Below, in pieces: positions 1 through 58,338 of a stretch of DNA of 58,338 nucleotides (position 1 is its first letter; each line of letters starts with the position of its first letter). The translations under genes were made by a program, and so were the position numbers. The stretch lies in assembly GCA_964592515.1 (NCBI GenBank), contig CAZQFG010000001.1, positions 1 through 58,338 on the forward strand, given 5' to 3'. Below the pieces are notes generated by a model that saw only the letters and a list, made by a program, of their open reading frames with translations, searched no databases and was not told the origin of the DNA. Source of the DNA: an uncultured Chryseobacterium sp. (GTDB lineage: Bacteria > Bacteroidota > Bacteroidia > Flavobacteriales_F > PHOS-HE28).

Positions 1-203
1 CGTCCATTCACGGTAAAGGCATTCCCCGCCAAGCAGGTTCACCTGCGCACCACCGTGCTCAACGCTGCAACCCCGTGTATGTGAGGAGGAGCATCTGCGT
101 CATCTGTGCCATCTGCGGACGAAATGGTTTTGCATTCCCGTTCATCCCCGTCCATTCACGGTAAAGGCATTCCCCGCCAAGCAGGTTCACCTGCGCACCA
201 CCG
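1..203. repeat. Perfect 55-bp direct repeat, copies at 1-55 and 149-203 (93-bp spacer). Copy 1 touches the window edge, so the unit may be longer.
   Basis: Read directly: CGTCCATTCACGGTAAAGGCATTCCCCGCCAAGCAGGTTCACCTGCGCACCACCG occurs twice. Sequences diverge right after 55 and 203. Confidence 0.9.
92..118. repeat. Three tandem 9-bp units (CATCTGCGT CATCTGTGC CATCTGCGG) inside the spacer between the 55-bp copies
   Basis: Read directly at 92-100, 101-109 and 110-118. Confidence 0.8.
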
Positions 204-258
204 CTACAGCGCAATATCCCTTAGTTCTTGAATAGCACCTGCTGAGGTCTGGATACAT

Positions 259-573
259 TTGTACAGCATGCCCAAGCTCTACGAATACTTCGGCCTGATC
301 TTCCTTTTCTACAGCGATGACCATGATCCCATGCACTTGCATGTGCAGCATGGTGATCGCGAAGGGATCATCATGCTCATTATCGTTGAGGGTAACTTGG
401 TGGAACTGCGATGGAGGAACAAGCGGGGGGCGGAGATGTTGAACGAAAAGGAGCGCCGCGACGCCGAACAATTCGTTCGTGCGATGAAGGACGACATCGT
501 GGACAAGTGGACCGCTTTCTACATTGAACACAAGCGCATTACACCGATGCGCGTTACAAGACGTGTAAAATGA
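259..573 (+). CDS. DUF4160 domain protein
   Basis: 104-aa ORF. MPKLYEYFGLIFLFYSDDHDPMHLHV fits the remembered DUF4160 N-terminal signature (MP..., F/Y-x-x-DH-x-P-x-H-x-H). Alternative start at 268. The stop overlaps the next start (ATGA, 570-573). Confidence 0.8.
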   Translation: MYSMPKLYEYFGLIFLFYSDDHDPMHLHVQHGDREGIIMLIIVEGNLVELRWRNKRGAEMLNEKERRDAEQFVRAMKDDIVDKWTAFYIEHKRITPMRVTRRVK

Positions 574-890
574 AGGTCGCAGACGATGTGAGGATCAAGA
601 AGGCCACCTACAAGGGGGACTATGTGATCCAGTTCCAGTTCACGGATGGACATGTGTCAGAGATCGACTTCCGACCGTTCCTTAGCGGGGCTGGCCAGAA
701 TCCGATGAACAGCCAATATTTGGATGTGACCCGGTTCCGTGAGTTCAAACTGCATCGCAACGTGGATGTGTACTGGGATGACTGGGAGATGTGCTTCCGC
801 TTCGAAACGCTGTATTCGGGCAAGCTTCCCAAGCTACCAAAACAGCTAAGGTCGGTCCGTTCGAAAAGGACAACGATCAGTACACGCTGA
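570..890 (+). CDS. DUF2442 domain protein
   Basis: 106-aa ORF. DYVIQFQFTDGHVSEIDFRPFL ... VYWDDWEMCFRFETLY fits DUF2442, the usual partner of DUF4160. Translationally coupled to 259-573. Confidence 0.75.
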   Translation: MKVADDVRIKKATYKGDYVIQFQFTDGHVSEIDFRPFLSGAGQNPMNSQYLDVTRFREFKLHRNVDVYWDDWEMCFRFETLYSGKLPKLPKQLRSVRSKRTTISTR

Positions 891-926
891 CCAGCCGGGC
901 TTACCCACGAGGCCTACCTTGCCCAC

Positions 927-1682
927 ATGAACCCCTGCGCCAACTGCGGCCAATCGGTGGACAGTGCCTACTGCCCCGCCTGCGGCCAACAACGGCTGAA
1001 GCCCGGCATACGCCTGCACGACGTGGTGGGCGACTTCGTTTCGGGCCTGTACAACGTGGATGCGCCGATCCTCTTCACCCTGCGCAGTTTCTACAAAGGG
1101 CCAGGCGCATTAACGCGCGCCTACCTCGGTGGCAAGCGAAAGGCCTTCACACCGCCGGTGCGGCTGTTCCTGATGGGCGTGGGCTTCTACTACCTGATGC
1201 GTTGGGTGTTGGACTGGGACCCCGTGAACGCGGCGGTGCTGGATGCGGGCGGCACCGCCGTGCCCGATACACCGGCCATGGTGGTGAACCAGTGGATGAG
1301 CCGCAACGTGAACCTGCTGCTGCCCATCTTCATGGTGATGATGGCCACGGCGGACCGCCTGCTGTTCCCGCGCACCACGCTGAACTGGACAGAGCGGTTG
1401 GTCCATTACCTCTTCGCGGTGGGTACCTACCTGATCACGGCCACGCTGGTGATCCCCCTGTACCTGGTGTGGCCACAGCTGCACCTGCTGGGCATGCTGG
1501 TGATCTTCGGTATCCTGATCGCGGCGGCCATCGCGCTGCACCGCATCACGGTGTGGAACGTGGTGAAGGCGGTGCTGATGGTGCCGGTGACCTTTCTCCT
1601 GTACGTGATGGTGTGCACCGTGCTGGTGGCCCTGCTGCTGGGCGTGCCGCTGGATGCGGTGTTCGTGCGCGGGGCACAGTGA
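927..1682 (+). CDS. DUF3667-like zinc-ribbon membrane protein
   Basis: N-terminal CANCG-x9-CPACG zinc ribbon, then GALTRAYLGGKRKAFTPPVRLF and several hydrophobic helices. Matches my recollection of DUF3667. Confidence 0.7.
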   Translation: MNPCANCGQSVDSAYCPACGQQRLKPGIRLHDVVGDFVSGLYNVDAPILFTLRSFYKGPGALTRAYLGGKRKAFTPPVRLFLMGVGFYYLMRWVLDWDPVNAAVLDAGGTAVPDTPAMVVNQWMSRNVNLLLPIFMVMMATADRLLFPRTTLNWTERLVHYLFAVGTYLITATLVIPLYLVWPQLHLLGMLVIFGILIAAAIALHRITVWNVVKAVLMVPVTFLLYVMVCTVLVALLLGVPLDAVFVRGAQ

Positions 1683-1782
1683 AGGGGAAGGGGCAACCTT
1701 TACGCGGTGGGTCGTCATGGGAACGCGCCGTGTTCCGCATGGTGTTGGAATGTGCACCTTCGTTGTAGCCTGAACCCCATCC

Positions 1783-3372
1783 ATGCCCGCCATGCGTACC
1801 CACCTGCACCTACTGCTGCTTTGTTTCCCTGCAAGCCTTGCGGCACAGACCAACACCTGGAGCTGGGCCTGGGGCGCGGGCAGCGCGGGCTACGATGAGG
1901 CCTATGTGGCCATGGGTCCCACGGGGGCACTGCACCTCTGCGGCAACTACACCGGCACCGTGGATGCGAACGGCACCACGCTGACCAGCAGCGGCCAGGG
2001 CGATGCCTTTGTGCAACAACTGGATCCCACCGATGGCAGTGTGCTGTGGACCGCCGAAGCGCACCACACGGACAACCTATACATCTACGACATGGCCTAC
2101 CGCAGCACCGGCGAGCTGGTGGTGTGCGGCACCGTGGCGCACAACGGCAGCGCGGCACAGTTCGGTACGCACACGTTGGCCGGTCAGGAGTTCGGCACGC
2201 AGGCCTTTGTGGCGGGCCTTTCGCCCAGCGGCACATGGAACTGGGTGAGCGGCGTGGCGGGCGTGGTAAGCACCGATGGTTTCCACGTGGAAGTGGATGC
2301 CAGCAATACCATCCTGCTCGGTTGCAAATGGGGCAACGGGTTGGCGGTGTACCGCTTTACCGGTCAGGGCCAGCAAGGCTGGTCGGCCACGGCCACCAGC
2401 AGCGGTAGTTCGGTGGACCTCTATGCCATGGACGTTCTGCCCGGCGGCGACCTGGTGATCACCGGCCGGTGCTACGGCACGGGCACCTTCGGCACGCAGA
2501 GCATCACCGTGAGCGGCATTTACTACGATGCGTACGTGGCGCGCCTTTCCAGTGCGGGCCAATGGACGTGGGTGGCACAGGCGGGCGGCAGCCATTGGGA
2601 CAAAGGCTTCGGTGTGTGCGCCGATGCAGCGGGCGATGTGTACGTGGCGGGCACCTTCCGCAACACGGCCACCTTCGGCACCACGGCCCTAACGGCTACC
2701 GGCAGCAACAACGATGGCTGGCTGGCCAAGTTGGATGGCAACGGCCAATGGCAGTGGGCCGTGCAGATGGGCTCCATCGCTTACATGGAAGTGTACGGCA
2801 TGGCCATGAACGCGGCCGGCGACCGCATTGCGTTAACGGGCAACTACGCCTTCAACACGCCCACCATTGGCGGCATCATCCTGCCAGCGCCCACCCTGAA
2901 CGACCTGTACGTGGTGGAGTACACCACCACCGGGCAGGTGCTGAGCGCCTTGGGTGCCGGTGGTGCAGGTGGCGACCGGGGCATGGCCGCGGCCTATGGC
3001 GCCGACAATGCGCTCTACGTGGCCGGCAGCTTCGGTGCCGACATGCAATTGGGCGCGTATGCGCTTACCGGCGTGGGCACCCCCGACCTGTGGGTGGGCC
3101 GCTTGGATGCGGACCTCACCACCGCCGTGACGACCGCGCAGGCATTGCCCCTTACCGTGCACTACAACGCAGCGGCGCACACGGTGGAATTCCGCGGTGT
3201 GGAAGGTGATGCCTGGCAGGTGGAGCTGCTGGATGCCAGCGGCAGGCGCGTGGCCACGGGCACCACGGCCCACGCCCTGCCCATGCCCGCACACCTGAAC
3301 GCGGGCATGCTACTGATCGCCCTGGTGCGCGGCGATGAACGGTACACCCAGCGCGTGGCGGTGCTGCGCTGA
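1783..3372 (+). CDS. Secreted beta-propeller-repeat (SBBP-like) protein with probable T9SS C-terminal domain
   Basis: Signal peptide LLLLCFPASLAAQ. Repeated modules of the type DAFV/DAYVARL/DGWLAKL ... G-x-W-x-W ... GDVYVAGTF. The C-terminal ~75 aa is beta-rich like a T9SS CTD but lacks a clear PNP motif. Confidence 0.7.
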   Translation: MPAMRTHLHLLLLCFPASLAAQTNTWSWAWGAGSAGYDEAYVAMGPTGALHLCGNYTGTVDANGTTLTSSGQGDAFVQQLDPTDGSVLWTAEAHHTDNLYIYDMAYRSTGELVVCGTVAHNGSAAQFGTHTLAGQEFGTQAFVAGLSPSGTWNWVSGVAGVVSTDGFHVEVDASNTILLGCKWGNGLAVYRFTGQGQQGWSATATSSGSSVDLYAMDVLPGGDLVITGRCYGTGTFGTQSITVSGIYYDAYVARLSSAGQWTWVAQAGGSHWDKGFGVCADAAGDVYVAGTFRNTATFGTTALTATGSNNDGWLAKLDGNGQWQWAVQMGSIAYMEVYGMAMNAAGDRIALTGNYAFNTPTIGGIILPAPTLNDLYVVEYTTTGQVLSALGAGGAGGDRGMAAAYGADNALYVAGSFGADMQLGAYALTGVGTPDLWVGRLDADLTTAVTTAQALPLTVHYNAAAHTVEFRGVEGDAWQVELLDASGRRVATGTTAHALPMPAHLNAGMLLIALVRGDERYTQRVAVLR

Positions 3373-3438
3373 TCGCGCGCACATCGCCGCACAACCCGTG
3401 TGGCGTAGCTTCGTCTTGCTTCCAGCAACACACGGCCC

Positions 3439-6400
3439 ATGATCCGATCGGTACTTCTGTTCGCACTGTTCACCTCCATTGCCGCTGCGGCCCAGTTCGG
3501 TCCCATCCAGTTCGCGTTCGAGAGCGATGCCAAGTACCCCAACAAGGTGTTGGTGGGCGATGTGGACGGCGACGGTGACCAGGACCCCATTACCTACAAC
3601 TCCGGCACGGGCAACGTCAACACCAACACGCTGCGCTGGTTCCCGAACCTGGGCGGTGGGCAGTTCGGGCCGGCGCAAGTGATGCTGACCGGCAGCATTG
3701 GCAACAGTGCCGTGCTGCGCATGCGCGACATGGATGGCGATGGCGATGACGACCTGGCCGCCGATGGCAGCTGGTACCAGAACGATGGCGACGGCGTGCT
3801 TACGCTGTTGGGAGCGTACAGTCCCGTGGGCGGTGCGTGCATGCTGCTGCAGGACCTGGACGGCGATGGCGACGTGGACGAACTGGTGCGCAGCGCCAAC
3901 GGCATCAACCTGTTGTGGAACAACGGCACGGGCACCTTCAATGTGGGCGCGCAACTGGGGCCCATCGGCACCAACACCACGCTGCTTACTGCCGCCGCCG
4001 ACCTGAACGGCGACGGGCTGCCCGATCTGGTGGTGGGCGGCAACAACGCACAGACCGGCTGGTATGCCAACCTGGGTGGCGGCACTTTCGGTGCGCAGCA
4101 GGCCATTGATGGGTACGTGGCGCCCGGCAACCCGTTCTGCGGCGATGTGGATGGCGATGGCGACAACGACCTGATCGTGTTCGGCATGACGGGCGGCACC
4201 GTGTGGTTCGCCAACGATGGCACGGGCACCTTCACGGCAGGCGGCACCATACCCACCACGGTGCTGCCCATGGCCATTGCGGACTTTGATGGCGACGGCG
4301 ATGTGGACCTGACCGTGGACACCGGCACCAGCTGCAACGTGCACCTGTTGCAGAACCAGAGCGGTGCCGCGTGGGGCGTACTTGCCGTGGAAACAGTGGG
4401 CGGCTACAACCTGGTGGGTACCAAGTACGCCGCCGGCGACCTGAACGGCGATGGGCTGGACGACGTGGTGATGTGCAACGGCATGGACCTGGCCGCGTGG
4501 TACCCCAATTTGGGCAATGGCACCATTGGCCCGCGCCAACGCTACTGCCAGTCCATGGCGGGTGCCTTCGACATCAGCGCCAGCGACATTGACCTGGACG
4601 GCGACCTGGACCTGGTGACCGCCAGCTACTACGGCGACTGGGTGTGCTGGTACGCCAACAACGGCGATGGCACTTACGGGCGGCAGCAAGTGGTGGTGCA
4701 GCACCGCAACCAGATCGCCACCTCGCGCACGGCCGATCTGGATGGCGATGGCCTGCCGGACATTGTGACCAACGTGGCCAACTGCGCCATTATCTGGAAC
4801 AGCAACGGCGGCAGCAGCTGGGCCACGGACACCCTGCCCGGCCAAGGCCTGTCGCGCTGCGAAGTGGACCTGGACGGCGATGGTGATCTGGACCTGGTGG
4901 GCACCGCCAAGTGGTACGAGAACGATGGCAATGGCGCGTTCACCGTACGCGATGAACCCTTGTTGATCACCGGAACGGTGAAGGCCGCCGACATGAACGG
5001 CGATGGGGTGGTGGACCTGGTGGTGCTGAGCGGCACACAGTTCAGCACCTTGTTGAACAACGGGGCAGGGAGTTTCACGGCGCTGAACGCACCGGCGGTG
5101 AACTTTGGCCTCTTCGCGCTGGGCGATCTGAACGACGATGGGCATGTGGATGCCGCAGTGATCGTGGCGGGCATTGTGATCCGCGGCTACTTCAACGATG
5201 GCAACGGCACGCTGGTGGACGGTGGTGTGCTCTTCACTGGACCGGCCGGGCAGGCGCGCACCATCCTGATGGACGACATCAACGGGGACGGGTACAACGA
5301 TGTGGTGTGGGCCCTGAGCAACGGCTACACCCACCAGACCTACTACAATCTGGGCATTGGCAACGGCCAGTTGGATGCCGCCAACCTGATCGACCCCACG
5401 GCCGAGAGCGCTGCGGCCATGCTGTTGGCCGACCTGAACAACGATGCCGTGCCCGATCTGGTCACCGCGCGCTTCCGCACCATCAGCTGGCAGGAGAACC
5501 TCTTCTTCAATGCCTTCCGGTTGCGCGGCAGCGTGTTCCTGGACTTCGATGTGGATGCCACGCTGAACAACGAGGACCAGAAAGTGCCCTACCGCCTGGT
5601 GCGCACCAACGCCAACGAAGTGCTGGTGTGGACCAACAGCGCCGGCGATTACGACCTGCCCGCCGACACCGGCACCTGGAACGTGTGGCACCCGCATGCA
5701 CCCTTGTTCCAAGTGACCAACGACCCGGACACGCTGCAGGCCACGCTGACCACGGCGGCACCGATAGCCAGTGGCCTTGATATCGGACTGGCGCCCGCGA
5801 ACCTGGGCTCGGGCACCTTCTTCTCCATCACGCCGGTAAGCACGCAGTGCAACAGCTCCACCTACCTACAGATCACCTTGCGGAACGTCGGCACCTTCAT
5901 TCCGGAGGACATTGTTGTGGACCTCTCCTTGTTGCAGGGGCTTACGGTGGAGGGGTACTACCCCCAACCCGATTCCGTGGTGAACGGCCATGTGTACTGG
6001 AGCGTGGACAGCCTCGGGTGGTTCCAGCAACGTCAGTTCCAGGTCTACCTCACCACCGGTCCTGCGGGCTCCACCATCGAGTACGGTTATGTGGTCACGG
6101 GCACCAACATCCCCGAGCCCATCCTGGAACCGCATATCATTCACAACGTGACCTGCGCCTTCGACCCCAACGACAAGCGTGTGAGCCCGGAAGGCTATGG
6201 TGTGCATGGTGCCGTGGACATTGCCACCGACTGGTTGGAATACACCATCCGGTTCCAGAACACGGGCAACGACACCGCCTACACCGTGGTGCTGGTGGAC
6301 ACACTGGATGCCGATCTGGACGCGGCCAGCATGGAGATCCTGGATGCCTCGCACGCGTTGACACGCATTGAAGTGGACGAGGACCTGGTGGCGCGCTTCC

Positions 6401-7068
6401 GCTTCGATCGCATCATGCTGCCCGACAGCATTGTGGACGAACCCGGCAGCCATGGCTTCCTCAAGTTCCGCATCCGTCCGGTGCCGGGCGCGCCACACGA
6501 AACGGAGATCACCAACGCCGTGGCCATCTACTTCGATCTCAATGAGCCCATCCTCACCAACACGGTGCTGAACACCTTGGTGGATTGTGCGCTGCACACG
6601 GCGGCCATAACACCCGTTGGTCCCGATGAATTATTGGCCAGCCCCGTGGGCGATGGGTACCAGTGGTACATCAATGGCAACGCGGTGCCTGATGGTACGA
6701 ACGCCACGATCACCACGGACCTCAACGGCGACTACACCGTGGAGGTGACCAGTATGTACGGCTGCGTGGCGGTGTCGGAGCCGTTCAGTGTGATCAGCAC
6801 CGGCACGGGTGCGCACACCGGTGGCCCGTTCGCCGTGCTGCCCAACCCGGCCGTTGAAGAAGCGGTGGTGTACGGCGCACGTCCCTTCGCTGTGCTGGAC
6901 CAGGTGGAACTGCTCGACCTGCGTGGTCGCGTGGTGATGCGCCTGAGCGGCAACGGCACCGACCGCTTGGTGGTGCCACGCGCGGGCCTGGCCCCCGGCA
7001 CTTACCTGTTGCGCGTGCAGGGTGCGGAAAGCAACGCGGTGGTGCGTGTGACCTTCGCTGATAGATAG
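3439..7068 (+). CDS. FG-GAP/VCBS-repeat surface protein with T9SS C-terminal sorting domain
   Basis: 1209 aa with a signal peptide and more than 12 D-x-D/N-G-D-G-x-x-D calcium-binding-type loops (DVDGDGDQD, DMDGDGDDD and others). A CAFDPNDK-containing domain is common upstream of T9SS CTDs. The C-terminus LPNPA...GTYLLRV is T9SS type-A-like. Confidence 0.85.
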   Translation: MIRSVLLFALFTSIAAAAQFGPIQFAFESDAKYPNKVLVGDVDGDGDQDPITYNSGTGNVNTNTLRWFPNLGGGQFGPAQVMLTGSIGNSAVLRMRDMDGDGDDDLAADGSWYQNDGDGVLTLLGAYSPVGGACMLLQDLDGDGDVDELVRSANGINLLWNNGTGTFNVGAQLGPIGTNTTLLTAAADLNGDGLPDLVVGGNNAQTGWYANLGGGTFGAQQAIDGYVAPGNPFCGDVDGDGDNDLIVFGMTGGTVWFANDGTGTFTAGGTIPTTVLPMAIADFDGDGDVDLTVDTGTSCNVHLLQNQSGAAWGVLAVETVGGYNLVGTKYAAGDLNGDGLDDVVMCNGMDLAAWYPNLGNGTIGPRQRYCQSMAGAFDISASDIDLDGDLDLVTASYYGDWVCWYANNGDGTYGRQQVVVQHRNQIATSRTADLDGDGLPDIVTNVANCAIIWNSNGGSSWATDTLPGQGLSRCEVDLDGDGDLDLVGTAKWYENDGNGAFTVRDEPLLITGTVKAADMNGDGVVDLVVLSGTQFSTLLNNGAGSFTALNAPAVNFGLFALGDLNDDGHVDAAVIVAGIVIRGYFNDGNGTLVDGGVLFTGPAGQARTILMDDINGDGYNDVVWALSNGYTHQTYYNLGIGNGQLDAANLIDPTAESAAAMLLADLNNDAVPDLVTARFRTISWQENLFFNAFRLRGSVFLDFDVDATLNNEDQKVPYRLVRTNANEVLVWTNSAGDYDLPADTGTWNVWHPHAPLFQVTNDPDTLQATLTTAAPIASGLDIGLAPANLGSGTFFSITPVSTQCNSSTYLQITLRNVGTFIPEDIVVDLSLLQGLTVEGYYPQPDSVVNGHVYWSVDSLGWFQQRQFQVYLTTGPAGSTIEYGYVVTGTNIPEPILEPHIIHNVTCAFDPNDKRVSPEGYGVHGAVDIATDWLEYTIRFQNTGNDTAYTVVLVDTLDADLDAASMEILDASHALTRIEVDEDLVARFRFDRIMLPDSIVDEPGSHGFLKFRIRPVPGAPHETEITNAVAIYFDLNEPILTNTVLNTLVDCALHTAAITPVGPDELLASPVGDGYQWYINGNAVPDGTNATITTDLNGDYTVEVTSMYGCVAVSEPFSVISTGTGAHTGGPFAVLPNPAVEEAVVYGARPFAVLDQVELLDLRGRVVMRLSGNGTDRLVVPRAGLAPGTYLLRVQGAESNAVVRVTFADR

Positions 7069-7091
7069 GCTATTCCCAAAGGCCTGTTCAC

Positions 7092-7136
7092 GAACTGTGC
7101 CGCCGCAGGGCCTTGGTGCCTGTGGCGGCACAGTTC
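7092..7136 (+). terminator. Stem-loop terminator candidate downstream of the FG-GAP gene
   Basis: Perfect 13-bp stem GAACTGTGCCGCC / GGCGGCACAGTTC (7092-7104 and 7124-7136), followed by CTTTGT. Confidence 0.6.
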
Positions 7137-7149
7137 CTTTGTGGGGTAC

Positions 7150-7755
7150 ATGGCCCGCAAGACCGCCACCGACGCCCTTTCGCTCTTCGACACGCTGGTG
7201 TACACCTGCGAGTACCGGTTGGTGATCGATCCGGCCAGTGCGGTGCTGGCACGCGTGATGGAATGGCGCCAGTTGCTGAAAGAGAAAGTGGGCGTGTTCG
7301 GCGACTACTACCGCATACCGGGCATCACCCTGCTGCACACCGAACTGCCGCCCGACTACGAAGGCACCTTGTGCGATGCCATCTGGCGCGGCAGTGGTGC
7401 CCGCACACCCTTCAAGCTGCACCTGAACGGCTTTGCGCACAGCGAGGACCGCAAGAGCATACACATCGAGGTGGTGGAGAAGGACGTGGTGGCCGCGCTG
7501 AGGCAGCACGTGGCGGACCATGTGCGCACCAACCGCCGGATAAAGAAACTGGGCGTGCAGGTGCCGGAGCGCATCACGCTGCCCATCGCCACGGGCTTGA
7601 AGGCCGCGCAGTTCGATGCCGCGTGGGGGCTGCTGTCACCGCATCCGTTCGCGGGCGAGATCAGTGTGCACGACGTGGTGCTGCTGAAACGCGAACTGGC
7701 CGACACCTCGCTGGACGAGCACGTGCGCACCTTCGCGCTGGAGCATAGGCGTTAG
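7150..7755 (+). CDS. 2H-phosphoesterase (LigT-like) superfamily homologue with both catalytic His positions substituted (tentative)
   Basis: Layout resembles the Bacteroidota 2'-5' RNA ligase-like family: two half-domains, each with a x-I-T-L motif (PGITLLH, ERITLPI) where H-x-T-x is expected. The track ORF starts at a GTG at 7141. The first ATG is at 7150. Confidence 0.4.
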   Translation: MARKTATDALSLFDTLVYTCEYRLVIDPASAVLARVMEWRQLLKEKVGVFGDYYRIPGITLLHTELPPDYEGTLCDAIWRGSGARTPFKLHLNGFAHSEDRKSIHIEVVEKDVVAALRQHVADHVRTNRRIKKLGVQVPERITLPIATGLKAAQFDAAWGLLSPHPFAGEISVHDVVLLKRELADTSLDEHVRTFALEHRR

Positions 7756-8120
7756 CCGATACGCTGCTTGCGCGCGTTGGTCCAATGCGCCAGATAGAGC
7801 AGCGCGGGCGAGGCCCAGATCAACATCGCGATGCGCAGCAGATCGGGGCGGATGATGCAGAGCGCGCCCATGCTGGCGATCACCACCACGGCGCCCAGCA
7901 GTTCCCACCGGTAGGCCAGCAGAAGGCCCAGCATGGTGCAGAGCGGGAACAGTGCGAACTGGAGCCCATCGGTGGCCGAACGGAACGCGAGTCCATCGGG
8001 ATCGTCGGTGCCGGCCACCAGGTGCGCCACCACCATAAAGGTGAGGAAGGCCAACGCCAGCGCGCCGGAGAGGCGTGCCACCAGTTGGAGCAGATCGGGC
8101 CGAGAGGGTGAAGCGGTCAT
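7752..8120 (-). CDS. Small integral membrane protein, unknown function
   Basis: Track ORF 7752-8243 trimmed to the internal Met (MTASPSRPDLLQ...). About 4 hydrophobic helices. The 3' end overlaps the convergent gene by 4 nt. Confidence 0.55.
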   Translation of the reverse strand: MTASPSRPDLLQLVARLSGALALAFLTFMVVAHLVAGTDDPDGLAFRSATDGLQFALFPLCTMLGLLLAYRWELLGAVVVIASMGALCIIRPDLLRIAMLIWASPALLYLAHWTNARKQRIG

Positions 8121-8435
8121 CAGCGTAGTGGGTTGATGTGGCTTGCGAACGCAGATCGAAGCTAGCGGGCGATGGTGTCGAAAGGCCGGACTTGTGATGA
8201 GCGGCGAGGCTGTTGGGGGGCTGCGTTGAAGGGACCCGTTCACTGATCATTGCGCACGAAAAGCGCCAGCTGGTGATCGGGTAGGAGCGGGGCCCGCCCT
8301 TCGGGGAACCCACTTTATTATCGCGTGATCGTCGGCGCTGGGTTGGAACGGGCCTACCTTGTACCCGATACCCCGGTGCTTTTGCCGGGTCCTACACGCC
8401 GCCAATGAACACGGCGGCACAATACGGTAAGTACA

Positions 8436-8627
8436 ATGTCAAGTGGTACAGTGAAGTTCTTCAACACGGAGAAAGGTTTTGGTTTCATCACCCCGGACGA
8501 GGGTGGCAAGGACGTGTTCGTCCACAAGACCGGCACCCGTGACAACATCCGCGAGGGCGACAAGGTCACCTTCGAAGTGGAGCAGGGCCCCAAGGGTCTC
8601 AACGCAGTGAACGTACAGCGCGCCTAA
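8436..8627 (+). CDS. Cold-shock protein (CspA family)
   Basis: 63 aa. [27 protein letters not shown] contains the RNP1 (KGFGFI) and RNP2 (VFVH) motifs. Confidence 0.97.
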
Positions 8628-8647
8628 GCGCTCACCGATCAAGTAGC

Positions 8648-8673
8648 AAAGCCCCGGCGGTAGCCGGGGCTTT
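8648..8673. terminator. Bidirectional rho-independent terminator between the convergent csp and csbD-like genes
   Basis: AAAGCCCCGGC-GGTA-GCCGGGGCTTT, a perfect 11-bp stem, followed by GTGTTT on the + strand and with A/T flanks on both sides. Confidence 0.75.
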
Positions 8674-8706
8674 GTGTTTCCTGGCTGTTCGGCCAGTGGG
8701 GCGTGG

Positions 8707-8919
8707 TCACAACCTGGCGATGAGGGCCTCCACTTCAACCGCGCTTATGCCCAAACGGGCTTGCAGGCGGGCCACCAATGCGGCCTCCTCGCCTTCCACG
8801 TAAAGCAGGTCGGTATCACTGAGCTGGCCGAACAGGTTGCGGAGCTTGAACTTCTTGTGGCCCCAGGTGCCAGGTGCGATATTCAGTCCGGTGTTGGGCT
8901 TGCTGTTTGGGTCGGTCAT
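8707..8919 (-). CDS. CsbD-like general stress protein
   Basis: 70 aa. GTWGHKKFKLRNLFGQLSDTDLLYVEGEEAALVARLQARLGIS follows the CsbD pattern (G-x-W-K...G-x-L-T/S-D-D-L...EG...L...Q...G). Confidence 0.6.
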   Translation of the reverse strand: MTDPNSKPNTGLNIAPGTWGHKKFKLRNLFGQLSDTDLLYVEGEEAALVARLQARLGISAVEVEALIARL

Positions 8920-9280
8920 GGATGGTGGTCAAGGCTGTGGCTTGACAAGGGGTCGAAAAGGTGAAGGACTGGACGACCGCTGCTAACCTGTGTCGCATTA
9001 GCTACGCACCGGCACCAATACTGCCGACGCGGGAACGGCAATTGGTACAAGGTAAGGCTTCTGCCATGAGTTCGATGCCGTTCGCCTCGAACAGGCCGAT
9101 CAAATGTCCATTCGCTCTGGTCGATCATACACCCGGTCTTCGCCGAACATATGTCGCCATTAAACTGATCTCCATTCAGCGCGTCTTAGCGAATGTCACA
9201 TTTGCATCAACGGTCTGTTAACTGCAAGTGACGGACCCCGACCGGAACCTGACCACAATCCCTTTCTGCCCACCCTGCCC

Positions 9281-10795
9281 ATGATCGTTCAACGTATGCG
9301 GAACGCCCTGCTGTTCCTTGCCCTTGGCGCTGCAAGCGGAGCCACCGCGCAGACCTTCGATGGCTACGCGCTGTACAACCTTTCCAACCAGACCACCTCG
9401 CGGTTGGTCAATGCCGCGGGCCAGGTGGCCTACACGTGGAACTGCCCCACCACGTACAGCTACTCCATGGCCCTGAAGCCGAACGGCAACATTGTGCGCA
9501 CGGCGGTGAACACCGGCAACCAGATCAACACGGCGGCCGTGAGCGGCCTTGTGCAGGAACTGAACCCGCAGGGCCAGGTGGTGTGGTCGTTCACCTACTC
9601 ATCGGCAGACTATGTGACGCACCACGACATGTGCCTGATGCCCAACGGCAACGTGCTGCTGCTGGCCTACGTGCGCAAGACCGTGGCCGAACTGCAGGCC
9701 TTGGGCTACACGGGCACATCGGCCAAGTACCCCGGTCGCATCATCGAGATCCAGCCCAACGGCTCCACGGCGCAGATCGTGTGGCAGTGGGAGATGGCCG
9801 ACCGCTTCATCCAATACGCCGACGCGAGCAAGCCCAACTACATGCCCATTGCCGAGCACCCCGAGCGCATGAACATCAACGTGACCGTGAGCGGTGGCGG
9901 TGGTCCGGGCGGTGGCATTGATTGGTTCCACGAGAACGGCATCGACTACAACGCCGAGCTGGACCAGATCGTGTTCAGCGCCCGCTACCTCAGCGAGTTC
10001 ATGGTGATCGACCACAGCACCACCACGGCCGAGGCCGCTGGCCACACGGGTGGCAACGGCGGACGTGGCGGCGACTTCCTGTTCCGCTGGGGCAAGCCCG
10101 CGAACTACGGGGTAACGGGAACACAACGCATTCCTGCCGCCGTGCACGATGTGAAATGGGTGAAGGCCGGTGCGCCCAACGCGGGCTGGCTGATGTTCGT
10201 GAACAACAACGGCGGAGGCAACAGCACCACCACCATCGATGCCATCAACCCCGCACGCGATGGCTACAACTACCCATGGACACCCGGCACTGTTTGGGGC
10301 CCCACGAACTACGATTGGCGCCATACCTGCCTGGCCTACTCCAGCGGCCAGAGCGCGGCCGAGCGCATGCCGAACGGCAACACCTTCGTGGCCATCAGCG
10401 GCCAGTACATGTACGAGGTGAACAGCAGCAACCAAGTGGTGTGGCAATACAACGCCGGTCCACAGAAGGCCTTCCGCTACTTGTGCAGCGACCCCGGCAT
10501 CATCGCACTGCTGGGCGAGGATCCGTGCGGCCTCGTTACTGATGTGAACGAAGAGGATAACAACGCTGCGTTCGGCATCTACCCGAACCCCACCGAAGGC
10601 ATGCTGAACCTGGTGGGCGTGGACATGTCCACCATGGACCACTTCGTGGTGTTCGATGGAACGGGACGTGAGGTGAAGCGCACCGCACCCGGCTGGACCG
10701 TGGACGTGAGCGACCTGCCGAACGGCGTGTACCAAGTGGCCGTGGAGCATAGCACGGGCCGCAGGGATGTACGTCGCGTGGTGGTACAGCACTAA
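9281..10795 (+). CDS. Arylsulfotransferase (ASST)-like beta-propeller protein with T9SS C-terminal domain
   Basis: Signal peptide. HHDMCLMPNGNVLLLAY and WFHENGIDYNAELDQIVFSARYLSEFMVIDHSTT are typical of ASST-family proteins. C-terminal IYPNPTEG...GVYQVAV is a T9SS CTD. Confidence 0.7.
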   Translation: MIVQRMRNALLFLALGAASGATAQTFDGYALYNLSNQTTSRLVNAAGQVAYTWNCPTTYSYSMALKPNGNIVRTAVNTGNQINTAAVSGLVQELNPQGQVVWSFTYSSADYVTHHDMCLMPNGNVLLLAYVRKTVAELQALGYTGTSAKYPGRIIEIQPNGSTAQIVWQWEMADRFIQYADASKPNYMPIAEHPERMNINVTVSGGGGPGGGIDWFHENGIDYNAELDQIVFSARYLSEFMVIDHSTTTAEAAGHTGGNGGRGGDFLFRWGKPANYGVTGTQRIPAAVHDVKWVKAGAPNAGWLMFVNNNGGGNSTTTIDAINPARDGYNYPWTPGTVWGPTNYDWRHTCLAYSSGQSAAERMPNGNTFVAISGQYMYEVNSSNQVVWQYNAGPQKAFRYLCSDPGIIALLGEDPCGLVTDVNEEDNNAAFGIYPNPTEGMLNLVGVDMSTMDHFVVFDGTGREVKRTAPGWTVDVSDLPNGVYQVAVEHSTGRRDVRRVVVQH

Positions 10796-10801
10796 GCCTG
10801 T

Positions 10802-13075
10802 ATGCGTTATTGGTATGGCATAGGGCTCGTATTGGCGATGGCCGTGGCACCTGCCGCGGCCTTCGCGCAACCCGACCTGTATGAACTGGGCTCGGTGCGC
10901 GAGCTTCGGTTGTACTTCGATGTGCCGGACTGGCGCCATGCGCTCGATAGCCTGTACCTATTGGGGGAGGACGAGCGCCTGATCGGTGATCTGGTGATCG
11001 ACGGCACGCTGCTGCCCGATGTGGGCGTGCGCTACAAAGGCTACAGCTCCTGGGCCGATGGTCGCGCCAAGAACCCCTTCAACATCAAGTTGGACGAGGT
11101 GCACAGCGGCCAGGACTACCAAGGGTACGAGAAGGTCAAGCTGAGCAACGTGATCCAGGACCCCTCGTTCCTGCGCGAGGTGATGGCCTACGAGGTGGCC
11201 CGCAACTACATGCACGCCTCGCGCGCCAACTACGCCGACCTCTACGTGAACGACACGCTCGTGGGCCTCTACACCAGCGTGGAGGATGTGGGCAACGATT
11301 TCCTGAAGGAACACTACGGGGAGAAGGATGGCAGCTTCTTCAAAGGCAATCCGCCCACGGTGGACCTGACCGGCGAGAACTGCAACCTGGGCGACAGCCC
11401 CGGCACCGACAGCACCGACTACTACGACCTGTACGACATCCAATCGGACCACGGCTGGGGACATCTGGTGGAACTGATCGACGTGCTGAACAATGCGCCG
11501 GATAACATCGAGCAGGTGCTGAACGTGGACCGCACGCTGTGGATGCACGCCTTCAACTACGCCCTGATCAATTTCGATAGCTACGTGGGCTATGCCCAGA
11601 ACTACTACATCTACCGCGACGAGAACGGCCTGTGGAACCCCATTCTTTGGGACCTCAACATGTCCTTCGCGAGCTTCCGCCTAACGGATGCGTCCACCTA
11701 CTGGAACGGATTCAGCATCAACCAGGCCATGACCATTGATCCGCTGAGCCACTACAGCGGCCCCAGCGTGTTCCCGCGCCCCTTGCTGCGCAACCTGTTC
11801 AACAACGCCATGTACCGCAGGATGTACATCGCCCACCTGCGTACCATCATCACCGAGCAGTTCAGCGACCAGTCCTTTCGCGAACGGGCCTTGGAGCACC
11901 AGGCGCTGATCGATGCGCATGTGCAGGCCGATACGAACAAGTTCTATAGCTACCAGTCGTTCCTGGACAACCTGGACCAGACCGTGAGCTACACGGTGGC
12001 CTATCCGGGCCTTACGCAATTGATGGACGCACGTGTGGCCTACCTGAGCACCTATCCGGGCTTCATGGGCCAGCCGGTGATCGGTGAAGCGTCGCACGCA
12101 CCGGTGGACATCGCCGTGGGCGGCACGCTGACCATTACCGCACCGGTCACGGATGCGGACACGGTGATCCTGGCCTATCGCTTCGGTACCAGTGGCCTGT
12201 TCCAACGCACGGCCATGCTGGATGATGGGCTGCATGGCGATGGTGCTGCGGGCGATGGCGTGTACGGTGCGCAGTTCAGCGCCACCAGCAACCGCATGGA
12301 GTACTACCTCTATGCCGAGAACGCAACGGCCGGGGCCTTCGCACCCGCCCGCGCCGCGCACGAGACCTATGTGATCCAAACACGTCTGGCACCCGGCACC
12401 GTGGTGATCAACGAGCTGATGGCCGGCAACCAGGACCGCGTACTGGACCCCACGGGTGCCGCATCGGACTGGATCGAGCTATACAACGCGGGCACGTTCA
12501 CCATTTCCACTGCCGGCCTATACCTCACGGACAACGTGGCCGACCCAACGCGCTGGGCCTTGCCGGACCGAACGCTGGACCCCGGCGAGTACCTGGTGAT
12601 CTGGGCGGACGACCGCACCAGCGTGGGCGACGACCATACCAACTTCAAGCTGGACGCCACGGGCGAGACCATCCAGTTGGCCTACGATGCCGATGCCGTG
12701 CTGGACCGCGTGACCTACGGTGAGCAGTTCCCGATCTACACCAGCGGCCGCCTACCCAATGGCACGGGCTCCTTCCAACGCCTTACACCCACCGTGGGCG
12801 GATACAACCGCGTGGAGTTCGGAACGGAGCCGGAGCGTGTGTTCCAGCTTTATCCCAATCCCGCCACCACCGAACTGAACGCCATCGTGGACCTGCCCGG
12901 GTCCTTTGAGGTGCAGGTGTTCCGTTCCGATGGCCGCGCGGTGACCGGTGTGCAGCAATACACCGATCGCCACCTCGTACAGCTTTCCACAGTGGGGCTC
13001 GCCGCAGGGCATTACGTCATGCAAGTGCGCACCACCGATTCCGTCATGAGCCAACCCTTCATCCTGCTTCCATGA
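10802..13075 (+). CDS. CotH kinase-family protein with lamin-tail domain and T9SS C-terminal domain
   Basis: The CotH core is recognisable (VRYKGYSS, FNIKLDE, KVKLSNVIQDPSFLREVMAYEVARNYM). VVINELMAGN...SDWIELYN is the LTD signature. LYPNPATTE...GHYVMQV is a T9SS CTD. Confidence 0.85.
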   Translation: MRYWYGIGLVLAMAVAPAAAFAQPDLYELGSVRELRLYFDVPDWRHALDSLYLLGEDERLIGDLVIDGTLLPDVGVRYKGYSSWADGRAKNPFNIKLDEVHSGQDYQGYEKVKLSNVIQDPSFLREVMAYEVARNYMHASRANYADLYVNDTLVGLYTSVEDVGNDFLKEHYGEKDGSFFKGNPPTVDLTGENCNLGDSPGTDSTDYYDLYDIQSDHGWGHLVELIDVLNNAPDNIEQVLNVDRTLWMHAFNYALINFDSYVGYAQNYYIYRDENGLWNPILWDLNMSFASFRLTDASTYWNGFSINQAMTIDPLSHYSGPSVFPRPLLRNLFNNAMYRRMYIAHLRTIITEQFSDQSFRERALEHQALIDAHVQADTNKFYSYQSFLDNLDQTVSYTVAYPGLTQLMDARVAYLSTYPGFMGQPVIGEASHAPVDIAVGGTLTITAPVTDADTVILAYRFGTSGLFQRTAMLDDGLHGDGAAGDGVYGAQFSATSNRMEYYLYAENATAGAFAPARAAHETYVIQTRLAPGTVVINELMAGNQDRVLDPTGAASDWIELYNAGTFTISTAGLYLTDNVADPTRWALPDRTLDPGEYLVIWADDRTSVGDDHTNFKLDATGETIQLAYDADAVLDRVTYGEQFPIYTSGRLPNGTGSFQRLTPTVGGYNRVEFGTEPERVFQLYPNPATTELNAIVDLPGSFEVQVFRSDGRAVTGVQQYTDRHLVQLSTVGLAAGHYVMQVRTTDSVMSQPFILLP

Positions 13076-14292
13076 ACCGACTTCTTACCCTGATCATGAT
13101 CACGCTCAGCCTGCAGCTCAGCGCACAGACCTTCACCTCCTGGACCACCGCCGATGGCCTGCCCAGCGACGATGTGCGCGATGTGGCCGTGGCACCCGAT
13201 GGCACGCTGTGGTTCGCCACGGCGCAGGGCGTGGCCGCCTTTGATGGCACCACCTTCACGGTGCACAACACCACCACGCACCCCGGTCTGGCCAACAACG
13301 ATACCTATGCCATTGCCGTAATGGCCAACGGCGATGTGTGGGTGGGCACCGATTTCGGTGTGAGCGTGTACGATGGCAGCACTTACACCACCTACACCAG
13401 TGCCAATGGGCTGGGCGATGATGCGGTGAAGAACATCAAGCAGGCGCCCAACGGCGACATCTGGATCGCAACGATCAACGGCGCCACGAAATACACCGGT
13501 GGCACCTTCACCGCCTTCGGCGCGCCGCAGATCCCCTTCGGCGGCGCCATGCATGTGGCCTTCGCCAACAATGGCGATGTGCTCTTCAGCGGTGGACTGG
13601 CCGGCGTGGTGGTGTACAACGGCACCACCTTCACCACCATTGGAACGGGCGATGGCCTGGTCAGCGGCCGCGTGCGCAGCATTGCGGTGGACGAAGCACA
13701 GAACAAGTGGGTGGGCACTGCGGAAGGCATCTCGGTGCTGAACGCTGCCAACGCGCACACCACCGACCACCAGAACGTGTTCATCCTGCCCCCGCCCGAT
13801 GAGCTGAACCCCATCACCGATGTGGTGATCGACCAGAACGGTCGTGTGTGGGCCGGCGTGTACGTGGACTACCTCGTTACCGTGGGTGGTGTTAGCTACT
13901 ACAGTAACGGCGTGTGGGGCCAGTACGAGGAGAGCGATGGCCTGGCCGGTCCCAACGTGCGCCGCCTCGCAGTGGATGCCGACAACGACATCTGGGTGAC
14001 CACCAGCACGGGCATCACCGAGATCAGCAACATCAGCATCGGCATGGCCGAGCTTACGAGCGTGGGTGGTTTCAACCTGTTCCCCAACCCGGCGAGCGCC
14101 TATGTGGAGATCGTTCGCGAGGGAAGCTACACCGGTGTTGTGGTCATGGAGGTGCGCGATGCCGCTGGTCGGTTGGTGAGCGCTACCACCACCACGGCCG
14201 ATCGCATTCGCCTGGATGTGTCCGCCATGGAAGCGGGCCTGTACAGCGTGCGCCTCGGCGACCGTGTGCAGAAGCTGCTGGTGCAGCACTGA
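13072..14292 (+). CDS. Two-component-regulator-propeller (Reg_prop) repeat protein with T9SS C-terminal domain
   Basis: Repeats of the type W-T-T-A-D-G-L-P-S-D-D-V-x-D-V-A-x-x-x-D-G-x-L-W-x-A-T. LFPNPASA...GLYSVRL is a T9SS CTD. ATGA overlap with the CotH gene. Confidence 0.8.
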   Translation: MNRLLTLIMITLSLQLSAQTFTSWTTADGLPSDDVRDVAVAPDGTLWFATAQGVAAFDGTTFTVHNTTTHPGLANNDTYAIAVMANGDVWVGTDFGVSVYDGSTYTTYTSANGLGDDAVKNIKQAPNGDIWIATINGATKYTGGTFTAFGAPQIPFGGAMHVAFANNGDVLFSGGLAGVVVYNGTTFTTIGTGDGLVSGRVRSIAVDEAQNKWVGTAEGISVLNAANAHTTDHQNVFILPPPDELNPITDVVIDQNGRVWAGVYVDYLVTVGGVSYYSNGVWGQYEESDGLAGPNVRRLAVDADNDIWVTTSTGITEISNISIGMAELTSVGGFNLFPNPASAYVEIVREGSYTGVVVMEVRDAAGRLVSATTTTADRIRLDVSAMEAGLYSVRLGDRVQKLLVQH

Positions 14293-14307
14293 TCGTTGCG
14301 CAGCGGT

Positions 14308-14607
14308 TCAGCGCTGGAGGCGGAGCGGCCCCTTGCCTTCCCACGCGTCCACGAGCAGGGGATCACCCAGGCGGAACAGCACCGGGAAACGCAGCTTGCG
14401 TTCCAACTGCACGTCCAGTTTGCAGAACAGCCCCAATTGGTCATAACGCCACGGCGAGGGCAATGAAGCGGGTGTGAGCAAAGGCGCCTTCACCACTGCG
14501 GGCAAGGTGGTGGGCTGCAACAGGGGTTGGCCTTGGACCTGCACCATGCCTGCGGATCCGATCAGGATGAACAGGCAGCGGACGATCAGTGGAAGGGACC
14601 TGCGCAT
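14308..14607 (-). CDS. Small secreted hypothetical protein
   Basis: Track ORF trimmed to MRRSLPLIVRCLFILIGSAG (signal-like). Lies 19 nt downstream of ytxJ on the same strand. No family recognised. Confidence 0.4.
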   Translation of the reverse strand: MRRSLPLIVRCLFILIGSAGMVQVQGQPLLQPTTLPAVVKAPLLTPASLPSPWRYDQLGLFCKLDVQLERKLRFPVLFRLGDPLLVDAWEGKGPLRLQR

Positions 14608-14626
14608 GGCCAGTGGTTGGTGAGCG

Positions 14627-14971
14627 TTACGAACCGCTGAGCACCGAGAGCACATCGCGGTAACTGATGCCGAGGTGCGAGGTGGTGTGCACGCAGCGGC
14701 CGTTGCGGATCACCAGCACTTGGGGCGAAGCATGTTCCACGTCGTACCGGTCGGCAATGGCGTTGGAGAGTTCGCGGTGGCGCAGCAGGTCAAGGTAGTA
14801 GGCCGTGTGCGTGGCATCATCGCCGCTGGTCCATGCGCCCTCCAAGCGATGCAGGGCAGCGCTTGAAATGCTGCACCGCGTGCTGTGCTTGAAGAGGAGT
14901 ACGGGACGTTCTGCGGAAGCGGCATCGATCGTGTCGAGCTGTGCCAGGTCGGTAAGTGGAAGCCAGTTCAT
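14627..14971 (-). CDS. ytxJ: Bacillithiol-system redox protein YtxJ (monothiol thioredoxin-like)
   Basis: 114 aa. PVLLFKHSTRCSISS carries the characteristic T-R-C-x-I-S monothiol motif of YtxJ. Confidence 0.85.
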   Translation of the reverse strand: MNWLPLTDLAQLDTIDAASAERPVLLFKHSTRCSISSAALHRLEGAWTSGDDATHTAYYLDLLRHRELSNAIADRYDVEHASPQVLVIRNGRCVHTTSHLGISYRDVLSVLSGS

Positions 14972-15125
14972 GGGAGCGGGTACAAAGATCGTTCGTCATG
15001 CACCAAGGTGAACGGTGATGGCGGTCACCGGTGGTGTGCGTGGCCGGATGCTGCATGTATATTGGACACGTGCCGGTGACGATTAAGTCGTCAAGCCCCG
15101 GAGCCGTTCTGTTCACCCTTAACCC

Positions 15126-17576
15126 ATGTTGCACGCTCCTGAAAGCAGGGCCTCGTTGTCATCTTCCCTGATCGCCCCTGCTGGTCCACCCGTTCCCGAT
15201 GCGATGCCGAACTTGCGGCCCATGACCGCCTCGGCAGACCACGTGGAGACCGAAATGGCCCTGATGGCCGCACAATTCGTGAACAGCACGAACCGCCATG
15301 TGTTCCTCACCGGTAAGGCAGGCACCGGCAAGACCACCTTCCTGCGGCGGCTGGCCAACAGCACCCACAAGCGCTACGTGATCCTGGCGCCCACCGGCAT
15401 CGCAGCGCTCAACGCTGGCGGTGTCACCATCCACAGCCAGTTCCTGCTGCCCTTCGGGTCCTTCATCCCCGAGCAACAGCTGCCGCCGGACATTCCGGAG
15501 TACGGCGCCTTCCACGACCGGGGCACGCTCACCCGCCGCCATCCACTGAACGCCCTGCGCCGCAACGTGCTGCGCGATGTGGACCTGCTGATCATCGACG
15601 AGGTGAGCATGCTGCGCGCCGATGTGCTCGATGCCATCGACTTCCGCATGCGCAGTGTGCGTCAGCGCTGGGGCCAACCTTTCGGCGGTGCACAGGTGCT
15701 CATGATCGGCGACCTGTTCCAACTGCCGCCGGTGGTGAAGGACGATGAGTGGAACGTGCTGCGGCGTTGGTATGGCAGCATGCACTTCTTCGAGGCCCGC
15801 GTGCTGAAGGAGAGTGGTTACGCCCACATTGAACTGGACAAGATCTTCCGCCAGCAGGACGACCGCTTCATCCGCATCCTGAACAACCTGCGCGATAACA
15901 AGGTGACCGCCGAGGATGTGCAGGAGCTGAACACCCACTACCGTCCGCAACTGGCCAATGAGGACACTGAGGGCATCATCACCCTCACCACCCACAACCG
16001 CACGGCCGACGACCTGAACCAACGTGCGTTGGACAAGCTGCCCGGCGATCTGAAACGCTTCGAGGCCGCGGTGGAAGGCGAGTTCCCCGAGAGCATGTTC
16101 CCTGTGCTGCGCGAACTGGCGTTGAAGGAAGGCGCTCAGCTCATGTTCACCCGTAACGATCCCGAGAAGGCCTACTTCAACGGCAAGCTCGCACGCGTTG
16201 AGACCATAGCGGACGGCGTGATCACGGTGCGCATGATCGACACCGACATGCCCTACAAGTTGAAGCGCGAGACCTGGGAGAACAAGCGCTACGTGATCGA
16301 CCCGGTCACCAAGGAACAGAAGGAACAGGTGCTCGGCACCTTCGAGCAATACCCGGTGAAGCTGGCCTGGGCCATCACCGTGCACAAGAGCCAGGGCCTC
16401 ACGTTCGACAAGGCCGTCATCGATGTCGGACAGGCCTTCGCGCCGGGCCAGGTGTACGTGGCGCTATCGCGGTTGCGCTCGTTGGACGGTCTCATGCTCC
16501 GCACACGCATCGATCCCGCTGTGGTGAGCACCGACCGCGATGTGATGGCCTTCAGCGAGCGGCGCCATGCGCAACAGCCGCTGCCCGAGCAATTACGCGA
16601 TCAGCAGCGGCATTACCTGCAGGCCGTGCTCACCAGCACCTTCGATCTGGGCGACCTGCTGAAGCGTGCTGCGTACATTCAGAAGGACCACACCGAAGTG
16701 GCCGAGTTCGAGGATGAGAGCATGAAGACCGCGCTGACCCGATTCCACGGGAAGTTGGAGCGCGAAGAAGAGAACACCCGCAAGTTCCAGGGACAGTTGT
16801 TGCGCTTGCTGCACACCGATGATCGCGATGCGCTGCTGGACCGCATTGCAAAGGGCAGCGACTATTACACCGGCCTGCTCACCGACAGCATGAAGGACCT
16901 GCTGCAACACCTGGCCCAGGTGGAGATGCTGAGCCGCACCAAGCAATACAGCGATGATCTGCGGGAGCTGGACGGCATGCTGGTGAAGAAGCTGGCCCAG
17001 TTGGCCAAGGCCGCGCACATCACCGCGTGCATCCTCAGCGGACAAGAGGTGAAACGCGTGCCCGATATCGAGAAGCGTATTTCTGCACAACGCACGGCCT
17101 TGGTGCAGGAGGTGCGCTCGTGGGCCGAGGAGCATGCCCCGGAAACAACACTGAAGACCGGTCGCAAACGCAAACGCGATGCGGAGGAATGGGAGGTGCC
17201 CGACGTGGAAAACAGGCCGCGCAAGGCCAAAGGCGGTGCCAAGGAGAAGAAGGAGCCGAAGTTGAAGGGCGAGACCTACCTGAAGACCTACGTGATGATC
17301 AAGGAAGGCAAAGGGTTGGCCGAGATCGCTGCGGAGCGCAGCATGTCGGTGAGCACCATTGAAGGCCATGCGGCGCGCGGCATTGCCGAGGATGTGCTGC
17401 ACATTGATGACCTGATGCCTGCCGAGGACCGCGAACCCATAGCCGACTGGATGCGCGCCCACCCGGACCAGGGCCTGAACGATGCCCGAGCGAACTTCGG
17501 GGACCGCTACACCTATGGCCAGTTGCGCATGGTGCAGGCCTGGGTGCGCAAGGAAAAGGAACAGGAGGGAGCGTAG
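15126..17576 (+). CDS. PIF1/RecD-family ATP-dependent DNA helicase with C-terminal helix-turn-helix domain
   Basis: Walker A FLTGKAGTGKTT, DEVSM (Walker B), QLPPV, and VHKSQGLTFD / YVALSR helicase motifs. The C-terminal KEGKGLAEIAAERSMSVSTIEGH is HTH-like. The real start may be ATG 15204 or 15222. Confidence 0.9.
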   Translation: MLHAPESRASLSSSLIAPAGPPVPDAMPNLRPMTASADHVETEMALMAAQFVNSTNRHVFLTGKAGTGKTTFLRRLANSTHKRYVILAPTGIAALNAGGVTIHSQFLLPFGSFIPEQQLPPDIPEYGAFHDRGTLTRRHPLNALRRNVLRDVDLLIIDEVSMLRADVLDAIDFRMRSVRQRWGQPFGGAQVLMIGDLFQLPPVVKDDEWNVLRRWYGSMHFFEARVLKESGYAHIELDKIFRQQDDRFIRILNNLRDNKVTAEDVQELNTHYRPQLANEDTEGIITLTTHNRTADDLNQRALDKLPGDLKRFEAAVEGEFPESMFPVLRELALKEGAQLMFTRNDPEKAYFNGKLARVETIADGVITVRMIDTDMPYKLKRETWENKRYVIDPVTKEQKEQVLGTFEQYPVKLAWAITVHKSQGLTFDKAVIDVGQAFAPGQVYVALSRLRSLDGLMLRTRIDPAVVSTDRDVMAFSERRHAQQPLPEQLRDQQRHYLQAVLTSTFDLGDLLKRAAYIQKDHTEVAEFEDESMKTALTRFHGKLEREEENTRKFQGQLLRLLHTDDRDALLDRIAKGSDYYTGLLTDSMKDLLQHLAQVEMLSRTKQYSDDLRELDGMLVKKLAQLAKAAHITACILSGQEVKRVPDIEKRISAQRTALVQEVRSWAEEHAPETTLKTGRKRKRDAEEWEVPDVENRPRKAKGGAKEKKEPKLKGETYLKTYVMIKEGKGLAEIAAERSMSVSTIEGHAARGIAEDVLHIDDLMPAEDREPIADWMRAHPDQGLNDARANFGDRYTYGQLRMVQAWVRKEKEQEGA

Positions 17577-17610
17577 ACCGCCCCCTCCCGACCCACCCCG
17601 AACGTACCCG

Positions 17611-19359
17611 CTACACGGGCCGCTGTCCCAACTCCTTCAGTATCCGGCCGATCTCGGCGAAACTGCTGGCCTCGAACTCCAGCGAAGGGCGTTCGTGGGG
17701 TGAAATGGGCTTGCGGCACACATGGGCCCTTCCATCGATCACCGTGTACGCGAAGAGCACGGCCGGTTCGTTGCGTGCAACAGGTGGCGAGGTCAGTTCG
17801 CCCCAGCCGTTGCGGCCCATTTGAAGGATGCTGCGTATGCCCGTGAACACCACGAAGGCCTCGGTCTGCTTGGGGGGCTCGCCTTTCGTGATCACCTGGT
17901 ACTTCTGTGACTCCGGCAGGTTGATGAACCGGTCGCAGTTGATCCACCCCAGCTGTGATGTGCTGAACATGTAGGCGTTCAGTCCGCCCATGTCGGCGGT
18001 GCCCATGCTGTCGGCGCGAAGGGTGTATTGACGCAGGCTCTCGGCCCGCACCGTGGCCCAGTTGGCCACCAACGAGTCGTAGCGGGCCCGTTGGGGAGCA
18101 TACAGCGCATTGTAGCGATCAAGCATTGGGGTGTACACGTCCGCATGCCAGACCGCGTATTCGGCCGCCTTCTGTTCCTGCCATGCGGCCATGCGCTCAT
18201 GGTAGCGCTGCAGACGCTCGGGGAAGCTGTTGCATTCCGCCTCGTAGGTGGCCACCTTGCGTTCGTACTTGGCTATCAGCTCAGCATGCCGTTCCATGGC
18301 CTTGGTGTAGCGTGCTTCGGTCATGCGTTCCACGCGCTTGGGTGCCAGGAAGGCCCACCAGGGGCTGTACGCGGTGTAGCTCTCGCGGCGCGGGGCCACC
18401 GGTTCGCGGGGCATCACGGGGTCCACGGGTTTCACGGGCCTGCCTTTCAGGTCCTGCACGTACACTGGCAGATTGTAAGAGAGGCTCGGTGGTGCGGGGT
18501 AGCGTGGTTCGCGCCAGGTGCTCACCGTTGTTTCCTTCAGGGGCTGGGCCGTGGCTGTCCAATCGGCGCCATCGCTGCTTAGGAAGAGTTCCATGCCCGG
18601 CTTGCGCTGTTGCATGGGCACGGCCACGTTCATGGGCGAAGCTGCGGCGAGGCGCAGGGTGTTGCCATCGGCATCGGTGGCCTGCACGCGCAACATGCCT
18701 CCGGTCTCCAACATGCGTTCGCCACTGCGGGTGCTCAGCTGGTGGGCCAGCATGGCCTGCAGTCCAAGGGCCTCGGTCATTTCCACATGCACGGCACCCT
18801 GCACGGTGCGGCCTTGCGCATCCACGAACGCACCGGCCTCGAAGCGTACCTGCACACCGGCAGTACCCACGATGGTCTGCTCTTGCGTGGGGTCGATGGT
18901 GAAGCGTTGCACGCTGCCCTCCATCAGTGCGCGACGCAGTTCTTCGGTATCGGCGAAGTAGTGGCGCGTGAAGGTCACTTTCACGCGGCGGTTCAGGGCC
19001 ATGCCATTCTCATGGCGGTTGCTGGCCATCGGATCGCGCTCGCCGAAACGGTCCACCGTGATCACCTGCCGATCGGCCCCTTTGTCGGCCAGGTAGTTCG
19101 CAACGGCCTCGGCGCGGGCCAGCGAAAGGGCTTCGTTGTAGGCCAGGTCGCCATCGCTGTCGGTGTGGCCCTGCACCGTGAAACCATGATCGCCGTTCAG
19201 GGTCAGCGTGGCCATCAGGCTATCGAGCTGGGCCATGGTGGCGGGTGTCAGCACGCTCTTGTCCTTATCGAAATGAACGTACAGTTCAACCACGGTGGTG
19301 GTGGCCATACCGAGCGTGGCCAGGAGCAGGCCGAGGAGGAGAAGGAGTGTGCGTGCCAT
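17611..19359 (-). CDS. OmpA-family protein with long uncharacterised C-terminal region
   Basis: Track ORF trimmed to MARTLLLLLGLLLATLG (signal peptide). The OmpA-like peptidoglycan-binding motif is at the N-terminus (GHTDSDGDLAYNEALSLARAEAVANYL ... NRRVKV). The remaining ~430 aa were not recognised. Confidence 0.8.
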   Translation of the reverse strand: MARTLLLLLGLLLATLGMATTTVVELYVHFDKDKSVLTPATMAQLDSLMATLTLNGDHGFTVQGHTDSDGDLAYNEALSLARAEAVANYLADKGADRQVITVDRFGERDPMASNRHENGMALNRRVKVTFTRHYFADTEELRRALMEGSVQRFTIDPTQEQTIVGTAGVQVRFEAGAFVDAQGRTVQGAVHVEMTEALGLQAMLAHQLSTRSGERMLETGGMLRVQATDADGNTLRLAAASPMNVAVPMQQRKPGMELFLSSDGADWTATAQPLKETTVSTWREPRYPAPPSLSYNLPVYVQDLKGRPVKPVDPVMPREPVAPRRESYTAYSPWWAFLAPKRVERMTEARYTKAMERHAELIAKYERKVATYEAECNSFPERLQRYHERMAAWQEQKAAEYAVWHADVYTPMLDRYNALYAPQRARYDSLVANWATVRAESLRQYTLRADSMGTADMGGLNAYMFSTSQLGWINCDRFINLPESQKYQVITKGEPPKQTEAFVVFTGIRSILQMGRNGWGELTSPPVARNEPAVLFAYTVIDGRAHVCRKPISPHERPSLEFEASSFAEIGRILKELGQRPV

Positions 19360-19489
19360 GGGTCTGGGTTTTGGGTCGTTCGTTCGTTGGCGTGGTCGCC
19401 CTTTGACCTTTAATGCAGGCCTTGCCAAAAGGTGACCCCCACCCCGCATAGAACGCTGCGGATGGTGTTCCGCATACTAGCTTCGGATC

Positions 19490-20350
19490 ATGGCGCGCGA
19501 TATCCATGCCCCCGATGCGCAGGGCTTTATTCCTGGTGTGTACAACTACTGCGACCGGCGTTGCGAGCGGTGTCGTTTCGTACGTCAATGCCGCGTGGGT
19601 GCCGTGGATGTGGACGATGTGGGCGAGGCCGAGGACGCCGTGGCCAGCGGGCGTCCCGAGGACCTGCGCGAACGCCTGATGAAGCTGATGAACAGGCCGC
19701 CATCGGAAGAGGATGATGAGGACGAGGAGGAAGATGCCGACGAAGAGGACGAGGAGGATGGGTTCGAGCTTGACCACGAACCTGCCGATCTGGAGCCCAC
19801 GGAAGAGGAGCTGCGCGAGCAAGAGAACGTAAGGAAGGCCGTAAAGGCACATCCGCTATCCACCATGGGCATGGCCTACATGGACCTTGTGGACGAATGG
19901 CTGGACCCGCGTGAAGAGATGCTCACTTCCAAGGGCATCCTGGTCCACCGCCGGCAGGAGCTGAGCCTGGCCGCAGCGATGCGATCACCGGAAGCGTTGG
20001 TGCTCAGTGAGGCCCTGGACGAGATCGGTTGGTTCAAGACCATGCTGCACGTGAAATGCCAGCGCGCCATTCGCGGCAAGTTGGAGGACACCGGTTGGAT
20101 GAAGGCCGTGGACATGGATCCCCTGCAAAGCGATTGGAACGGCACCGCCAAACTGTGCTTCGAGATCGTGCAACGCTGCGTGGCCGCGTGGGAGACCGTG
20201 GCGGAGCTGATGCCCGAGGAGGCCGATCAGTTGGTGGCCATCAACGAGTTGCTCCGCCGCGTGGATGAAGAACTACGGAAGGAGTTCCCCGATGCGCAAC
20301 GATTCATCAGGGCCGGTTGGGATGCACCGGATCAGCCTTCCGCCAGGTAG
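19490..20350 (+). CDS. Hypothetical protein with N-terminal four-Cys cluster and poly-acidic tract
   Basis: CDRRCERCRFVRQC (C-x3-C-x2-C-x5-C) at residues 21-34, EEDDEDEEEDADEEDEEDG at about residues 73-91, and a helical C-terminal half. Coding-like GC3. No family recognised. Confidence 0.6.
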   Translation: MARDIHAPDAQGFIPGVYNYCDRRCERCRFVRQCRVGAVDVDDVGEAEDAVASGRPEDLRERLMKLMNRPPSEEDDEDEEEDADEEDEEDGFELDHEPADLEPTEEELREQENVRKAVKAHPLSTMGMAYMDLVDEWLDPREEMLTSKGILVHRRQELSLAAAMRSPEALVLSEALDEIGWFKTMLHVKCQRAIRGKLEDTGWMKAVDMDPLQSDWNGTAKLCFEIVQRCVAAWETVAELMPEEADQLVAINELLRRVDEELRKEFPDAQRFIRAGWDAPDQPSAR

Positions 20351-20931
20351 AGCGCGGCACCTACCAGCCAGGTGAGCAGGAAGCTGAGGTAGGCCAGTCG
20401 CAGCGGCAGGTACTTACGGCGCGATATGAAGCGGCCGTGCGCGTGCAGCTCTTCCAGGATGGCATCGTGCGTGCGCGGTGGCGAGCTCATCACATGGTGC
20501 ATGTGCCGCTTGAACTCGGGCAGGCTCAGTTGGATGAAGTTGGTGAAGTGCAGGATATTGAAGGGTACCTGCGTGCTGCCGGTGTCCGGCATTTCCTTCT
20601 GGATCAACGGGCTCTTCGGCACCGTGGACCAAGCGCTCAGAATGATGGTCGTAAGCGCACCGATCGCGATCACCCAATAATGTGCGGCCGGTCCTGTGAG
20701 CGAATGGTCGGAGACCTTCACCAGGGCGAACTGCAGCATAACGGCCGAAAGCGTCAACATCAGGTTAGCCTTCAGGTCGCTCATCTGGCTCGCGGTCATC
20801 AGGTTCCACCGCGTTTGCATCAGCAGCTGGTCGCGATGGTCCGCGATGTAGGGGTCCACATCCTCGTACCGCATCGGCATAGGCTGTCCACTGGGTACAG
20901 GCTCGTTCGCTGCGGGGGCATTGCTCTCCAT
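20332..20931 (-). CDS. Stand-alone DUF5706 / Pycsar-effector-type transmembrane protein
   Basis: SDLKANLMLTLSAVM, STVPKSP, NILHFTNFIQLSLPEFKRHM and RRKYLPLRLAYLSFLL match, block for block, the TM module I recall from HD-DUF5706 fusions and Pycsar TM effectors. No HD domain is present here. Confidence 0.7.
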   Translation of the reverse strand: MESNAPAANEPVPSGQPMPMRYEDVDPYIADHRDQLLMQTRWNLMTASQMSDLKANLMLTLSAVMLQFALVKVSDHSLTGPAAHYWVIAIGALTTIILSAWSTVPKSPLIQKEMPDTGSTQVPFNILHFTNFIQLSLPEFKRHMHHVMSSPPRTHDAILEELHAHGRFISRRKYLPLRLAYLSFLLTWLVGAALYLAEG

Positions 20932-20995
20932 GTCGGTGCTGTTTAGCGCCCGACAAGGTAGTACGCTGTCGAATAGTCGCTGTTCGGTGCAACGC

Positions 20996-22576
20996 TCAGC
21001 GCACCTTCAGCAGGCTGCGCACTTGTTGCACGCCTTCGTTCTGAAGACGGGCGTAGTACACCCCTGCTGGCAACGGTCCGAGTTCCACGTCCACCTTGTG
21101 CACACCTGCGGGCATGGGCTGGTTGAGCACGGTCTGCAACAACTGCCCTTGCTCGTTGAACACCTGGATCAACACGCTGCCGCCGTTGCTGGAGAACTCC
21201 AACGTGGTACGTTCGCTGAAGGGGTTCGGGTAGGCCTGTATCAAACTATCGCCCGCACGTTGGTTGATGGCATGCACGCCCGTGCCCAGACATCCACTGG
21301 GGTCAATGAGTTCCAAAGGTTGATAGGTCTCGAGCAATACGTTGTCGATATCACTGTCCGAGAGGCAGAACCAATCCTTCAGCACGCTGGCATATACCGA
21401 CCGGAAGTCATACTGCATGGCCAGGTTGGTCTGGAACGTGGCGTTGGCCGGTATTTCCGGGTTGGTACCGGTGATGCCTGGGATCACCTTGCTGCCGAAC
21501 AGGAACATGGGTTGTGCGCTGCCATGGTCGGTGCCCAGGGAGGCGTTGTCCACAATGCGTCGCCCGAACTCACTGAAGGTCATTCCCATCACGCGGTCCT
21601 CCAGGTCCAGCAGTTGCAGGTCGTCCTGGAAGGCATGGATGGCATCGCTCAGTCCTTTCAGCAGGTCGGCGTGGTTGCCCAGTGTGTGGTCGCTGGCCAC
21701 AACTTGCTGCGCGTGCGTATCGAAACCACCGATGCTCACCCAATAGATCTTGGTCTTCAGCCCCCCGCAGATCAGTTGGGCCACGATCTTCAATGCGGCT
21801 GCGAGCTCGGCGCCGGGCTCATTGCCGGTGGGGTAGAGGGTGCTCTGGTTGCAACCCGACACGGCCGCCGCTTCGATCACATCGCCATAGAGGTCGGTCT
21901 GGCGTTGCACCTGGCGCACGAAGTCGAGCTTGCCGCCGCTGCACAGCGCGCTGGCCGGGTCGTTATAGATGTTGCCCGTCAGGTTGAGCGGGTCGTCGGT
22001 GTTGAAGATGGCCGTGCCCATGCTCACACCCATGTATTGCAGGCCGGGCCCCACCACGCCGCCAACGCGAATGGCCAGCGGGTCGGGCATGTCGTCATTG
22101 GGATAGCCTGCAGGAAAGTTCGGATACTCAAGGTTCAGGTAGCGCCCTGTCCAGCCTGAGCTGAGCAATTGGTCGCTGTTGGCGCCGGTCTCGTAGATGT
22201 CGGTGGCGCGGAAGTGCGAGAAGTTGGGTTCGGGGTAGCTCACGCCCTGCACGATGCGCAGCTTGCCATCCTCCCACAGCTCGCGCAGCCCGCCCATGGA
22301 GGGGTGGAAGGCGGTGCTGGAAGTACCGGTGAGCGAAAGCGTGGCGCTCTGCGGGATCAGCACGTTGGGCCGTTTGGTGGCCAGCACGTTGTACTGGTCC
22401 AGCGGGATCACGGTGTTCAGTCCGTCGTTGCCACCGAACAACTGCACGATCACCAGCACGCGGTCCTCGGTATCCGAACTGCGCAATGCTCCCAGCAATG
22501 GGCTGGCAAGGCCTTGCACAGTGAACCCACCGATGGTGGCCGCGGCAGAACTGCGAAGGAAGTTTCTTCTGTTCAT
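20996..22576 (-). CDS. DUF1501 (sulfatase-fold) protein with twin-arginine signal and T9SS C-terminal domain
   Basis: MNRRNFLRSSAAATIGG is a near-consensus Tat motif. FGGNDGLNTVIP and IGGFDTH are DUF1501 hallmarks. YPNPFSE...GVYYARL is a T9SS CTD. Confidence 0.85.
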   Translation of the reverse strand: MNRRNFLRSSAAATIGGFTVQGLASPLLGALRSSDTEDRVLVIVQLFGGNDGLNTVIPLDQYNVLATKRPNVLIPQSATLSLTGTSSTAFHPSMGGLRELWEDGKLRIVQGVSYPEPNFSHFRATDIYETGANSDQLLSSGWTGRYLNLEYPNFPAGYPNDDMPDPLAIRVGGVVGPGLQYMGVSMGTAIFNTDDPLNLTGNIYNDPASALCSGGKLDFVRQVQRQTDLYGDVIEAAAVSGCNQSTLYPTGNEPGAELAAALKIVAQLICGGLKTKIYWVSIGGFDTHAQQVVASDHTLGNHADLLKGLSDAIHAFQDDLQLLDLEDRVMGMTFSEFGRRIVDNASLGTDHGSAQPMFLFGSKVIPGITGTNPEIPANATFQTNLAMQYDFRSVYASVLKDWFCLSDSDIDNVLLETYQPLELIDPSGCLGTGVHAINQRAGDSLIQAYPNPFSERTTLEFSSNGGSVLIQVFNEQGQLLQTVLNQPMPAGVHKVDVELGPLPAGVYYARLQNEGVQQVRSLLKVR

Positions 22577-22581
22577 GGCGT

Positions 22582-24252
22582 TCAGTGGAGTTGGGTTTCA
22601 GCAGCACCTGACATGTCGAGAAAGAGCCACAGCAGCAGGCTGGGCACCAGTTGTGCCGTCATGTTCGTGGTGTTCGGGTCGTTCACGTAGATCTCGTAGG
22701 CATCGGTCCAATACACATCGCTCTGCTGACCGAGCAGCAGGTAGCTTGTCTTCAACTGGTTGCGCACGGTGGTTGAAATGGGCAGTGCCATCAATAGTTC
22801 CGCCGCTTCGGCCACCACCACGTTCGAGTCCATGGCGTTGCTGAACTGGCCCACCAACTGCACCAGGTCCACCTTGAAGAGGAGGTTCCTGCTTTCCACC
22901 TGATACAGGTTGTTGGGGGTGGAGAAGCCAGTGTACAGGATGCCTTGCAAACTGAAATTGCGCGCCGGATAGGTGGCGGTGTCCAGCCAGATGTCGTCGT
23001 AGCTGGGGAATTGGTAGTAGGCCGGCCAGCCTGCCACGTTCGGCGGGTTCAGCAGTTCCTGGCCGCAGTAGGCCGTCAGCCAATAGATGTCGCGCCACAC
23101 GCGATATTGTGCCTCGAACTGCTGTGGCGTGGGCATCGGCATGTTCAGCTTGCGGATGGACCCGATAACCAGGTCGGCGGGGCTCATCACCATGCATGCC
23201 CGGATCTGCTCGCTGAAAAAGTGTTCGCTGGTGAGCAGTGCACGCACTACGGTGCGCAGTTGGTCCGGCGCGGTGGCATTGTCGCGGAACAATTGGGCCA
23301 GTGGTACGATCACCTCCGCCTCCGCGCTCGCATCGATCTCGCCGTGCACGAAGAAGCGATAGAGCTCGCGGCAGATGAAGAGCGAGACCTCCTCTTTCGC
23401 GAAGATCATGTCCAGCAAGGCGTTCAGCTCGGTGGCCCCGGCCTCTGCGCCGGTCTGTCCCTGGATCACCGTGTTGTTGAAGAAGCCGCTGAACTGCTTG
23501 TTGGTGGTGTCGTGCTGGTTGGGCCGGAAAAGTGTGAAGGGCAGAACTACCGTTCCCGCGATATCGGTCTCGCGCACGGTCCATCCGGTAAGCACGCGGG
23601 CCGCTGCCTGAACATCGCTCTCGGTGTATCCACTGCCTTCGCCCAGCGTGAACAGCTCCATCAGCTCGCGGGCATAGTTCTCATCGGGTGCGGTAACGGT
23701 GTTCTGGTTGCCGTTGAGGTAGATGAGCATGGCCCCGCTGGTGCTTACCTCGTACATCAATTGGCGGAAGTTGCCCAGGGCATGCGTGCGCAACAATTGG
23801 TCGTACTCGTAGCTGAGCCGCGGGTTGAACACCTGGAACACCTGTGTGGGCATGTGGTTGCCCCAGAACAGCACCAGCTTCTCGCGCAGGGTACGGTCCT
23901 GTTGCACCATCAGGCCCGTGCGCCACCACATGTAGCTCTGCACGCGGGCTCCGGTGAGCGCCGTCAGCTCCTCATCGTTGTTGCCATAGCGTACGGTGTC
24001 CACCCACGTACTGCCGAAGGGGACCTGCGGATCCACGGCATTGGGGTCGGGTGAGTTCGTAGGGCCTGCGGTGTAGGCCTTGATCGGTGGCGCCGTGTCG
24101 TTGGTGAAGTTGAGCAGCGCGTCAACCACCTGGTCCAACGAGCTGCCATTGAAATGGGCGAGGTCGGCGTTGGAGCAGCCGAACAGGGTGCGTCTGACCA
24201 AGTGGGTCAGTTCCGGTCTGCCGAACGGTCCGGAATAGGGTGTGAGTGGCAT
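22582..24252 (-). CDS. DUF1800 domain protein
   Basis: Classic partner located immediately upstream of DUF1501. Motifs LVLFWGNHM, ELMELFTLG and NPPNVAGW. Track ORF trimmed to Met at 24252. Confidence 0.8.
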   Translation of the reverse strand: MPLTPYSGPFGRPELTHLVRRTLFGCSNADLAHFNGSSLDQVVDALLNFTNDTAPPIKAYTAGPTNSPDPNAVDPQVPFGSTWVDTVRYGNNDEELTALTGARVQSYMWWRTGLMVQQDRTLREKLVLFWGNHMPTQVFQVFNPRLSYEYDQLLRTHALGNFRQLMYEVSTSGAMLIYLNGNQNTVTAPDENYARELMELFTLGEGSGYTESDVQAAARVLTGWTVRETDIAGTVVLPFTLFRPNQHDTTNKQFSGFFNNTVIQGQTGAEAGATELNALLDMIFAKEEVSLFICRELYRFFVHGEIDASAEAEVIVPLAQLFRDNATAPDQLRTVVRALLTSEHFFSEQIRACMVMSPADLVIGSIRKLNMPMPTPQQFEAQYRVWRDIYWLTAYCGQELLNPPNVAGWPAYYQFPSYDDIWLDTATYPARNFSLQGILYTGFSTPNNLYQVESRNLLFKVDLVQLVGQFSNAMDSNVVVAEAAELLMALPISTTVRNQLKTSYLLLGQQSDVYWTDAYEIYVNDPNTTNMTAQLVPSLLLWLFLDMSGAAETQLH

Positions 24253-24433
24253 GCGAATGTGTGGACTTTCGGGGTTGGGACACCGGAAGTGATCGAAAGT
24301 TAGATCGGTGTGCCCGGTCCGGTCCATCCACATTCGACGGAATGCCCTCCGCCCGCTGTTGAAATGTGCCGGACGGTTGATTAGCACGCCATGAGGTGCA
24401 CCTCACTCGGCGTGCGCATGCGATCTTCGGGCC

Positions 24434-25195
24434 ATGAAACTCGTTTCGTTCAATGTGAACGGCATCCGCGCCAGTGTGGGCAAAGGCCTGCACGATACGC
24501 TGCGCCAGCTCGATGCCGATGTCATCTGCTTTCAGGAGACCAAGGCCACGCCCGAACAGGTGGCCACTGCGCTGTCCGGTGTGAACGGCTATCACGTGAA
24601 CGCCTATGGAGCGGTGAAGCCGGGCTACAGCGGAACGGCCATCGCCAGCAAGGAGAAGCCCACGCAGGTCCATTTCGGGATCGGCATGCCAGGGCACGAT
24701 GATGAAGGCCGCGTGGTCACCTGCACGTTCAGCGATGTGATGGTGGTCTGCGTGTACACCCCCAACAGCGGCGAAGGCATGAAGCGCCTCGGTTATCGCG
24801 GCGAATGGGACGAGGCCTTCCGTACCTACGTGAACAAGCTGGCCAAGGGCAAGCTTCCGGTCATCGTTACCGGTGATCTCAATGTGGCGCACCAGCCCAT
24901 CGACATTGCCCGGCCCAAGGAGAACTACAACAAGACCAGCGGCTACACGCAGCAGGAGATCGATGGCCTGAGCGCCCTGCTCACTTCCGGCTGGGTGGAC
25001 ACCTTCCGGCATCTGCATCCCGACGTGGTGAAGTACAGCTGGTGGAGCCAGCGCTTCGGTGCACGCGCCAAGAACGTGGGTTGGCGCATCGACTATGTGC
25101 TCGTGACCAAAGGATTCGAGAAGAAGGTGAAGGAAGCCTTCATCCTGAACGAGGTAATGGGCAGCGACCATTGCCCGGTGGGGATCGTGTGGTAG
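24434..25195 (+). CDS. xth: Exodeoxyribonuclease III
   Basis: MKLVSFNVNGIRA, ICFQETK, GDLNVAH, SDHCPV: the full set of EEP/ExoIII motifs. Confidence 0.95.
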   Translation: MKLVSFNVNGIRASVGKGLHDTLRQLDADVICFQETKATPEQVATALSGVNGYHVNAYGAVKPGYSGTAIASKEKPTQVHFGIGMPGHDDEGRVVTCTFSDVMVVCVYTPNSGEGMKRLGYRGEWDEAFRTYVNKLAKGKLPVIVTGDLNVAHQPIDIARPKENYNKTSGYTQQEIDGLSALLTSGWVDTFRHLHPDVVKYSWWSQRFGARAKNVGWRIDYVLVTKGFEKKVKEAFILNEVMGSDHCPVGIVW

Positions 25196-25267
25196 CTGTC
25201 ACTCCGGACTTGACCTGGGGTCGCGAGCATGAGAAACAAATGAAGAGGTGATCCAGGACCGAATAGA

Positions 25268-25681
25268 ATGAAGAACCTCCTTCGACTGGAAGAGCTTGCG
25301 CAGTTCCTAGCGTGCTTGATCACATTTATCGTTATCAGTGCGCCATGGTGGGTCTATGTTCTGCTGATCATTGGTCCGGACATTGGGATGTTGGGTTACC
25401 TCGTGAGCAATAGGGTAGGAGCTGTTTCGTACAACTTGCTCCATCACAAGCTGATCGCTATTGTCGTAGGTCTGTTAGTGCCCTATTTGATCCACGAGTT
25501 TGCGGCTACTGATGGATGGATCGAGGGTCTTTACAGCCCAGCCGTGTATGGTGGTATCATCCTTTACGGCCACGCCAGCATGGACCGCATCTTCGGCTAC
25601 GGCCTGAAGTTCGGCGACAACTTCCACCACACGCATCTCGGTTGGATCGGTAAGCTCAAAGGGAAAGAGCAGGAGAATTAG
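25268..25681 (+). CDS. DUF4260 membrane protein
   Basis: 137 aa. GPDIGMLGYL ... YNLLHHK ... DRIFGYGLK fits DUF4260. The first two thirds are visibly AT-richer than the neighbours. Confidence 0.7.
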   Translation: MKNLLRLEELAQFLACLITFIVISAPWWVYVLLIIGPDIGMLGYLVSNRVGAVSYNLLHHKLIAIVVGLLVPYLIHEFAATDGWIEGLYSPAVYGGIILYGHASMDRIFGYGLKFGDNFHHTHLGWIGKLKGKEQEN

Positions 25682-25690
25682 TCATTCACT

Positions 25691-25717
25691 GCCAACAGTC
25701 TACCGCCAACTGTCTAC
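25691..25717 (+). promoter_or_regulatory. Two near-identical 13-bp direct repeats (GCCAACAGTCTAC / GCCAACTGTCTAC) 14-40 bp upstream of the glutamine amidotransferase start
   Basis: Read directly at 25691-25703 and 25705-25717, 12/13 identical, 14-bp register. Confidence 0.35.
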
Positions 25718-25730
25718 TGCTCACTTACGA

Positions 25731-26294
25731 ATGCGCCTCCTCCTCCTCGACAATTACGACAGCTTCACGTGGAACCTGCACCACCTGCTGGAACCGCATG
25801 CCGAGGTGGATGTGTTCCTCAACGATGCCATCACCGTGGACGAGGCCGCGCGTTACGACCGTATCGTGCTCTCCCCCGGACCAGGGCTCCCTTCGGAAGC
25901 CGGCATCATGATGGACCTTCTGGTGAAGTTGATGCCTACGCATCCCATCCTTGGTGTCTGCTTGGGCATGCAGGCCATTGTGGAAGTGTGCGGAGGTTCG
26001 CTCTACAACCAGGAGCGCGTCATGCACGGTGTCGCTGTTCCCTGTGTGCCCGAAGAACCACGCGACCCGTTGTTCGCCGATCTGCCAGTGCGTTTTGATG
26101 TCGGACTGTACCACAGCTGGGCCGCGGATCCTGAAACACTGCCCTCTTCACTTCGCGCAACGGCCCACAGCGAGCAGGGCGTGATCATGGCCATACGTCA
26201 TTACACCCACCCGGTTTGTGGCGTGCAGTTCCATCCGGAAAGTGTGCTCACGCCCATGGGGGGGCGCATCATCACCAACTGGTTGGCGCAGTGA
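25731..26294 (+). CDS. Anthranilate / aminodeoxychorismate synthase component II (class-I glutamine amidotransferase, TrpG/PabA)
   Basis: LLLDNYDSFTWNL, GVCLGMQAI (catalytic Cys), VQFHPESV. No trpE/pabB in the window, so the pathway assignment stays open. Confidence 0.9.
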   Translation: MRLLLLDNYDSFTWNLHHLLEPHAEVDVFLNDAITVDEAARYDRIVLSPGPGLPSEAGIMMDLLVKLMPTHPILGVCLGMQAIVEVCGGSLYNQERVMHGVAVPCVPEEPRDPLFADLPVRFDVGLYHSWAADPETLPSSLRATAHSEQGVIMAIRHYTHPVCGVQFHPESVLTPMGGRIITNWLAQ

Positions 26295-26316
26295 TCGGTC
26301 CTTTGGACGAACGATC

Positions 26317-28800
26317 TTAGTACAACCGGTTGCTTGGTGCGGCACCGATCGGTAGGCGCTGCTCCACTTTCAGGTCGCGCAGAATGCTGGCCTTGATGTT
26401 CAGGCGAAGCATGAAGCTCTTCCGCTCACCGAAGGGGATCACGTTGGCATTGAACTCCCAGCAGTGCAGGTCCCAGTAGAGGTTCAGCGAAGTGGGCGTG
26501 AGCTCTTCCGCAACAATGTCGTAGCCGCTGCTCATGCCGAGCTTCCAGTATTTCAACACGGTCACATCGCCATTGAAGAGCACGCTCTGGCGCTCGCTAT
26601 CAGTGTATGTGTCGTTCAGGTAGGCACGGTTGATGTCGTAGCTGTAGTTCACCCCGAGGCGCCAAGGCATGTTGAAGCTCTGGCGTGAGCCTTTCGTGGG
26701 GTCGCTGTCCTCCACTACGCGTTGGTCAGTGCCCGTGTCGTTCGTGGGCTGTCCGTATCGCTTGCTCTTCAGATCGAAACCCACGGCCACGTTCGTGTAG
26801 ACCATGCGTGCCAGCTTGCCGCTCACCGATCGTTCACTTCGATCAATGCGCTGGCCGCTCGTGTTCACGGCATAGGGATCCCAGATGCTCACCAAGTTCA
26901 CGTTCACCAGGTTGAACAGGGCGGTGCGTGCCGAGAGGTTCACCGGCGACCAGCGCACCGAATCGCGCAGCATATCGTAGCTGCCGTTGATCCCCAGGAA
27001 GTCGATCAGCTTCATCTTCTTGAACTGGGTGCTCACACTATCGCGGCTCGCCTTGCTGTCGCGCACCTTGGCCTCCACGTTCTGGATCAGGCCGAGGTTC
27101 AGTGTGCCGCTCTCGCCGGCAGCAGGCTTTCCGTAGATGCCGATGTCGTAAGGGGAATAACTTCCGGGGGCACCATTGGGGCCGTAAGGGCCGAACACTT
27201 CAGTGCTCTGGTCGGGTCGGTAGGTGAGGCCTACGCTCGGCGTCAACGTGTGGCGGATGGCCTTCAGGCGTTCACCCCTGAAGAGGTACATGCCGTACAG
27301 CTTGCTGGTCAGCGTGGCACCCGCTCCCCATTCGCCCACCCGGCTGAAGCCCGGCACCGTATCGGTAATGGTGGTATCAGCATCCGGGTAGTAGGTCTTG
27401 CGCAGCGTTTCGGTGTACCAGCGCTCCGTGAACCGGAACTCGGGATTGAACGTGAAGAAGCGGCTCTTGAAGGTGGTGGTCACTGCGGTGGTCTGGCGCA
27501 CACCGTTCTGCATCTGCTTTGCAAGCCGGGAGATGTTCCCCAGGTAGATCTGGTCCTCGGTGGTGCTCAGGCGGTTGTCGAAGTTGGCGGTGTAGTTCAC
27601 GGCCAACTGATCATACCAACGGCTGGGCGCACCTGCTGGCCGCAGCATCTGTATGGGCAATATGCGTTGCAGGTTGAAGGTGGCCGACGGTAGCGTGATA
27701 TCGAAGGTCTGGTTCAACGTGTTCTGGCTGTGCCGCATGCTCACCGCCAGGTTATACGGCTTGCCGGTCCAGAGGTGCGTCCATTGTACGTTGCTCTGGA
27801 AGGTGTTGCTGAGGTAATCGTTGAAACTGCTGTTGAAGTTGTTGGTGAAGTTGTTACTGGTACCCACGTTCACGCTGGCACTGAATCGGTCGGTGAGGCT
27901 GGCCTTGGGGTCCATCAGATGGTTCCACCGCACGAAGAAGTTCTGCTGCTTGCTGAAATCGGGGAAGTCGGGGTCGCTGTTGAGCAGTGTGCTATGGCTG
28001 AGATTGAGGTTGCCGCTGTACCGGTAGCGGGTGCGGTACCGGGCTAATGCGCGCGCGGCCCAACTGCCCTTGCTGTAGATGTCGCCGGTCAGTTGCAGGT
28101 CGAAGTGGTCGTTCACGGGCAGGTAGTAGCCGCCGTTCAACAGGAAGAAGCCCAGCGATGCATTGTCACCCCAGGTGGGGATGAGCACACCGCCGCTGCC
28201 GCCCTTGCGGTTGGGGAAGGTGGCGAACGGCAGTGCCAGCGGAGTGGGCACCTTGCCCACCTTCATGTACGCCGGGCCGGCCACGATCTTGTCATCGGGC
28301 ACCACGATCATGCGGCTCACCTTGAAATGGTAGTGCGGGTGCGGCCGGTCGCAGGTGGTGAGCATACCTCCTTTGCCATGCACCTCGCCGCTGGGGTGGC
28401 GCTTGCTCAGGCTGGCGCTCAGCCAAGCGGTCTGCTCTTCGGTGCGCACCTCGCGGATCATCCCGGTCTTCGTGCGGAAGTTGTAGCGGATGCTGTCGGC
28501 ATCAATGGTGTGGCCGTCCTGCGCGAATTGTGGTTTGCCCACCACCGCCCCGGTGCTGTCGGGGGCACCAAAAGCACTGGCCTCTTCGTTCTTGAAGCTG
28601 AAGGCGATGCGGTCCGCGGTGAGCTGGATGCCCTGGTACTTCACCGTGGCCGCGCCAAAGAGGTACACGGTTTGCTCTTTCAGGTCGTAGCGGATACTGT
28701 CCCGCGCCTCGTACCGCACTTCGCTCTGAAGTACCTGAGCGCGGAGCGGTAGCGCCACACACATCAACACAGCCGTGATGAAAACTGCATTTGTTCGCAT
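26317..28800 (-). CDS. lptD: LPS-assembly outer-membrane protein LptD (Bacteroidota type)
   Basis: Track ORF trimmed to MRTNAVFITAVLMCVALPLRAQ. N-terminal OstA-like fold (DSIRYDLKEQTVYLFGAATVKYQGIQLTADRI), followed by a ~700-aa beta-barrel-like region. Confidence 0.8.
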   Translation of the reverse strand: MRTNAVFITAVLMCVALPLRAQVLQSEVRYEARDSIRYDLKEQTVYLFGAATVKYQGIQLTADRIAFSFKNEEASAFGAPDSTGAVVGKPQFAQDGHTIDADSIRYNFRTKTGMIREVRTEEQTAWLSASLSKRHPSGEVHGKGGMLTTCDRPHPHYHFKVSRMIVVPDDKIVAGPAYMKVGKVPTPLALPFATFPNRKGGSGGVLIPTWGDNASLGFFLLNGGYYLPVNDHFDLQLTGDIYSKGSWAARALARYRTRYRYSGNLNLSHSTLLNSDPDFPDFSKQQNFFVRWNHLMDPKASLTDRFSASVNVGTSNNFTNNFNSSFNDYLSNTFQSNVQWTHLWTGKPYNLAVSMRHSQNTLNQTFDITLPSATFNLQRILPIQMLRPAGAPSRWYDQLAVNYTANFDNRLSTTEDQIYLGNISRLAKQMQNGVRQTTAVTTTFKSRFFTFNPEFRFTERWYTETLRKTYYPDADTTITDTVPGFSRVGEWGAGATLTSKLYGMYLFRGERLKAIRHTLTPSVGLTYRPDQSTEVFGPYGPNGAPGSYSPYDIGIYGKPAAGESGTLNLGLIQNVEAKVRDSKASRDSVSTQFKKMKLIDFLGINGSYDMLRDSVRWSPVNLSARTALFNLVNVNLVSIWDPYAVNTSGQRIDRSERSVSGKLARMVYTNVAVGFDLKSKRYGQPTNDTGTDQRVVEDSDPTKGSRQSFNMPWRLGVNYSYDINRAYLNDTYTDSERQSVLFNGDVTVLKYWKLGMSSGYDIVAEELTPTSLNLYWDLHCWEFNANVIPFGERKSFMLRLNIKASILRDLKVEQRLPIGAAPSNRLY

Positions 28801-28924
28801 CGGGGTCCGCAGCTCCGGGCCGGTAGCTTCGCCCCTGAAAGGCCGGATGCGTGGCGGTAACGTCATGGTCCAGCCTTTCCCACGGAAAAGCGGGCCGAAA
28901 TTAACGGATCGCGTTCCGCGTGCC

Positions 28925-30091
28925 ATGGAACGAACACCACGTGTGCTGAAGTATGTCCTCTTTTTGGCCGTTCTGCTTGCGGCCGGTGGCAGCGCGCTCG
29001 CACAGGCCCAGCAGGGACGCGACCCCCACCGCATCCGTACCGTGGTGCTCGATGCCGGCCATGGGGGCAAGGATCCCGGTAACCTGGGTACCGGCCGCTA
29101 CAAGACCACCGAGAAGCACGTTTCACTGAACGTGGCGAAGCTGGTGGGCAAGTACCTCAACGAGACCTATCCTGACATCAAGGTGGTGTATACCCGCGAG
29201 GACGACCGTTTCATCGAACTGATGGAGCGTACCCAGATCGCCAACCGGGCCAAGGCGGACGTGTTCATCAGTATTCACTGCAACGCCAACGACAATAAGG
29301 ACCCCCACGGCTGCGAGACCTACGTGATGGGTCTTCACAAGACCGAGGCGAACATGCGGGTGGCGCAGAAAGAGAACGCCGCCATCCTGCTGGAGGACGG
29401 CCACGAATTGAAGTACGACGGTTACGACCCCAAGGACCCCGAGAGCCAGATCGCGTTGAGCCTTCGCCAGAACGTGCACTTGGAGCAAAGCCTGTTGCTC
29501 AGTTCGCTCATCCAGAAGCAGTTCCGCGAGCGGGTGGGCCGACCGGACCGCGGCGTGAAACAGGCCGGATTCCTGGTGATCAGCTACACCACCATGCCCG
29601 CTGTGCTGATCGAACTGGGCTTCCTTACCAATCCCAAGGAAGAGGATTTCCTTCAGGAGGCCGAGGGCCAGGACTACATGGCCAGCGCCATCTACCGGGC
29701 CTTTAAGGAATACAAGGGCATTGTGGAAGGTGTTTCGGTACCCGCCCCGGAGCCCAAACCCGCACGACCCGACAGCACGCACGTGGCCATCCCGGACAAC
29801 AGCACCAAGCCGACTCCCGCGCCGGCGGTGGTCTTCAAGGTGCAGGTGGTCACCAGTAACAAGCGCATCGAAACGAAGCCGGCCAACTTCAACGGATTGG
29901 AAGGCGTAGAAGAACAGAAGGGTGCCGGCGTGTACCGTTACACGGTGGGGCATGAGCCTTCTCTGGAAAAGGCTCGCGAAGTGCAAAAACGTTGCAGGGA
30001 CAAGGGTTTCGACGGGGCGTTCATCGTGGCGTTCAAGGACGGGCAACGGATCGATCTGCAGGAAGCCCTTAAATTGGCCGGGGCTCGCTGA
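28925..30091 (+). CDS. N-acetylmuramoyl-L-alanine amidase (Amidase_3) with C-terminal SPOR domain
   Basis: Track ORF trimmed to MERTPRVLKYVLFLAVLL. VVLDAGHGGKDPG, SIHCNA and the ETYV Zn-ligand context. The C-terminal FKVQV...YRYTVG...GAFIVAF is SPOR-like. Confidence 0.9.
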   Translation: MERTPRVLKYVLFLAVLLAAGGSALAQAQQGRDPHRIRTVVLDAGHGGKDPGNLGTGRYKTTEKHVSLNVAKLVGKYLNETYPDIKVVYTREDDRFIELMERTQIANRAKADVFISIHCNANDNKDPHGCETYVMGLHKTEANMRVAQKENAAILLEDGHELKYDGYDPKDPESQIALSLRQNVHLEQSLLLSSLIQKQFRERVGRPDRGVKQAGFLVISYTTMPAVLIELGFLTNPKEEDFLQEAEGQDYMASAIYRAFKEYKGIVEGVSVPAPEPKPARPDSTHVAIPDNSTKPTPAPAVVFKVQVVTSNKRIETKPANFNGLEGVEEQKGAGVYRYTVGHEPSLEKAREVQKRCRDKGFDGAFIVAFKDGQRIDLQEALKLAGAR

Positions 30092-30108
30092 ACGCGGCCG
30101 ATTCTTGG

Positions 30109-31137
30109 ATGAAGATTAAGCGCGAGTACAGCATTGCCTTGGTGGTCCTGGGAAGTCTGGGACTGTTGATCTTCGGCATCAATTTCCTCAAGGGTATCGA
30201 CCTGCTGGAGCGGCGTAACGTGTTCCATGCGGTGTATGGCGATGTGTCCGGTGTCACGGGTTCCAGCCCGGTCTTCTACCGCGGCCTGAAGGTGGGCCAG
30301 GTGATCCGAACCCAGTTGATGCCCGATGGCAGTGGCCGAATTGTCGTGAGCTTCCAGATCGACAACGACGACCTGCCCGTACCGAGCGACTCCAAGGTAC
30401 AGATCTACAGCGCCGATCTCTTCTCCCGCGCCCTCCAGATAATCCCGGGCGTTAGCAAGGAACTGGCCTCTAAGGGCGATACCCTTGTGGGCGATGCGCA
30501 GTTGAGCCTTACCGATGCCGTGGGCGAACAGATCGACCCGCTTAAGCGCAAGGCCGAGCGCATGTTGGCCAACGTGGATTCGGTGCTATCGGGCCTTAAC
30601 AAGGTGTTGAACGATTCGGCCATCGGCGACATTGATGCCAGCTTCGCCAGCATCCGCGGCACCTTGGAGACCTTCAACGCCACAAGTCATAGGCTCGATG
30701 CCATGATCGCGGTGGAATCGCAGGCCGTGCACGCCACACTGGAGAACCTGCGCAAAGTGTCAGAGAACCTGGTGGCCTACAATACCCACATCGCAAGTAT
30801 CCTGCAGAACATGGATACCCTCAGTGGTACGCTCAGCGGCACCGAGGTGAAGCAAATGGTGGCCGACCTGAACGCCAGTACAGCCAAGCTGAAGGGCCTC
30901 ATGGAAGGGTTGGAGGCCGGGCAGGGTTCGTTGGGCCAACTGATGAAGAACGATACGCTGTACGCCAACCTTGAGGCGGCCACGCATGAACTGGACCTGT
31001 TGCTGGAGGATATGCGCTTGAATCCGAACAGATACGTCCATTTTTCGTTGTTCGGTAAGAAGGACAAACAGCCCAAGCTGAGCGACAGCGACATCGACCG
31101 CATCGCGAAGGCCTTGCGCGAAGCCAACAAACCATGA
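30109..31137 (+). CDS. MlaD/MCE-family protein
   Basis: N-terminal TM anchor, an MCE core (VFYRGLKVGQV ... VSFQID), and a long helical C-terminal extension. Confidence 0.8.
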   Translation: MKIKREYSIALVVLGSLGLLIFGINFLKGIDLLERRNVFHAVYGDVSGVTGSSPVFYRGLKVGQVIRTQLMPDGSGRIVVSFQIDNDDLPVPSDSKVQIYSADLFSRALQIIPGVSKELASKGDTLVGDAQLSLTDAVGEQIDPLKRKAERMLANVDSVLSGLNKVLNDSAIGDIDASFASIRGTLETFNATSHRLDAMIAVESQAVHATLENLRKVSENLVAYNTHIASILQNMDTLSGTLSGTEVKQMVADLNASTAKLKGLMEGLEAGQGSLGQLMKNDTLYANLEAATHELDLLLEDMRLNPNRYVHFSLFGKKDKQPKLSDSDIDRIAKALREANKP

Positions 31138-32459
31138 GCATCGCCAACATCCTCTTCCTGCTGCTGCTCGCCGGTGCGGTGGCCCTGTTCGCCAGGAATC
31201 TGGGTCGCGTGGTGCGCAACATCAGGTTGGGCCGTGACCAGGAGATCAATGACCGCAAGGCCGAGCGTTGGGGCGTGATGGCCCGCGTGGCCCTTGGGCA
31301 GAGTAAAATGGTGGCGCGTCCGGTGGCCGGCCTCATGCACATCCTCATCTACGTGGGCTTCGTCATCATCAATATCGAGGTCCTCGAGATCATCATCGAC
31401 GGCATCTTCGGCACGCACCGGATCGGATCTTTCCTTGGCGGATTCTACGACTTCCTCATCGGCAGCTTCGAGATCCTGGCGGTGGGCGTGCTGCTGGCGT
31501 GCGTGGTCTTCATTGCCCGGCGCGCCGTGCTGCAGTTGCCGCGCTTCCACAAGCCCGAGATGAAAGGCTGGCCCACGAAGGATGCGATGATCATCCTGAT
31601 CACAGAGATCGCGCTGATGGGCGCCTTCCTGAAAATGAACGCCGCCGACCAGGTGCTGGCGCAGCGCGGGGTGGAGCACTACACCATGGCCGGCAGCTAT
31701 CCTGTCAGCAGCCTGCTGCAGCCCTTTTTCGCAGGAATGAGCGACGGCACGGTGCTGTTCTTCGAGCGTTCCATGTGGTGGTTCCACATCCTGGGCATTC
31801 TCGCCTTCCTCAACTACCTGCCGTATAGCAAGCACTTCCACATCATGCTCGCGTTCCCCAACACTTGGTACAGCAAGTTGGAGCCGCGCACGCAGGTCAG
31901 TAACATGCCCCGCATCACCGGCGAGGTGAAGAGCATGTTGGACCCTTCCGTTGCACCGCCTGAGCCCGCACCGGCCCGCACCGTGGCCGGGGTTGAAATG
32001 CCCGAGCGTTTCGGGGCCAAGGACGTGTTCGACCTGAGCTGGAAGAGCCTGATGGATGCCTACAGCTGCACCGAGTGCGGCCGTTGCACCAGTGAATGTC
32101 CGGCCAACCTCACCGGTAAGCTGTTGAGCCCGCGCAAGATCATGATGGATACGCGCGACCGATTGGAGGAAGTGGGCAAGGTCATCGACGCGAAAGGGAA
32201 GTGGGAGGATGATGGCAACAGCCTGCACACGCGCATCAGCGAGGAGGAGTTGTGGGCCTGCACCACGTGTAACGCGTGCACCCAGGCATGCCCGGTGAAC
32301 ATCGATCCGGTGAACATCATCATGGAGATGCGACGCTACAAAGTGATGGAGGAGAGCAGCACGCGACCTGCGCTCACCGGCATGTTCAACAATGTGGAGA
32401 ACAACGGCGCTCCTTGGGCCTTCGGTCCCGATCAGCGCATGAAATGGACGGAATCGTGA
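31134..32459 (+). CDS. Membrane-bound 4Fe-4S dicluster protein (HdrD/GlpC-like N-terminal half)
   Basis: About 5 TM helices followed by CTECGRCTSECP and CTTCNACTQACP ferredoxin motifs. ATGA overlap with the mlaD-like gene. Confidence 0.8.
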   Translation: MSIANILFLLLLAGAVALFARNLGRVVRNIRLGRDQEINDRKAERWGVMARVALGQSKMVARPVAGLMHILIYVGFVIINIEVLEIIIDGIFGTHRIGSFLGGFYDFLIGSFEILAVGVLLACVVFIARRAVLQLPRFHKPEMKGWPTKDAMIILITEIALMGAFLKMNAADQVLAQRGVEHYTMAGSYPVSSLLQPFFAGMSDGTVLFFERSMWWFHILGILAFLNYLPYSKHFHIMLAFPNTWYSKLEPRTQVSNMPRITGEVKSMLDPSVAPPEPAPARTVAGVEMPERFGAKDVFDLSWKSLMDAYSCTECGRCTSECPANLTGKLLSPRKIMMDTRDRLEEVGKVIDAKGKWEDDGNSLHTRISEEELWACTTCNACTQACPVNIDPVNIIMEMRRYKVMEESSTRPALTGMFNNVENNGAPWAFGPDQRMKWTES

Positions 32460-33250
32460 TGAACAACCAGGTCCACGTCCCCACAATGGCCGAATTCGCC
32501 GCTACAGGCGAAGTGCCTGAGGTCTTGTTCTGGGTGGGCTGCGCAGGCAGCTTCGACGATCGTGCACGCAAGATCACCAAGGCCTTTGTCCGCATCCTGA
32601 ACGCGGCCAACGTGAAGTATGCGGTGCTGGGGCAGGAGGAGACCTGCACCGGCGATCCCGCACGACGCGCAGGAAATGAGTTCCTGTTCCAGATGCAGGC
32701 CCTGCAGAACGTCACCGTGCTGAACGGCTATGGCGTGAAGCGCATAGTGACCGCCTGCCCGCATTGCTTCAACACCTTGAAGAACGAGTACCCTGCACTG
32801 GGCGGCACCTACGAAGTGCTGCATCATACGCAGTTCATCAACGCCCTCCTCAAGGAGGGCCGCATCAAGGTGGAGGGCGGCGACTTCAAGGGCAAGCGTA
32901 TCACCTTTCACGACCCATGCTACCTGGGCCGCGGCAACAACGAGTACGAGGCCCCGCGCGAGGTGCTGCTGAAGCTTGATGCCGCGCTGGTGGAACTGAA
33001 GCGGAGCAAGCAGAACGGCTTGTGCTGCGGTGCGGGCGGTGCGCAGATGTTCAAGGAGGCCGAACCCGGCACACGTGAAGTGAACCATGAACGCAGCGAG
33101 GAGGCCTTGGGTGCCAAGCCCGACATCATCGCAGCAGGCTGCCCCTTCTGCAACACCATGCTCACCGACGGCGTGAAGCACTTCAACAAGGAAGGTGAAG
33201 TGGTGGTGAAGGATGTGGCCGAGCTGATCGCGGAGGCGGGGGAGCTCTGA
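32459..33250 (+). CDS. Cysteine-rich CCG-domain (Fe-S) oxidoreductase subunit (HdrD/GlpC-like C-terminal half)
   Basis: Track ORF trimmed to MNNQVHVP. Two CCG-type modules (FWVGCAGSF...TACPHC and FHDPCYLGR...CCGAGG...GCPFC). TGATG overlap with the upstream gene. Confidence 0.8.
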   Translation: MNNQVHVPTMAEFAATGEVPEVLFWVGCAGSFDDRARKITKAFVRILNAANVKYAVLGQEETCTGDPARRAGNEFLFQMQALQNVTVLNGYGVKRIVTACPHCFNTLKNEYPALGGTYEVLHHTQFINALLKEGRIKVEGGDFKGKRITFHDPCYLGRGNNEYEAPREVLLKLDAALVELKRSKQNGLCCGAGGAQMFKEAEPGTREVNHERSEEALGAKPDIIAAGCPFCNTMLTDGVKHFNKEGEVVVKDVAELIAEAGEL

Positions 33251-33261
33251 TGGTAGCCCGA

Positions 33262-33281
33262 GTGTACGGTCAATCGTACAC
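33262..33281. terminator. Short hairpin between convergent gene ends
   Basis: GTGTACG-GTCAAT-CGTACAC, 7-bp stem. It overlaps the stop codon of the minus-strand gene. No U-tract. Confidence 0.35.
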
Positions 33282-33797
33282 GGTCCTCTTGAACACATCA
33301 CCGCCCAGACGCAATGGCTCCGTACAAAGCTCAATGGCTCCGTACCCCTTGCTGCCTGCCGGGTCAAGGTCGAACGAGATGGTGACACCGCAGTTCAGGA
33401 TGGTGACCACACAAACAGTGTTCTGCCAGATCTCCCGTGCATAGGACACGCCCAGTACTTCAAGTTCCCGCAAGAGACCGAAGGCATCCACATCGTCCAG
33501 GTGGACCTCCTTATCCGCTGATTTGAACAGCAGCGCCCGGTCCTGAAGGCTGTGCTTCAGCACCCAATAGGACAGGCATGCCTTATCGTCCAGGCCTATG
33601 CAGAAGCGTATTCCGTCGAACGCAACATCCCCTCCGATCGGCATTCCGTTCGGATACTGTTGCACCGAGGGCCACAGCAGGAAAGGCCTCAACGCATCCA
33701 AGTGCGTGCCGATACGGAGCAAGGCATGCTGCCCGGTGAGGATGAGCTCGGTGATGTCCTTGGGACCTCGGTCCGAAGGGGTGGTTACCAGGTTCAT
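33270..33797 (-). CDS. Hypothetical protein, 175 aa, co-directional and 17 nt downstream of the tricorn-like protease
   Basis: ORF with no signal peptide and no recognised motif. AT-richer than the flanks. Confidence 0.5.
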   Translation of the reverse strand: MNLVTTPSDRGPKDITELILTGQHALLRIGTHLDALRPFLLWPSVQQYPNGMPIGGDVAFDGIRFCIGLDDKACLSYWVLKHSLQDRALLFKSADKEVHLDDVDAFGLLRELEVLGVSYAREIWQNTVCVVTILNCGVTISFDLDPAGSKGYGAIELCTEPLRLGGDVFKRTVYD

Positions 33798-33814
33798 CGA
33801 TGGAGGTGTGCAAC

Positions 33815-36800
33815 CTATTGCCCCAACAGCACTTTCACCGCCTCTTCCAACTGCTGGTCGCGACCCGTGCTAACAGCACCCGGCTCCAGGGCCTGCTTCA
33901 CATCGGGGTCTAGCTGTTGGTTCTCCAGGTAGTTGCCGTTGTTGTCGATCATGCCCACTTGGGGAATGCCGAACCACATGCCGTTCTGCAGGCCTTCCCA
34001 CCACACCGCTGTGCCAGTGCCTGCCACGGGCATGCCTACCAGCTTGCCGATGCCGAGCGCGCGGTAGGTCACGGGGAACATATGCGCGTCGCTGTAGTTG
34101 CCCTCGCTCATCACCACCACACTGGGCTTCTGCCATTTGAACTGGGGCTCGGTGCCCAGGTTCTGGCCACGTGGCTCGAAACGCATGTAGGTCTTGCCGT
34201 TCAGGAAGGTGGCCAGGTCATCGTGCAGCCATCCGCCACCGTTGAACCGTGTGTCGACCACCAGTCCTTTTCGATCGTGGTAGCGACCAAGTGCTTCCTC
34301 ATACACCACGCGGAAGCTCTGGTCGTCCATGCCTTCCACGTGCACATAGCCGAGCTGGCCATTGCTCAGGCTGTCCACCAAATGGCGGCTGCGTTCAACC
34401 CACCGCTGGTACAGGAGGTCCATTTCCATCCCAAGGCCAATGGGCTTCACGATCTCTTCCCAGCGCGTGTTGGTCTTGGGGTCGTGCAGTGCGAGCAATG
34501 TGGGCTTACCGGCCTTGCGGTTCAGCAGGCGTGCTGGGTCGATGTCTGGCGTTAGTGCCTGTCCATCGATCTGCTCGATCACGATCCCGGGCCGCACTTT
34601 GCTTCCTTCTTTCAGCACCGGGCTGCGCGGGAGCAGTTCGGCCACCAGCAGGCCGGGGCCATCGTGCGGTGCGTAGAGCAGGCCCAACGCCGCGGTCTGG
34701 TCGTCCGTGGGTTCCGAATGGCGGTAACCGGCGCCGGTGTGCGATGCGTTCAGTTCGCCCAGCATCTCACTGAGCAATTCGGCCATGTCGTAGTTGTTGT
34801 TGATGTCCGGCACGAAACGCTGGTATTCCTTTTTGTAGAGGTCCCAGTCCACACCTTGCAGGTCAACGCGGTAGAATTTCTTCTTCACCTGGCGCCACAC
34901 ATGCTCGAAGAGGTAGGCCCGCTCGGCGTTCTCATTCAAGGTCATTTCACCGTTCACGCCCACACCCTTCATTTCGCTCTTCTCGAGATCGTACCGCGAA
35001 ATGCTGCCATTGCTGATGAAGTAGAGGTTCTTGCCTTCCTTGTCGATCTTCAGGTCGCCGGCCCAGCCTGCGCCGAGCTTGCTGATGATCTTGGTCTCTC
35101 GGGTGCGCAGTTCGGTCTGCCACAGGTCGAAGCCTTTCTCGAAGGGGGTGAGGTAGTATAGCTTTTCGGCATCCTTGCTCAGCACGGCAGCACTGAGATT
35201 GCTGGAGTGTACCGTGAGGCGCACTTTGCGGTCGTAGAGGCCTTCCATCTCGATCTTGACCGGCTTCACCTCCTCCTTCTTGTCGGATTTTTCATCCTTC
35301 TTGCCATTCTCGTCCTTCTTGTCCTTGTCCGACTTGTTGCCTTCCTCTTTTTTCTTCTCCACCTCTTTCGCCAGCTCCAGCTCCTCCTTGTTCAGCTTGT
35401 AACGATCGTAGGCCTCGCGGGTAAGGAAGAGGGCATACACATTGGACTGTCCGCCCCAGCTGGCGTGGTTCTTCATGCCATCGCGCGAGCTGTAGAAGTA
35501 GACCGCAGATCCATCGGCTGACCATTCCGGATGATAGCCGCCATAGCCGCTGCGTGTCAGATCGATCACTTCCTGCTTGCCGTCGGCGTTGATGATGCCC
35601 ACCTGGTTGATCCATTGCTCCTTGTTCAGGAACTCCACCAGGAACCATTTGCTGTCCGGGCTCCAGCTGTACCATTGGTCGCCATCGGCATAGCTGTAGT
35701 TGCGCACGGCGGGCATTACGGTCCGCGTCTGCTTGGTGGCGATGTTGAACACCTTCAGAGTGGTGCGCTCCTCGAGGTAGGCCACTTCTTTTCCGTCAGG
35801 CGAGTAGTTGGCTTGGAATTCCTCTGCGGGCGTGGCCAACAGCGCTTCCTCTTTCAGCAGTGTGGCGTTGAAGAAGTAGGGCTCTTCCTTGCGCACGATG
35901 CTCGTGATGTACAGGTCCCAGCTTCCGCCGCGTTCGGTGGCGTAGAGCAGGGTGCGTCCATCGGGGCTCCAGCTCACCGATCGTTCCTGTTCCGGTGTGT
36001 TCGTCACGCGCCGTGTGGTGCCTTCCAACGAGCTCACGAAGACCTCGCCGCGATGGATGAAGGCCACCTCCTTGCCGTTGGGCGAAGGCATCACTTCGGA
36101 TATATCGCCGTTAACCGATACCGTTCGTTCGGGCAGATAGCGACCATCGCTGTGGGTGCGGATCTCCACCTTCACGGGTGTGCCGCCGTCGGTGAGCGAG
36201 TAGATCTCGCCCCGGTAGTTGAAGCAGAGCGTGCCCGTATTGCTCAGGCTCAGTGAGCGCACGGGATGGTCCTTCAGGAAGCTCACCTGCGTGCTGGCAC
36301 CGCCCGTGCTGGGCATTTTGTGCACGTTGTATGATCCCTTCTCTTCCGTGAGGTAATAGATGGTGGAACCATCGCGGTTGAACACGGGGTCGCGATCCTC
36401 GCCGGCGAATGTGGTCAGTTGTGCGTAGGCCTTGGTCTTCGGGTCGAAGGTCCAGATATCGCGCGTCACACTGCTGGTGTGGTGCTTGCGGTAGTTGTCC
36501 TCGTAGCCTTTGCGGTCGTGGTACACGATCGAGGTGCCGGTCGCATTGAAGCGTGCGTTCTGCATGGCAATGGTGCTCACTTGCACAGGTCGGCCGCCCT
36601 TTGTGGGCACGCTGTACAGTTCGCCCAGCCCGCCCACCGGGAACTGCTGGTGGCGCACATCGTCCTGGCGGTGGCCATAGAACAATACGTTGGCTCCATC
36701 GGGCGTGAAGCCGCTCGGCGATTCGGGGCTGCTGTGGAAGGTCAATCGGGTGGCTGGACCACCAGTGGCCGCCATCACGAACACATCGTTGTTCCCGTGC

Positions 36801-37054
36801 CGGGTGCTGGCGAACGCGATCTGCTTGCCATCGGGGCTCCAAACAGGAGTGTGGTCGTAGGCCTCGTTGGTGGTCAGCACGGTGGCCTCACCGCCGGAAG
36901 CGGGCACGCGCCAGATGTCGCCCTGATAGCAGAAGGCGATGGTGCTTCCGTCCGGAGAAATGGCAGGCTGCCTTAGCCAGCGATCGGCCTGTTGGGCCTG
37001 AAGCGCTCCGATCAGGGCAAAGGCGGGCAGAAGGAGGTGCGAACGTTTGGTCAT
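33815..37054 (-). CDS. Tricorn-protease-like S41 peptidase (TolB-like beta-propellers + PDZ + S41 catalytic domain)
   Basis: Track ORF trimmed to MTKRSHLLLPAFALIGALQAQ. Repeated SPDG-x-x-IAF propeller blades, a PDZ region (PGIVIEQIDGQ), and a C-terminal S41-like VVDTRFNGGG ... SDAH. Carries a Lys/Glu-rich insert, KEVEKKKEEGNKSDKDKKDENGKKDEKSDKKEE. Confidence 0.85.
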   Translation of the reverse strand: MTKRSHLLLPAFALIGALQAQQADRWLRQPAISPDGSTIAFCYQGDIWRVPASGGEATVLTTNEAYDHTPVWSPDGKQIAFASTRHGNNDVFVMAATGGPATRLTFHSSPESPSGFTPDGANVLFYGHRQDDVRHQQFPVGGLGELYSVPTKGGRPVQVSTIAMQNARFNATGTSIVYHDRKGYEDNYRKHHTSSVTRDIWTFDPKTKAYAQLTTFAGEDRDPVFNRDGSTIYYLTEEKGSYNVHKMPSTGGASTQVSFLKDHPVRSLSLSNTGTLCFNYRGEIYSLTDGGTPVKVEIRTHSDGRYLPERTVSVNGDISEVMPSPNGKEVAFIHRGEVFVSSLEGTTRRVTNTPEQERSVSWSPDGRTLLYATERGGSWDLYITSIVRKEEPYFFNATLLKEEALLATPAEEFQANYSPDGKEVAYLEERTTLKVFNIATKQTRTVMPAVRNYSYADGDQWYSWSPDSKWFLVEFLNKEQWINQVGIINADGKQEVIDLTRSGYGGYHPEWSADGSAVYFYSSRDGMKNHASWGGQSNVYALFLTREAYDRYKLNKEELELAKEVEKKKEEGNKSDKDKKDENGKKDEKSDKKEEVKPVKIEMEGLYDRKVRLTVHSSNLSAAVLSKDAEKLYYLTPFEKGFDLWQTELRTRETKIISKLGAGWAGDLKIDKEGKNLYFISNGSISRYDLEKSEMKGVGVNGEMTLNENAERAYLFEHVWRQVKKKFYRVDLQGVDWDLYKKEYQRFVPDINNNYDMAELLSEMLGELNASHTGAGYRHSEPTDDQTAALGLLYAPHDGPGLLVAELLPRSPVLKEGSKVRPGIVIEQIDGQALTPDIDPARLLNRKAGKPTLLALHDPKTNTRWEEIVKPIGLGMEMDLLYQRWVERSRHLVDSLSNGQLGYVHVEGMDDQSFRVVYEEALGRYHDRKGLVVDTRFNGGGWLHDDLATFLNGKTYMRFEPRGQNLGTEPQFKWQKPSVVVMSEGNYSDAHMFPVTYRALGIGKLVGMPVAGTGTAVWWEGLQNGMWFGIPQVGMIDNNGNYLENQQLDPDVKQALEPGAVSTGRDQQLEEAVKVLLGQ

Positions 37055-37173
37055 GCAGCGAAGTAAGCGTATCGCCACCGTTTTTCGTGGCGTGATGGAA
37101 CGTTCGGTCATATGCGGATGATCACCAACTTTGTACCATGCAGACGCAGCACGCCAACCGCACCCTCGGCACC

Positions 37174-37635
37174 ATGCCCGTTCATGCCCGCACATGGATC
37201 TACAAGTCGCCACGCGCGTTGGGCCAGGCGGAACAGCGCTTGGTGCGCGAACGTGGTACTGAGTTCACCGAGGGTTGGGCTGCTCACGGTTCGCCCTTGG
37301 ACGCGTGCGTGGATGTGCTGCACGACAGATTCGTTGTGATCGCTGTCGATGAGGAGCAGGCATTGGCAAGCGGCTGCAGCATCGACAAGAGCGTGGCTTT
37401 CGTGAAGCGCTTGGAGCATGACCTGAAACTGATGCTCACCGATCGCATGGTGGTGATCTTCGAACAGGATGGCCAGGTGCGCAGCTGCCGGTTGCAGGAA
37501 CTGCCAGAACTGGTGAAGAGCGGCGTGATAACTGGTGACACCATCGTGTTCGACGATCTGGTCTCCACCGTAGGCGATCTACGCGAGCGTTTCCGGGTGC
37601 CATTGCGCGCCAGCTGGATGGAACGCTTCCTTTAG
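37174..37635 (+). CDS. Conserved Bacteroidota hypothetical protein (a family I recall as often mislabelled 'ABC transporter ATPase')
   Basis: WAAHGSPLDACVDVLHDRFVVIAVDEEQALASGCSIDKSV matches the remembered family core (W-x-x-HG...F-x-V-I-A-V-x-E...ASGCSID). The start was chosen at the internal Met. Confidence 0.55.
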   Translation: MPVHARTWIYKSPRALGQAEQRLVRERGTEFTEGWAAHGSPLDACVDVLHDRFVVIAVDEEQALASGCSIDKSVAFVKRLEHDLKLMLTDRMVVIFEQDGQVRSCRLQELPELVKSGVITGDTIVFDDLVSTVGDLRERFRVPLRASWMERFL

Positions 37636-38153
37636 GGCGTACCTATTACCCGCACATCCGCAGGGGCAAAGAACAGGGGATGGCTAGGGCCTTTCGCAGG
37701 GTTGTCCATGCGGTATGTTCCCTCTTCCACTTCCAACATCAGCAATCGATCGAAGGTCCGGGGCGCGTAGGCATCAAGTACCAGCACGCTGTCCTCCAGC
37801 ACGGTCCATTCCTTCAAGCCTTCCAGCAGTTCACGATTGGCCAGCGTATACAGCATTGTGCTGCGTAACACCCGCAGGTAGTAAGGGGTATGTTCGCGCC
37901 GCCCGATGCGGGTGAACACCGTGCCATTCAATCGCCTTGCACTGGCCGTGGTGTGGTAATCCCTGTCCGTCCACAGCAATGTCCGGTCGCCTTCATATGC
38001 TGCGGTTTTCAAGGCCTTGCATGGCACGGGCACCTGTTCATCAGGGACGCGTTGCAGGTATGGTGCGTGTTGTCGCCGCAGCAGCGCCCAGGCCACCAAC
38101 GCGGCCACGAACACCAATGCGATCTTGAAAACTCCCCGGCGGTCCATGTTCAT
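37632..38153 (-). CDS. Membrane-anchored hypothetical protein
   Basis: 173 aa with an N-terminal TM helix (FKIALVFVAALVAWALL). No family recognised. Divergent from the CotH cluster. Confidence 0.5.
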   Translation of the reverse strand: MNMDRRGVFKIALVFVAALVAWALLRRQHAPYLQRVPDEQVPVPCKALKTAAYEGDRTLLWTDRDYHTTASARRLNGTVFTRIGRREHTPYYLRVLRSTMLYTLANRELLEGLKEWTVLEDSVLVLDAYAPRTFDRLLMLEVEEGTYRMDNPAKGPSHPLFFAPADVRVIGTP

Positions 38154-38196
38154 TCTGCGGTAACGGGTCTCAATTTAGAGGCTCAAAGCAACGCAT

Positions 38197-38601
38197 ATGC
38201 GGACCGAGGCCGATAGATGGGTGGGGGCATTGCTCCACGGTTGGGTGGAAGTGCTCACGCTGTTCATGTTACTGGTGGTGGTGCTGGCCGTTGTGGGCTG
38301 GGCTTGGAACCGGGGATTCCGTCCGGCCGATCGCGGTCCGTTGGTATCCTGGTCGTTGTTGGTTTCGGCCATCGGTCTTGTGCTCCTTTTGCGGTTTTTC
38401 GATCAGGCGTTGGCGGCGTCGTTCATCATTTCCGGTGGCCTGGTCATTGGCGGGTTGCTGGGCCGTGCCATCGAACCGCGCGGGCTCATCATCCCTGTGT
38501 TGCTCATTGCCGCATTGCTCGGTCTTGGTTTGGTGATGAGCGCATTGGTGCTCTCCGCCATACTGGTGTTGGTCCTCTTGTTCAGTGCCCGGACACGATG
38601 A
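38197..38601 (+). CDS. Small polytopic membrane protein, first gene of the CotH cluster
   Basis: 134 aa, about 4 hydrophobic helices. Its stop overlaps the next start (ATGA, 38598-38601). Confidence 0.6.
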   Translation: MRTEADRWVGALLHGWVEVLTLFMLLVVVLAVVGWAWNRGFRPADRGPLVSWSLLVSAIGLVLLLRFFDQALAASFIISGGLVIGGLLGRAIEPRGLIIPVLLIAALLGLGLVMSALVLSAILVLVLLFSARTR

Positions 38602-40202
38602 GCGTGAAACGAAAAGGACAGGTTGTCGTGTGGGCCGTGCTGGCCGGTGCGGTCGCCATGTCGCTGGTCGTATTCGCTGCTGTGTTGGGTCCCATGCGTG
38701 CAGTGCATATCGCTGCATCAGCCTTCCTTTCCACCACGGTGGATGGGCTTGCTGGATCAACGCCGAAGCATCGCATACCGGTACTGGATCTTTCCGTTGA
38801 TCAGGAGAAGTTGGACAGCCTCTCCGCCGATCTGCCGTGGAGCGGTGGGCGCAATATGCCTGCGGTGTTGCATCACAACGGCGCCGATCACAAGGTGCGA
38901 TTCCGATATCGCGGCGTGTACGCCACCTCACACTTTCTCGGTGGTAAGCGGTCGTTCCGGCTTTCGTTGAAACGCAGTGGACCCTTCGCGCCATACCGTA
39001 AGGTGAACGTGATCAACCCGAAGGCCTTCAACATGGTGAACGATCACATGGCGGCCTTCGTCGGTGGCACCATGGGCGTTGCCGTTCCATGGAACGAGCT
39101 GGTCTTCGTCCGCATCAATGGTCGCGATCAAGGGGTGATGGAAGTATTCGAGCAAGTGGACGGCGAGTTCGAGCGCAACCGACACCTTGTCGATCATGAA
39201 GTGCCGGTTTACAAGGGTGATTATCCCCCCATCACGGGACGCGCGCTCACCAAGGGCCGCAGCCTGTGGACCAACACCGCACATTGGGAGTATGTATCCG
39301 ATGCGGACAGCTCTGTGGCCCATGCCCGCTTGAAGGCGCTGGTTGAGGCCCTCCGTCCTGACGACCGGCCATTAGGCGCACGACGCGACTCCATCGCGCG
39401 TTTGGTGGACGTGGATGCCTTTCTGCGTTATCAGGCCGCCATTCTATTGTTGAACACACAACACATCGATCAGTACCACAACCAATGGTTGGTGCTCGAT
39501 CCACGCACACAACGGTTCTACCCGGTGCTCTGGGACGCGTTACTGCTCTTCGCGCAGCCCGGCGAACCGTTGTACTACGTGCACGATGCGCTGGCTTATT
39601 GGATGTTGCGTGTGCCCGAGTGGCGCCTGCAACGTGACCGCTATGCATGGCAGGCATTGCAACATTTGCATGGGGAAGGAGAGTTCGAGGCTGAACTTGA
39701 CCGCGTGTTGGACCGCATACGCCCGTCCGTACTTGCCGATAGGAATAAATACGGGAACGTCACCTTGTTCGCCGAGGATGTGCACCGGTTCTCGCTGGTG
39801 CATGTGATCTCGTCCATCGCTGGGCTGCGTGATGGCACGCGTCGTTGGTGGAACATCACGAAAGCACGATTGCAAGCGAATGAAGTGGAGGTCACCCGTG
39901 CGGACAGTCTGCATCTCGTCTCCTCCTCCGCAGCGCCACTGCGCTTGTCGTGGAAAGGAACAGAGGCTGTGCCGGAGCTTGTTCATGTGAACGGGGTGCC
40001 TGTCGTTCCGGTAGCTTCGGAAGGAGGGTGGTCGTTGGTCGTGCATCGGACCTTGGTAACGCCGGAAGGCTCCGAGGACCATCCGTACGCGGACAAACGC
40101 CATTTCGATGTGGCTCCGCTCGATAGTTGGGTCCGCTTCGCGAAAGGAGTGCCGGCCACCTTGCGCATCACCAATGCCATTACCGATGAGGAGGCCCGCT
40201 AA
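38598..40202 (+). CDS. Membrane-anchored CotH kinase-family protein
   Basis: Track ORF 38217-40202 trimmed to MSVKRKGQVVVWAVLAGAVAMSLVVF (signal anchor). CotH core: RFRYRGVYATSHFLGGKRSFRLSLK, KVNVINPKAFNMVNDHMAAFV, FVRINGRDQGVMEVFEQVD. Confidence 0.8.
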   Translation: MSVKRKGQVVVWAVLAGAVAMSLVVFAAVLGPMRAVHIAASAFLSTTVDGLAGSTPKHRIPVLDLSVDQEKLDSLSADLPWSGGRNMPAVLHHNGADHKVRFRYRGVYATSHFLGGKRSFRLSLKRSGPFAPYRKVNVINPKAFNMVNDHMAAFVGGTMGVAVPWNELVFVRINGRDQGVMEVFEQVDGEFERNRHLVDHEVPVYKGDYPPITGRALTKGRSLWTNTAHWEYVSDADSSVAHARLKALVEALRPDDRPLGARRDSIARLVDVDAFLRYQAAILLLNTQHIDQYHNQWLVLDPRTQRFYPVLWDALLLFAQPGEPLYYVHDALAYWMLRVPEWRLQRDRYAWQALQHLHGEGEFEAELDRVLDRIRPSVLADRNKYGNVTLFAEDVHRFSLVHVISSIAGLRDGTRRWWNITKARLQANEVEVTRADSLHLVSSSAAPLRLSWKGTEAVPELVHVNGVPVVPVASEGGWSLVVHRTLVTPEGSEDHPYADKRHFDVAPLDSWVRFAKGVPATLRITNAITDEEAR

Positions 40203-42366
40203 GCGAACCGCCATCGGACTTTGGCCACTGCTCGGCGGACTGCTTGTGCCGCTGGCGTTGTTGGTGCTGGTGTTCTCCGTGGCCGATCACGGGCTGTTGG
40301 CCGGTCGTTGGCCGTTCAGCATCTCCAACGCCGAAGTGGACGCTTATGCAGCGTTGCTTGATCTACGTCCGGAGGACCGTGGCGAGGCACGCGCGGAGAT
40401 CTATCGTTTTGGTGGCTCGAAGAAGGACGGTGCCTGCTTGATGGACCACACGGGCCCGGGTTGGACGGACCGCTGGTTCGAGGCCGAAGGGTACGGCGAT
40501 TCGGTCGAGGTGCGCCGCCTGCGCACGGTGGACGATGGCTTCGTGGTGAAATTCAAGCGCGCTGAACCGTTCCGCGCGCAGCGGCATATCGTGCTCATGC
40601 CCGCCTCGGTGGAGAGCATGCGCGCCAAGTACCTCGAGGTGCTCGCTGGTGAACTGGGGCTCATTACGCCCGAGGTCTCCTTCGTGCGTGTTATCGCGTG
40701 TGGTCGCGACCTCGGGCTCTTCCGCAAAGAGGAGCGCATTGATGCCGATCTGTTGGAGAAGCAGCGCATGGCCGATGGTGCATTGTACGAACAGGGCTAT
40801 AATGCCCGGCACCCGGACCACCTGTATCCTGCGTTCGATGACGATACCACGGCAGCCGTCATGCTGCGTGCCACCTTGCGACTGGCGCGTGCGGACATGG
40901 CTGCTGGCCGCACCAACGCGCTATACCATGTGGTGGACCACGATGCCGCAGTTGGCCGATTGTTGATGCACGTGCTGGAGCGTGATGGGTTCCAGGAAGA
41001 GGATGTGTTCGCCTATCGGTGGTCCGAGGGACGTGTGGTGCCGCTGTACCGACCCGCACGCCGCACCACCGATGTCGGGGTGAGCGATGGGCCGTTGATG
41101 TGGGATCCCCTGCTGGCACTGCTTTCCGATGTGCGTGTGCGGGAGGCCTTGCGTACGCGTTGGGAGAAGTTGCTGGAGGAGCGTTGGCGCCTTCGCGAAC
41201 GTTTCCTCACCATGGACCGCGCGTGGCTTCCCTTGCTCGCTCCCCCTGGAGGCCTGGCCATGGCCCGGGCACATACCGCGCGAATGCATGATGAACTGCT
41301 GGGCGCCGGGGTGGCCAAATTGGATCCTTTGAAGGCGCTCGATCATCAGCTGGTGAACGGCCCCGGAAGGGCCTCCTTTGAGCAGGATACTGCTGCGGCC
41401 CAGCGCTACTGGCCCACATTGGATGATGCCCTATCGGTGCAGCGTATCGTGCAACGCTACAAGGCATCGGTGCGGGGCGACACCATCATTTTCCCCCGAG
41501 GACGTTACCAAGTGGACGAGGACCTGGTGTTTCCTTTCGGCAAGAATGTGGTGCTTTTGCAAGGCGCACGCTTCGAGCTGGCACCTGGCGTCAGCGTCAT
41601 TTGTCAAGGGTCACTGCAGGTGCGTGGCACCAAGCGCAACCCGGTCTTCGTACGTGCCTTGCGGGCCGGTGCGCCGTTCGGTGTGTTCGCAGTGCTGGGC
41701 GACAAACGGATCTCGTGCAGCATCCGTGGCTTGAAGTTGGATGGTGGCAGTGAGGCACGCATCTGTGGGGCCTACTTCTCCGGGCAGTTCGCCATACATG
41801 GCGCGGGCTACACCGAGCTGGTGGATTGCGTGATCGGTGCGAACGCGGGCGAGGATGCAGTGAACGTGAAAGGAGGTCGCGTACTGCTGCAGGACTGCAT
41901 CTTCGAGAACGGTATGGCCGACCTCGTGGACCTGGACCTGTGCACGGGTCGCGTTCTACGCTGCACCTTCCGAAGTGGTCGTAAGGACAGCAATGGTGAT
42001 GGGCTTGATGTGAGCGGCGCGCGTGTGCTTGTGGAGGCCTGCTACTTTCAAGGCATGATGGACAAGGCCATCAGTGTGGGTGAGGCAAGCCAATTGTTGG
42101 TCCGAACATCGCAGTTCGAAGGCAACGCACGGGGCGTGGTGGCGAAGGACCTCTCCATTGCGCATGTCATCGACAATGTGTTCACGGAAAATGGACTGTT
42201 GTTCGCGGCCTACCGGAAGAAGCCCATTTACGGTGGTGCGCGTTTGATGCGCTACATGAACGTGTACAATGGCGATCAACGCGAGCAGGAGGTCGATGCG
42301 TTCAGTGAGGTGACCTCGGTGGAGCGGATGGACGAGAAGGTGCTACGGATCTTCGCGGCCGAGTAG
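40186..42366 (+). CDS. Membrane-anchored CotH-like domain fused to a right-handed parallel beta-helix domain
   Basis: Start set at MRRPAKRTAIGLWPLLGGLLVPLALLVLVF (17-nt overlap with the upstream gene). The N-half is CotH-like (HIVLMPASVESMRAKYLEVLAGELGLITPEVSFVRV). The C-half has periodic beta-helix rungs (DAVNVKGGRVLLQDCIF / DLVDLDLCTGRVLRCTF / DGLDVSGARVLVEACYF / KAISVGEASQLLVRTSQF). Confidence 0.7.
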   Translation: MRRPAKRTAIGLWPLLGGLLVPLALLVLVFSVADHGLLAGRWPFSISNAEVDAYAALLDLRPEDRGEARAEIYRFGGSKKDGACLMDHTGPGWTDRWFEAEGYGDSVEVRRLRTVDDGFVVKFKRAEPFRAQRHIVLMPASVESMRAKYLEVLAGELGLITPEVSFVRVIACGRDLGLFRKEERIDADLLEKQRMADGALYEQGYNARHPDHLYPAFDDDTTAAVMLRATLRLARADMAAGRTNALYHVVDHDAAVGRLLMHVLERDGFQEEDVFAYRWSEGRVVPLYRPARRTTDVGVSDGPLMWDPLLALLSDVRVREALRTRWEKLLEERWRLRERFLTMDRAWLPLLAPPGGLAMARAHTARMHDELLGAGVAKLDPLKALDHQLVNGPGRASFEQDTAAAQRYWPTLDDALSVQRIVQRYKASVRGDTIIFPRGRYQVDEDLVFPFGKNVVLLQGARFELAPGVSVICQGSLQVRGTKRNPVFVRALRAGAPFGVFAVLGDKRISCSIRGLKLDGGSEARICGAYFSGQFAIHGAGYTELVDCVIGANAGEDAVNVKGGRVLLQDCIFENGMADLVDLDLCTGRVLRCTFRSGRKDSNGDGLDVSGARVLVEACYFQGMMDKAISVGEASQLLVRTSQFEGNARGVVAKDLSIAHVIDNVFTENGLLFAAYRKKPIYGGARLMRYMNVYNGDQREQEVDAFSEVTSVERMDEKVLRIFAAE

Positions 42367-42367
42367 T

Positions 42368-43897
42368 TCAATGGAAGATCGCGGCCCGGTCAATGGGGCG
42401 CTCGCTCGTACGCAGTTCCGTGCCTTTCATGCGCAACTCCTCGGGCGGAGCCTTTTCCAGTGGATACAGCACGGCATCGGGCCGTTGCACGAAACTGACC
42501 GTAGCGATAGCGCCGTTCTCCATGCCGACCATGATGCTGCTGCAATCCGCACGGTTCACACCAATGATCCGTTCAATTCCGTCGGCTTGTCTCTCCCGTG
42601 CGAAGTACACGGTGCGGGTGTTGCCCTCGGCCACCAGTCTGCGCAGTTCGTTCTCCTCAAAGTAGCCGGTCATTTTCAGGCCGGTCACTTGGTCGAGATG
42701 GATGCTGTCCGCCTCGGAGATCAGGAACGCGTTGCCATCCACGAACAGCCGGTGTGCCTGCCCGTTCCTCAGTGCTATGTTCACCCGATCTCCAGTTATC
42801 TGGTCATTCCCGCTCCACAGGGCCGGGCGGTGGTGCATGTGAATGGTGCTGTCCGCATCGGCGTACAAGAGCGTGTCACAAACACCCTGTAGATCGCTTC
42901 GGAAGAATCGGACGTTGCGCCGGGCAGTGATGCGTTTGCCAGTGCTGTCGGTGGCGGTGAACACGGTGTCGCCATGGAGGTAGAGCGTATCGGCCCCCAT
43001 ACGGAGCACCAGCTCGGCATGCCCGGTCACGTAGGCCTTTTGTTCCAATGATCGGTAGTGGGCCAGATCACCGCGCACGCGGAGGTCGCCGCCACTGTCC
43101 ACCAGTTCCACATGGCCCCAGGCCTGGCCGATGCCCGTACGGCGGTCGTAGCGCAGGCTGTCCCCTTCGAGCATACGGTCGTTGGCGAGAATGCTGGAGC
43201 GGCGCGAGAAGCGCGTGCGTTCATTGCGTGTGTCATAGGTGCCGCGTGTGGTGTTGATCACCGTTGTGCCTTGGGTAATGGTGGTGGGCCCCATGAACTC
43301 GGTGATGCCGCTGGTGGTCACGTAGTGCATGGTGTCGCAGGTCACCGTGCGCTCGGGGTGGTCCAAGCGCACATTGCGACTGAAGATGAACCGGTGCGCG
43401 TTCGCCAGGTACTTGCCGCTGCCGCTGGTGAGCACGTTGTTCTCGCGCAGGTCCACAATGCGGCCACCGGCCGTGTATACCCCCACGCGTGCCCGAAGAT
43501 CATAGTCCAATGCGGGAGTGGTCAGTTCCATGCTGCGGTCGTTCAGGCGCACATTGCCTTCCATGCGCGCCATGCGGTCGGTCCCATTATAGGCGAGCCT
43601 GTCACCGGTAAGTCTCAGGCTGTCGCCCTGTTCAATACGCACATCGCCGTAGGCGTTCACGCGCTGGTCGGGGAACACATGGGCGCTGTCGCAGAACATC
43701 AGGGCGTTGCCGTGCTTCAGGCGCACATTGCCATTGAGGCGTTGTGCGCCGCCGCTCTGTTGGTCGAAACGCAGTGCATCGGCGTTCAGGATCTCCACCC
43801 TTCCACCACCGCCTTGCACAGCGGATTGTGCCACGATCGCTGTCGACAGCATCACCATCAAGAGGGGCAGCATGGCGCGGAACACCGGGCTCATCAT
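42368..43897 (-). CDS. OstA/LptA-like repeat protein (Bacteroidota long form)
   Basis: Multiple OstA-like beta-jellyroll repeats (GNVRLKHGNALMFCDSAHVF, GDVRIEQGDSLRLTGDRLAY, GNVRLNDRSMELT). The start may be 43936, 43897 or 43894. Confidence 0.75.
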   Translation of the reverse strand: MMSPVFRAMLPLLMVMLSTAIVAQSAVQGGGGRVEILNADALRFDQQSGGAQRLNGNVRLKHGNALMFCDSAHVFPDQRVNAYGDVRIEQGDSLRLTGDRLAYNGTDRMARMEGNVRLNDRSMELTTPALDYDLRARVGVYTAGGRIVDLRENNVLTSGSGKYLANAHRFIFSRNVRLDHPERTVTCDTMHYVTTSGITEFMGPTTITQGTTVINTTRGTYDTRNERTRFSRRSSILANDRMLEGDSLRYDRRTGIGQAWGHVELVDSGGDLRVRGDLAHYRSLEQKAYVTGHAELVLRMGADTLYLHGDTVFTATDSTGKRITARRNVRFFRSDLQGVCDTLLYADADSTIHMHHRPALWSGNDQITGDRVNIALRNGQAHRLFVDGNAFLISEADSIHLDQVTGLKMTGYFEENELRRLVAEGNTRTVYFARERQADGIERIIGVNRADCSSIMVGMENGAIATVSFVQRPDAVLYPLEKAPPEELRMKGTELRTSERPIDRAAIFH

Positions 43898-43939
43898 GGG
43901 GTGCGGGAGGAGCAAAGGCCGTACCATGAGCGGCACCGG

Positions 43940-44494
43940 TCAGTTCATGCTCACGCCGGGCAACTTGCGCATCTGGCGATAGTGTTGGCTCAGGCGTTCC
44001 AGGACCAGGCGGATGGCGCCCTCGGCCTGGGCGGTGGCCTCGGACACCGCACTGCCTTGTGCGCGCAACAACATCACGCCGTACACCGCTGTGAAGCAGG
44101 TCTCCACAATGCCTTTGGCCTCTTCGCCAGCCTGTTGTTGAAGCGTGGTGATACCGGGTCGCGCGGCTTCGTAGAAGCGATCGTAATCCTCGTCGTTCAA
44201 CACGTCAACCAGCGATCGGTGCAGGAACTCCAGTTCGTTCAGCACTTCCTCCACTTCGGACAGGTGTCCACTGCGCTCTAGACCCTGTTCGCGCATGCGG
44301 GTCATGATGCCGGCGTACCAACCGCGCACTTCAGCGGCTTCCTCGGCATCCACGTTCATCGGATCGATCAGGCGTTCAGCGAGCACGTCCATGTTGAAGC
44401 CGCTGGCGCGCACCAGGTCTTCAATGTGCCACATGCTGATCACATAGGCCGCGATGTTGTCGCGCTTCTTGTCGGCCAGCAGGTCCTTGGTCAT
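43940..44494 (-). CDS. DUF4924 family protein
   Basis: KKRDNIAAYVISMWHIEDLVRA matches the remembered DUF4924 N-terminal signature (ENIAEYLLYMWQ-x-EDLIRA). Confidence 0.7.
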   Translation of the reverse strand: MTKDLLADKKRDNIAAYVISMWHIEDLVRASGFNMDVLAERLIDPMNVDAEEAAEVRGWYAGIMTRMREQGLERSGHLSEVEEVLNELEFLHRSLVDVLNDEDYDRFYEAARPGITTLQQQAGEEAKGIVETCFTAVYGVMLLRAQGSAVSEATAQAEGAIRLVLERLSQHYRQMRKLPGVSMN

Positions 44495-45156
44495 TTCTTG
44501 TTCGCGCCTTTGCGAGCCCGGTGCCGTGCGTTCAGCCCGTTCACCAGGTCGTTGGTGATGTCGAGGTTCTCATTGCCCACCCACACCTGTCCGCCGTTCT
44601 GCACGCTGAAGATGTAGTCGAAGCCTGCCACCTTGTTGTATTCCTCAAGGAAGCCCTTCAGCTCATCGCTGATCTCCTGCAACATGCTTGCTTCCAACCT
44701 GGCGAGCTGGTCTTCGCCCTGTGCCTGCAATTGTTGTACGCGCATGGCCAGTTGTTGCAGCTCGGCCTCATCGCGGCGCTTTTCCTCGTTGGTGCTGTAG
44801 GTGTGGTCCTTGGTCATCAGCTCCTCATAGCGCTGTTGGGCCCTCTCAAGCTCTTTTTTCAGATTGTCCTCCAGCCTTTTGCCCTCATTGCGGAAGCTGT
44901 TGTCCTTTTCCTTCACCAGCTCGAACTTGCGCTGCAGGGTGTCCATGCGGAAGTAGGCGATCTTGGCATCCTTCAAGGCGCTGCTGTCGCGGATCACGCT
45001 GGGTACCACCACGTCCGCTTCACCATCCTCATCAATGGATATGTCATTTGTGGTGGATGTGTTGTTGGCGGCAGGTGTGCGCATCAATTCCCATCCCAAC
45101 AGGACGGTGAGCAGCACGTTCCAGATGATCAGCAGGAGGGAGGTGTTCCGGGTCAT
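44491..45156 (-). CDS. OmpH/Skp-like periplasmic chaperone
   Basis: Track ORF trimmed to MTRNTSLLLIIWNVLL. KIAYFRMDTLQ, a long coiled-coil region, ISDELKGFLEEYNKVAGFDYIFS. ATGA-type overlap with the DUF4924 gene. Confidence 0.75.
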   Translation of the reverse strand: MTRNTSLLLIIWNVLLTVLLGWELMRTPAANNTSTTNDISIDEDGEADVVVPSVIRDSSALKDAKIAYFRMDTLQRKFELVKEKDNSFRNEGKRLEDNLKKELERAQQRYEELMTKDHTYSTNEEKRRDEAELQQLAMRVQQLQAQGEDQLARLEASMLQEISDELKGFLEEYNKVAGFDYIFSVQNGGQVWVGNENLDITNDLVNGLNARHRARKGANKK

Positions 45157-45169
45157 GGGTGTAACTGAA

Positions 45170-45205
45170 GCGCCCCTTCCACCTTCAAAAAGGGGGAAGG
45201 GGCGC
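45170..45205 (-). terminator. Stem-loop terminator downstream of the 45235-47343 gene
   Basis: Perfect 11-bp stem GCGCCCCTTCC / GGAAGGGGCGC (45170-45180 and 45195-45205). It lies in the discarded 5' extension of the OmpH ORF, which supports the shorter OmpH start. Confidence 0.6.
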
Positions 45206-45234
45206 ACAAAGGTAACCGTTGGCCGTGGCGTGCC

Positions 45235-47343
45235 TCAACGACGCACCAGCACGGTGCTGTTCCACTGTCCGGCGGCTCCGGTGAGCAGCAGGTGGTAGGT
45301 GCCCTCCGAAAGGCCGTTCAGCGCTACGTGCAGCGGGGCTCCGGTGGTCGTGGCCTTGTGCTGCAACACCACGCGGCCAGTGGCATCGAACAGGCGCAGG
45401 TCCCACGTGCCGTTGGGCAGGCCCATGATCCGGGTGCCTTCGGTGGCCGGGTTGGGTGCCAACGTCACGCGTTCCAAGGTGTTCTCCGCCAGACCCACCC
45501 AGGTCTGTAGTTGCACGCAGGTGGTGTCGTTGGTAGCTGAAGCATCGTTGGACATTTCGCTCCAGGCGCACAGCGCATCATTGGCGTCGGCGGTGGGAAT
45601 GAAGTAGGTGCTGAACGTGATCAGTGTCTGCGCACCAGGGTTCACGGGCGTGCCGCTGTAGTTCTGTGTGCTGATGGTCCCGTTGCCGAAACGGTACTTC
45701 ACGACGAAACTGCTTACCGGTTGGTTGCCTAAGTTGGTCACCCAGGCGCGCACTGCCGTTTGGGTGCCGATCTCCTGTCCGTTCTCCAGGCCGAAAAAGC
45801 CGGTGCACCCCACGTCGAACACGGGCACTTGTGAGAGGCGAAGGCCCAGGAAGAAGTCGGCTGTTTCGCGATCGCGGTAATCAGCCCATGTATTGTCCAG
45901 CACTTCATAGCTCTGCAGGCTGAAGGGCGGCGTGATGTCCTGCGCGATGTTGATGTTGGCGCCGAGCATGTACCACTGCACGTAAACGGCACCACTGGTC
46001 ACGGTGAGGGGCGTGCTTAGCGCGAATACCTGGCTGCCTGCAAAGGCCTGCGAGGGCGCAATATTGATCGAGTCGAGCAGGGTGCCGGGTCGTCCGCCCG
46101 GTCCGTCATCGTCGTATACTTTCAGCGTGTAGCCCACATTGCCGGTATTGCTGGCAATGCGCACGGTGTAGTGTGTTACGTAGGCCGGATAGTAGGGTGG
46201 GGCAATGCGCATGCCCACACCGCCATTGCCACCGTTCCAGCCCAGGCCGATGCCATCATCCGTGGCGCCGTGGAAGTTCAGGTCGTGTGTTGCCGTTGTG
46301 GTGTCCACGACCACCACTTCCTGGATGCGTTCGTTGTTGGTGGTCACCAGTTCGCCAGTGATGCCGCTGATGGTATTGCGGTAGCGGTAAATGCCAGCTG
46401 TCGTGGGGTTGAAGAACGGCGCGTAGTTGAAGGTGGTGTCCAGTTCGGGAAGGATGTTCCCAATGGCCATTTGATCGCTCACCTGCACAGCTCCGGCCGA
46501 ATTGAGCACTTGTCCCTGAACGGTGAACCCGCCGATGTCCGTATTGCCGATGTTCGAAACGTTGGCGATCATGGCAAAGGGGGCGCCATTACGCGTGCGG
46601 AAAACACCTGCGCTGCCAATAGCAGTGCTCCAGTTCACTGTGGCATCCTTCACTTCGAGCGTGCTGGCCGGTGGCATGTAAAAACGTATCGCGTAGTTGG
46701 CGGCCGGATACACATCGTTGCTGTGTTGCAGGCCGATGCTGCCCGCCACGCTCTCAATGCCGATCACCATGTCGTTGTTCTGGGTAAGTCCGGTCTGCGC
46801 AAGGTATTGGAAGGTGATGGTGCTGTCCGTCTTGCTCAGAATGATCTGGAAGCTGTTCGCACCGGTATAGCTGGGCGCTACGGGCGACCAGAAGGGAACA
46901 CCCACCCACGAGATGATCGTGCGGTCGGTCTCGTCCTGCCAATAACAGCGGCCCTGGTTGCCGTCGCCTGCGAAGTTGAGGTCGCTACCCAGTGCGGCAA
47001 GATGGTCGTTCACCCCGCCCGCCGTGGGTATGGCCGGGAAGGGCGATGCCAGATTGCCCACACCGTTGAAAGCGATGTACCCATTGCTGCCGATCCATAC
47101 CAGCTTGCGGCCATACCAGTAGAAGGGCATGTCCGTCTCCATAACGAACGGCCCTACGCGGTTGTCATCGCCCAGTCCGGTAACCAGCGTGCCGGTGGTG
47201 GTGATATCTATCCATTCGAACACCGGACCATCCGGCTCGTTGCTGTCCTTCCAAAGATAGCCGTACGCATCAGGCCCGCCCGTGGCGGCGATCAGTTGTG
47301 TTGCAAGGGCACATGCCAGGACCAGGGTAAGCTTCCGAATCAT
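45235..47343 (-). CDS. Secreted hypothetical protein with T9SS C-terminal domain
   Basis: Track ORF trimmed to MIRKLTLVLACALATQLIAA. GGPDAYGYLWKDSNEPDGPVFEWIDI is an N-terminal motif I have seen in many T9SS cargos. LAPNPATEG...GTYHLLL is a T9SS CTD. Confidence 0.8.
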   Translation of the reverse strand: MIRKLTLVLACALATQLIAATGGPDAYGYLWKDSNEPDGPVFEWIDITTTGTLVTGLGDDNRVGPFVMETDMPFYWYGRKLVWIGSNGYIAFNGVGNLASPFPAIPTAGGVNDHLAALGSDLNFAGDGNQGRCYWQDETDRTIISWVGVPFWSPVAPSYTGANSFQIILSKTDSTITFQYLAQTGLTQNNDMVIGIESVAGSIGLQHSNDVYPAANYAIRFYMPPASTLEVKDATVNWSTAIGSAGVFRTRNGAPFAMIANVSNIGNTDIGGFTVQGQVLNSAGAVQVSDQMAIGNILPELDTTFNYAPFFNPTTAGIYRYRNTISGITGELVTTNNERIQEVVVVDTTTATHDLNFHGATDDGIGLGWNGGNGGVGMRIAPPYYPAYVTHYTVRIASNTGNVGYTLKVYDDDGPGGRPGTLLDSINIAPSQAFAGSQVFALSTPLTVTSGAVYVQWYMLGANINIAQDITPPFSLQSYEVLDNTWADYRDRETADFFLGLRLSQVPVFDVGCTGFFGLENGQEIGTQTAVRAWVTNLGNQPVSSFVVKYRFGNGTISTQNYSGTPVNPGAQTLITFSTYFIPTADANDALCAWSEMSNDASATNDTTCVQLQTWVGLAENTLERVTLAPNPATEGTRIMGLPNGTWDLRLFDATGRVVLQHKATTTGAPLHVALNGLSEGTYHLLLTGAAGQWNSTVLVRR

Positions 47344-47478
47344 GGAGGGTGGGGTTTGGTGGTGAGCACCAATGTAATCAACCTTCCAGAAGAATGGCAT
47401 GCTCAGCGACCCATCGCTGTGTGTCGTGGGAAAGGACAGCTCATCCTGCCCCTATCAGCGGTGTTCGCTCATGGTCGG

Positions 47479-48177
47479 TCAGAGGTCCATTAGCATGTCG
47501 TTCCGCCGGGCGCTGATCTTGCGCATTGCGGTCTTCAGCTCATTCACGGTGAGCGGTATCTCCCGTCCCCGATGGAGCATGGCGTGGCAGTTCGGGCATA
47601 CCGGGTACAGGTCCCGCAAAGGATCGGGTTCGCGTCCCAGTTCGGCTGCCGTTGTTGAACGCTGGTGATGGATCTCGATGAAGCCGGAGCCCAGGGCGCC
47701 ATACCTCACGCTCATATCGATATTGCAGACGGAACAGCTCGAGCCGTGGCGCTGGATGCAGAGCGCACGTGCAAGTGGGTCATGCTCGATCGGGTCGATC
47801 TTCAGCGTCGAGGTCCTTTCAGTGTTCCCTACGAAATGGAGCGCATGCCGTTCAATGACCACATCCTGTTCAAGTACGTTGCAGGCCTTGCAACGTGCCA
47901 CGGATACCAGTGGGGCTGACTTGTGGTCGAAGATGGAGGCCAGCAATCCTTGCAGGTCCTCGCTGCAGATCTTGACCCAGCCGTGTTCCGTGAAACTGCT
48001 CTGTACTTCGCCGTTCCTAAGGCTCCGGATGTGCGAGCAATTGCTGCGATGGAGCATGGCATACGCCTGGTTGGCCGGCCGTTTCGTGTTGAGCACGAAG
48101 CCCCGGGGATGGTCGGTCATCCACTGCAGGTAATCCGCGTCGCTCTTATCGAAAACGTGGATCATCGGTCGTGACAT
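47479..48177 (-). CDS. HNH endonuclease (solitary, McrA-like)
   Basis: Track ORF trimmed to MSRPMIHVF. C-terminal CSVCN...IEIHHQ...CPNCHAMLH is a canonical HNH / zinc-finger nuclease core. The N-terminal ~130 aa were not recognised. Confidence 0.8.
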   Translation of the reverse strand: MSRPMIHVFDKSDADYLQWMTDHPRGFVLNTKRPANQAYAMLHRSNCSHIRSLRNGEVQSSFTEHGWVKICSEDLQGLLASIFDHKSAPLVSVARCKACNVLEQDVVIERHALHFVGNTERTSTLKIDPIEHDPLARALCIQRHGSSCSVCNIDMSVRYGALGSGFIEIHHQRSTTAAELGREPDPLRDLYPVCPNCHAMLHRGREIPLTVNELKTAMRKISARRNDMLMDL

Positions 48178-48390
48178 GGCTGATGCCGGTGGTGGGGCGA
48201 AGGGCCGCGAAAGTATTCCCACGCACAGGCCGCTAACGTGCCTCGTGGAACACATAAGGAAGTGATAGATCAGGGTTAACGGCGTCATGATCACTTCACG
48301 ATCGGTACGCTCCCGGTAGATCAGACTTAAGAGAAGGCTAACACGAAGCATGGCCGCTCCGGCCAGTTTCGCGGACCCAAATCAAGCAGC

Positions 48391-51300
48391 GTGGCCAAGC
48401 GGACGTTCCTTTTCCTGATACTTGCCCTGGTATCTGTTGTCGGTTGGTCGCAGGGGACCGTGCGCGGTGTGGTCAGCGATCCCAAAGGAGAGACGCTGAT
48501 CGGCGCTACGGTGGTGTTGAAGGCCGACCCGAGCAAGGGCGTGGTCACGGACCTGGATGGCCGCTACAGCTTGAGCATCCCTTCCAGCGCACCTGTCATT
48601 CTGGTCTATTCCTTCGTGGGTTTTGAACCCAAGGAGGTGACCGTTACGGCCAAGCCGGGTGAAGTGGTCGTTCAGAACGTTGTGCTCGGTGAGAAGAGCG
48701 TAATGATCAAGGAGTTCGAAGTGGAGGCCAAGGCGCGGAGGGGAAGCGATGGTTACCTGGACCGCATGAAGAGCAATGCGCCGGCCGCGCTGGATTTCAT
48801 TTCGCGCGATGCGATGTTGAAGACAGGTGATGCGGATGCGGCCGCTGCGGTAAAGCGGATCTCTGGCGTAAGCACGGTCGGCGCGTTCGTTACCGTTCGC
48901 GGCCTGGCCGACAGGTATCTCGTGACCACCATCAATGGCGGTCGCGTGCCTACGCTGGACCCGTACACCAACAACCTTCGGCTTGACCTCTTCCCCACAG
49001 GGCTCATGGACAACATCGTCATCACCAAGACCCTCACGCCGGATCTGCCGGGTGATTGGGCCGGTGCTTACATGAGCATGAACACCAGTGATTTTCCGGA
49101 CAGGCTGCAGGTCACCGTGTCGGCAACGGTGGGTTTCAACCCCAATAGCACTGGTCGTTCCATTGTGAGCTCGGCCTCGAGCGGTACCGACTGGCTGGGG
49201 CGTGATGACGGCCTGAGGGCCATACCGGACGGGGTGCCCGATCGGGTGGAGGATTATCCCACGTTCATCGATCCCAGCCTTTATCAGCAGCTGTCCATCT
49301 TGGGCCTGGGTTCCTATTTGAACGGATACGGGATAACCGCGAATACGCCCGGCTTTGACACACCGGGTGGGACGATGACCATTGGCAATACGCAACAGCA
49401 CCTGGCATTGACACAGCTCGGTATGCTCGCTCCCGCGTTGTTATACGACGCGAATGCGGTACAGGGTGGTGTGGCCTTGTACAACAGCACCTATGATCTG
49501 GCCTACTTCTCACCGATCCTGAACGGCGGGCTTGAGCAATTGAACACCAGCTGGGACAATAGTCGCTGGCGTGTCGCCGAAGCGACAGGTGCGCCGAACT
49601 ACAATATGAACCTGAGCATCGGAAACCAGATCGAGCTGTTCAAGAAGAAAAAGCCGAAACAGCTGGGCTACCTGCTCGGCTTCAGGTATTCCAGCGATAC
49701 GCAGAACGACGAGCACAGTACGATCCTGCGGACCATTGAACGCTACGAGGACGAGGATCCGGGAGATACCTTCAATAGGAAGGGCGAACAGCGCGTAAGT
49801 GTGGTAAGCAGCGGTTGGAACGCGCTTGGGAACGTATCCTTCAAGTTGAACCGCAACAACAACTTTTCGCTGATGGCCATGGGCAATGTGCTTGGCCAGA
49901 ACAACGCGAGGTATCTGGTGTTCCTCGACCCGACAGTAAGTGGCGAGACCTTCGTGAGCGAGGACCAGTTTTGGGAGCAGCGGCGCATGTGGGTGTATCA
50001 ATATGGCAGCAAGCACTTCATTCCAGCGCTCAACCTGACCGTTACGGCCGATGCGTCGTACAGTGATGGCGATAGGGACATCCTCGACCTGAAAGTGGTG
50101 CAGTACATCCTGCCTGCCGATGGTGGCAGCATCGACAATGTGGATGGGGCACTGCGTCCCCCCGCGCGGATCTTCCGCTACCTCAACGAGCAACTGCTGG
50201 ACACGCGGTTGGCCTTCGAGCTGCCATACAGCGATCGCGAGAACAAGGTGCGCAAGCTCAAGTTCGGCGGTGCATACCGTTGGAACCAGCGCAGGAATGA
50301 TCAGAAATATTACCAGGTTATTGGTGCGCCCGGCCCGTCACAGTGGGAGGATGCTTCTCGTTTCCGCATGCGTGAGGACGGTCGGTTCACCAGTCTGTAC
50401 ACGCCCTTCGGAAGCTTCAAGGACAACGACATCGGTATCCTGAACGTGGCCGCTGCCTTTGCCATGGTCGATCACAGCTTCACCGAGCGGATCAGGTTCG
50501 CTGGCGGTCTTCGCGCAGAGCATACCGACCTGGTCTCCGATATCTATGAGTTCTGGGAACAAGGAGTTGCGGCGGATGATCCCATACGTGGTACGGTGGG
50601 TGATCTGGCCATCGGTGGTGCTGGTGCTCCTGAGCCCAAGCCCGCCGTTCCAGGTACCATCGCGCAGTGGGACCTGCTTCCCAGTGCGAGCATGATCTTC
50701 AAGTTGCGTGAGGCAGAAGAACGTCCTGTGAACCTGCGTCTCAGCTATTTCCGCTCACTGAGCCGTCCCAGCTTCAGGGAATTCAGCGTGGTGCAGCTCT
50801 ATGATTACCTGCTGCAAGCGCCGGTTTATGGTAACCCGGAACTGCGGATGACCCGGGTGGATAACTACGACCTGCGCATCGAGCGCTTCTTTTCGGGGGG
50901 GGACAATGTGAGCCTGAGCGGCTTCTACAAAGCGTTCAAAGACCACATCGAGCTCCTCCAAACAGCACAAGGTGGATTTACTTGGCGGAACGCGGAGTTC
51001 AGCGAGGTCTATGGTCTGGAGATCGAAGGACGCTTCAGCCTGTTGCGCAACCTTGAGTTCAGGGGCAATATCACGTTGATGGACTCGCGTTCCGAGCTGG
51101 TCACTGTGCTGAACGGAGAGGAAGTGCGTTACGAAACGCCCATGTTCGGGCAGGCGCCCTACATCGTGAACACGACGCTCACCTATTCCATGGACAGCAT
51201 CGGTTTGAGCTTCAGTGCATCCTACAACGTGCAAGGACCCAAGCTCGCGGTCACCAACGCTGAACTCGACCCGACGGGTATCCGGGCCTACGAGATGCCC

Positions 51301-51489
51301 CGTCATCTGATCGATCTCACATTACGCAAACGGTTCGGAGATCACTGGAGCGCCATGTTCCGCGTAAGGGACCTGCTGAACTCTCCCCAACGCCGCACCT
51401 ACCGGTTCGAGCAAGGCTACGTGGGTGATTTCGATCGCTTCGCCTATGGTACGGAGTACCTGCTCACACTGGCCTACACCATTCGATGA
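48391..51489 (+). CDS. TonB-dependent receptor with N-terminal carboxypeptidase-regulatory-like domain
   Basis: GTG start. Signal peptide. VRGVVSDPKGETLIGATVVL...DLDGRYSL (CarboxypepD_reg-like), a plug region (ISGVSTVGAFVTVRGLADRYLVTTINGGRV), and a ~800-aa barrel. No SusD-like gene follows. Confidence 0.9.
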   Translation: MAKRTFLFLILALVSVVGWSQGTVRGVVSDPKGETLIGATVVLKADPSKGVVTDLDGRYSLSIPSSAPVILVYSFVGFEPKEVTVTAKPGEVVVQNVVLGEKSVMIKEFEVEAKARRGSDGYLDRMKSNAPAALDFISRDAMLKTGDADAAAAVKRISGVSTVGAFVTVRGLADRYLVTTINGGRVPTLDPYTNNLRLDLFPTGLMDNIVITKTLTPDLPGDWAGAYMSMNTSDFPDRLQVTVSATVGFNPNSTGRSIVSSASSGTDWLGRDDGLRAIPDGVPDRVEDYPTFIDPSLYQQLSILGLGSYLNGYGITANTPGFDTPGGTMTIGNTQQHLALTQLGMLAPALLYDANAVQGGVALYNSTYDLAYFSPILNGGLEQLNTSWDNSRWRVAEATGAPNYNMNLSIGNQIELFKKKKPKQLGYLLGFRYSSDTQNDEHSTILRTIERYEDEDPGDTFNRKGEQRVSVVSSGWNALGNVSFKLNRNNNFSLMAMGNVLGQNNARYLVFLDPTVSGETFVSEDQFWEQRRMWVYQYGSKHFIPALNLTVTADASYSDGDRDILDLKVVQYILPADGGSIDNVDGALRPPARIFRYLNEQLLDTRLAFELPYSDRENKVRKLKFGGAYRWNQRRNDQKYYQVIGAPGPSQWEDASRFRMREDGRFTSLYTPFGSFKDNDIGILNVAAAFAMVDHSFTERIRFAGGLRAEHTDLVSDIYEFWEQGVAADDPIRGTVGDLAIGGAGAPEPKPAVPGTIAQWDLLPSASMIFKLREAEERPVNLRLSYFRSLSRPSFREFSVVQLYDYLLQAPVYGNPELRMTRVDNYDLRIERFFSGGDNVSLSGFYKAFKDHIELLQTAQGGFTWRNAEFSEVYGLEIEGRFSLLRNLEFRGNITLMDSRSELVTVLNGEEVRYETPMFGQAPYIVNTTLTYSMDSIGLSFSASYNVQGPKLAVTNAELDPTGIRAYEMPRHLIDLTLRKRFGDHWSAMFRVRDLLNSPQRRTYRFEQGYVGDFDRFAYGTEYLLTLAYTIR

Positions 51490-52847
51490 TCATGCGCCAC
51501 TTATGTCCTATTTCCCTGCTGCAACGCTTGTTCAGGAGATCGCTCATTGCACTGCTCATGGCGGGCCCGCTTGGTGCCATGGCCCAGGGTGCCATCGAGA
51601 ACGTGGTGGTGGAGGTCTATTATGTGAGTGATGCGAACGATGCCACGGATGTGACCGGAGGTGGGCTGCCTGCGGGTTCCAAGACCTATCGCGTTTACCT
51701 GGACCTGTGCGATGGATGTTCCTTGCGCGCGGTGTATGGTGATGCGAACCACGAGGTCCGGATCACTAGTACAGAGCCCTTCTTCAACCACGCTGACCGG
51801 GGCAGGACCTACGGGCACCTGGTGCAGAACGGCGCGCTCGATGAAGGCACGACCGCTATTGATTCCTGGTTGGCCTTTGGTGCGGCATCCAACCAGAAGC
51901 GGGCCGTGTTGAAGGTGGACGATACGGATGGGAGCATCGTGGGCGGTGCCAACAACGATGGGGGAAGCGCCATGGTACCGGGAGGCTTGCTGGTGAACAC
52001 CGATGCTTCCGCGGGTTCTCCATTGGTGGAGCTTGATGGCCTTGTACCCCTTGCTCCGGGAGGTACCGCAGCGCCGCCCAATTTCAACGTGGCGGGTGAT
52101 GATCCCGCCACTGTGTTCGACAATGTCACGGTCTCCGGTTCGTTCACGTCGTTCAACATGCGCATGGCCTGCTCGGTACCCGGAGTGGTAGGTGCCACTA
52201 CGGATAATTTGGTACTGGTGGCCCAATTGACCACATTGGGTGAGTTGAGCTTCTGCCTGAATGTGGAGGTGCAACAGCCGAACGGATCGGTGACCAAGTA
52301 TGTATGCTCTGACGATGTGCTGCTGCCGGATGAAACGGCCAATGGACTTCTGGTCTATCCGCCTCAGTGTGGTTGCACCGACCCGGATTTCCTGGAGTAT
52401 GATCCCAACGCGGGTTGCGACGATGGAAGCTGCCAGACCGCTATCGTGTTCGGCTGTCTGGATACGTTGGCGTGCAACTACGATCCCACGGCCAATTTCA
52501 ATGTAAGTCAATTGTGCTGCTACGGACCGACGAATTGCAATGGGCTCGATGTATCGCTCGTATGCCCCACGGTCGGAATTGATGATCGTGAGCAGGGTCA
52601 CGCGCCGATCATCGCTCGCCCTAACCCCTTCAGCGATGCGGTCTTCATTGACCTGGGTAGACCAATGAGCGGTGGTTTCACGTATGCGCTCATCGATCGC
52701 ACAGGACGGACGCTACGTACTGGTGTGGCCCATATCGCTGGTCAGGATGGTTGGTCAATTGGGCTTTCCGACATTGCTTCAGGTGTTTATCTCCTGAGGG
52801 TCGATCACCAGGATGAAGTGCGTTCGGTGATGATGGTCAAGGATTGA
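51486..52847 (+). CDS. Paralogue 1 of the unnamed secreted domain family, with Cys-rich ACNYD-type linker and T9SS C-terminal domain
   Basis: ATGA overlap with the receptor stop. Shares the motifs VE-x-Y-[YH]-V, YR-[VI]-[YW]-x-D-[LM], T-x-x-F-[FYW]-N, DS-[WY], [LI]-[IVL]-[AG]-Q-x-TT-x-G-x-[LF]-[SE] with 52969, 54360 and 57024. GCTDPDFLEYDPNAGCDDGSC / ACNYDPTA linker. PNPFSD...GVYLLRV CTD. Confidence 0.8.
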   Translation: MIMRHLCPISLLQRLFRRSLIALLMAGPLGAMAQGAIENVVVEVYYVSDANDATDVTGGGLPAGSKTYRVYLDLCDGCSLRAVYGDANHEVRITSTEPFFNHADRGRTYGHLVQNGALDEGTTAIDSWLAFGAASNQKRAVLKVDDTDGSIVGGANNDGGSAMVPGGLLVNTDASAGSPLVELDGLVPLAPGGTAAPPNFNVAGDDPATVFDNVTVSGSFTSFNMRMACSVPGVVGATTDNLVLVAQLTTLGELSFCLNVEVQQPNGSVTKYVCSDDVLLPDETANGLLVYPPQCGCTDPDFLEYDPNAGCDDGSCQTAIVFGCLDTLACNYDPTANFNVSQLCCYGPTNCNGLDVSLVCPTVGIDDREQGHAPIIARPNPFSDAVFIDLGRPMSGGFTYALIDRTGRTLRTGVAHIAGQDGWSIGLSDIASGVYLLRVDHQDEVRSVMMVKD

Positions 52848-52968
52848 TCGGCCGCAAGGCACAGAGATCTTACATGCGGTAACGGTCGGTTAATACAACC
52901 ATCATGGTCCGTAAAGAAGGATCGTTCCGTCCGGGGATAGTTTCGCCGCGTTTTCCAACGATACGACC

Positions 52969-54357
52969 ATGCTTCGCCTTCTGCCTGTTGTAGCCTTAGT
53001 TGCTGGCCTGTTCCTGAACCACTTGGCCATCGGCCAGTATGCACCTCCCGACCCCACTGGTTTCCAGGGGTTGATCGTGGAGACCTATTACGTGGTGGAT
53101 GAGAATGATGCGGCCGATCTGGATGGTGGTGGTGTGCTTTCGGCAGGAAGTGTGGTATACCGGGTGTATGCCGACCTGAAGCCGGGTTACCGCGTGCTCA
53201 CGGTGGGCGGTTTTCCTGGCCATCCGCTGAACATGTCCACCAGTACGGCCTTCTTCAACAACGAGGACCGGGGCGAGGCATGGGGACGCAACATCCCTGC
53301 GCAGCATCTCAACAAGAACACGGTGGCCATCGATTCGTGGCTGGCACTCGGTTCGGCCTCCACCCAGCATTGGGGAGTGGTGAAGAGCGGTGACCCGGAC
53401 GGATCCGTTGTAGGGGGGGCGAACAACGACAATGGCCTCTTGGTGAACAGTGTTCCGGTAATGGGCCTGCCCCTCATGGAGGCCGATGGACTCTGGAGCA
53501 CGGGCGTTGCACCGCCTTCGATCACGTTCGTGGGTGAAGCACCGGACCTGTTCGACGGTGGCGGGAGCAACAACTACAGCAACGACAATTTTGCCTGGGC
53601 AATCCTGGGTGAGTATGCCGTGCCCGATACGGCGAACCGTGTGCTGCTTGGGCAGTTCACTACGGACGGTGTGTTGGAGCTTTGCTTCAATATCACTGTG
53701 AAGCTCCCTGCCGAGCTCGTTTGCAACGATCCAAGCTGCCATGAGTTCATGGAGTTCTATTGGAACTTGATGCCTTCCGATACGGCGAACGGTGGCACGG
53801 CGGCGCAGAACAAGTTCACGCATCCCACGCTCTGTTTCAATTCCTCAGCACAGGTGGTGGATTGCGAAGGCCAGTCGGGCGGGTCCGCTCTACCCGGAAC
53901 GCCTTGTGATGATGGCCTGGAAGAGACGACGAATGACGTCTACGCGAACGACTGTTCCTGTGTGGGTGAGGATTGCGAAGGCGTGCTCGGCGGTAGTGCA
54001 TTGCCGGGTCAGCCATGCGATGATGGTGATCCGCTTACCGGCAACGATACCTGGCAGACCGGCTGTTTGTGTCAGGGTGTGGTCGGCATACAGGAGAACG
54101 GGGACAATGCCTCATTGGCCCTATTCCCGAACCCGACAACTGATCATACGCGCTTGGAACTGAATGGTCTTCGCGGCGAGCACGTGACCTACACGGTGTC
54201 GGATTTGCTCGGCCAACGCGTTGCGGTGGTGGACCTCGGCATGCGTCGCGGTAATTGGTCCGGTGTGATCGACCTCGCGCACGTTGTGCCGGGTGTGTAT
54301 GTGCTTGAGGTCCGGGTCGGGGATACGCTCCGCTCTGGACGCATCATTCGCTACTGA
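52969..54357 (+). CDS. Paralogue 2 of the same family, with duplicated Cys-rich modules and T9SS C-terminal domain
   Basis: Same five motifs. Two DCEG-x-x-GGSALPG-x-PCDDG modules. LFPNPTTD...GVYVLEV CTD. Confidence 0.8.
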   Translation: MLRLLPVVALVAGLFLNHLAIGQYAPPDPTGFQGLIVETYYVVDENDAADLDGGGVLSAGSVVYRVYADLKPGYRVLTVGGFPGHPLNMSTSTAFFNNEDRGEAWGRNIPAQHLNKNTVAIDSWLALGSASTQHWGVVKSGDPDGSVVGGANNDNGLLVNSVPVMGLPLMEADGLWSTGVAPPSITFVGEAPDLFDGGGSNNYSNDNFAWAILGEYAVPDTANRVLLGQFTTDGVLELCFNITVKLPAELVCNDPSCHEFMEFYWNLMPSDTANGGTAAQNKFTHPTLCFNSSAQVVDCEGQSGGSALPGTPCDDGLEETTNDVYANDCSCVGEDCEGVLGGSALPGQPCDDGDPLTGNDTWQTGCLCQGVVGIQENGDNASLALFPNPTTDHTRLELNGLRGEHVTYTVSDLLGQRVAVVDLGMRRGNWSGVIDLAHVVPGVYVLEVRVGDTLRSGRIIRY

Positions 54358-54359
54358 GC

Positions 54360-55130
54360 ATGTTCAGCAGGTGGCTGTCGGTACTGGTCACGTTATGCGT
54401 GGCACATACCGCTGCGATCGCCCAAGGTCTGGACAGTGTTTGGGTGGAGACCTACCATGTATGGGACTCGCTTGGCGCGAACGGCAAGCCCTTGGTCACT
54501 TACAGGATCTGGGTCGATATGACCCCAGGGTACCTTATGCAAGTGGTCTATGGTGATCGTGCACATGATCTGGAGGTCTCCACCACCACGGAATTCTACA
54601 ATGCACCTGACGGTAGTGTGAAGTATGCCGATCAACTGGGAGTGAAGGAGGCGCTGACCAATCTGTTGGCCTTGGATTCATGGTTCACTGTAGGTGCTGT
54701 ATCCAATCGATACCTGGCCGTGCCGCTGCATTTGGACAAGGACGGTTCGCTCTTCACATGTCCCCCGTTCCCCAGACCGGGAAGGGGTAGTGACAAGAAA
54801 AGGTCACTATGCAAGAGGGATGGCTTGCTGGCCGCGGACTCTGTGAAGGCCGTGGTCAATTGGCGATTTGAGCCCGGCTATCTGGGTGATATCGGTGGTG
54901 GTGTGATCCATACGATGGACGGAGCATGGGCGGTGCTGGGTGGAACGCCGGGCGTTACGGAACAGAACCAGATCCTTATTGCTCAGGTCACCACATCAGG
55001 TGAACTGTCCTATAAGTTGAACATTCAGGTGGCCACTGTGGACAGGGTCGCCATCAAGTATGTGCATGATCGTCCCGTTGAGAACGAGGTCACGCAACCC
55101 AGCCTGCGCTTCGGTAAGTACCGGAAGTGA
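54360..55130 (+). CDS. Paralogue 3 of the same family: bare domain, no Cys-rich linker, no T9SS domain
   Basis: Starts 2 nt after the paralogue 2 stop. Signal peptide. VWVETYHVWD, TYRIWVDM, STTTEFYNAPDG, LDSWFTVGAVS, ILIAQVTTSGELSYKLNIQV. Confidence 0.75.
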   Translation: MFSRWLSVLVTLCVAHTAAIAQGLDSVWVETYHVWDSLGANGKPLVTYRIWVDMTPGYLMQVVYGDRAHDLEVSTTTEFYNAPDGSVKYADQLGVKEALTNLLALDSWFTVGAVSNRYLAVPLHLDKDGSLFTCPPFPRPGRGSDKKRSLCKRDGLLAADSVKAVVNWRFEPGYLGDIGGGVIHTMDGAWAVLGGTPGVTEQNQILIAQVTTSGELSYKLNIQVATVDRVAIKYVHDRPVENEVTQPSLRFGKYRK

Positions 55131-55187
55131 AACACAGGGGGTGCACCAAGTGTGTGCATGTTAGATCCAGGTTGAGGCGGTCCGAAC

Positions 55188-55221
55188 GGAACCTTACCGA
55201 ATGATTATGGCTTAAGGTTCC
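55188..55221 (+). other. Hairpin in the 236-bp intergenic gap (9-bp stem, 16-nt loop)
   Basis: GGAACCTTA ... TAAGGTTCC, read directly. No U-tract, so a terminator role is uncertain. Confidence 0.3.
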
Positions 55222-55366
55222 ATGTTAGATCGGTAAGCTGCGTTTCGATCAATCATGATGAAAGCATATACATTCTATAACCATTGATGGACAAGGGTTG
55301 TGGCAGTTTTGCCGTGCTCAAAGAAGCAACCTGCAACAGCACGACAAAACCCCAAAACCCCTATCC

Positions 55367-56944
55367 ATGAGAACTTTGACAAGAATGACTTTGGCGGCCG
55401 GTCTTACGGTCGCTGCCGGTGCTGCGAGCGCCCAAAGCGTTGGAGCGGCCTGCGGCTGCCCGAGCGTTTCGGCCCGCACCCAGGTACTGATGTCCACCCT
55501 GGTGGATCCGGTCACCAAGAACCTGGTGAACGCGAACACGACCCTGACCTGTAACAACCTCTACATACTGGACACCCGGATGTATGTGAACGATGGCCAG
55601 GACCTGTTCGTGGAACCCGGTACGGTGGTGAAGGCCAACAACAATGCCGGCCTTGCTCACGCCATCATCGTGGCCCGCGGAGGTCAGATCTGGGCGAACG
55701 GTAGTGAGAGTTGCCCGATCATCATGACCGCAGCTGCCGATCCCTTGGATGGTAGCTACAGTGTTCAGAACCGTGGTCAGTGGGGAAGCTTGATCGTGCT
55801 GGGCCGCGCTTATACGAACAAGCGCTCCACGGATGGCGATGCAACGGCCACCTCCACAAACGGTGTTGGTACGATCGAAGGCCTTGACGCCGGCGATAGC
55901 CGACACTTCTACGGTATGCCCGTTGGCCAGGAGATGAATGATGACAACAGCGGTGTGTTGCGCTATGTGAGCCTGCGCCATGGTGGCGAGGTGATCGGTG
56001 CCAACAACGAGATCAACGGCCTTACCCTCGGTGGTGTGGGTCGTGGTACCACGGTGGACCACGTGGAAGTGATCGCCAACCTCGACGATGGGTTCGAGTT
56101 CTTCGGGGGCACGGTGAACGCCAAGTACTTGGTGGCCATGCATTGCGATGATGACTACATCGATTGGGACCAGGGCTTTAGCGGCAAGATCCAGTTCTTC
56201 TATGGTGTACAAGGCCCGGATAACGGTGGTGGTGCCCTGAACCAAGGTGACAACGGCATTGAGGCCGATGGTGATGATGCGTCAACTAACGCTGCTAATG
56301 GTGGTATCGCATCGAACCCGACGGTGTACAACGCCACGTTCATCGCTCGCACGCAGACCATTGCCCAGGCCGATGAAGGCATTGAGGCGAAAGAGCGCAC
56401 CGAGGGAACCATCGTGAACTCCATCTTCACCCGTTTCCGCTCGGGCCTGAACCTGGTGGGTGCCACCGGGACCAATGCCACAGGCAAGTGGGAGAGCGGT
56501 CTGTTGAACGTGAAGAACTGCACGTTCGTTGATTGCTCCAACCCCCTTCGTATCAACGGTGCGAACACCACTTCAGGTGCGAACTGGGACCGCTTCACCT
56601 TGACCGATGGTAACGTCGCCCTTGCTTCGGGCCTGATCGACTACACCTATACCATGACCCAGCCCGGCAACGTGCTCACCGACCGTGTGAACCCCGTTCC
56701 CGCCGCCGGTGCTGCCACCAGCACGCTGAACGCACCGGTGGATGGCTTCTTCACCGGAGCTAAGTACCGTGGTGCCTTCCAGCCTGGTGCGGAGCCTTGG
56801 ACACAGGGTTGGACCCTGGCCGCCCAGATCGGTCTTGACGCCGCTGCCGCTGCTGGTTGCACGGGCGACCTGAACCGCGATGGTCAGATCAATGCTGCTG
56901 ACTTCACGCTCTTCGTGAACGCCTTCGGCGGTAACTGCTTCTAA
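55367..56944 (+). CDS. Secreted conserved protein (probable beta-helix-like fold) with C-terminal dockerin/EF-hand-like motif
   Basis: Track ORF trimmed to MRTLTRMTLAAGLTVAAGAASAQ. The core NSGVLRYVSLRHGG...NEINGLTLGGVGRGTTVDHVEVIANLDDGFEFFGGTVN...DDYIDWDQGFSG matches a family I recall next to TonB receptors in marine Flavobacteriia. The tail GDLNRDGQINAADFTLFVNAFG is dockerin-repeat-like. No T9SS CTD. Confidence 0.75.
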   Translation: MRTLTRMTLAAGLTVAAGAASAQSVGAACGCPSVSARTQVLMSTLVDPVTKNLVNANTTLTCNNLYILDTRMYVNDGQDLFVEPGTVVKANNNAGLAHAIIVARGGQIWANGSESCPIIMTAAADPLDGSYSVQNRGQWGSLIVLGRAYTNKRSTDGDATATSTNGVGTIEGLDAGDSRHFYGMPVGQEMNDDNSGVLRYVSLRHGGEVIGANNEINGLTLGGVGRGTTVDHVEVIANLDDGFEFFGGTVNAKYLVAMHCDDDYIDWDQGFSGKIQFFYGVQGPDNGGGALNQGDNGIEADGDDASTNAANGGIASNPTVYNATFIARTQTIAQADEGIEAKERTEGTIVNSIFTRFRSGLNLVGATGTNATGKWESGLLNVKNCTFVDCSNPLRINGANTTSGANWDRFTLTDGNVALASGLIDYTYTMTQPGNVLTDRVNPVPAAGAATSTLNAPVDGFFTGAKYRGAFQPGAEPWTQGWTLAAQIGLDAAAAAGCTGDLNRDGQINAADFTLFVNAFGGNCF

Positions 56945-56963
56945 GAGATCCCCTGCTGAGCGT

Positions 56964-56994
56964 GAACGGGTCCGGTACTGGTGCCGGCCCGTTC
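56964..56994 (+). terminator. Imperfect hairpin after the 55367-56944 gene
   Basis: GAACGGG(T)CCGG-TACTGGTG-CCGGCCCGTTC: 11 bp paired with one bulge, and no U-tract. Confidence 0.35.
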
Positions 56995-57023
56995 ATGCGA
57001 GGCGAACGCAACAACCCAAGAAC

Positions 57024-58338
57024 ATGAAATTCCCAAGCATAACATCACTGCTTGCAGGCTTCGCCCTGCTTGGAGGCCTCACGGCCCAGGCGCAGGGTCT
57101 GGAGGGCATCATTGTGGAAGAATACCACACGGTGACCCAACAGGACGCTGATGCGTACACCAACGACTTCGGCGGCGGTTCCTATCCGCTGGTGGCCGGA
57201 ATGAAGGTTTACCGTGTCTACGTGGACATGGCGCCGAACTATCGCTTCCTGAACGTGTTCGGAAGCGTGGACAATTCCAACCCGGTCAATTTCCAGACCA
57301 CGACGACGTTCTGGAACGACGATAACTATGGTTCGGAGGTCCCTGCTCAGACCCGTCGATTCGACGAAGGCACCTTGTTTGACTCGTACATCACCGTTGG
57401 TACCACGGGTATTGCCGGTGGCGTAGCTGGCTGCGGTGCGAACACCCAGCAGGTAGGCGTTCTTCGTACGGCTGATACGAACGGCGATCTCACAACCTGT
57501 GGCGTTTACCCTGGCTTCACGGGGAATGACGGGAACATCCCGGGTACCCTGCCCGCGTTGACCTATAACCTCGGTGGATTGATGAACTTCGATGCGCTCA
57601 CCGCCAACGGAAGCGTGTTCACCTTCATCAACGATGCATGGGCTATCCTGCCCGCTTCCACCGGTGTTGACGGTGCTGGTTCCAACCGTGTGTTGATCGC
57701 TCAGTTCACCACCAATGGTGACTTCAGCTTCCAGCTCAACGTCGCCATCAGTGACCCGAACCAGGTCATCGAGGAATACGTGCATACGACGGCTGGCGCT
57801 GGTCAGCAGGTAAGCCCTTTCCTGACCTACCCCCAGGTGCAGACCTGCGTGGCCCCGGTCATCACCAGCGCTACCAGCAACGGTCCGATCTGCGCTGGCT
57901 CTGCTCTGAACCTGAGCGCAGCTGCCACTGGTGACGCTACGATCACGTACAGCTGGAGCGGTCCGAACGGATTCAGCTCCGCCCTGCAGAACCCCAGCAT
58001 TGCTGCTGCTACCGTGGCTGCCACCGGTACCTACACGGTGACCGCTTCGAACGGTTGTGCACCTGATGCCACGTCTACCGTGAACGTTGTGGTGAACCCT
58101 TCTTCGAACAACACCACCACGCAGAGCGCCTGCGATAGTTACACCTGGAGCGTGAACGGCACTACCTACACGCAGAGCGGTACCTACACCAGTGTGAACG
58201 GTTGCGCCACAGAGACCTTGGTTCTGACGATCACCCCGAGCACGAACAACACCACCACGGAAAGCGCTTGCGACAGCTACACTTGGAGCGTGAACGGTAC
58301 CACCTATACCCAGAGCGGTACCTACACCAGTGTGAACG
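57024..58338 (+). CDS. Paralogue 4 of the family (5' partial, runs off the window), followed by Ig-like and 46-aa tandem-repeat modules
   Basis: Not in the ORF track because no stop is reached. I translated 57024-58338 by hand: 438 codons with no stop. MKFPSITSLLAGFALLGGLTAQAQ signal. IIVEEYHTV, VYRVYVDM, TTTTFWNDDNYG, FDSYITVGTTG, VLIAQFTTNGDFSFQLNV. Then CVAPVITSATSNGPICAGSALNLSA...YSWSGPNGF. Confidence 0.85.
   Translation, partial: MKFPSITSLLAGFALLGGLTAQAQGLEGIIVEEYHTVTQQDADAYTNDFGGGSYPLVAGMKVYRVYVDMAPNYRFLNVFGSVDNSNPVNFQTTTTFWNDDNYGSEVPAQTRRFDEGTLFDSYITVGTTGIAGGVAGCGANTQQVGVLRTADTNGDLTTCGVYPGFTGNDGNIPGTLPALTYNLGGLMNFDALTANGSVFTFINDAWAILPASTGVDGAGSNRVLIAQFTTNGDFSFQLNVAISDPNQVIEEYVHTTAGAGQQVSPFLTYPQVQTCVAPVITSATSNGPICAGSALNLSAAATGDATITYSWSGPNGFSSALQNPSIAAATVAATGTYTVTASNGCAPDATSTVNVVVNPSSNNTTTQSACDSYTWSVNGTTYTQSGTYTSVNGCATETLVLTITPSTNNTTTESACDSYTWSVNGTTYTQSGTYTSVN
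58107..58338 (+). repeat. In-frame 138-bp (46-aa) tandem repeat, at least 1.7 copies before the window ends
   Basis: AACAACACCACCACG... starts at 58107 and again at 58245. The unit is NNTTT-x-SACDSYTWSVNGTTYTQSGTYTSVNGCATETLVLTITPST. Confidence 0.85.

Follow-up and report, generated by a model that had tools for sequence, protein, structure and literature searches.

A conserved locus for a TonB-dependent receptor and four paralogues of an undescribed secreted domain: a candidate SusD-free capture system in uncultured Flavobacteriales and relatives

The window analysed here is a stretch of 58,338 nucleotides from an uncultured Chryseobacterium sp., and its last part contains the genes and control elements listed in Table 1. 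The six co-directional genes placed there by the first-pass annotation were all recovered as open reading frames by translation on the + strand. The stop codon of the receptor gene (T) overlaps the start codon of the first paralogue (P1) in the ATGA at 51486-51489, and P2 is separated from P3 by 2 nt; both features, reported earlier, can be read directly from the sequence. BLASTP between the paralogues (P1-P2, E 8e-52; P3-P4, 4e-21; P1-P4, 8e-20) is far beyond chance and bears out their common origin, 29 columns are invariant over approximately 255 aligned positions, and the domain that they share, called D here, measures approximately 250 aa rather than the approximately 230 aa first claimed. 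The remaining gene, X, has a possible alternative start upstream, a TTG at 55298. Profile searches with Pfam and NCBIfam found no SusD, sigma or anti-sigma domain in the six genes, in line with the first reading.

Table 1. Features of the locus in order of position in the window
Feature	Position	Strand	Description
Cis-element TAGATC-N5-TRA-N8-KAAC	48317-48342	+	TAGA/TAAG/TAAC with 11-bp phasing; lies across the -33 region in the T promoter
Likely -7 box CAGTTTCG	48364-48371	+	TAnnTTTG-like; 25 nt beyond the cis-element's TAAC and 20 nt ahead of the GTG start codon
T, TonB-dependent receptor	48391-51489	+	1032 aa; CarboxypepD_reg N-terminal extension, Plug, barrel; GTG start
P1	51486-52847	+	453 aa; signal peptide (AMA|QG), D domain spanning roughly residues 34-300, Cys-rich spacer, T9SS type-A-like sorting domain at the C-terminus
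-7-like box TAGTTTCG	52938-52945	+	In the P1-P2 spacer; conserved in 18/18 canonical loci inspected
P2	52969-54357	+	462 aa; signal peptide, D domain, two Cys-rich PCDDG modules, T9SS type-A CTD
P3	54360-55130	+	256 aa; signal peptide and D domain only
Cis-element TAGATC-N5-TRA-N8-KAAC, second copy	55162-55187	+	Upstream of X
X core promoter-like block TAAC-N26-TTTG	55278-55311	+	Ends in CAGTTTTG; divergent loci keep it ahead of X
X, secreted right-handed beta-helix protein	55367-56944	+	525 aa
Strong hairpin	56954-57004	+	Right after the X stop, 20 nt before the P4 ATG; -37.1 kcal/mol, z -4.3
P4, 5' part	57024-58338	+	Cut at the window end; signal peptide, D domain, Ig_7 domain, 46-aa tandem modules

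The receptor matches Plug (PF07715) at 30.5 bits against a Pfam cutoff of 23.9 and the barrel family TonB_dep_Rec_b-barrel (PF00593) at 92.1 bits against 27, with OMP_b-brl_3 at 79.9 bits, and by these matches T is a genuine TonB-dependent receptor (TBDR). A candidate TonB-box strand, VMIKEFEVEAKA, was spotted by eye at about residues 103-114. Assignment of T to SusC/RagA was rejected, given that TIGR04056 reaches 63.2 bits where its cutoff is 368.25 and aligns to residues 23-111 only; in a PDB profile search T matches SusC/RagA structures over its N-terminal extension alone. The best NCBIfam match is TIGR01782, at 148 bits over positions 524-867 and below the cutoff of 310, a subfamily that includes carbohydrate-scavenging TonB-dependent transporters (TBDTs). 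T belongs to a distinct receptor clade outside SusC/RagA.

The D domain has no match over its length in Pfam or NCBIfam at E values up to 0.1-1, and newer precomputed Pfam assignments on D proteins give PF18962 or nothing. A D profile searched against PDB sequences returned 0 matches at E up to 10. The AF2 model of D is a confident beta-sandwich (pLDDT 86.7, pTM 0.85), for which Foldseek finds nothing in PDB and BFVD at E up to 1e-3, every structural match having an E value of 0.038 or worse. The earlier view that the domain is undescribed therefore stands, with neither a Pfam/NCBIfam family, nor a PDB sequence match, nor a significant fold match. The family comprises at least 1386 clusters at 50% identity. 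The invariant polar residues are E30, Y32, R49, N81, D106, S107, D126, D154, Q209 and N221, with H69 near-invariant; conservation falls mainly on Asp, Asn, Glu, Arg, Trp and Tyr, and the near-invariant set includes only a single His and lacks any cluster of Cys or Met.

The polar residues from E30 to N221, together with H69, could make an active site, in which case D would be a new enzyme, such as a beta-sandwich glycan lyase/hydrolase or an esterase, and the paralogues a degradative battery feeding T. Several polysaccharide lyase and hydrolase families are beta-sandwiches of approximately 250 aa, and the cluster encodes no other surface enzyme. We regard an enzymatic D as quite improbable, given that among solved beta-sandwich enzymes none matches the fold of the model significantly, that the conserved site is retained in P3, the paralogue that has no secretion tail, and that D occurs in tandem arrays of as many as 4 copies per protein, an arrangement more typical of binding modules. 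In the architectures of the family D is partnered by Big_7, DUF4982, PKD, TSP3, EF-hand and MAM domains, none of them catalytic. Por_Secre_tail lies at the C-terminus of 35 of the 45 long family members. An N-terminal D followed by non-catalytic partners and Por_Secre_tail thus gives the layout of a displayed binding head.

Delivery by T9SS rather than by lipidation, as the first-pass annotation proposed, fits most members, in which an Ig-like stalk links the D head to a terminal type-A T9SS sorting domain (CTD) and no lipobox is present, but it does not extend to P3 and X. P2 is the sole protein in the window to pass a curated T9SS-CTD cutoff (TIGR04183, 29.6 bits against 23). The CTD of P1 scores just below (TIGR04183, 20.4 against 23; Pfam, 23.1 against 27), and P1 orthologues have precomputed PF18962. 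The orthologues of P4 are 760-1270 aa long and end in a T9SS CTD, which scores 41.1 bits in one of them (L009). For P3 and X, no T9SS CTD was matched in Pfam or NCBIfam, and no lipobox was seen on reading the sequence. The signal peptides of P1-P4 and X, likewise read from the sequence, have AxA|Q-type SPase I sites; P3-type orthologues have no conserved Cys at the cleavage site, and the first Cys of X sits inside the folded domain. P3, which has a conserved Cys-bridged basic loop, belongs to an orthologue group that is invariably tail-less and 233-268 aa long, and it is predicted to be periplasmic unless some other export route serves it. Across 18 loci P1-P4 form position-specific clans, with identities of 45-63% within a paralogue position against 29-41% between positions, and by this pattern the four paralogues are ancient, position-specific orthologue groups. 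Such clans indicate long-maintained, non-redundant roles for the paralogues.

X belongs to Pfam PF28492 (Beta_helix_4), an uncharacterised family; precomputed assignments put X homologues with 48-94% identity in it, as well as the X genes found in related loci. The AF2 model of X (pLDDT 81.7) has as its best fold match the pectate lyase Pel9A (1ru4; E 3.8e-4, probability 1.0), with TM of only 0.33/0.42, and further fold matches are PL6, GH28, GH110, tailspike depolymerases and PfbA, and also NosD and antigen 43. No match to lyase or hydrolase families was found at the sequence level. Stacked invariant Asp/Glu clusters occupy successive rungs of the helix, with invariant acidic pairs 22 residues apart. 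X had been described as an unrelated conserved secreted protein, and it is indeed secreted and unrelated to D, but its fold can be assigned and makes it an enzyme candidate; in the same way, the claim that the locus contains no recognisable enzyme is correct for sequence matches but not for the structural one. X is a candidate for a lyase-like role. The C-terminus of X carries a single dockerin-like Ca-loop segment (Dockerin_1, 17.9 bits against 22.9; dockerin_GC, 15.9 against 29), and the profile matches PDB dockerins at E 0.0019. An X-like fragment in a related locus (L027) exceeds the dockerin cutoff, at 24.8 bits. A 33%-identical X homologue has a T9SS CTD and sits immediately upstream of a TBDR.

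Gene order was compared over 63 GTDB species-level loci, all from MAGs. An orthologous receptor is present in 50 of the 63 loci and is directly followed by a D gene on the same strand in 50/50, counts that are not phylogenetically independent, as the loci come from related MAGs and were collected by one conserved peptide pattern. The T-D gaps are at most 33 nt in annotated loci, and the pairing is maintained down to 43-47% receptor identity and spans Flavobacteriia and Saprospiria in the NCBI taxonomy (L060). A second, more distant TBDR in one locus (L051) also precedes a D gene, and X is directly followed by a D gene in 39/39 assessable cases. No SusD-like gene is found in annotated related loci, nor in the five genes downstream of T. 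The association of D with a TBDR that had been proposed from the window is upheld by the adjacency, the short gaps and a common cis-element, and comes near the limit of what genomic context can prove. The locus is built of two invariant gene pairs, T then D proteins, and X then a long-stalk D protein.

A different reading of the same genes is that the D proteins are surface adhesins or structural proteins of the cell envelope, acting in attachment, aggregation, gliding or biofilm with no role in transport, and that T is co-regulated or co-inherited with them. A head on a stalk of Ig-like, PKD, TSP3 or MAM domains with a T9SS CTD is the classical adhesin layout; P4 combines an Ig_7 domain, 'CHU_C associated', with its tandem 46-aa modules, and the adhesins PfbA and antigen 43 are among the beta-helix matches of X. 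X-D pairs, D-only loci and D arrays with no receptor in the available sequence exist (L066, L042 and possibly L045). We nevertheless hold this reading to be unlikely, since it leaves unexplained the stop/start overlap with T, the invariant adjacency across deep divergence and the co-occurrence of the receptor clade with D at every examined locus, and since the short P1/P2 types (approximately 440-460 aa) and the CTD-less P3 make poor adhesin candidates.

T might also be no importer but a dedicated protein of the outer membrane that shuttles or anchors the T9SS cargo encoded with it, in the manner of PorP/SprF. Genes for T9SS cargo are genetically linked to their cognate outer-membrane partners in the case of PorP/SprF and type-B CTDs (PMC12618676), which offers a precedent, and the adjacency of T to D is invariant. 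A shuttle is nonetheless very improbable, given that type-A CTDs are all handled by PorV (PMC12618676) and that the CTDs of the D proteins are of type A (PF18962/TIGR04183). The Plug and TBDR barrel of T, both above Pfam cutoffs, are a hallmark of TonB-gated import, unlike FadL-/PorP-like shuttles.

The 26-nt cis-element has exactly 2 matches in the 58-kb window, against 0.03 expected, one before T and one before X; a degenerate second copy lies at approximately 48265-48290. A PWM of the element was run over 1.03 Mb of related loci, and 23 of its 28 matches fall just upstream of a receptor gene. The box CAGTTTCG, which we take to be a -7 box from the known Bacteroidota consensus, keeps its position and spacing across loci. 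The box TAGTTTCG suggests that P2 and P3 have a separate promoter. In eight loci an IS630-like ORF is found between P1 and P2, and because it splits the two genes, P2 must have its own expression in those loci. The hairpin between X and P4 is likely a terminator or attenuator, and at the equivalent place a hairpin of unrelated sequence has z < -2 in 31 of 41 loci.

The 11-bp-phased TAAC repeats of the cis-element may recall PhoP/PhoB-type boxes, and OmpR/PhoB-type response regulators lie beside the cluster in several lineages. In one closed MAG (CP064979.1) a Na/Pi cotransporter gene directly follows T-D-D, with a T9SS 5'-nucleotidase-type protein close by. These observations would suit capture and TBDT import of a phosphate compound, or more broadly of a metal, metallophore, haem or vitamin, with D acting like a hemophore, HmuY or BtuG. 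The best, non-significant PDB fold matches of D include copper-binding YcnI (TMt 0.43-0.47), NosD is among the matches of X, and one D family member bears a MopE-type metal motif. Cargo of this kind is unlikely in our view: the fold matches of D are too poor in E value, its one near-invariant His is accompanied by no Cys/Met cluster, the Na/Pi gene is found in just 1 of approximately 70 loci, and no Fur- or siderophore-type genes occur near the cluster.

The locus resembles SusC/SusD utilisomes in that the gene for a Bacteroidota TBDT with a CarboxypepD_reg N-terminal extension immediately precedes those for secreted accessory proteins, several of these proteins per locus are paralogous, a candidate glycan-active protein (here X) belongs to the gene set, and STN and sigma/anti-sigma signalling are absent. 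It differs in that the receptor is not SusC/RagA, only its N-terminal extension matching solved SusC, and SusD is lacking; the accessory proteins are non-lipoproteins with SPI/Q-rule signal peptides and T9SS type-A CTDs, their domain has no Pfam family or PDB fold neighbour, and recognisable CAZyme families are absent. HmuY-HmuR and BtuG-BtuB also have a dedicated binder gene beside the TBDT gene, with presumed transfer of ligand. The HmuY and BtuG partners are lipid-anchored. D is on present evidence unrelated to them, with no Pfam match and no significant structure match, and here there are four paralogues, one with no surface signal of any kind, and nothing that points to haem or B12.

The TIGR01782 receptors (TonB-Xanth-Caul) of CUT loci in Xanthomonas and Caulobacter, the best barrel match, are likewise TBDTs beside secreted proteins with no SusD, although T scores far under the cutoff and the host phylum and secretion route differ. 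CUT loci have recognisable glycoside hydrolases and inner-membrane transporters, whereas the present locus has neither. P2, the orthologues of P1 and P4 and most family members end in PF18962/TIGR04183, as does T9SS type-A cargo such as gingipains and ChiA, whereas P3 and X have no CTD; in the literature, no described T9SS cargo family was found to be obligatorily encoded behind a TBDT. X shares its fold with beta-helix lyases and hydrolases (PL9 Pel9A, PL6, GH28) and adhesins, and its stacked acidic residues recall the Ca sites of pectate lyases, but it has no sequence match to them, the TM values are low and a single dockerin-like segment is unusual.

Taken together, we would give about equal weight for and against the reading in which the D proteins are a new class of receptor-associated capture proteins, displayed by T9SS, that together with T and X form a self-contained, SusD-free system for surface capture and uptake. 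P1, P2 and P4 would be exported by Sec, cleaved at AxA|Q and carried across the outer membrane by T9SS, with the type-A CTD holding them on the surface. We infer that the N-terminal D heads, on Cys-rich or Ig-like stalks, would capture a ligand and pass it to T, which would import it with TonB energy, and that P3, as a D domain with no surface-export signal, may work on the periplasmic side. X may be a lyase-like beta-helix, able to bind Ca, whose task is to bind or cleave a polymeric substrate, and our guess, from the generic fold similarity (TM 0.33-0.42) and residue patterns, is an anionic polysaccharide or exopolymer. Expression would be driven by three conserved promoters, for T-P1, P2-P3 and X with P4, at least two of which have an activator-type cis-element in common, and the hairpin may attenuate P4. 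Several points speak against uptake: P3 and X carry none of the known signals for passage through the outer membrane, the CTD of P1 is sub-cutoff in the window, receptor-less X-D and D-only loci exist, and no inner-membrane transporter, catabolic enzyme or regulator lies within the cluster. A long Ig-like stalk with a head and a T9SS tail is just as typical of an adhesin.

A more specific form of the capture reading is possible, though we advance it tentatively: D may be a new structural class of TonB-transporter partner, a functional counterpart to SusD, to hemophores or to the glycan-binding proteins of the cell surface that is anchored by T9SS rather than by lipid, with the four paralogues acting as a relay. 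Two short surface heads would stand beside the barrel, one periplasmic D copy would receive the ligand, and the long-stalk head would also dock X via its dockerin-like tail. If true, this relay would constitute a SusD-independent 'utilisome' architecture. The set of receptor, D and beta-helix genes is present in dozens of uncultured Flavobacteriales and relatives, and all the MAGs in which it was seen here, recovered from lakes and activated sludge, belong to Flavobacteriales or Saprospiraceae.

Nutrient capture in the Bacteroidota is currently ascribed almost wholly to TonB-dependent transporters (TBDTs) acting together with surface lipoproteins (SusD, SGBPs, HmuY and BtuG, for example). Six genes at the end of the window encode a TonB-dependent receptor (T), four paralogues (P1 to P4) that share an unnamed domain (D), and a secreted protein (X). 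The best-supported reading of this locus, to which we would give about an even chance, is a self-contained capture-and-import system. The D heads of P1, P2 and P4, displayed by T9SS, would bind a ligand and hand it to the dedicated TBDT, while X would bind or cleave a polymer and P3 would work in the periplasm. The model draws on the invariant T-D and X-D pairings, a translational overlap, a cis-element shared by T and X, an architecture of binding modules and the fact that four specialised paralogues have been kept. At the genomic level the case is strong; the function we infer. Functionally, the locus is comparable to SusCD utilisomes and to the pairs HmuY-HmuR and BtuG-BtuB, but contains no lipoproteins, and it differs further from the utilisomes in that its receptor is not SusC and SusD is absent. 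In a literature search, no T9SS cargo turned up that is described as the obligate partner of a TBDT. If the model is right, a TBDT with obligate T9SS-displayed partners of a new fold would represent a second way to equip these transporters, and would join the two outer-membrane machineries that typify the phylum.

All six open reading frames (ORFs) are in place as the first-pass annotation had them, and its reading of the junctions also held: the receptor stop and the P1 start share an ATGA, and just 2 nt lie between the stop of P2 and the start of P3. The four proteins are indeed paralogues, with E values of 8e-52 (P1-P2), 4e-21 (P3-P4) and 8e-20 (P1-P4). Their common unit of about 250 residues, with 29 invariant columns, directly follows the signal peptide. 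Cys-rich spacer modules lie between D and the C-terminal T9SS sorting domain (CTD) in P1 (CGCTDPDFLEYDPNAGCDDGSC...CNYDPTANF) and in P2 (two PG.PCDDG...C.C.G units). P4 has tandem modules of 138 nt (46 aa) that are 90% identical (SACDSYTWSVNGTTYTQSGTYTSVNGC...) and are cut by the window end. A divergent ORF upstream of T has an HNH-type Cys/His motif (CSVC...HH...CPNCH) and no Pfam match, and is kept at the same place in eight loci that are close relatives. As annotated, it runs at its 5' end into the promoter element of the receptor, so the true start is probably further in. None of the other window genes tabulated below was seen to connect with the T-D-X cluster.

Features of the window and of related loci from other genomes (L numbers are locus handles)
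Feature	Position	Strand	Remark
T	48391-51489	+	ORF
T stop/P1 start overlap	51486-51489	+	ATGA
P1	51486-52847	+	ORF
P1 spacer module	52350-52600	+	Cys-rich
P2	52969-54357	+	ORF
P2 spacer module	53850-54110	+	Cys-rich
P3	54360-55130	+	ORF
X	55367-56944	+	ORF
P4	57024 to window end	+	ORF, translated
P4 tandem modules	58105-58200, 58243-58338	+	
cis-element copy before T	48317-48342		pattern search
TAnnTTTG-like box CAGTTTCG	48364-48371		before T
cis-element copy before X	55162-55187		pattern search
Hairpin 3' of X stop	56954-57004		
HNH-motif ORF	47479-48351	-	divergent from T
T9SS-tailed 721-aa protein	45235-47400	-	family not recognised
CotH-kinase-like protein then Beta_helix protein; tricorn-like S41 protease; LptD, OstA-like and OmpH envelope-biogenesis genes	38217-42366 (+), 33815-37213 (-), 26317-29070 (-), 42368-45207 (-)		remaining window gene spans
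Fib_succ_major (PF09603) gene	L034 11234-11836, L036 6901-7638, L037 2464-3222		also L040, L041, L044, L047, L048, L056-L058
IS630-like ORF	L013 4721-5560, L019 6071-7021, L020 11202-12179, L022 8406-9365		also L028, L033, L064, L067
Na_Pi_cotrans (PF02690) gene	L071 15887-16867		CP064979.1
OmpR-type response regulator gene	L005 2048-4220, L018 3395-5585, L034 14305-15048 (-), L077 415-1110		histidine kinase too in L005, L018

The domain proved to be undescribed, as had been supposed. Pfam-A and NCBIfam are blank over it, as is a relaxed Pfam search of 42 members at E up to 1, and newer precomputed Pfam annotation of database matches to the D family gives the T9SS tail alone or nothing. A four-copy D profile has no matches to PDB sequences at E up to 10, and a literature search found no description of the domain. 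AF2 gave a confident model of P3 (pLDDT 86.7, pTM 0.85) from an alignment of 42 sequences; the N- and C-terminal strands form a beta-sandwich, interrupted by a long insertion, rich in loops, that spans roughly residues 76-180. Foldseek of the D model against PDB and BFVD gives nothing at E up to 1e-3. The top matches, to integrin, YcnI and complement C3 (TM 0.2-0.28 on the query), and a weak match to Flo1 are not significant, and were set aside. The invariant residues lie mostly within the insertion (N81, D84, D106-S107-W108, D126, G129-S130 and D154-G155), adjoining a segment that varies between paralogues, and this conservation pattern suggests a putative ligand site beside a specificity loop, possibly Ca-dependent. 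D would be a new fold family, and the system a TBDT with surface accessory proteins that use a different anchoring route.

A D profile search of 1.84 billion cluster representatives (50% identity clusters) recovered at least 1386 proteins with E values no higher than 1e-3; for 557 the value is at most 1e-30. There are up to four D copies in some proteins and usually four or more per locus. Databases name these proteins "T9SS type A sorting domain-containing protein" or "hypothetical", and nothing else. The named sources are all MAGs of Flavobacteriales or other Bacteroidota, and the D-bearing lineages were recovered as MAGs from wastewater plants and lakes, many of them from Lake Mendota and Danish activated sludge. 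A search for a cultured host came up empty, which will slow functional testing. Por_Secre_tail ends 35 of 45 long members, and other partner domains include Big_7, DUF4982, TSP3, EF-hand, PKD, MAM and similar. No catalytic partner domain occurs among those 45 proteins. It is improbable that D is itself a new enzyme. Within the window, the CTD of P2 is above the TIGR04183 cutoff and that of P1 slightly below it; the tail of P4 falls past the window end, and a CTD is seen in its orthologues. P3 and its orthologues (233-268 aa) have no CTD and no conserved lipobox Cys, and share a Cys-bridged basic loop.

T contains CarbopepD_reg_2, Plug and TBDR-barrel domains, all above Pfam cutoffs. It scores 63 bits against the SusC/RagA model (cutoff 368), with the match confined to the N-terminal extension, and among NCBIfam models it comes closest to TIGR01782 (TonB-Xanth-Caul), whose cutoff it misses with 148 bits. 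Searches of the six genes with Pfam-A and NCBIfam agreed with the first-pass annotation in detecting no SusD, sigma or anti-sigma factor, and also found no STN domain. Solved relatives do not allow a substrate class to be inferred for T, because single-sequence and profile searches of the PDB match the N-terminal CarboxypepD_reg extension only. The T clade has 454 matches, all from MAGs and confined to the lineages with these loci. T might instead be a cargo shuttle like PorP/SprF, but this is highly improbable, given that the CTDs of the D proteins are type A, which use PorV (PMC12618676), and that T has a plug.

For the context scan, one genome per GTDB species was taken; this gave 63 loci, all from MAGs, in which ORFs were called and then compared with T, X and the D profile. 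The proposed association of D with TonB-dependent receptors is upheld by a T orthologue in 50 loci, with a D gene directly after it on the same strand in 50 of 50, counts that measure persistence rather than independent enrichment, since the loci share one conserved peptide pattern used for retrieval and are phylogenetically related. Most of the 13 loci without T begin a few hundred bases or less from a contig end; the true exceptions are L066 and possibly L045. The canonical gene order is T-D-D-D-X-D, and a divergent order is D-(D)-T-D-[Fib_succ_major lipoprotein]-X-D. A D gene, usually long, comes directly after each of the 39 X genes with room downstream. Such loci still contain receptors with only 43-47% identity to T (L071, L072), and one locus belongs to Ca. 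Opimibacter iunctus, assigned to Saprospiria by NCBI. That the D proteins are adhesins, with the receptor an incidental neighbour, is rather unlikely. P1 to P4 form position-specific clans in 18 canonical loci, with identities of 45-63% within and 29-41% between positions, and therefore the duplication is old and every copy has been retained.

When all neighbouring ORFs of about 70 loci were clustered, no transporter, enzyme or regulator emerged as conserved. The recurrent neighbours are the Fib_succ_major lipoprotein (divergent type), an IS630-like insertion, the HNH-motif ORF and long T9SS protein fragments. The Fib_succ_major gene stands directly after T-D, where the canonical type has extra D paralogues, and a lipobox-like Cys is present in some copies; the receptor is thus tied to a further uncharacterised family, possibly glycan-binding. 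The IS630-like ORF (about 320 aa; HTH_33/HTH_32) lies between P1 and P2 at the same place in eight loci, and could be either an old, vertically inherited insertion or a hotspot. A Na/Pi cotransporter gene lies by the cluster, directly 3' of T-D-D, in L071 alone (a closed MAG), close to a gene for a large T9SS protein with a 5'-nucleotidase C-terminal domain. It is absent from the other loci, of which there are about 70, leaving the phosphate link as a minor rival only; a non-glycan micronutrient cargo in general, such as metal or phosphate ligands, is unlikely.

X is a precomputed member of Pfam PF28492 (Beta_helix_4), a recently created, uncharacterised family with more than 5000 matches, all "hypothetical", for which no description was found in the literature. 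Its AF2 model (pLDDT 81.7) is a right-handed beta-helix, with pectate lyase Pel9A as top PDB match (E 3.8e-4, probability 1.0, TM 0.33/0.42), followed by tailspike depolymerases, PL6, GH28 and GH110 enzymes, the PfbA adhesin and NosD. The earlier statement that the locus has no recognisable enzyme thus stands by sequence searches but not by structure. Invariant acidic residues recur about every 22 residues (D240/D241/E244, D262/D263/D266/D268, D295-D304), as would be expected of a Ca site stacked over successive rungs. The protein has an SPase I signal peptide, no CTD, and one C-terminal dockerin-like Ca-loop segment between invariant Cys residues; in L027, an X-like fragment scores above the Dockerin_1 cutoff. 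As candidate substrate we favour an anionic glycan or exopolymer, since X combines a lyase-like fold with an acidic ladder, D has conserved Arg, Trp, Tyr and Asp residues, and T shows affinity to TIGR01782. The locus gives PF28492 a genomic context and hence a testable role. In L051 (424-5264), a 33%-identical X homologue has a T9SS CTD replacing the dockerin-like segment, and 12 nt separate its gene from the downstream gene of a second TonB-dependent receptor, a more distant one, which in turn has a D gene after it. There is thus more than one arrangement in which the beta-helix family accompanies such receptors.

The pattern TAGATC-N5-TRA-N8-KAAC has exactly two matches in the 58-kb window, against 0.03 expected. 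A matrix of the element has 28 matches in 1.03 Mb of related loci, 23 of them just upstream of the receptor, and several of the latter come from loci outside the matrix-building set. The TAGA, TAAG and TAAC repeats have 11-bp phasing, and the last is 25 nt before the TAnnTTTG-like box, a geometry that suggests OmpR/PhoB-type activators substituting for the -33 element, for which it is typical. P2 and X are each preceded by a conserved -7-like box of their own. A sigma-70/intrinsic-terminator scan, ill-suited to Bacteroidota promoters, gave no more matches than shuffles and was set aside. With these conserved promoters and the cis-element, the inducing signal could be sought in metatranscriptomes.

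RNA structure is not significant in the P1-P2 spacer (z -0.03). Directly 3' of the X stop is a strong hairpin (-37 kcal/mol, z -4.3). Of 41 loci, 31 have one of unrelated sequence at the same place with z below -2, and the next ATG follows within about 20-30 nt. The structure probably acts as a terminator or attenuator and so determines how much P4 is made relative to X; it implies attenuated read-through into P4. The post-X hairpin was recorded in L001, L008-L014, L018, L020-L023, L027-L033, L035, L039, L052 and L066-L072. OmpR-type response regulator genes adjoin the cluster in several separate lineages, in two cases with a histidine kinase, and are compatible with the 11-bp-phased element upstream of T.
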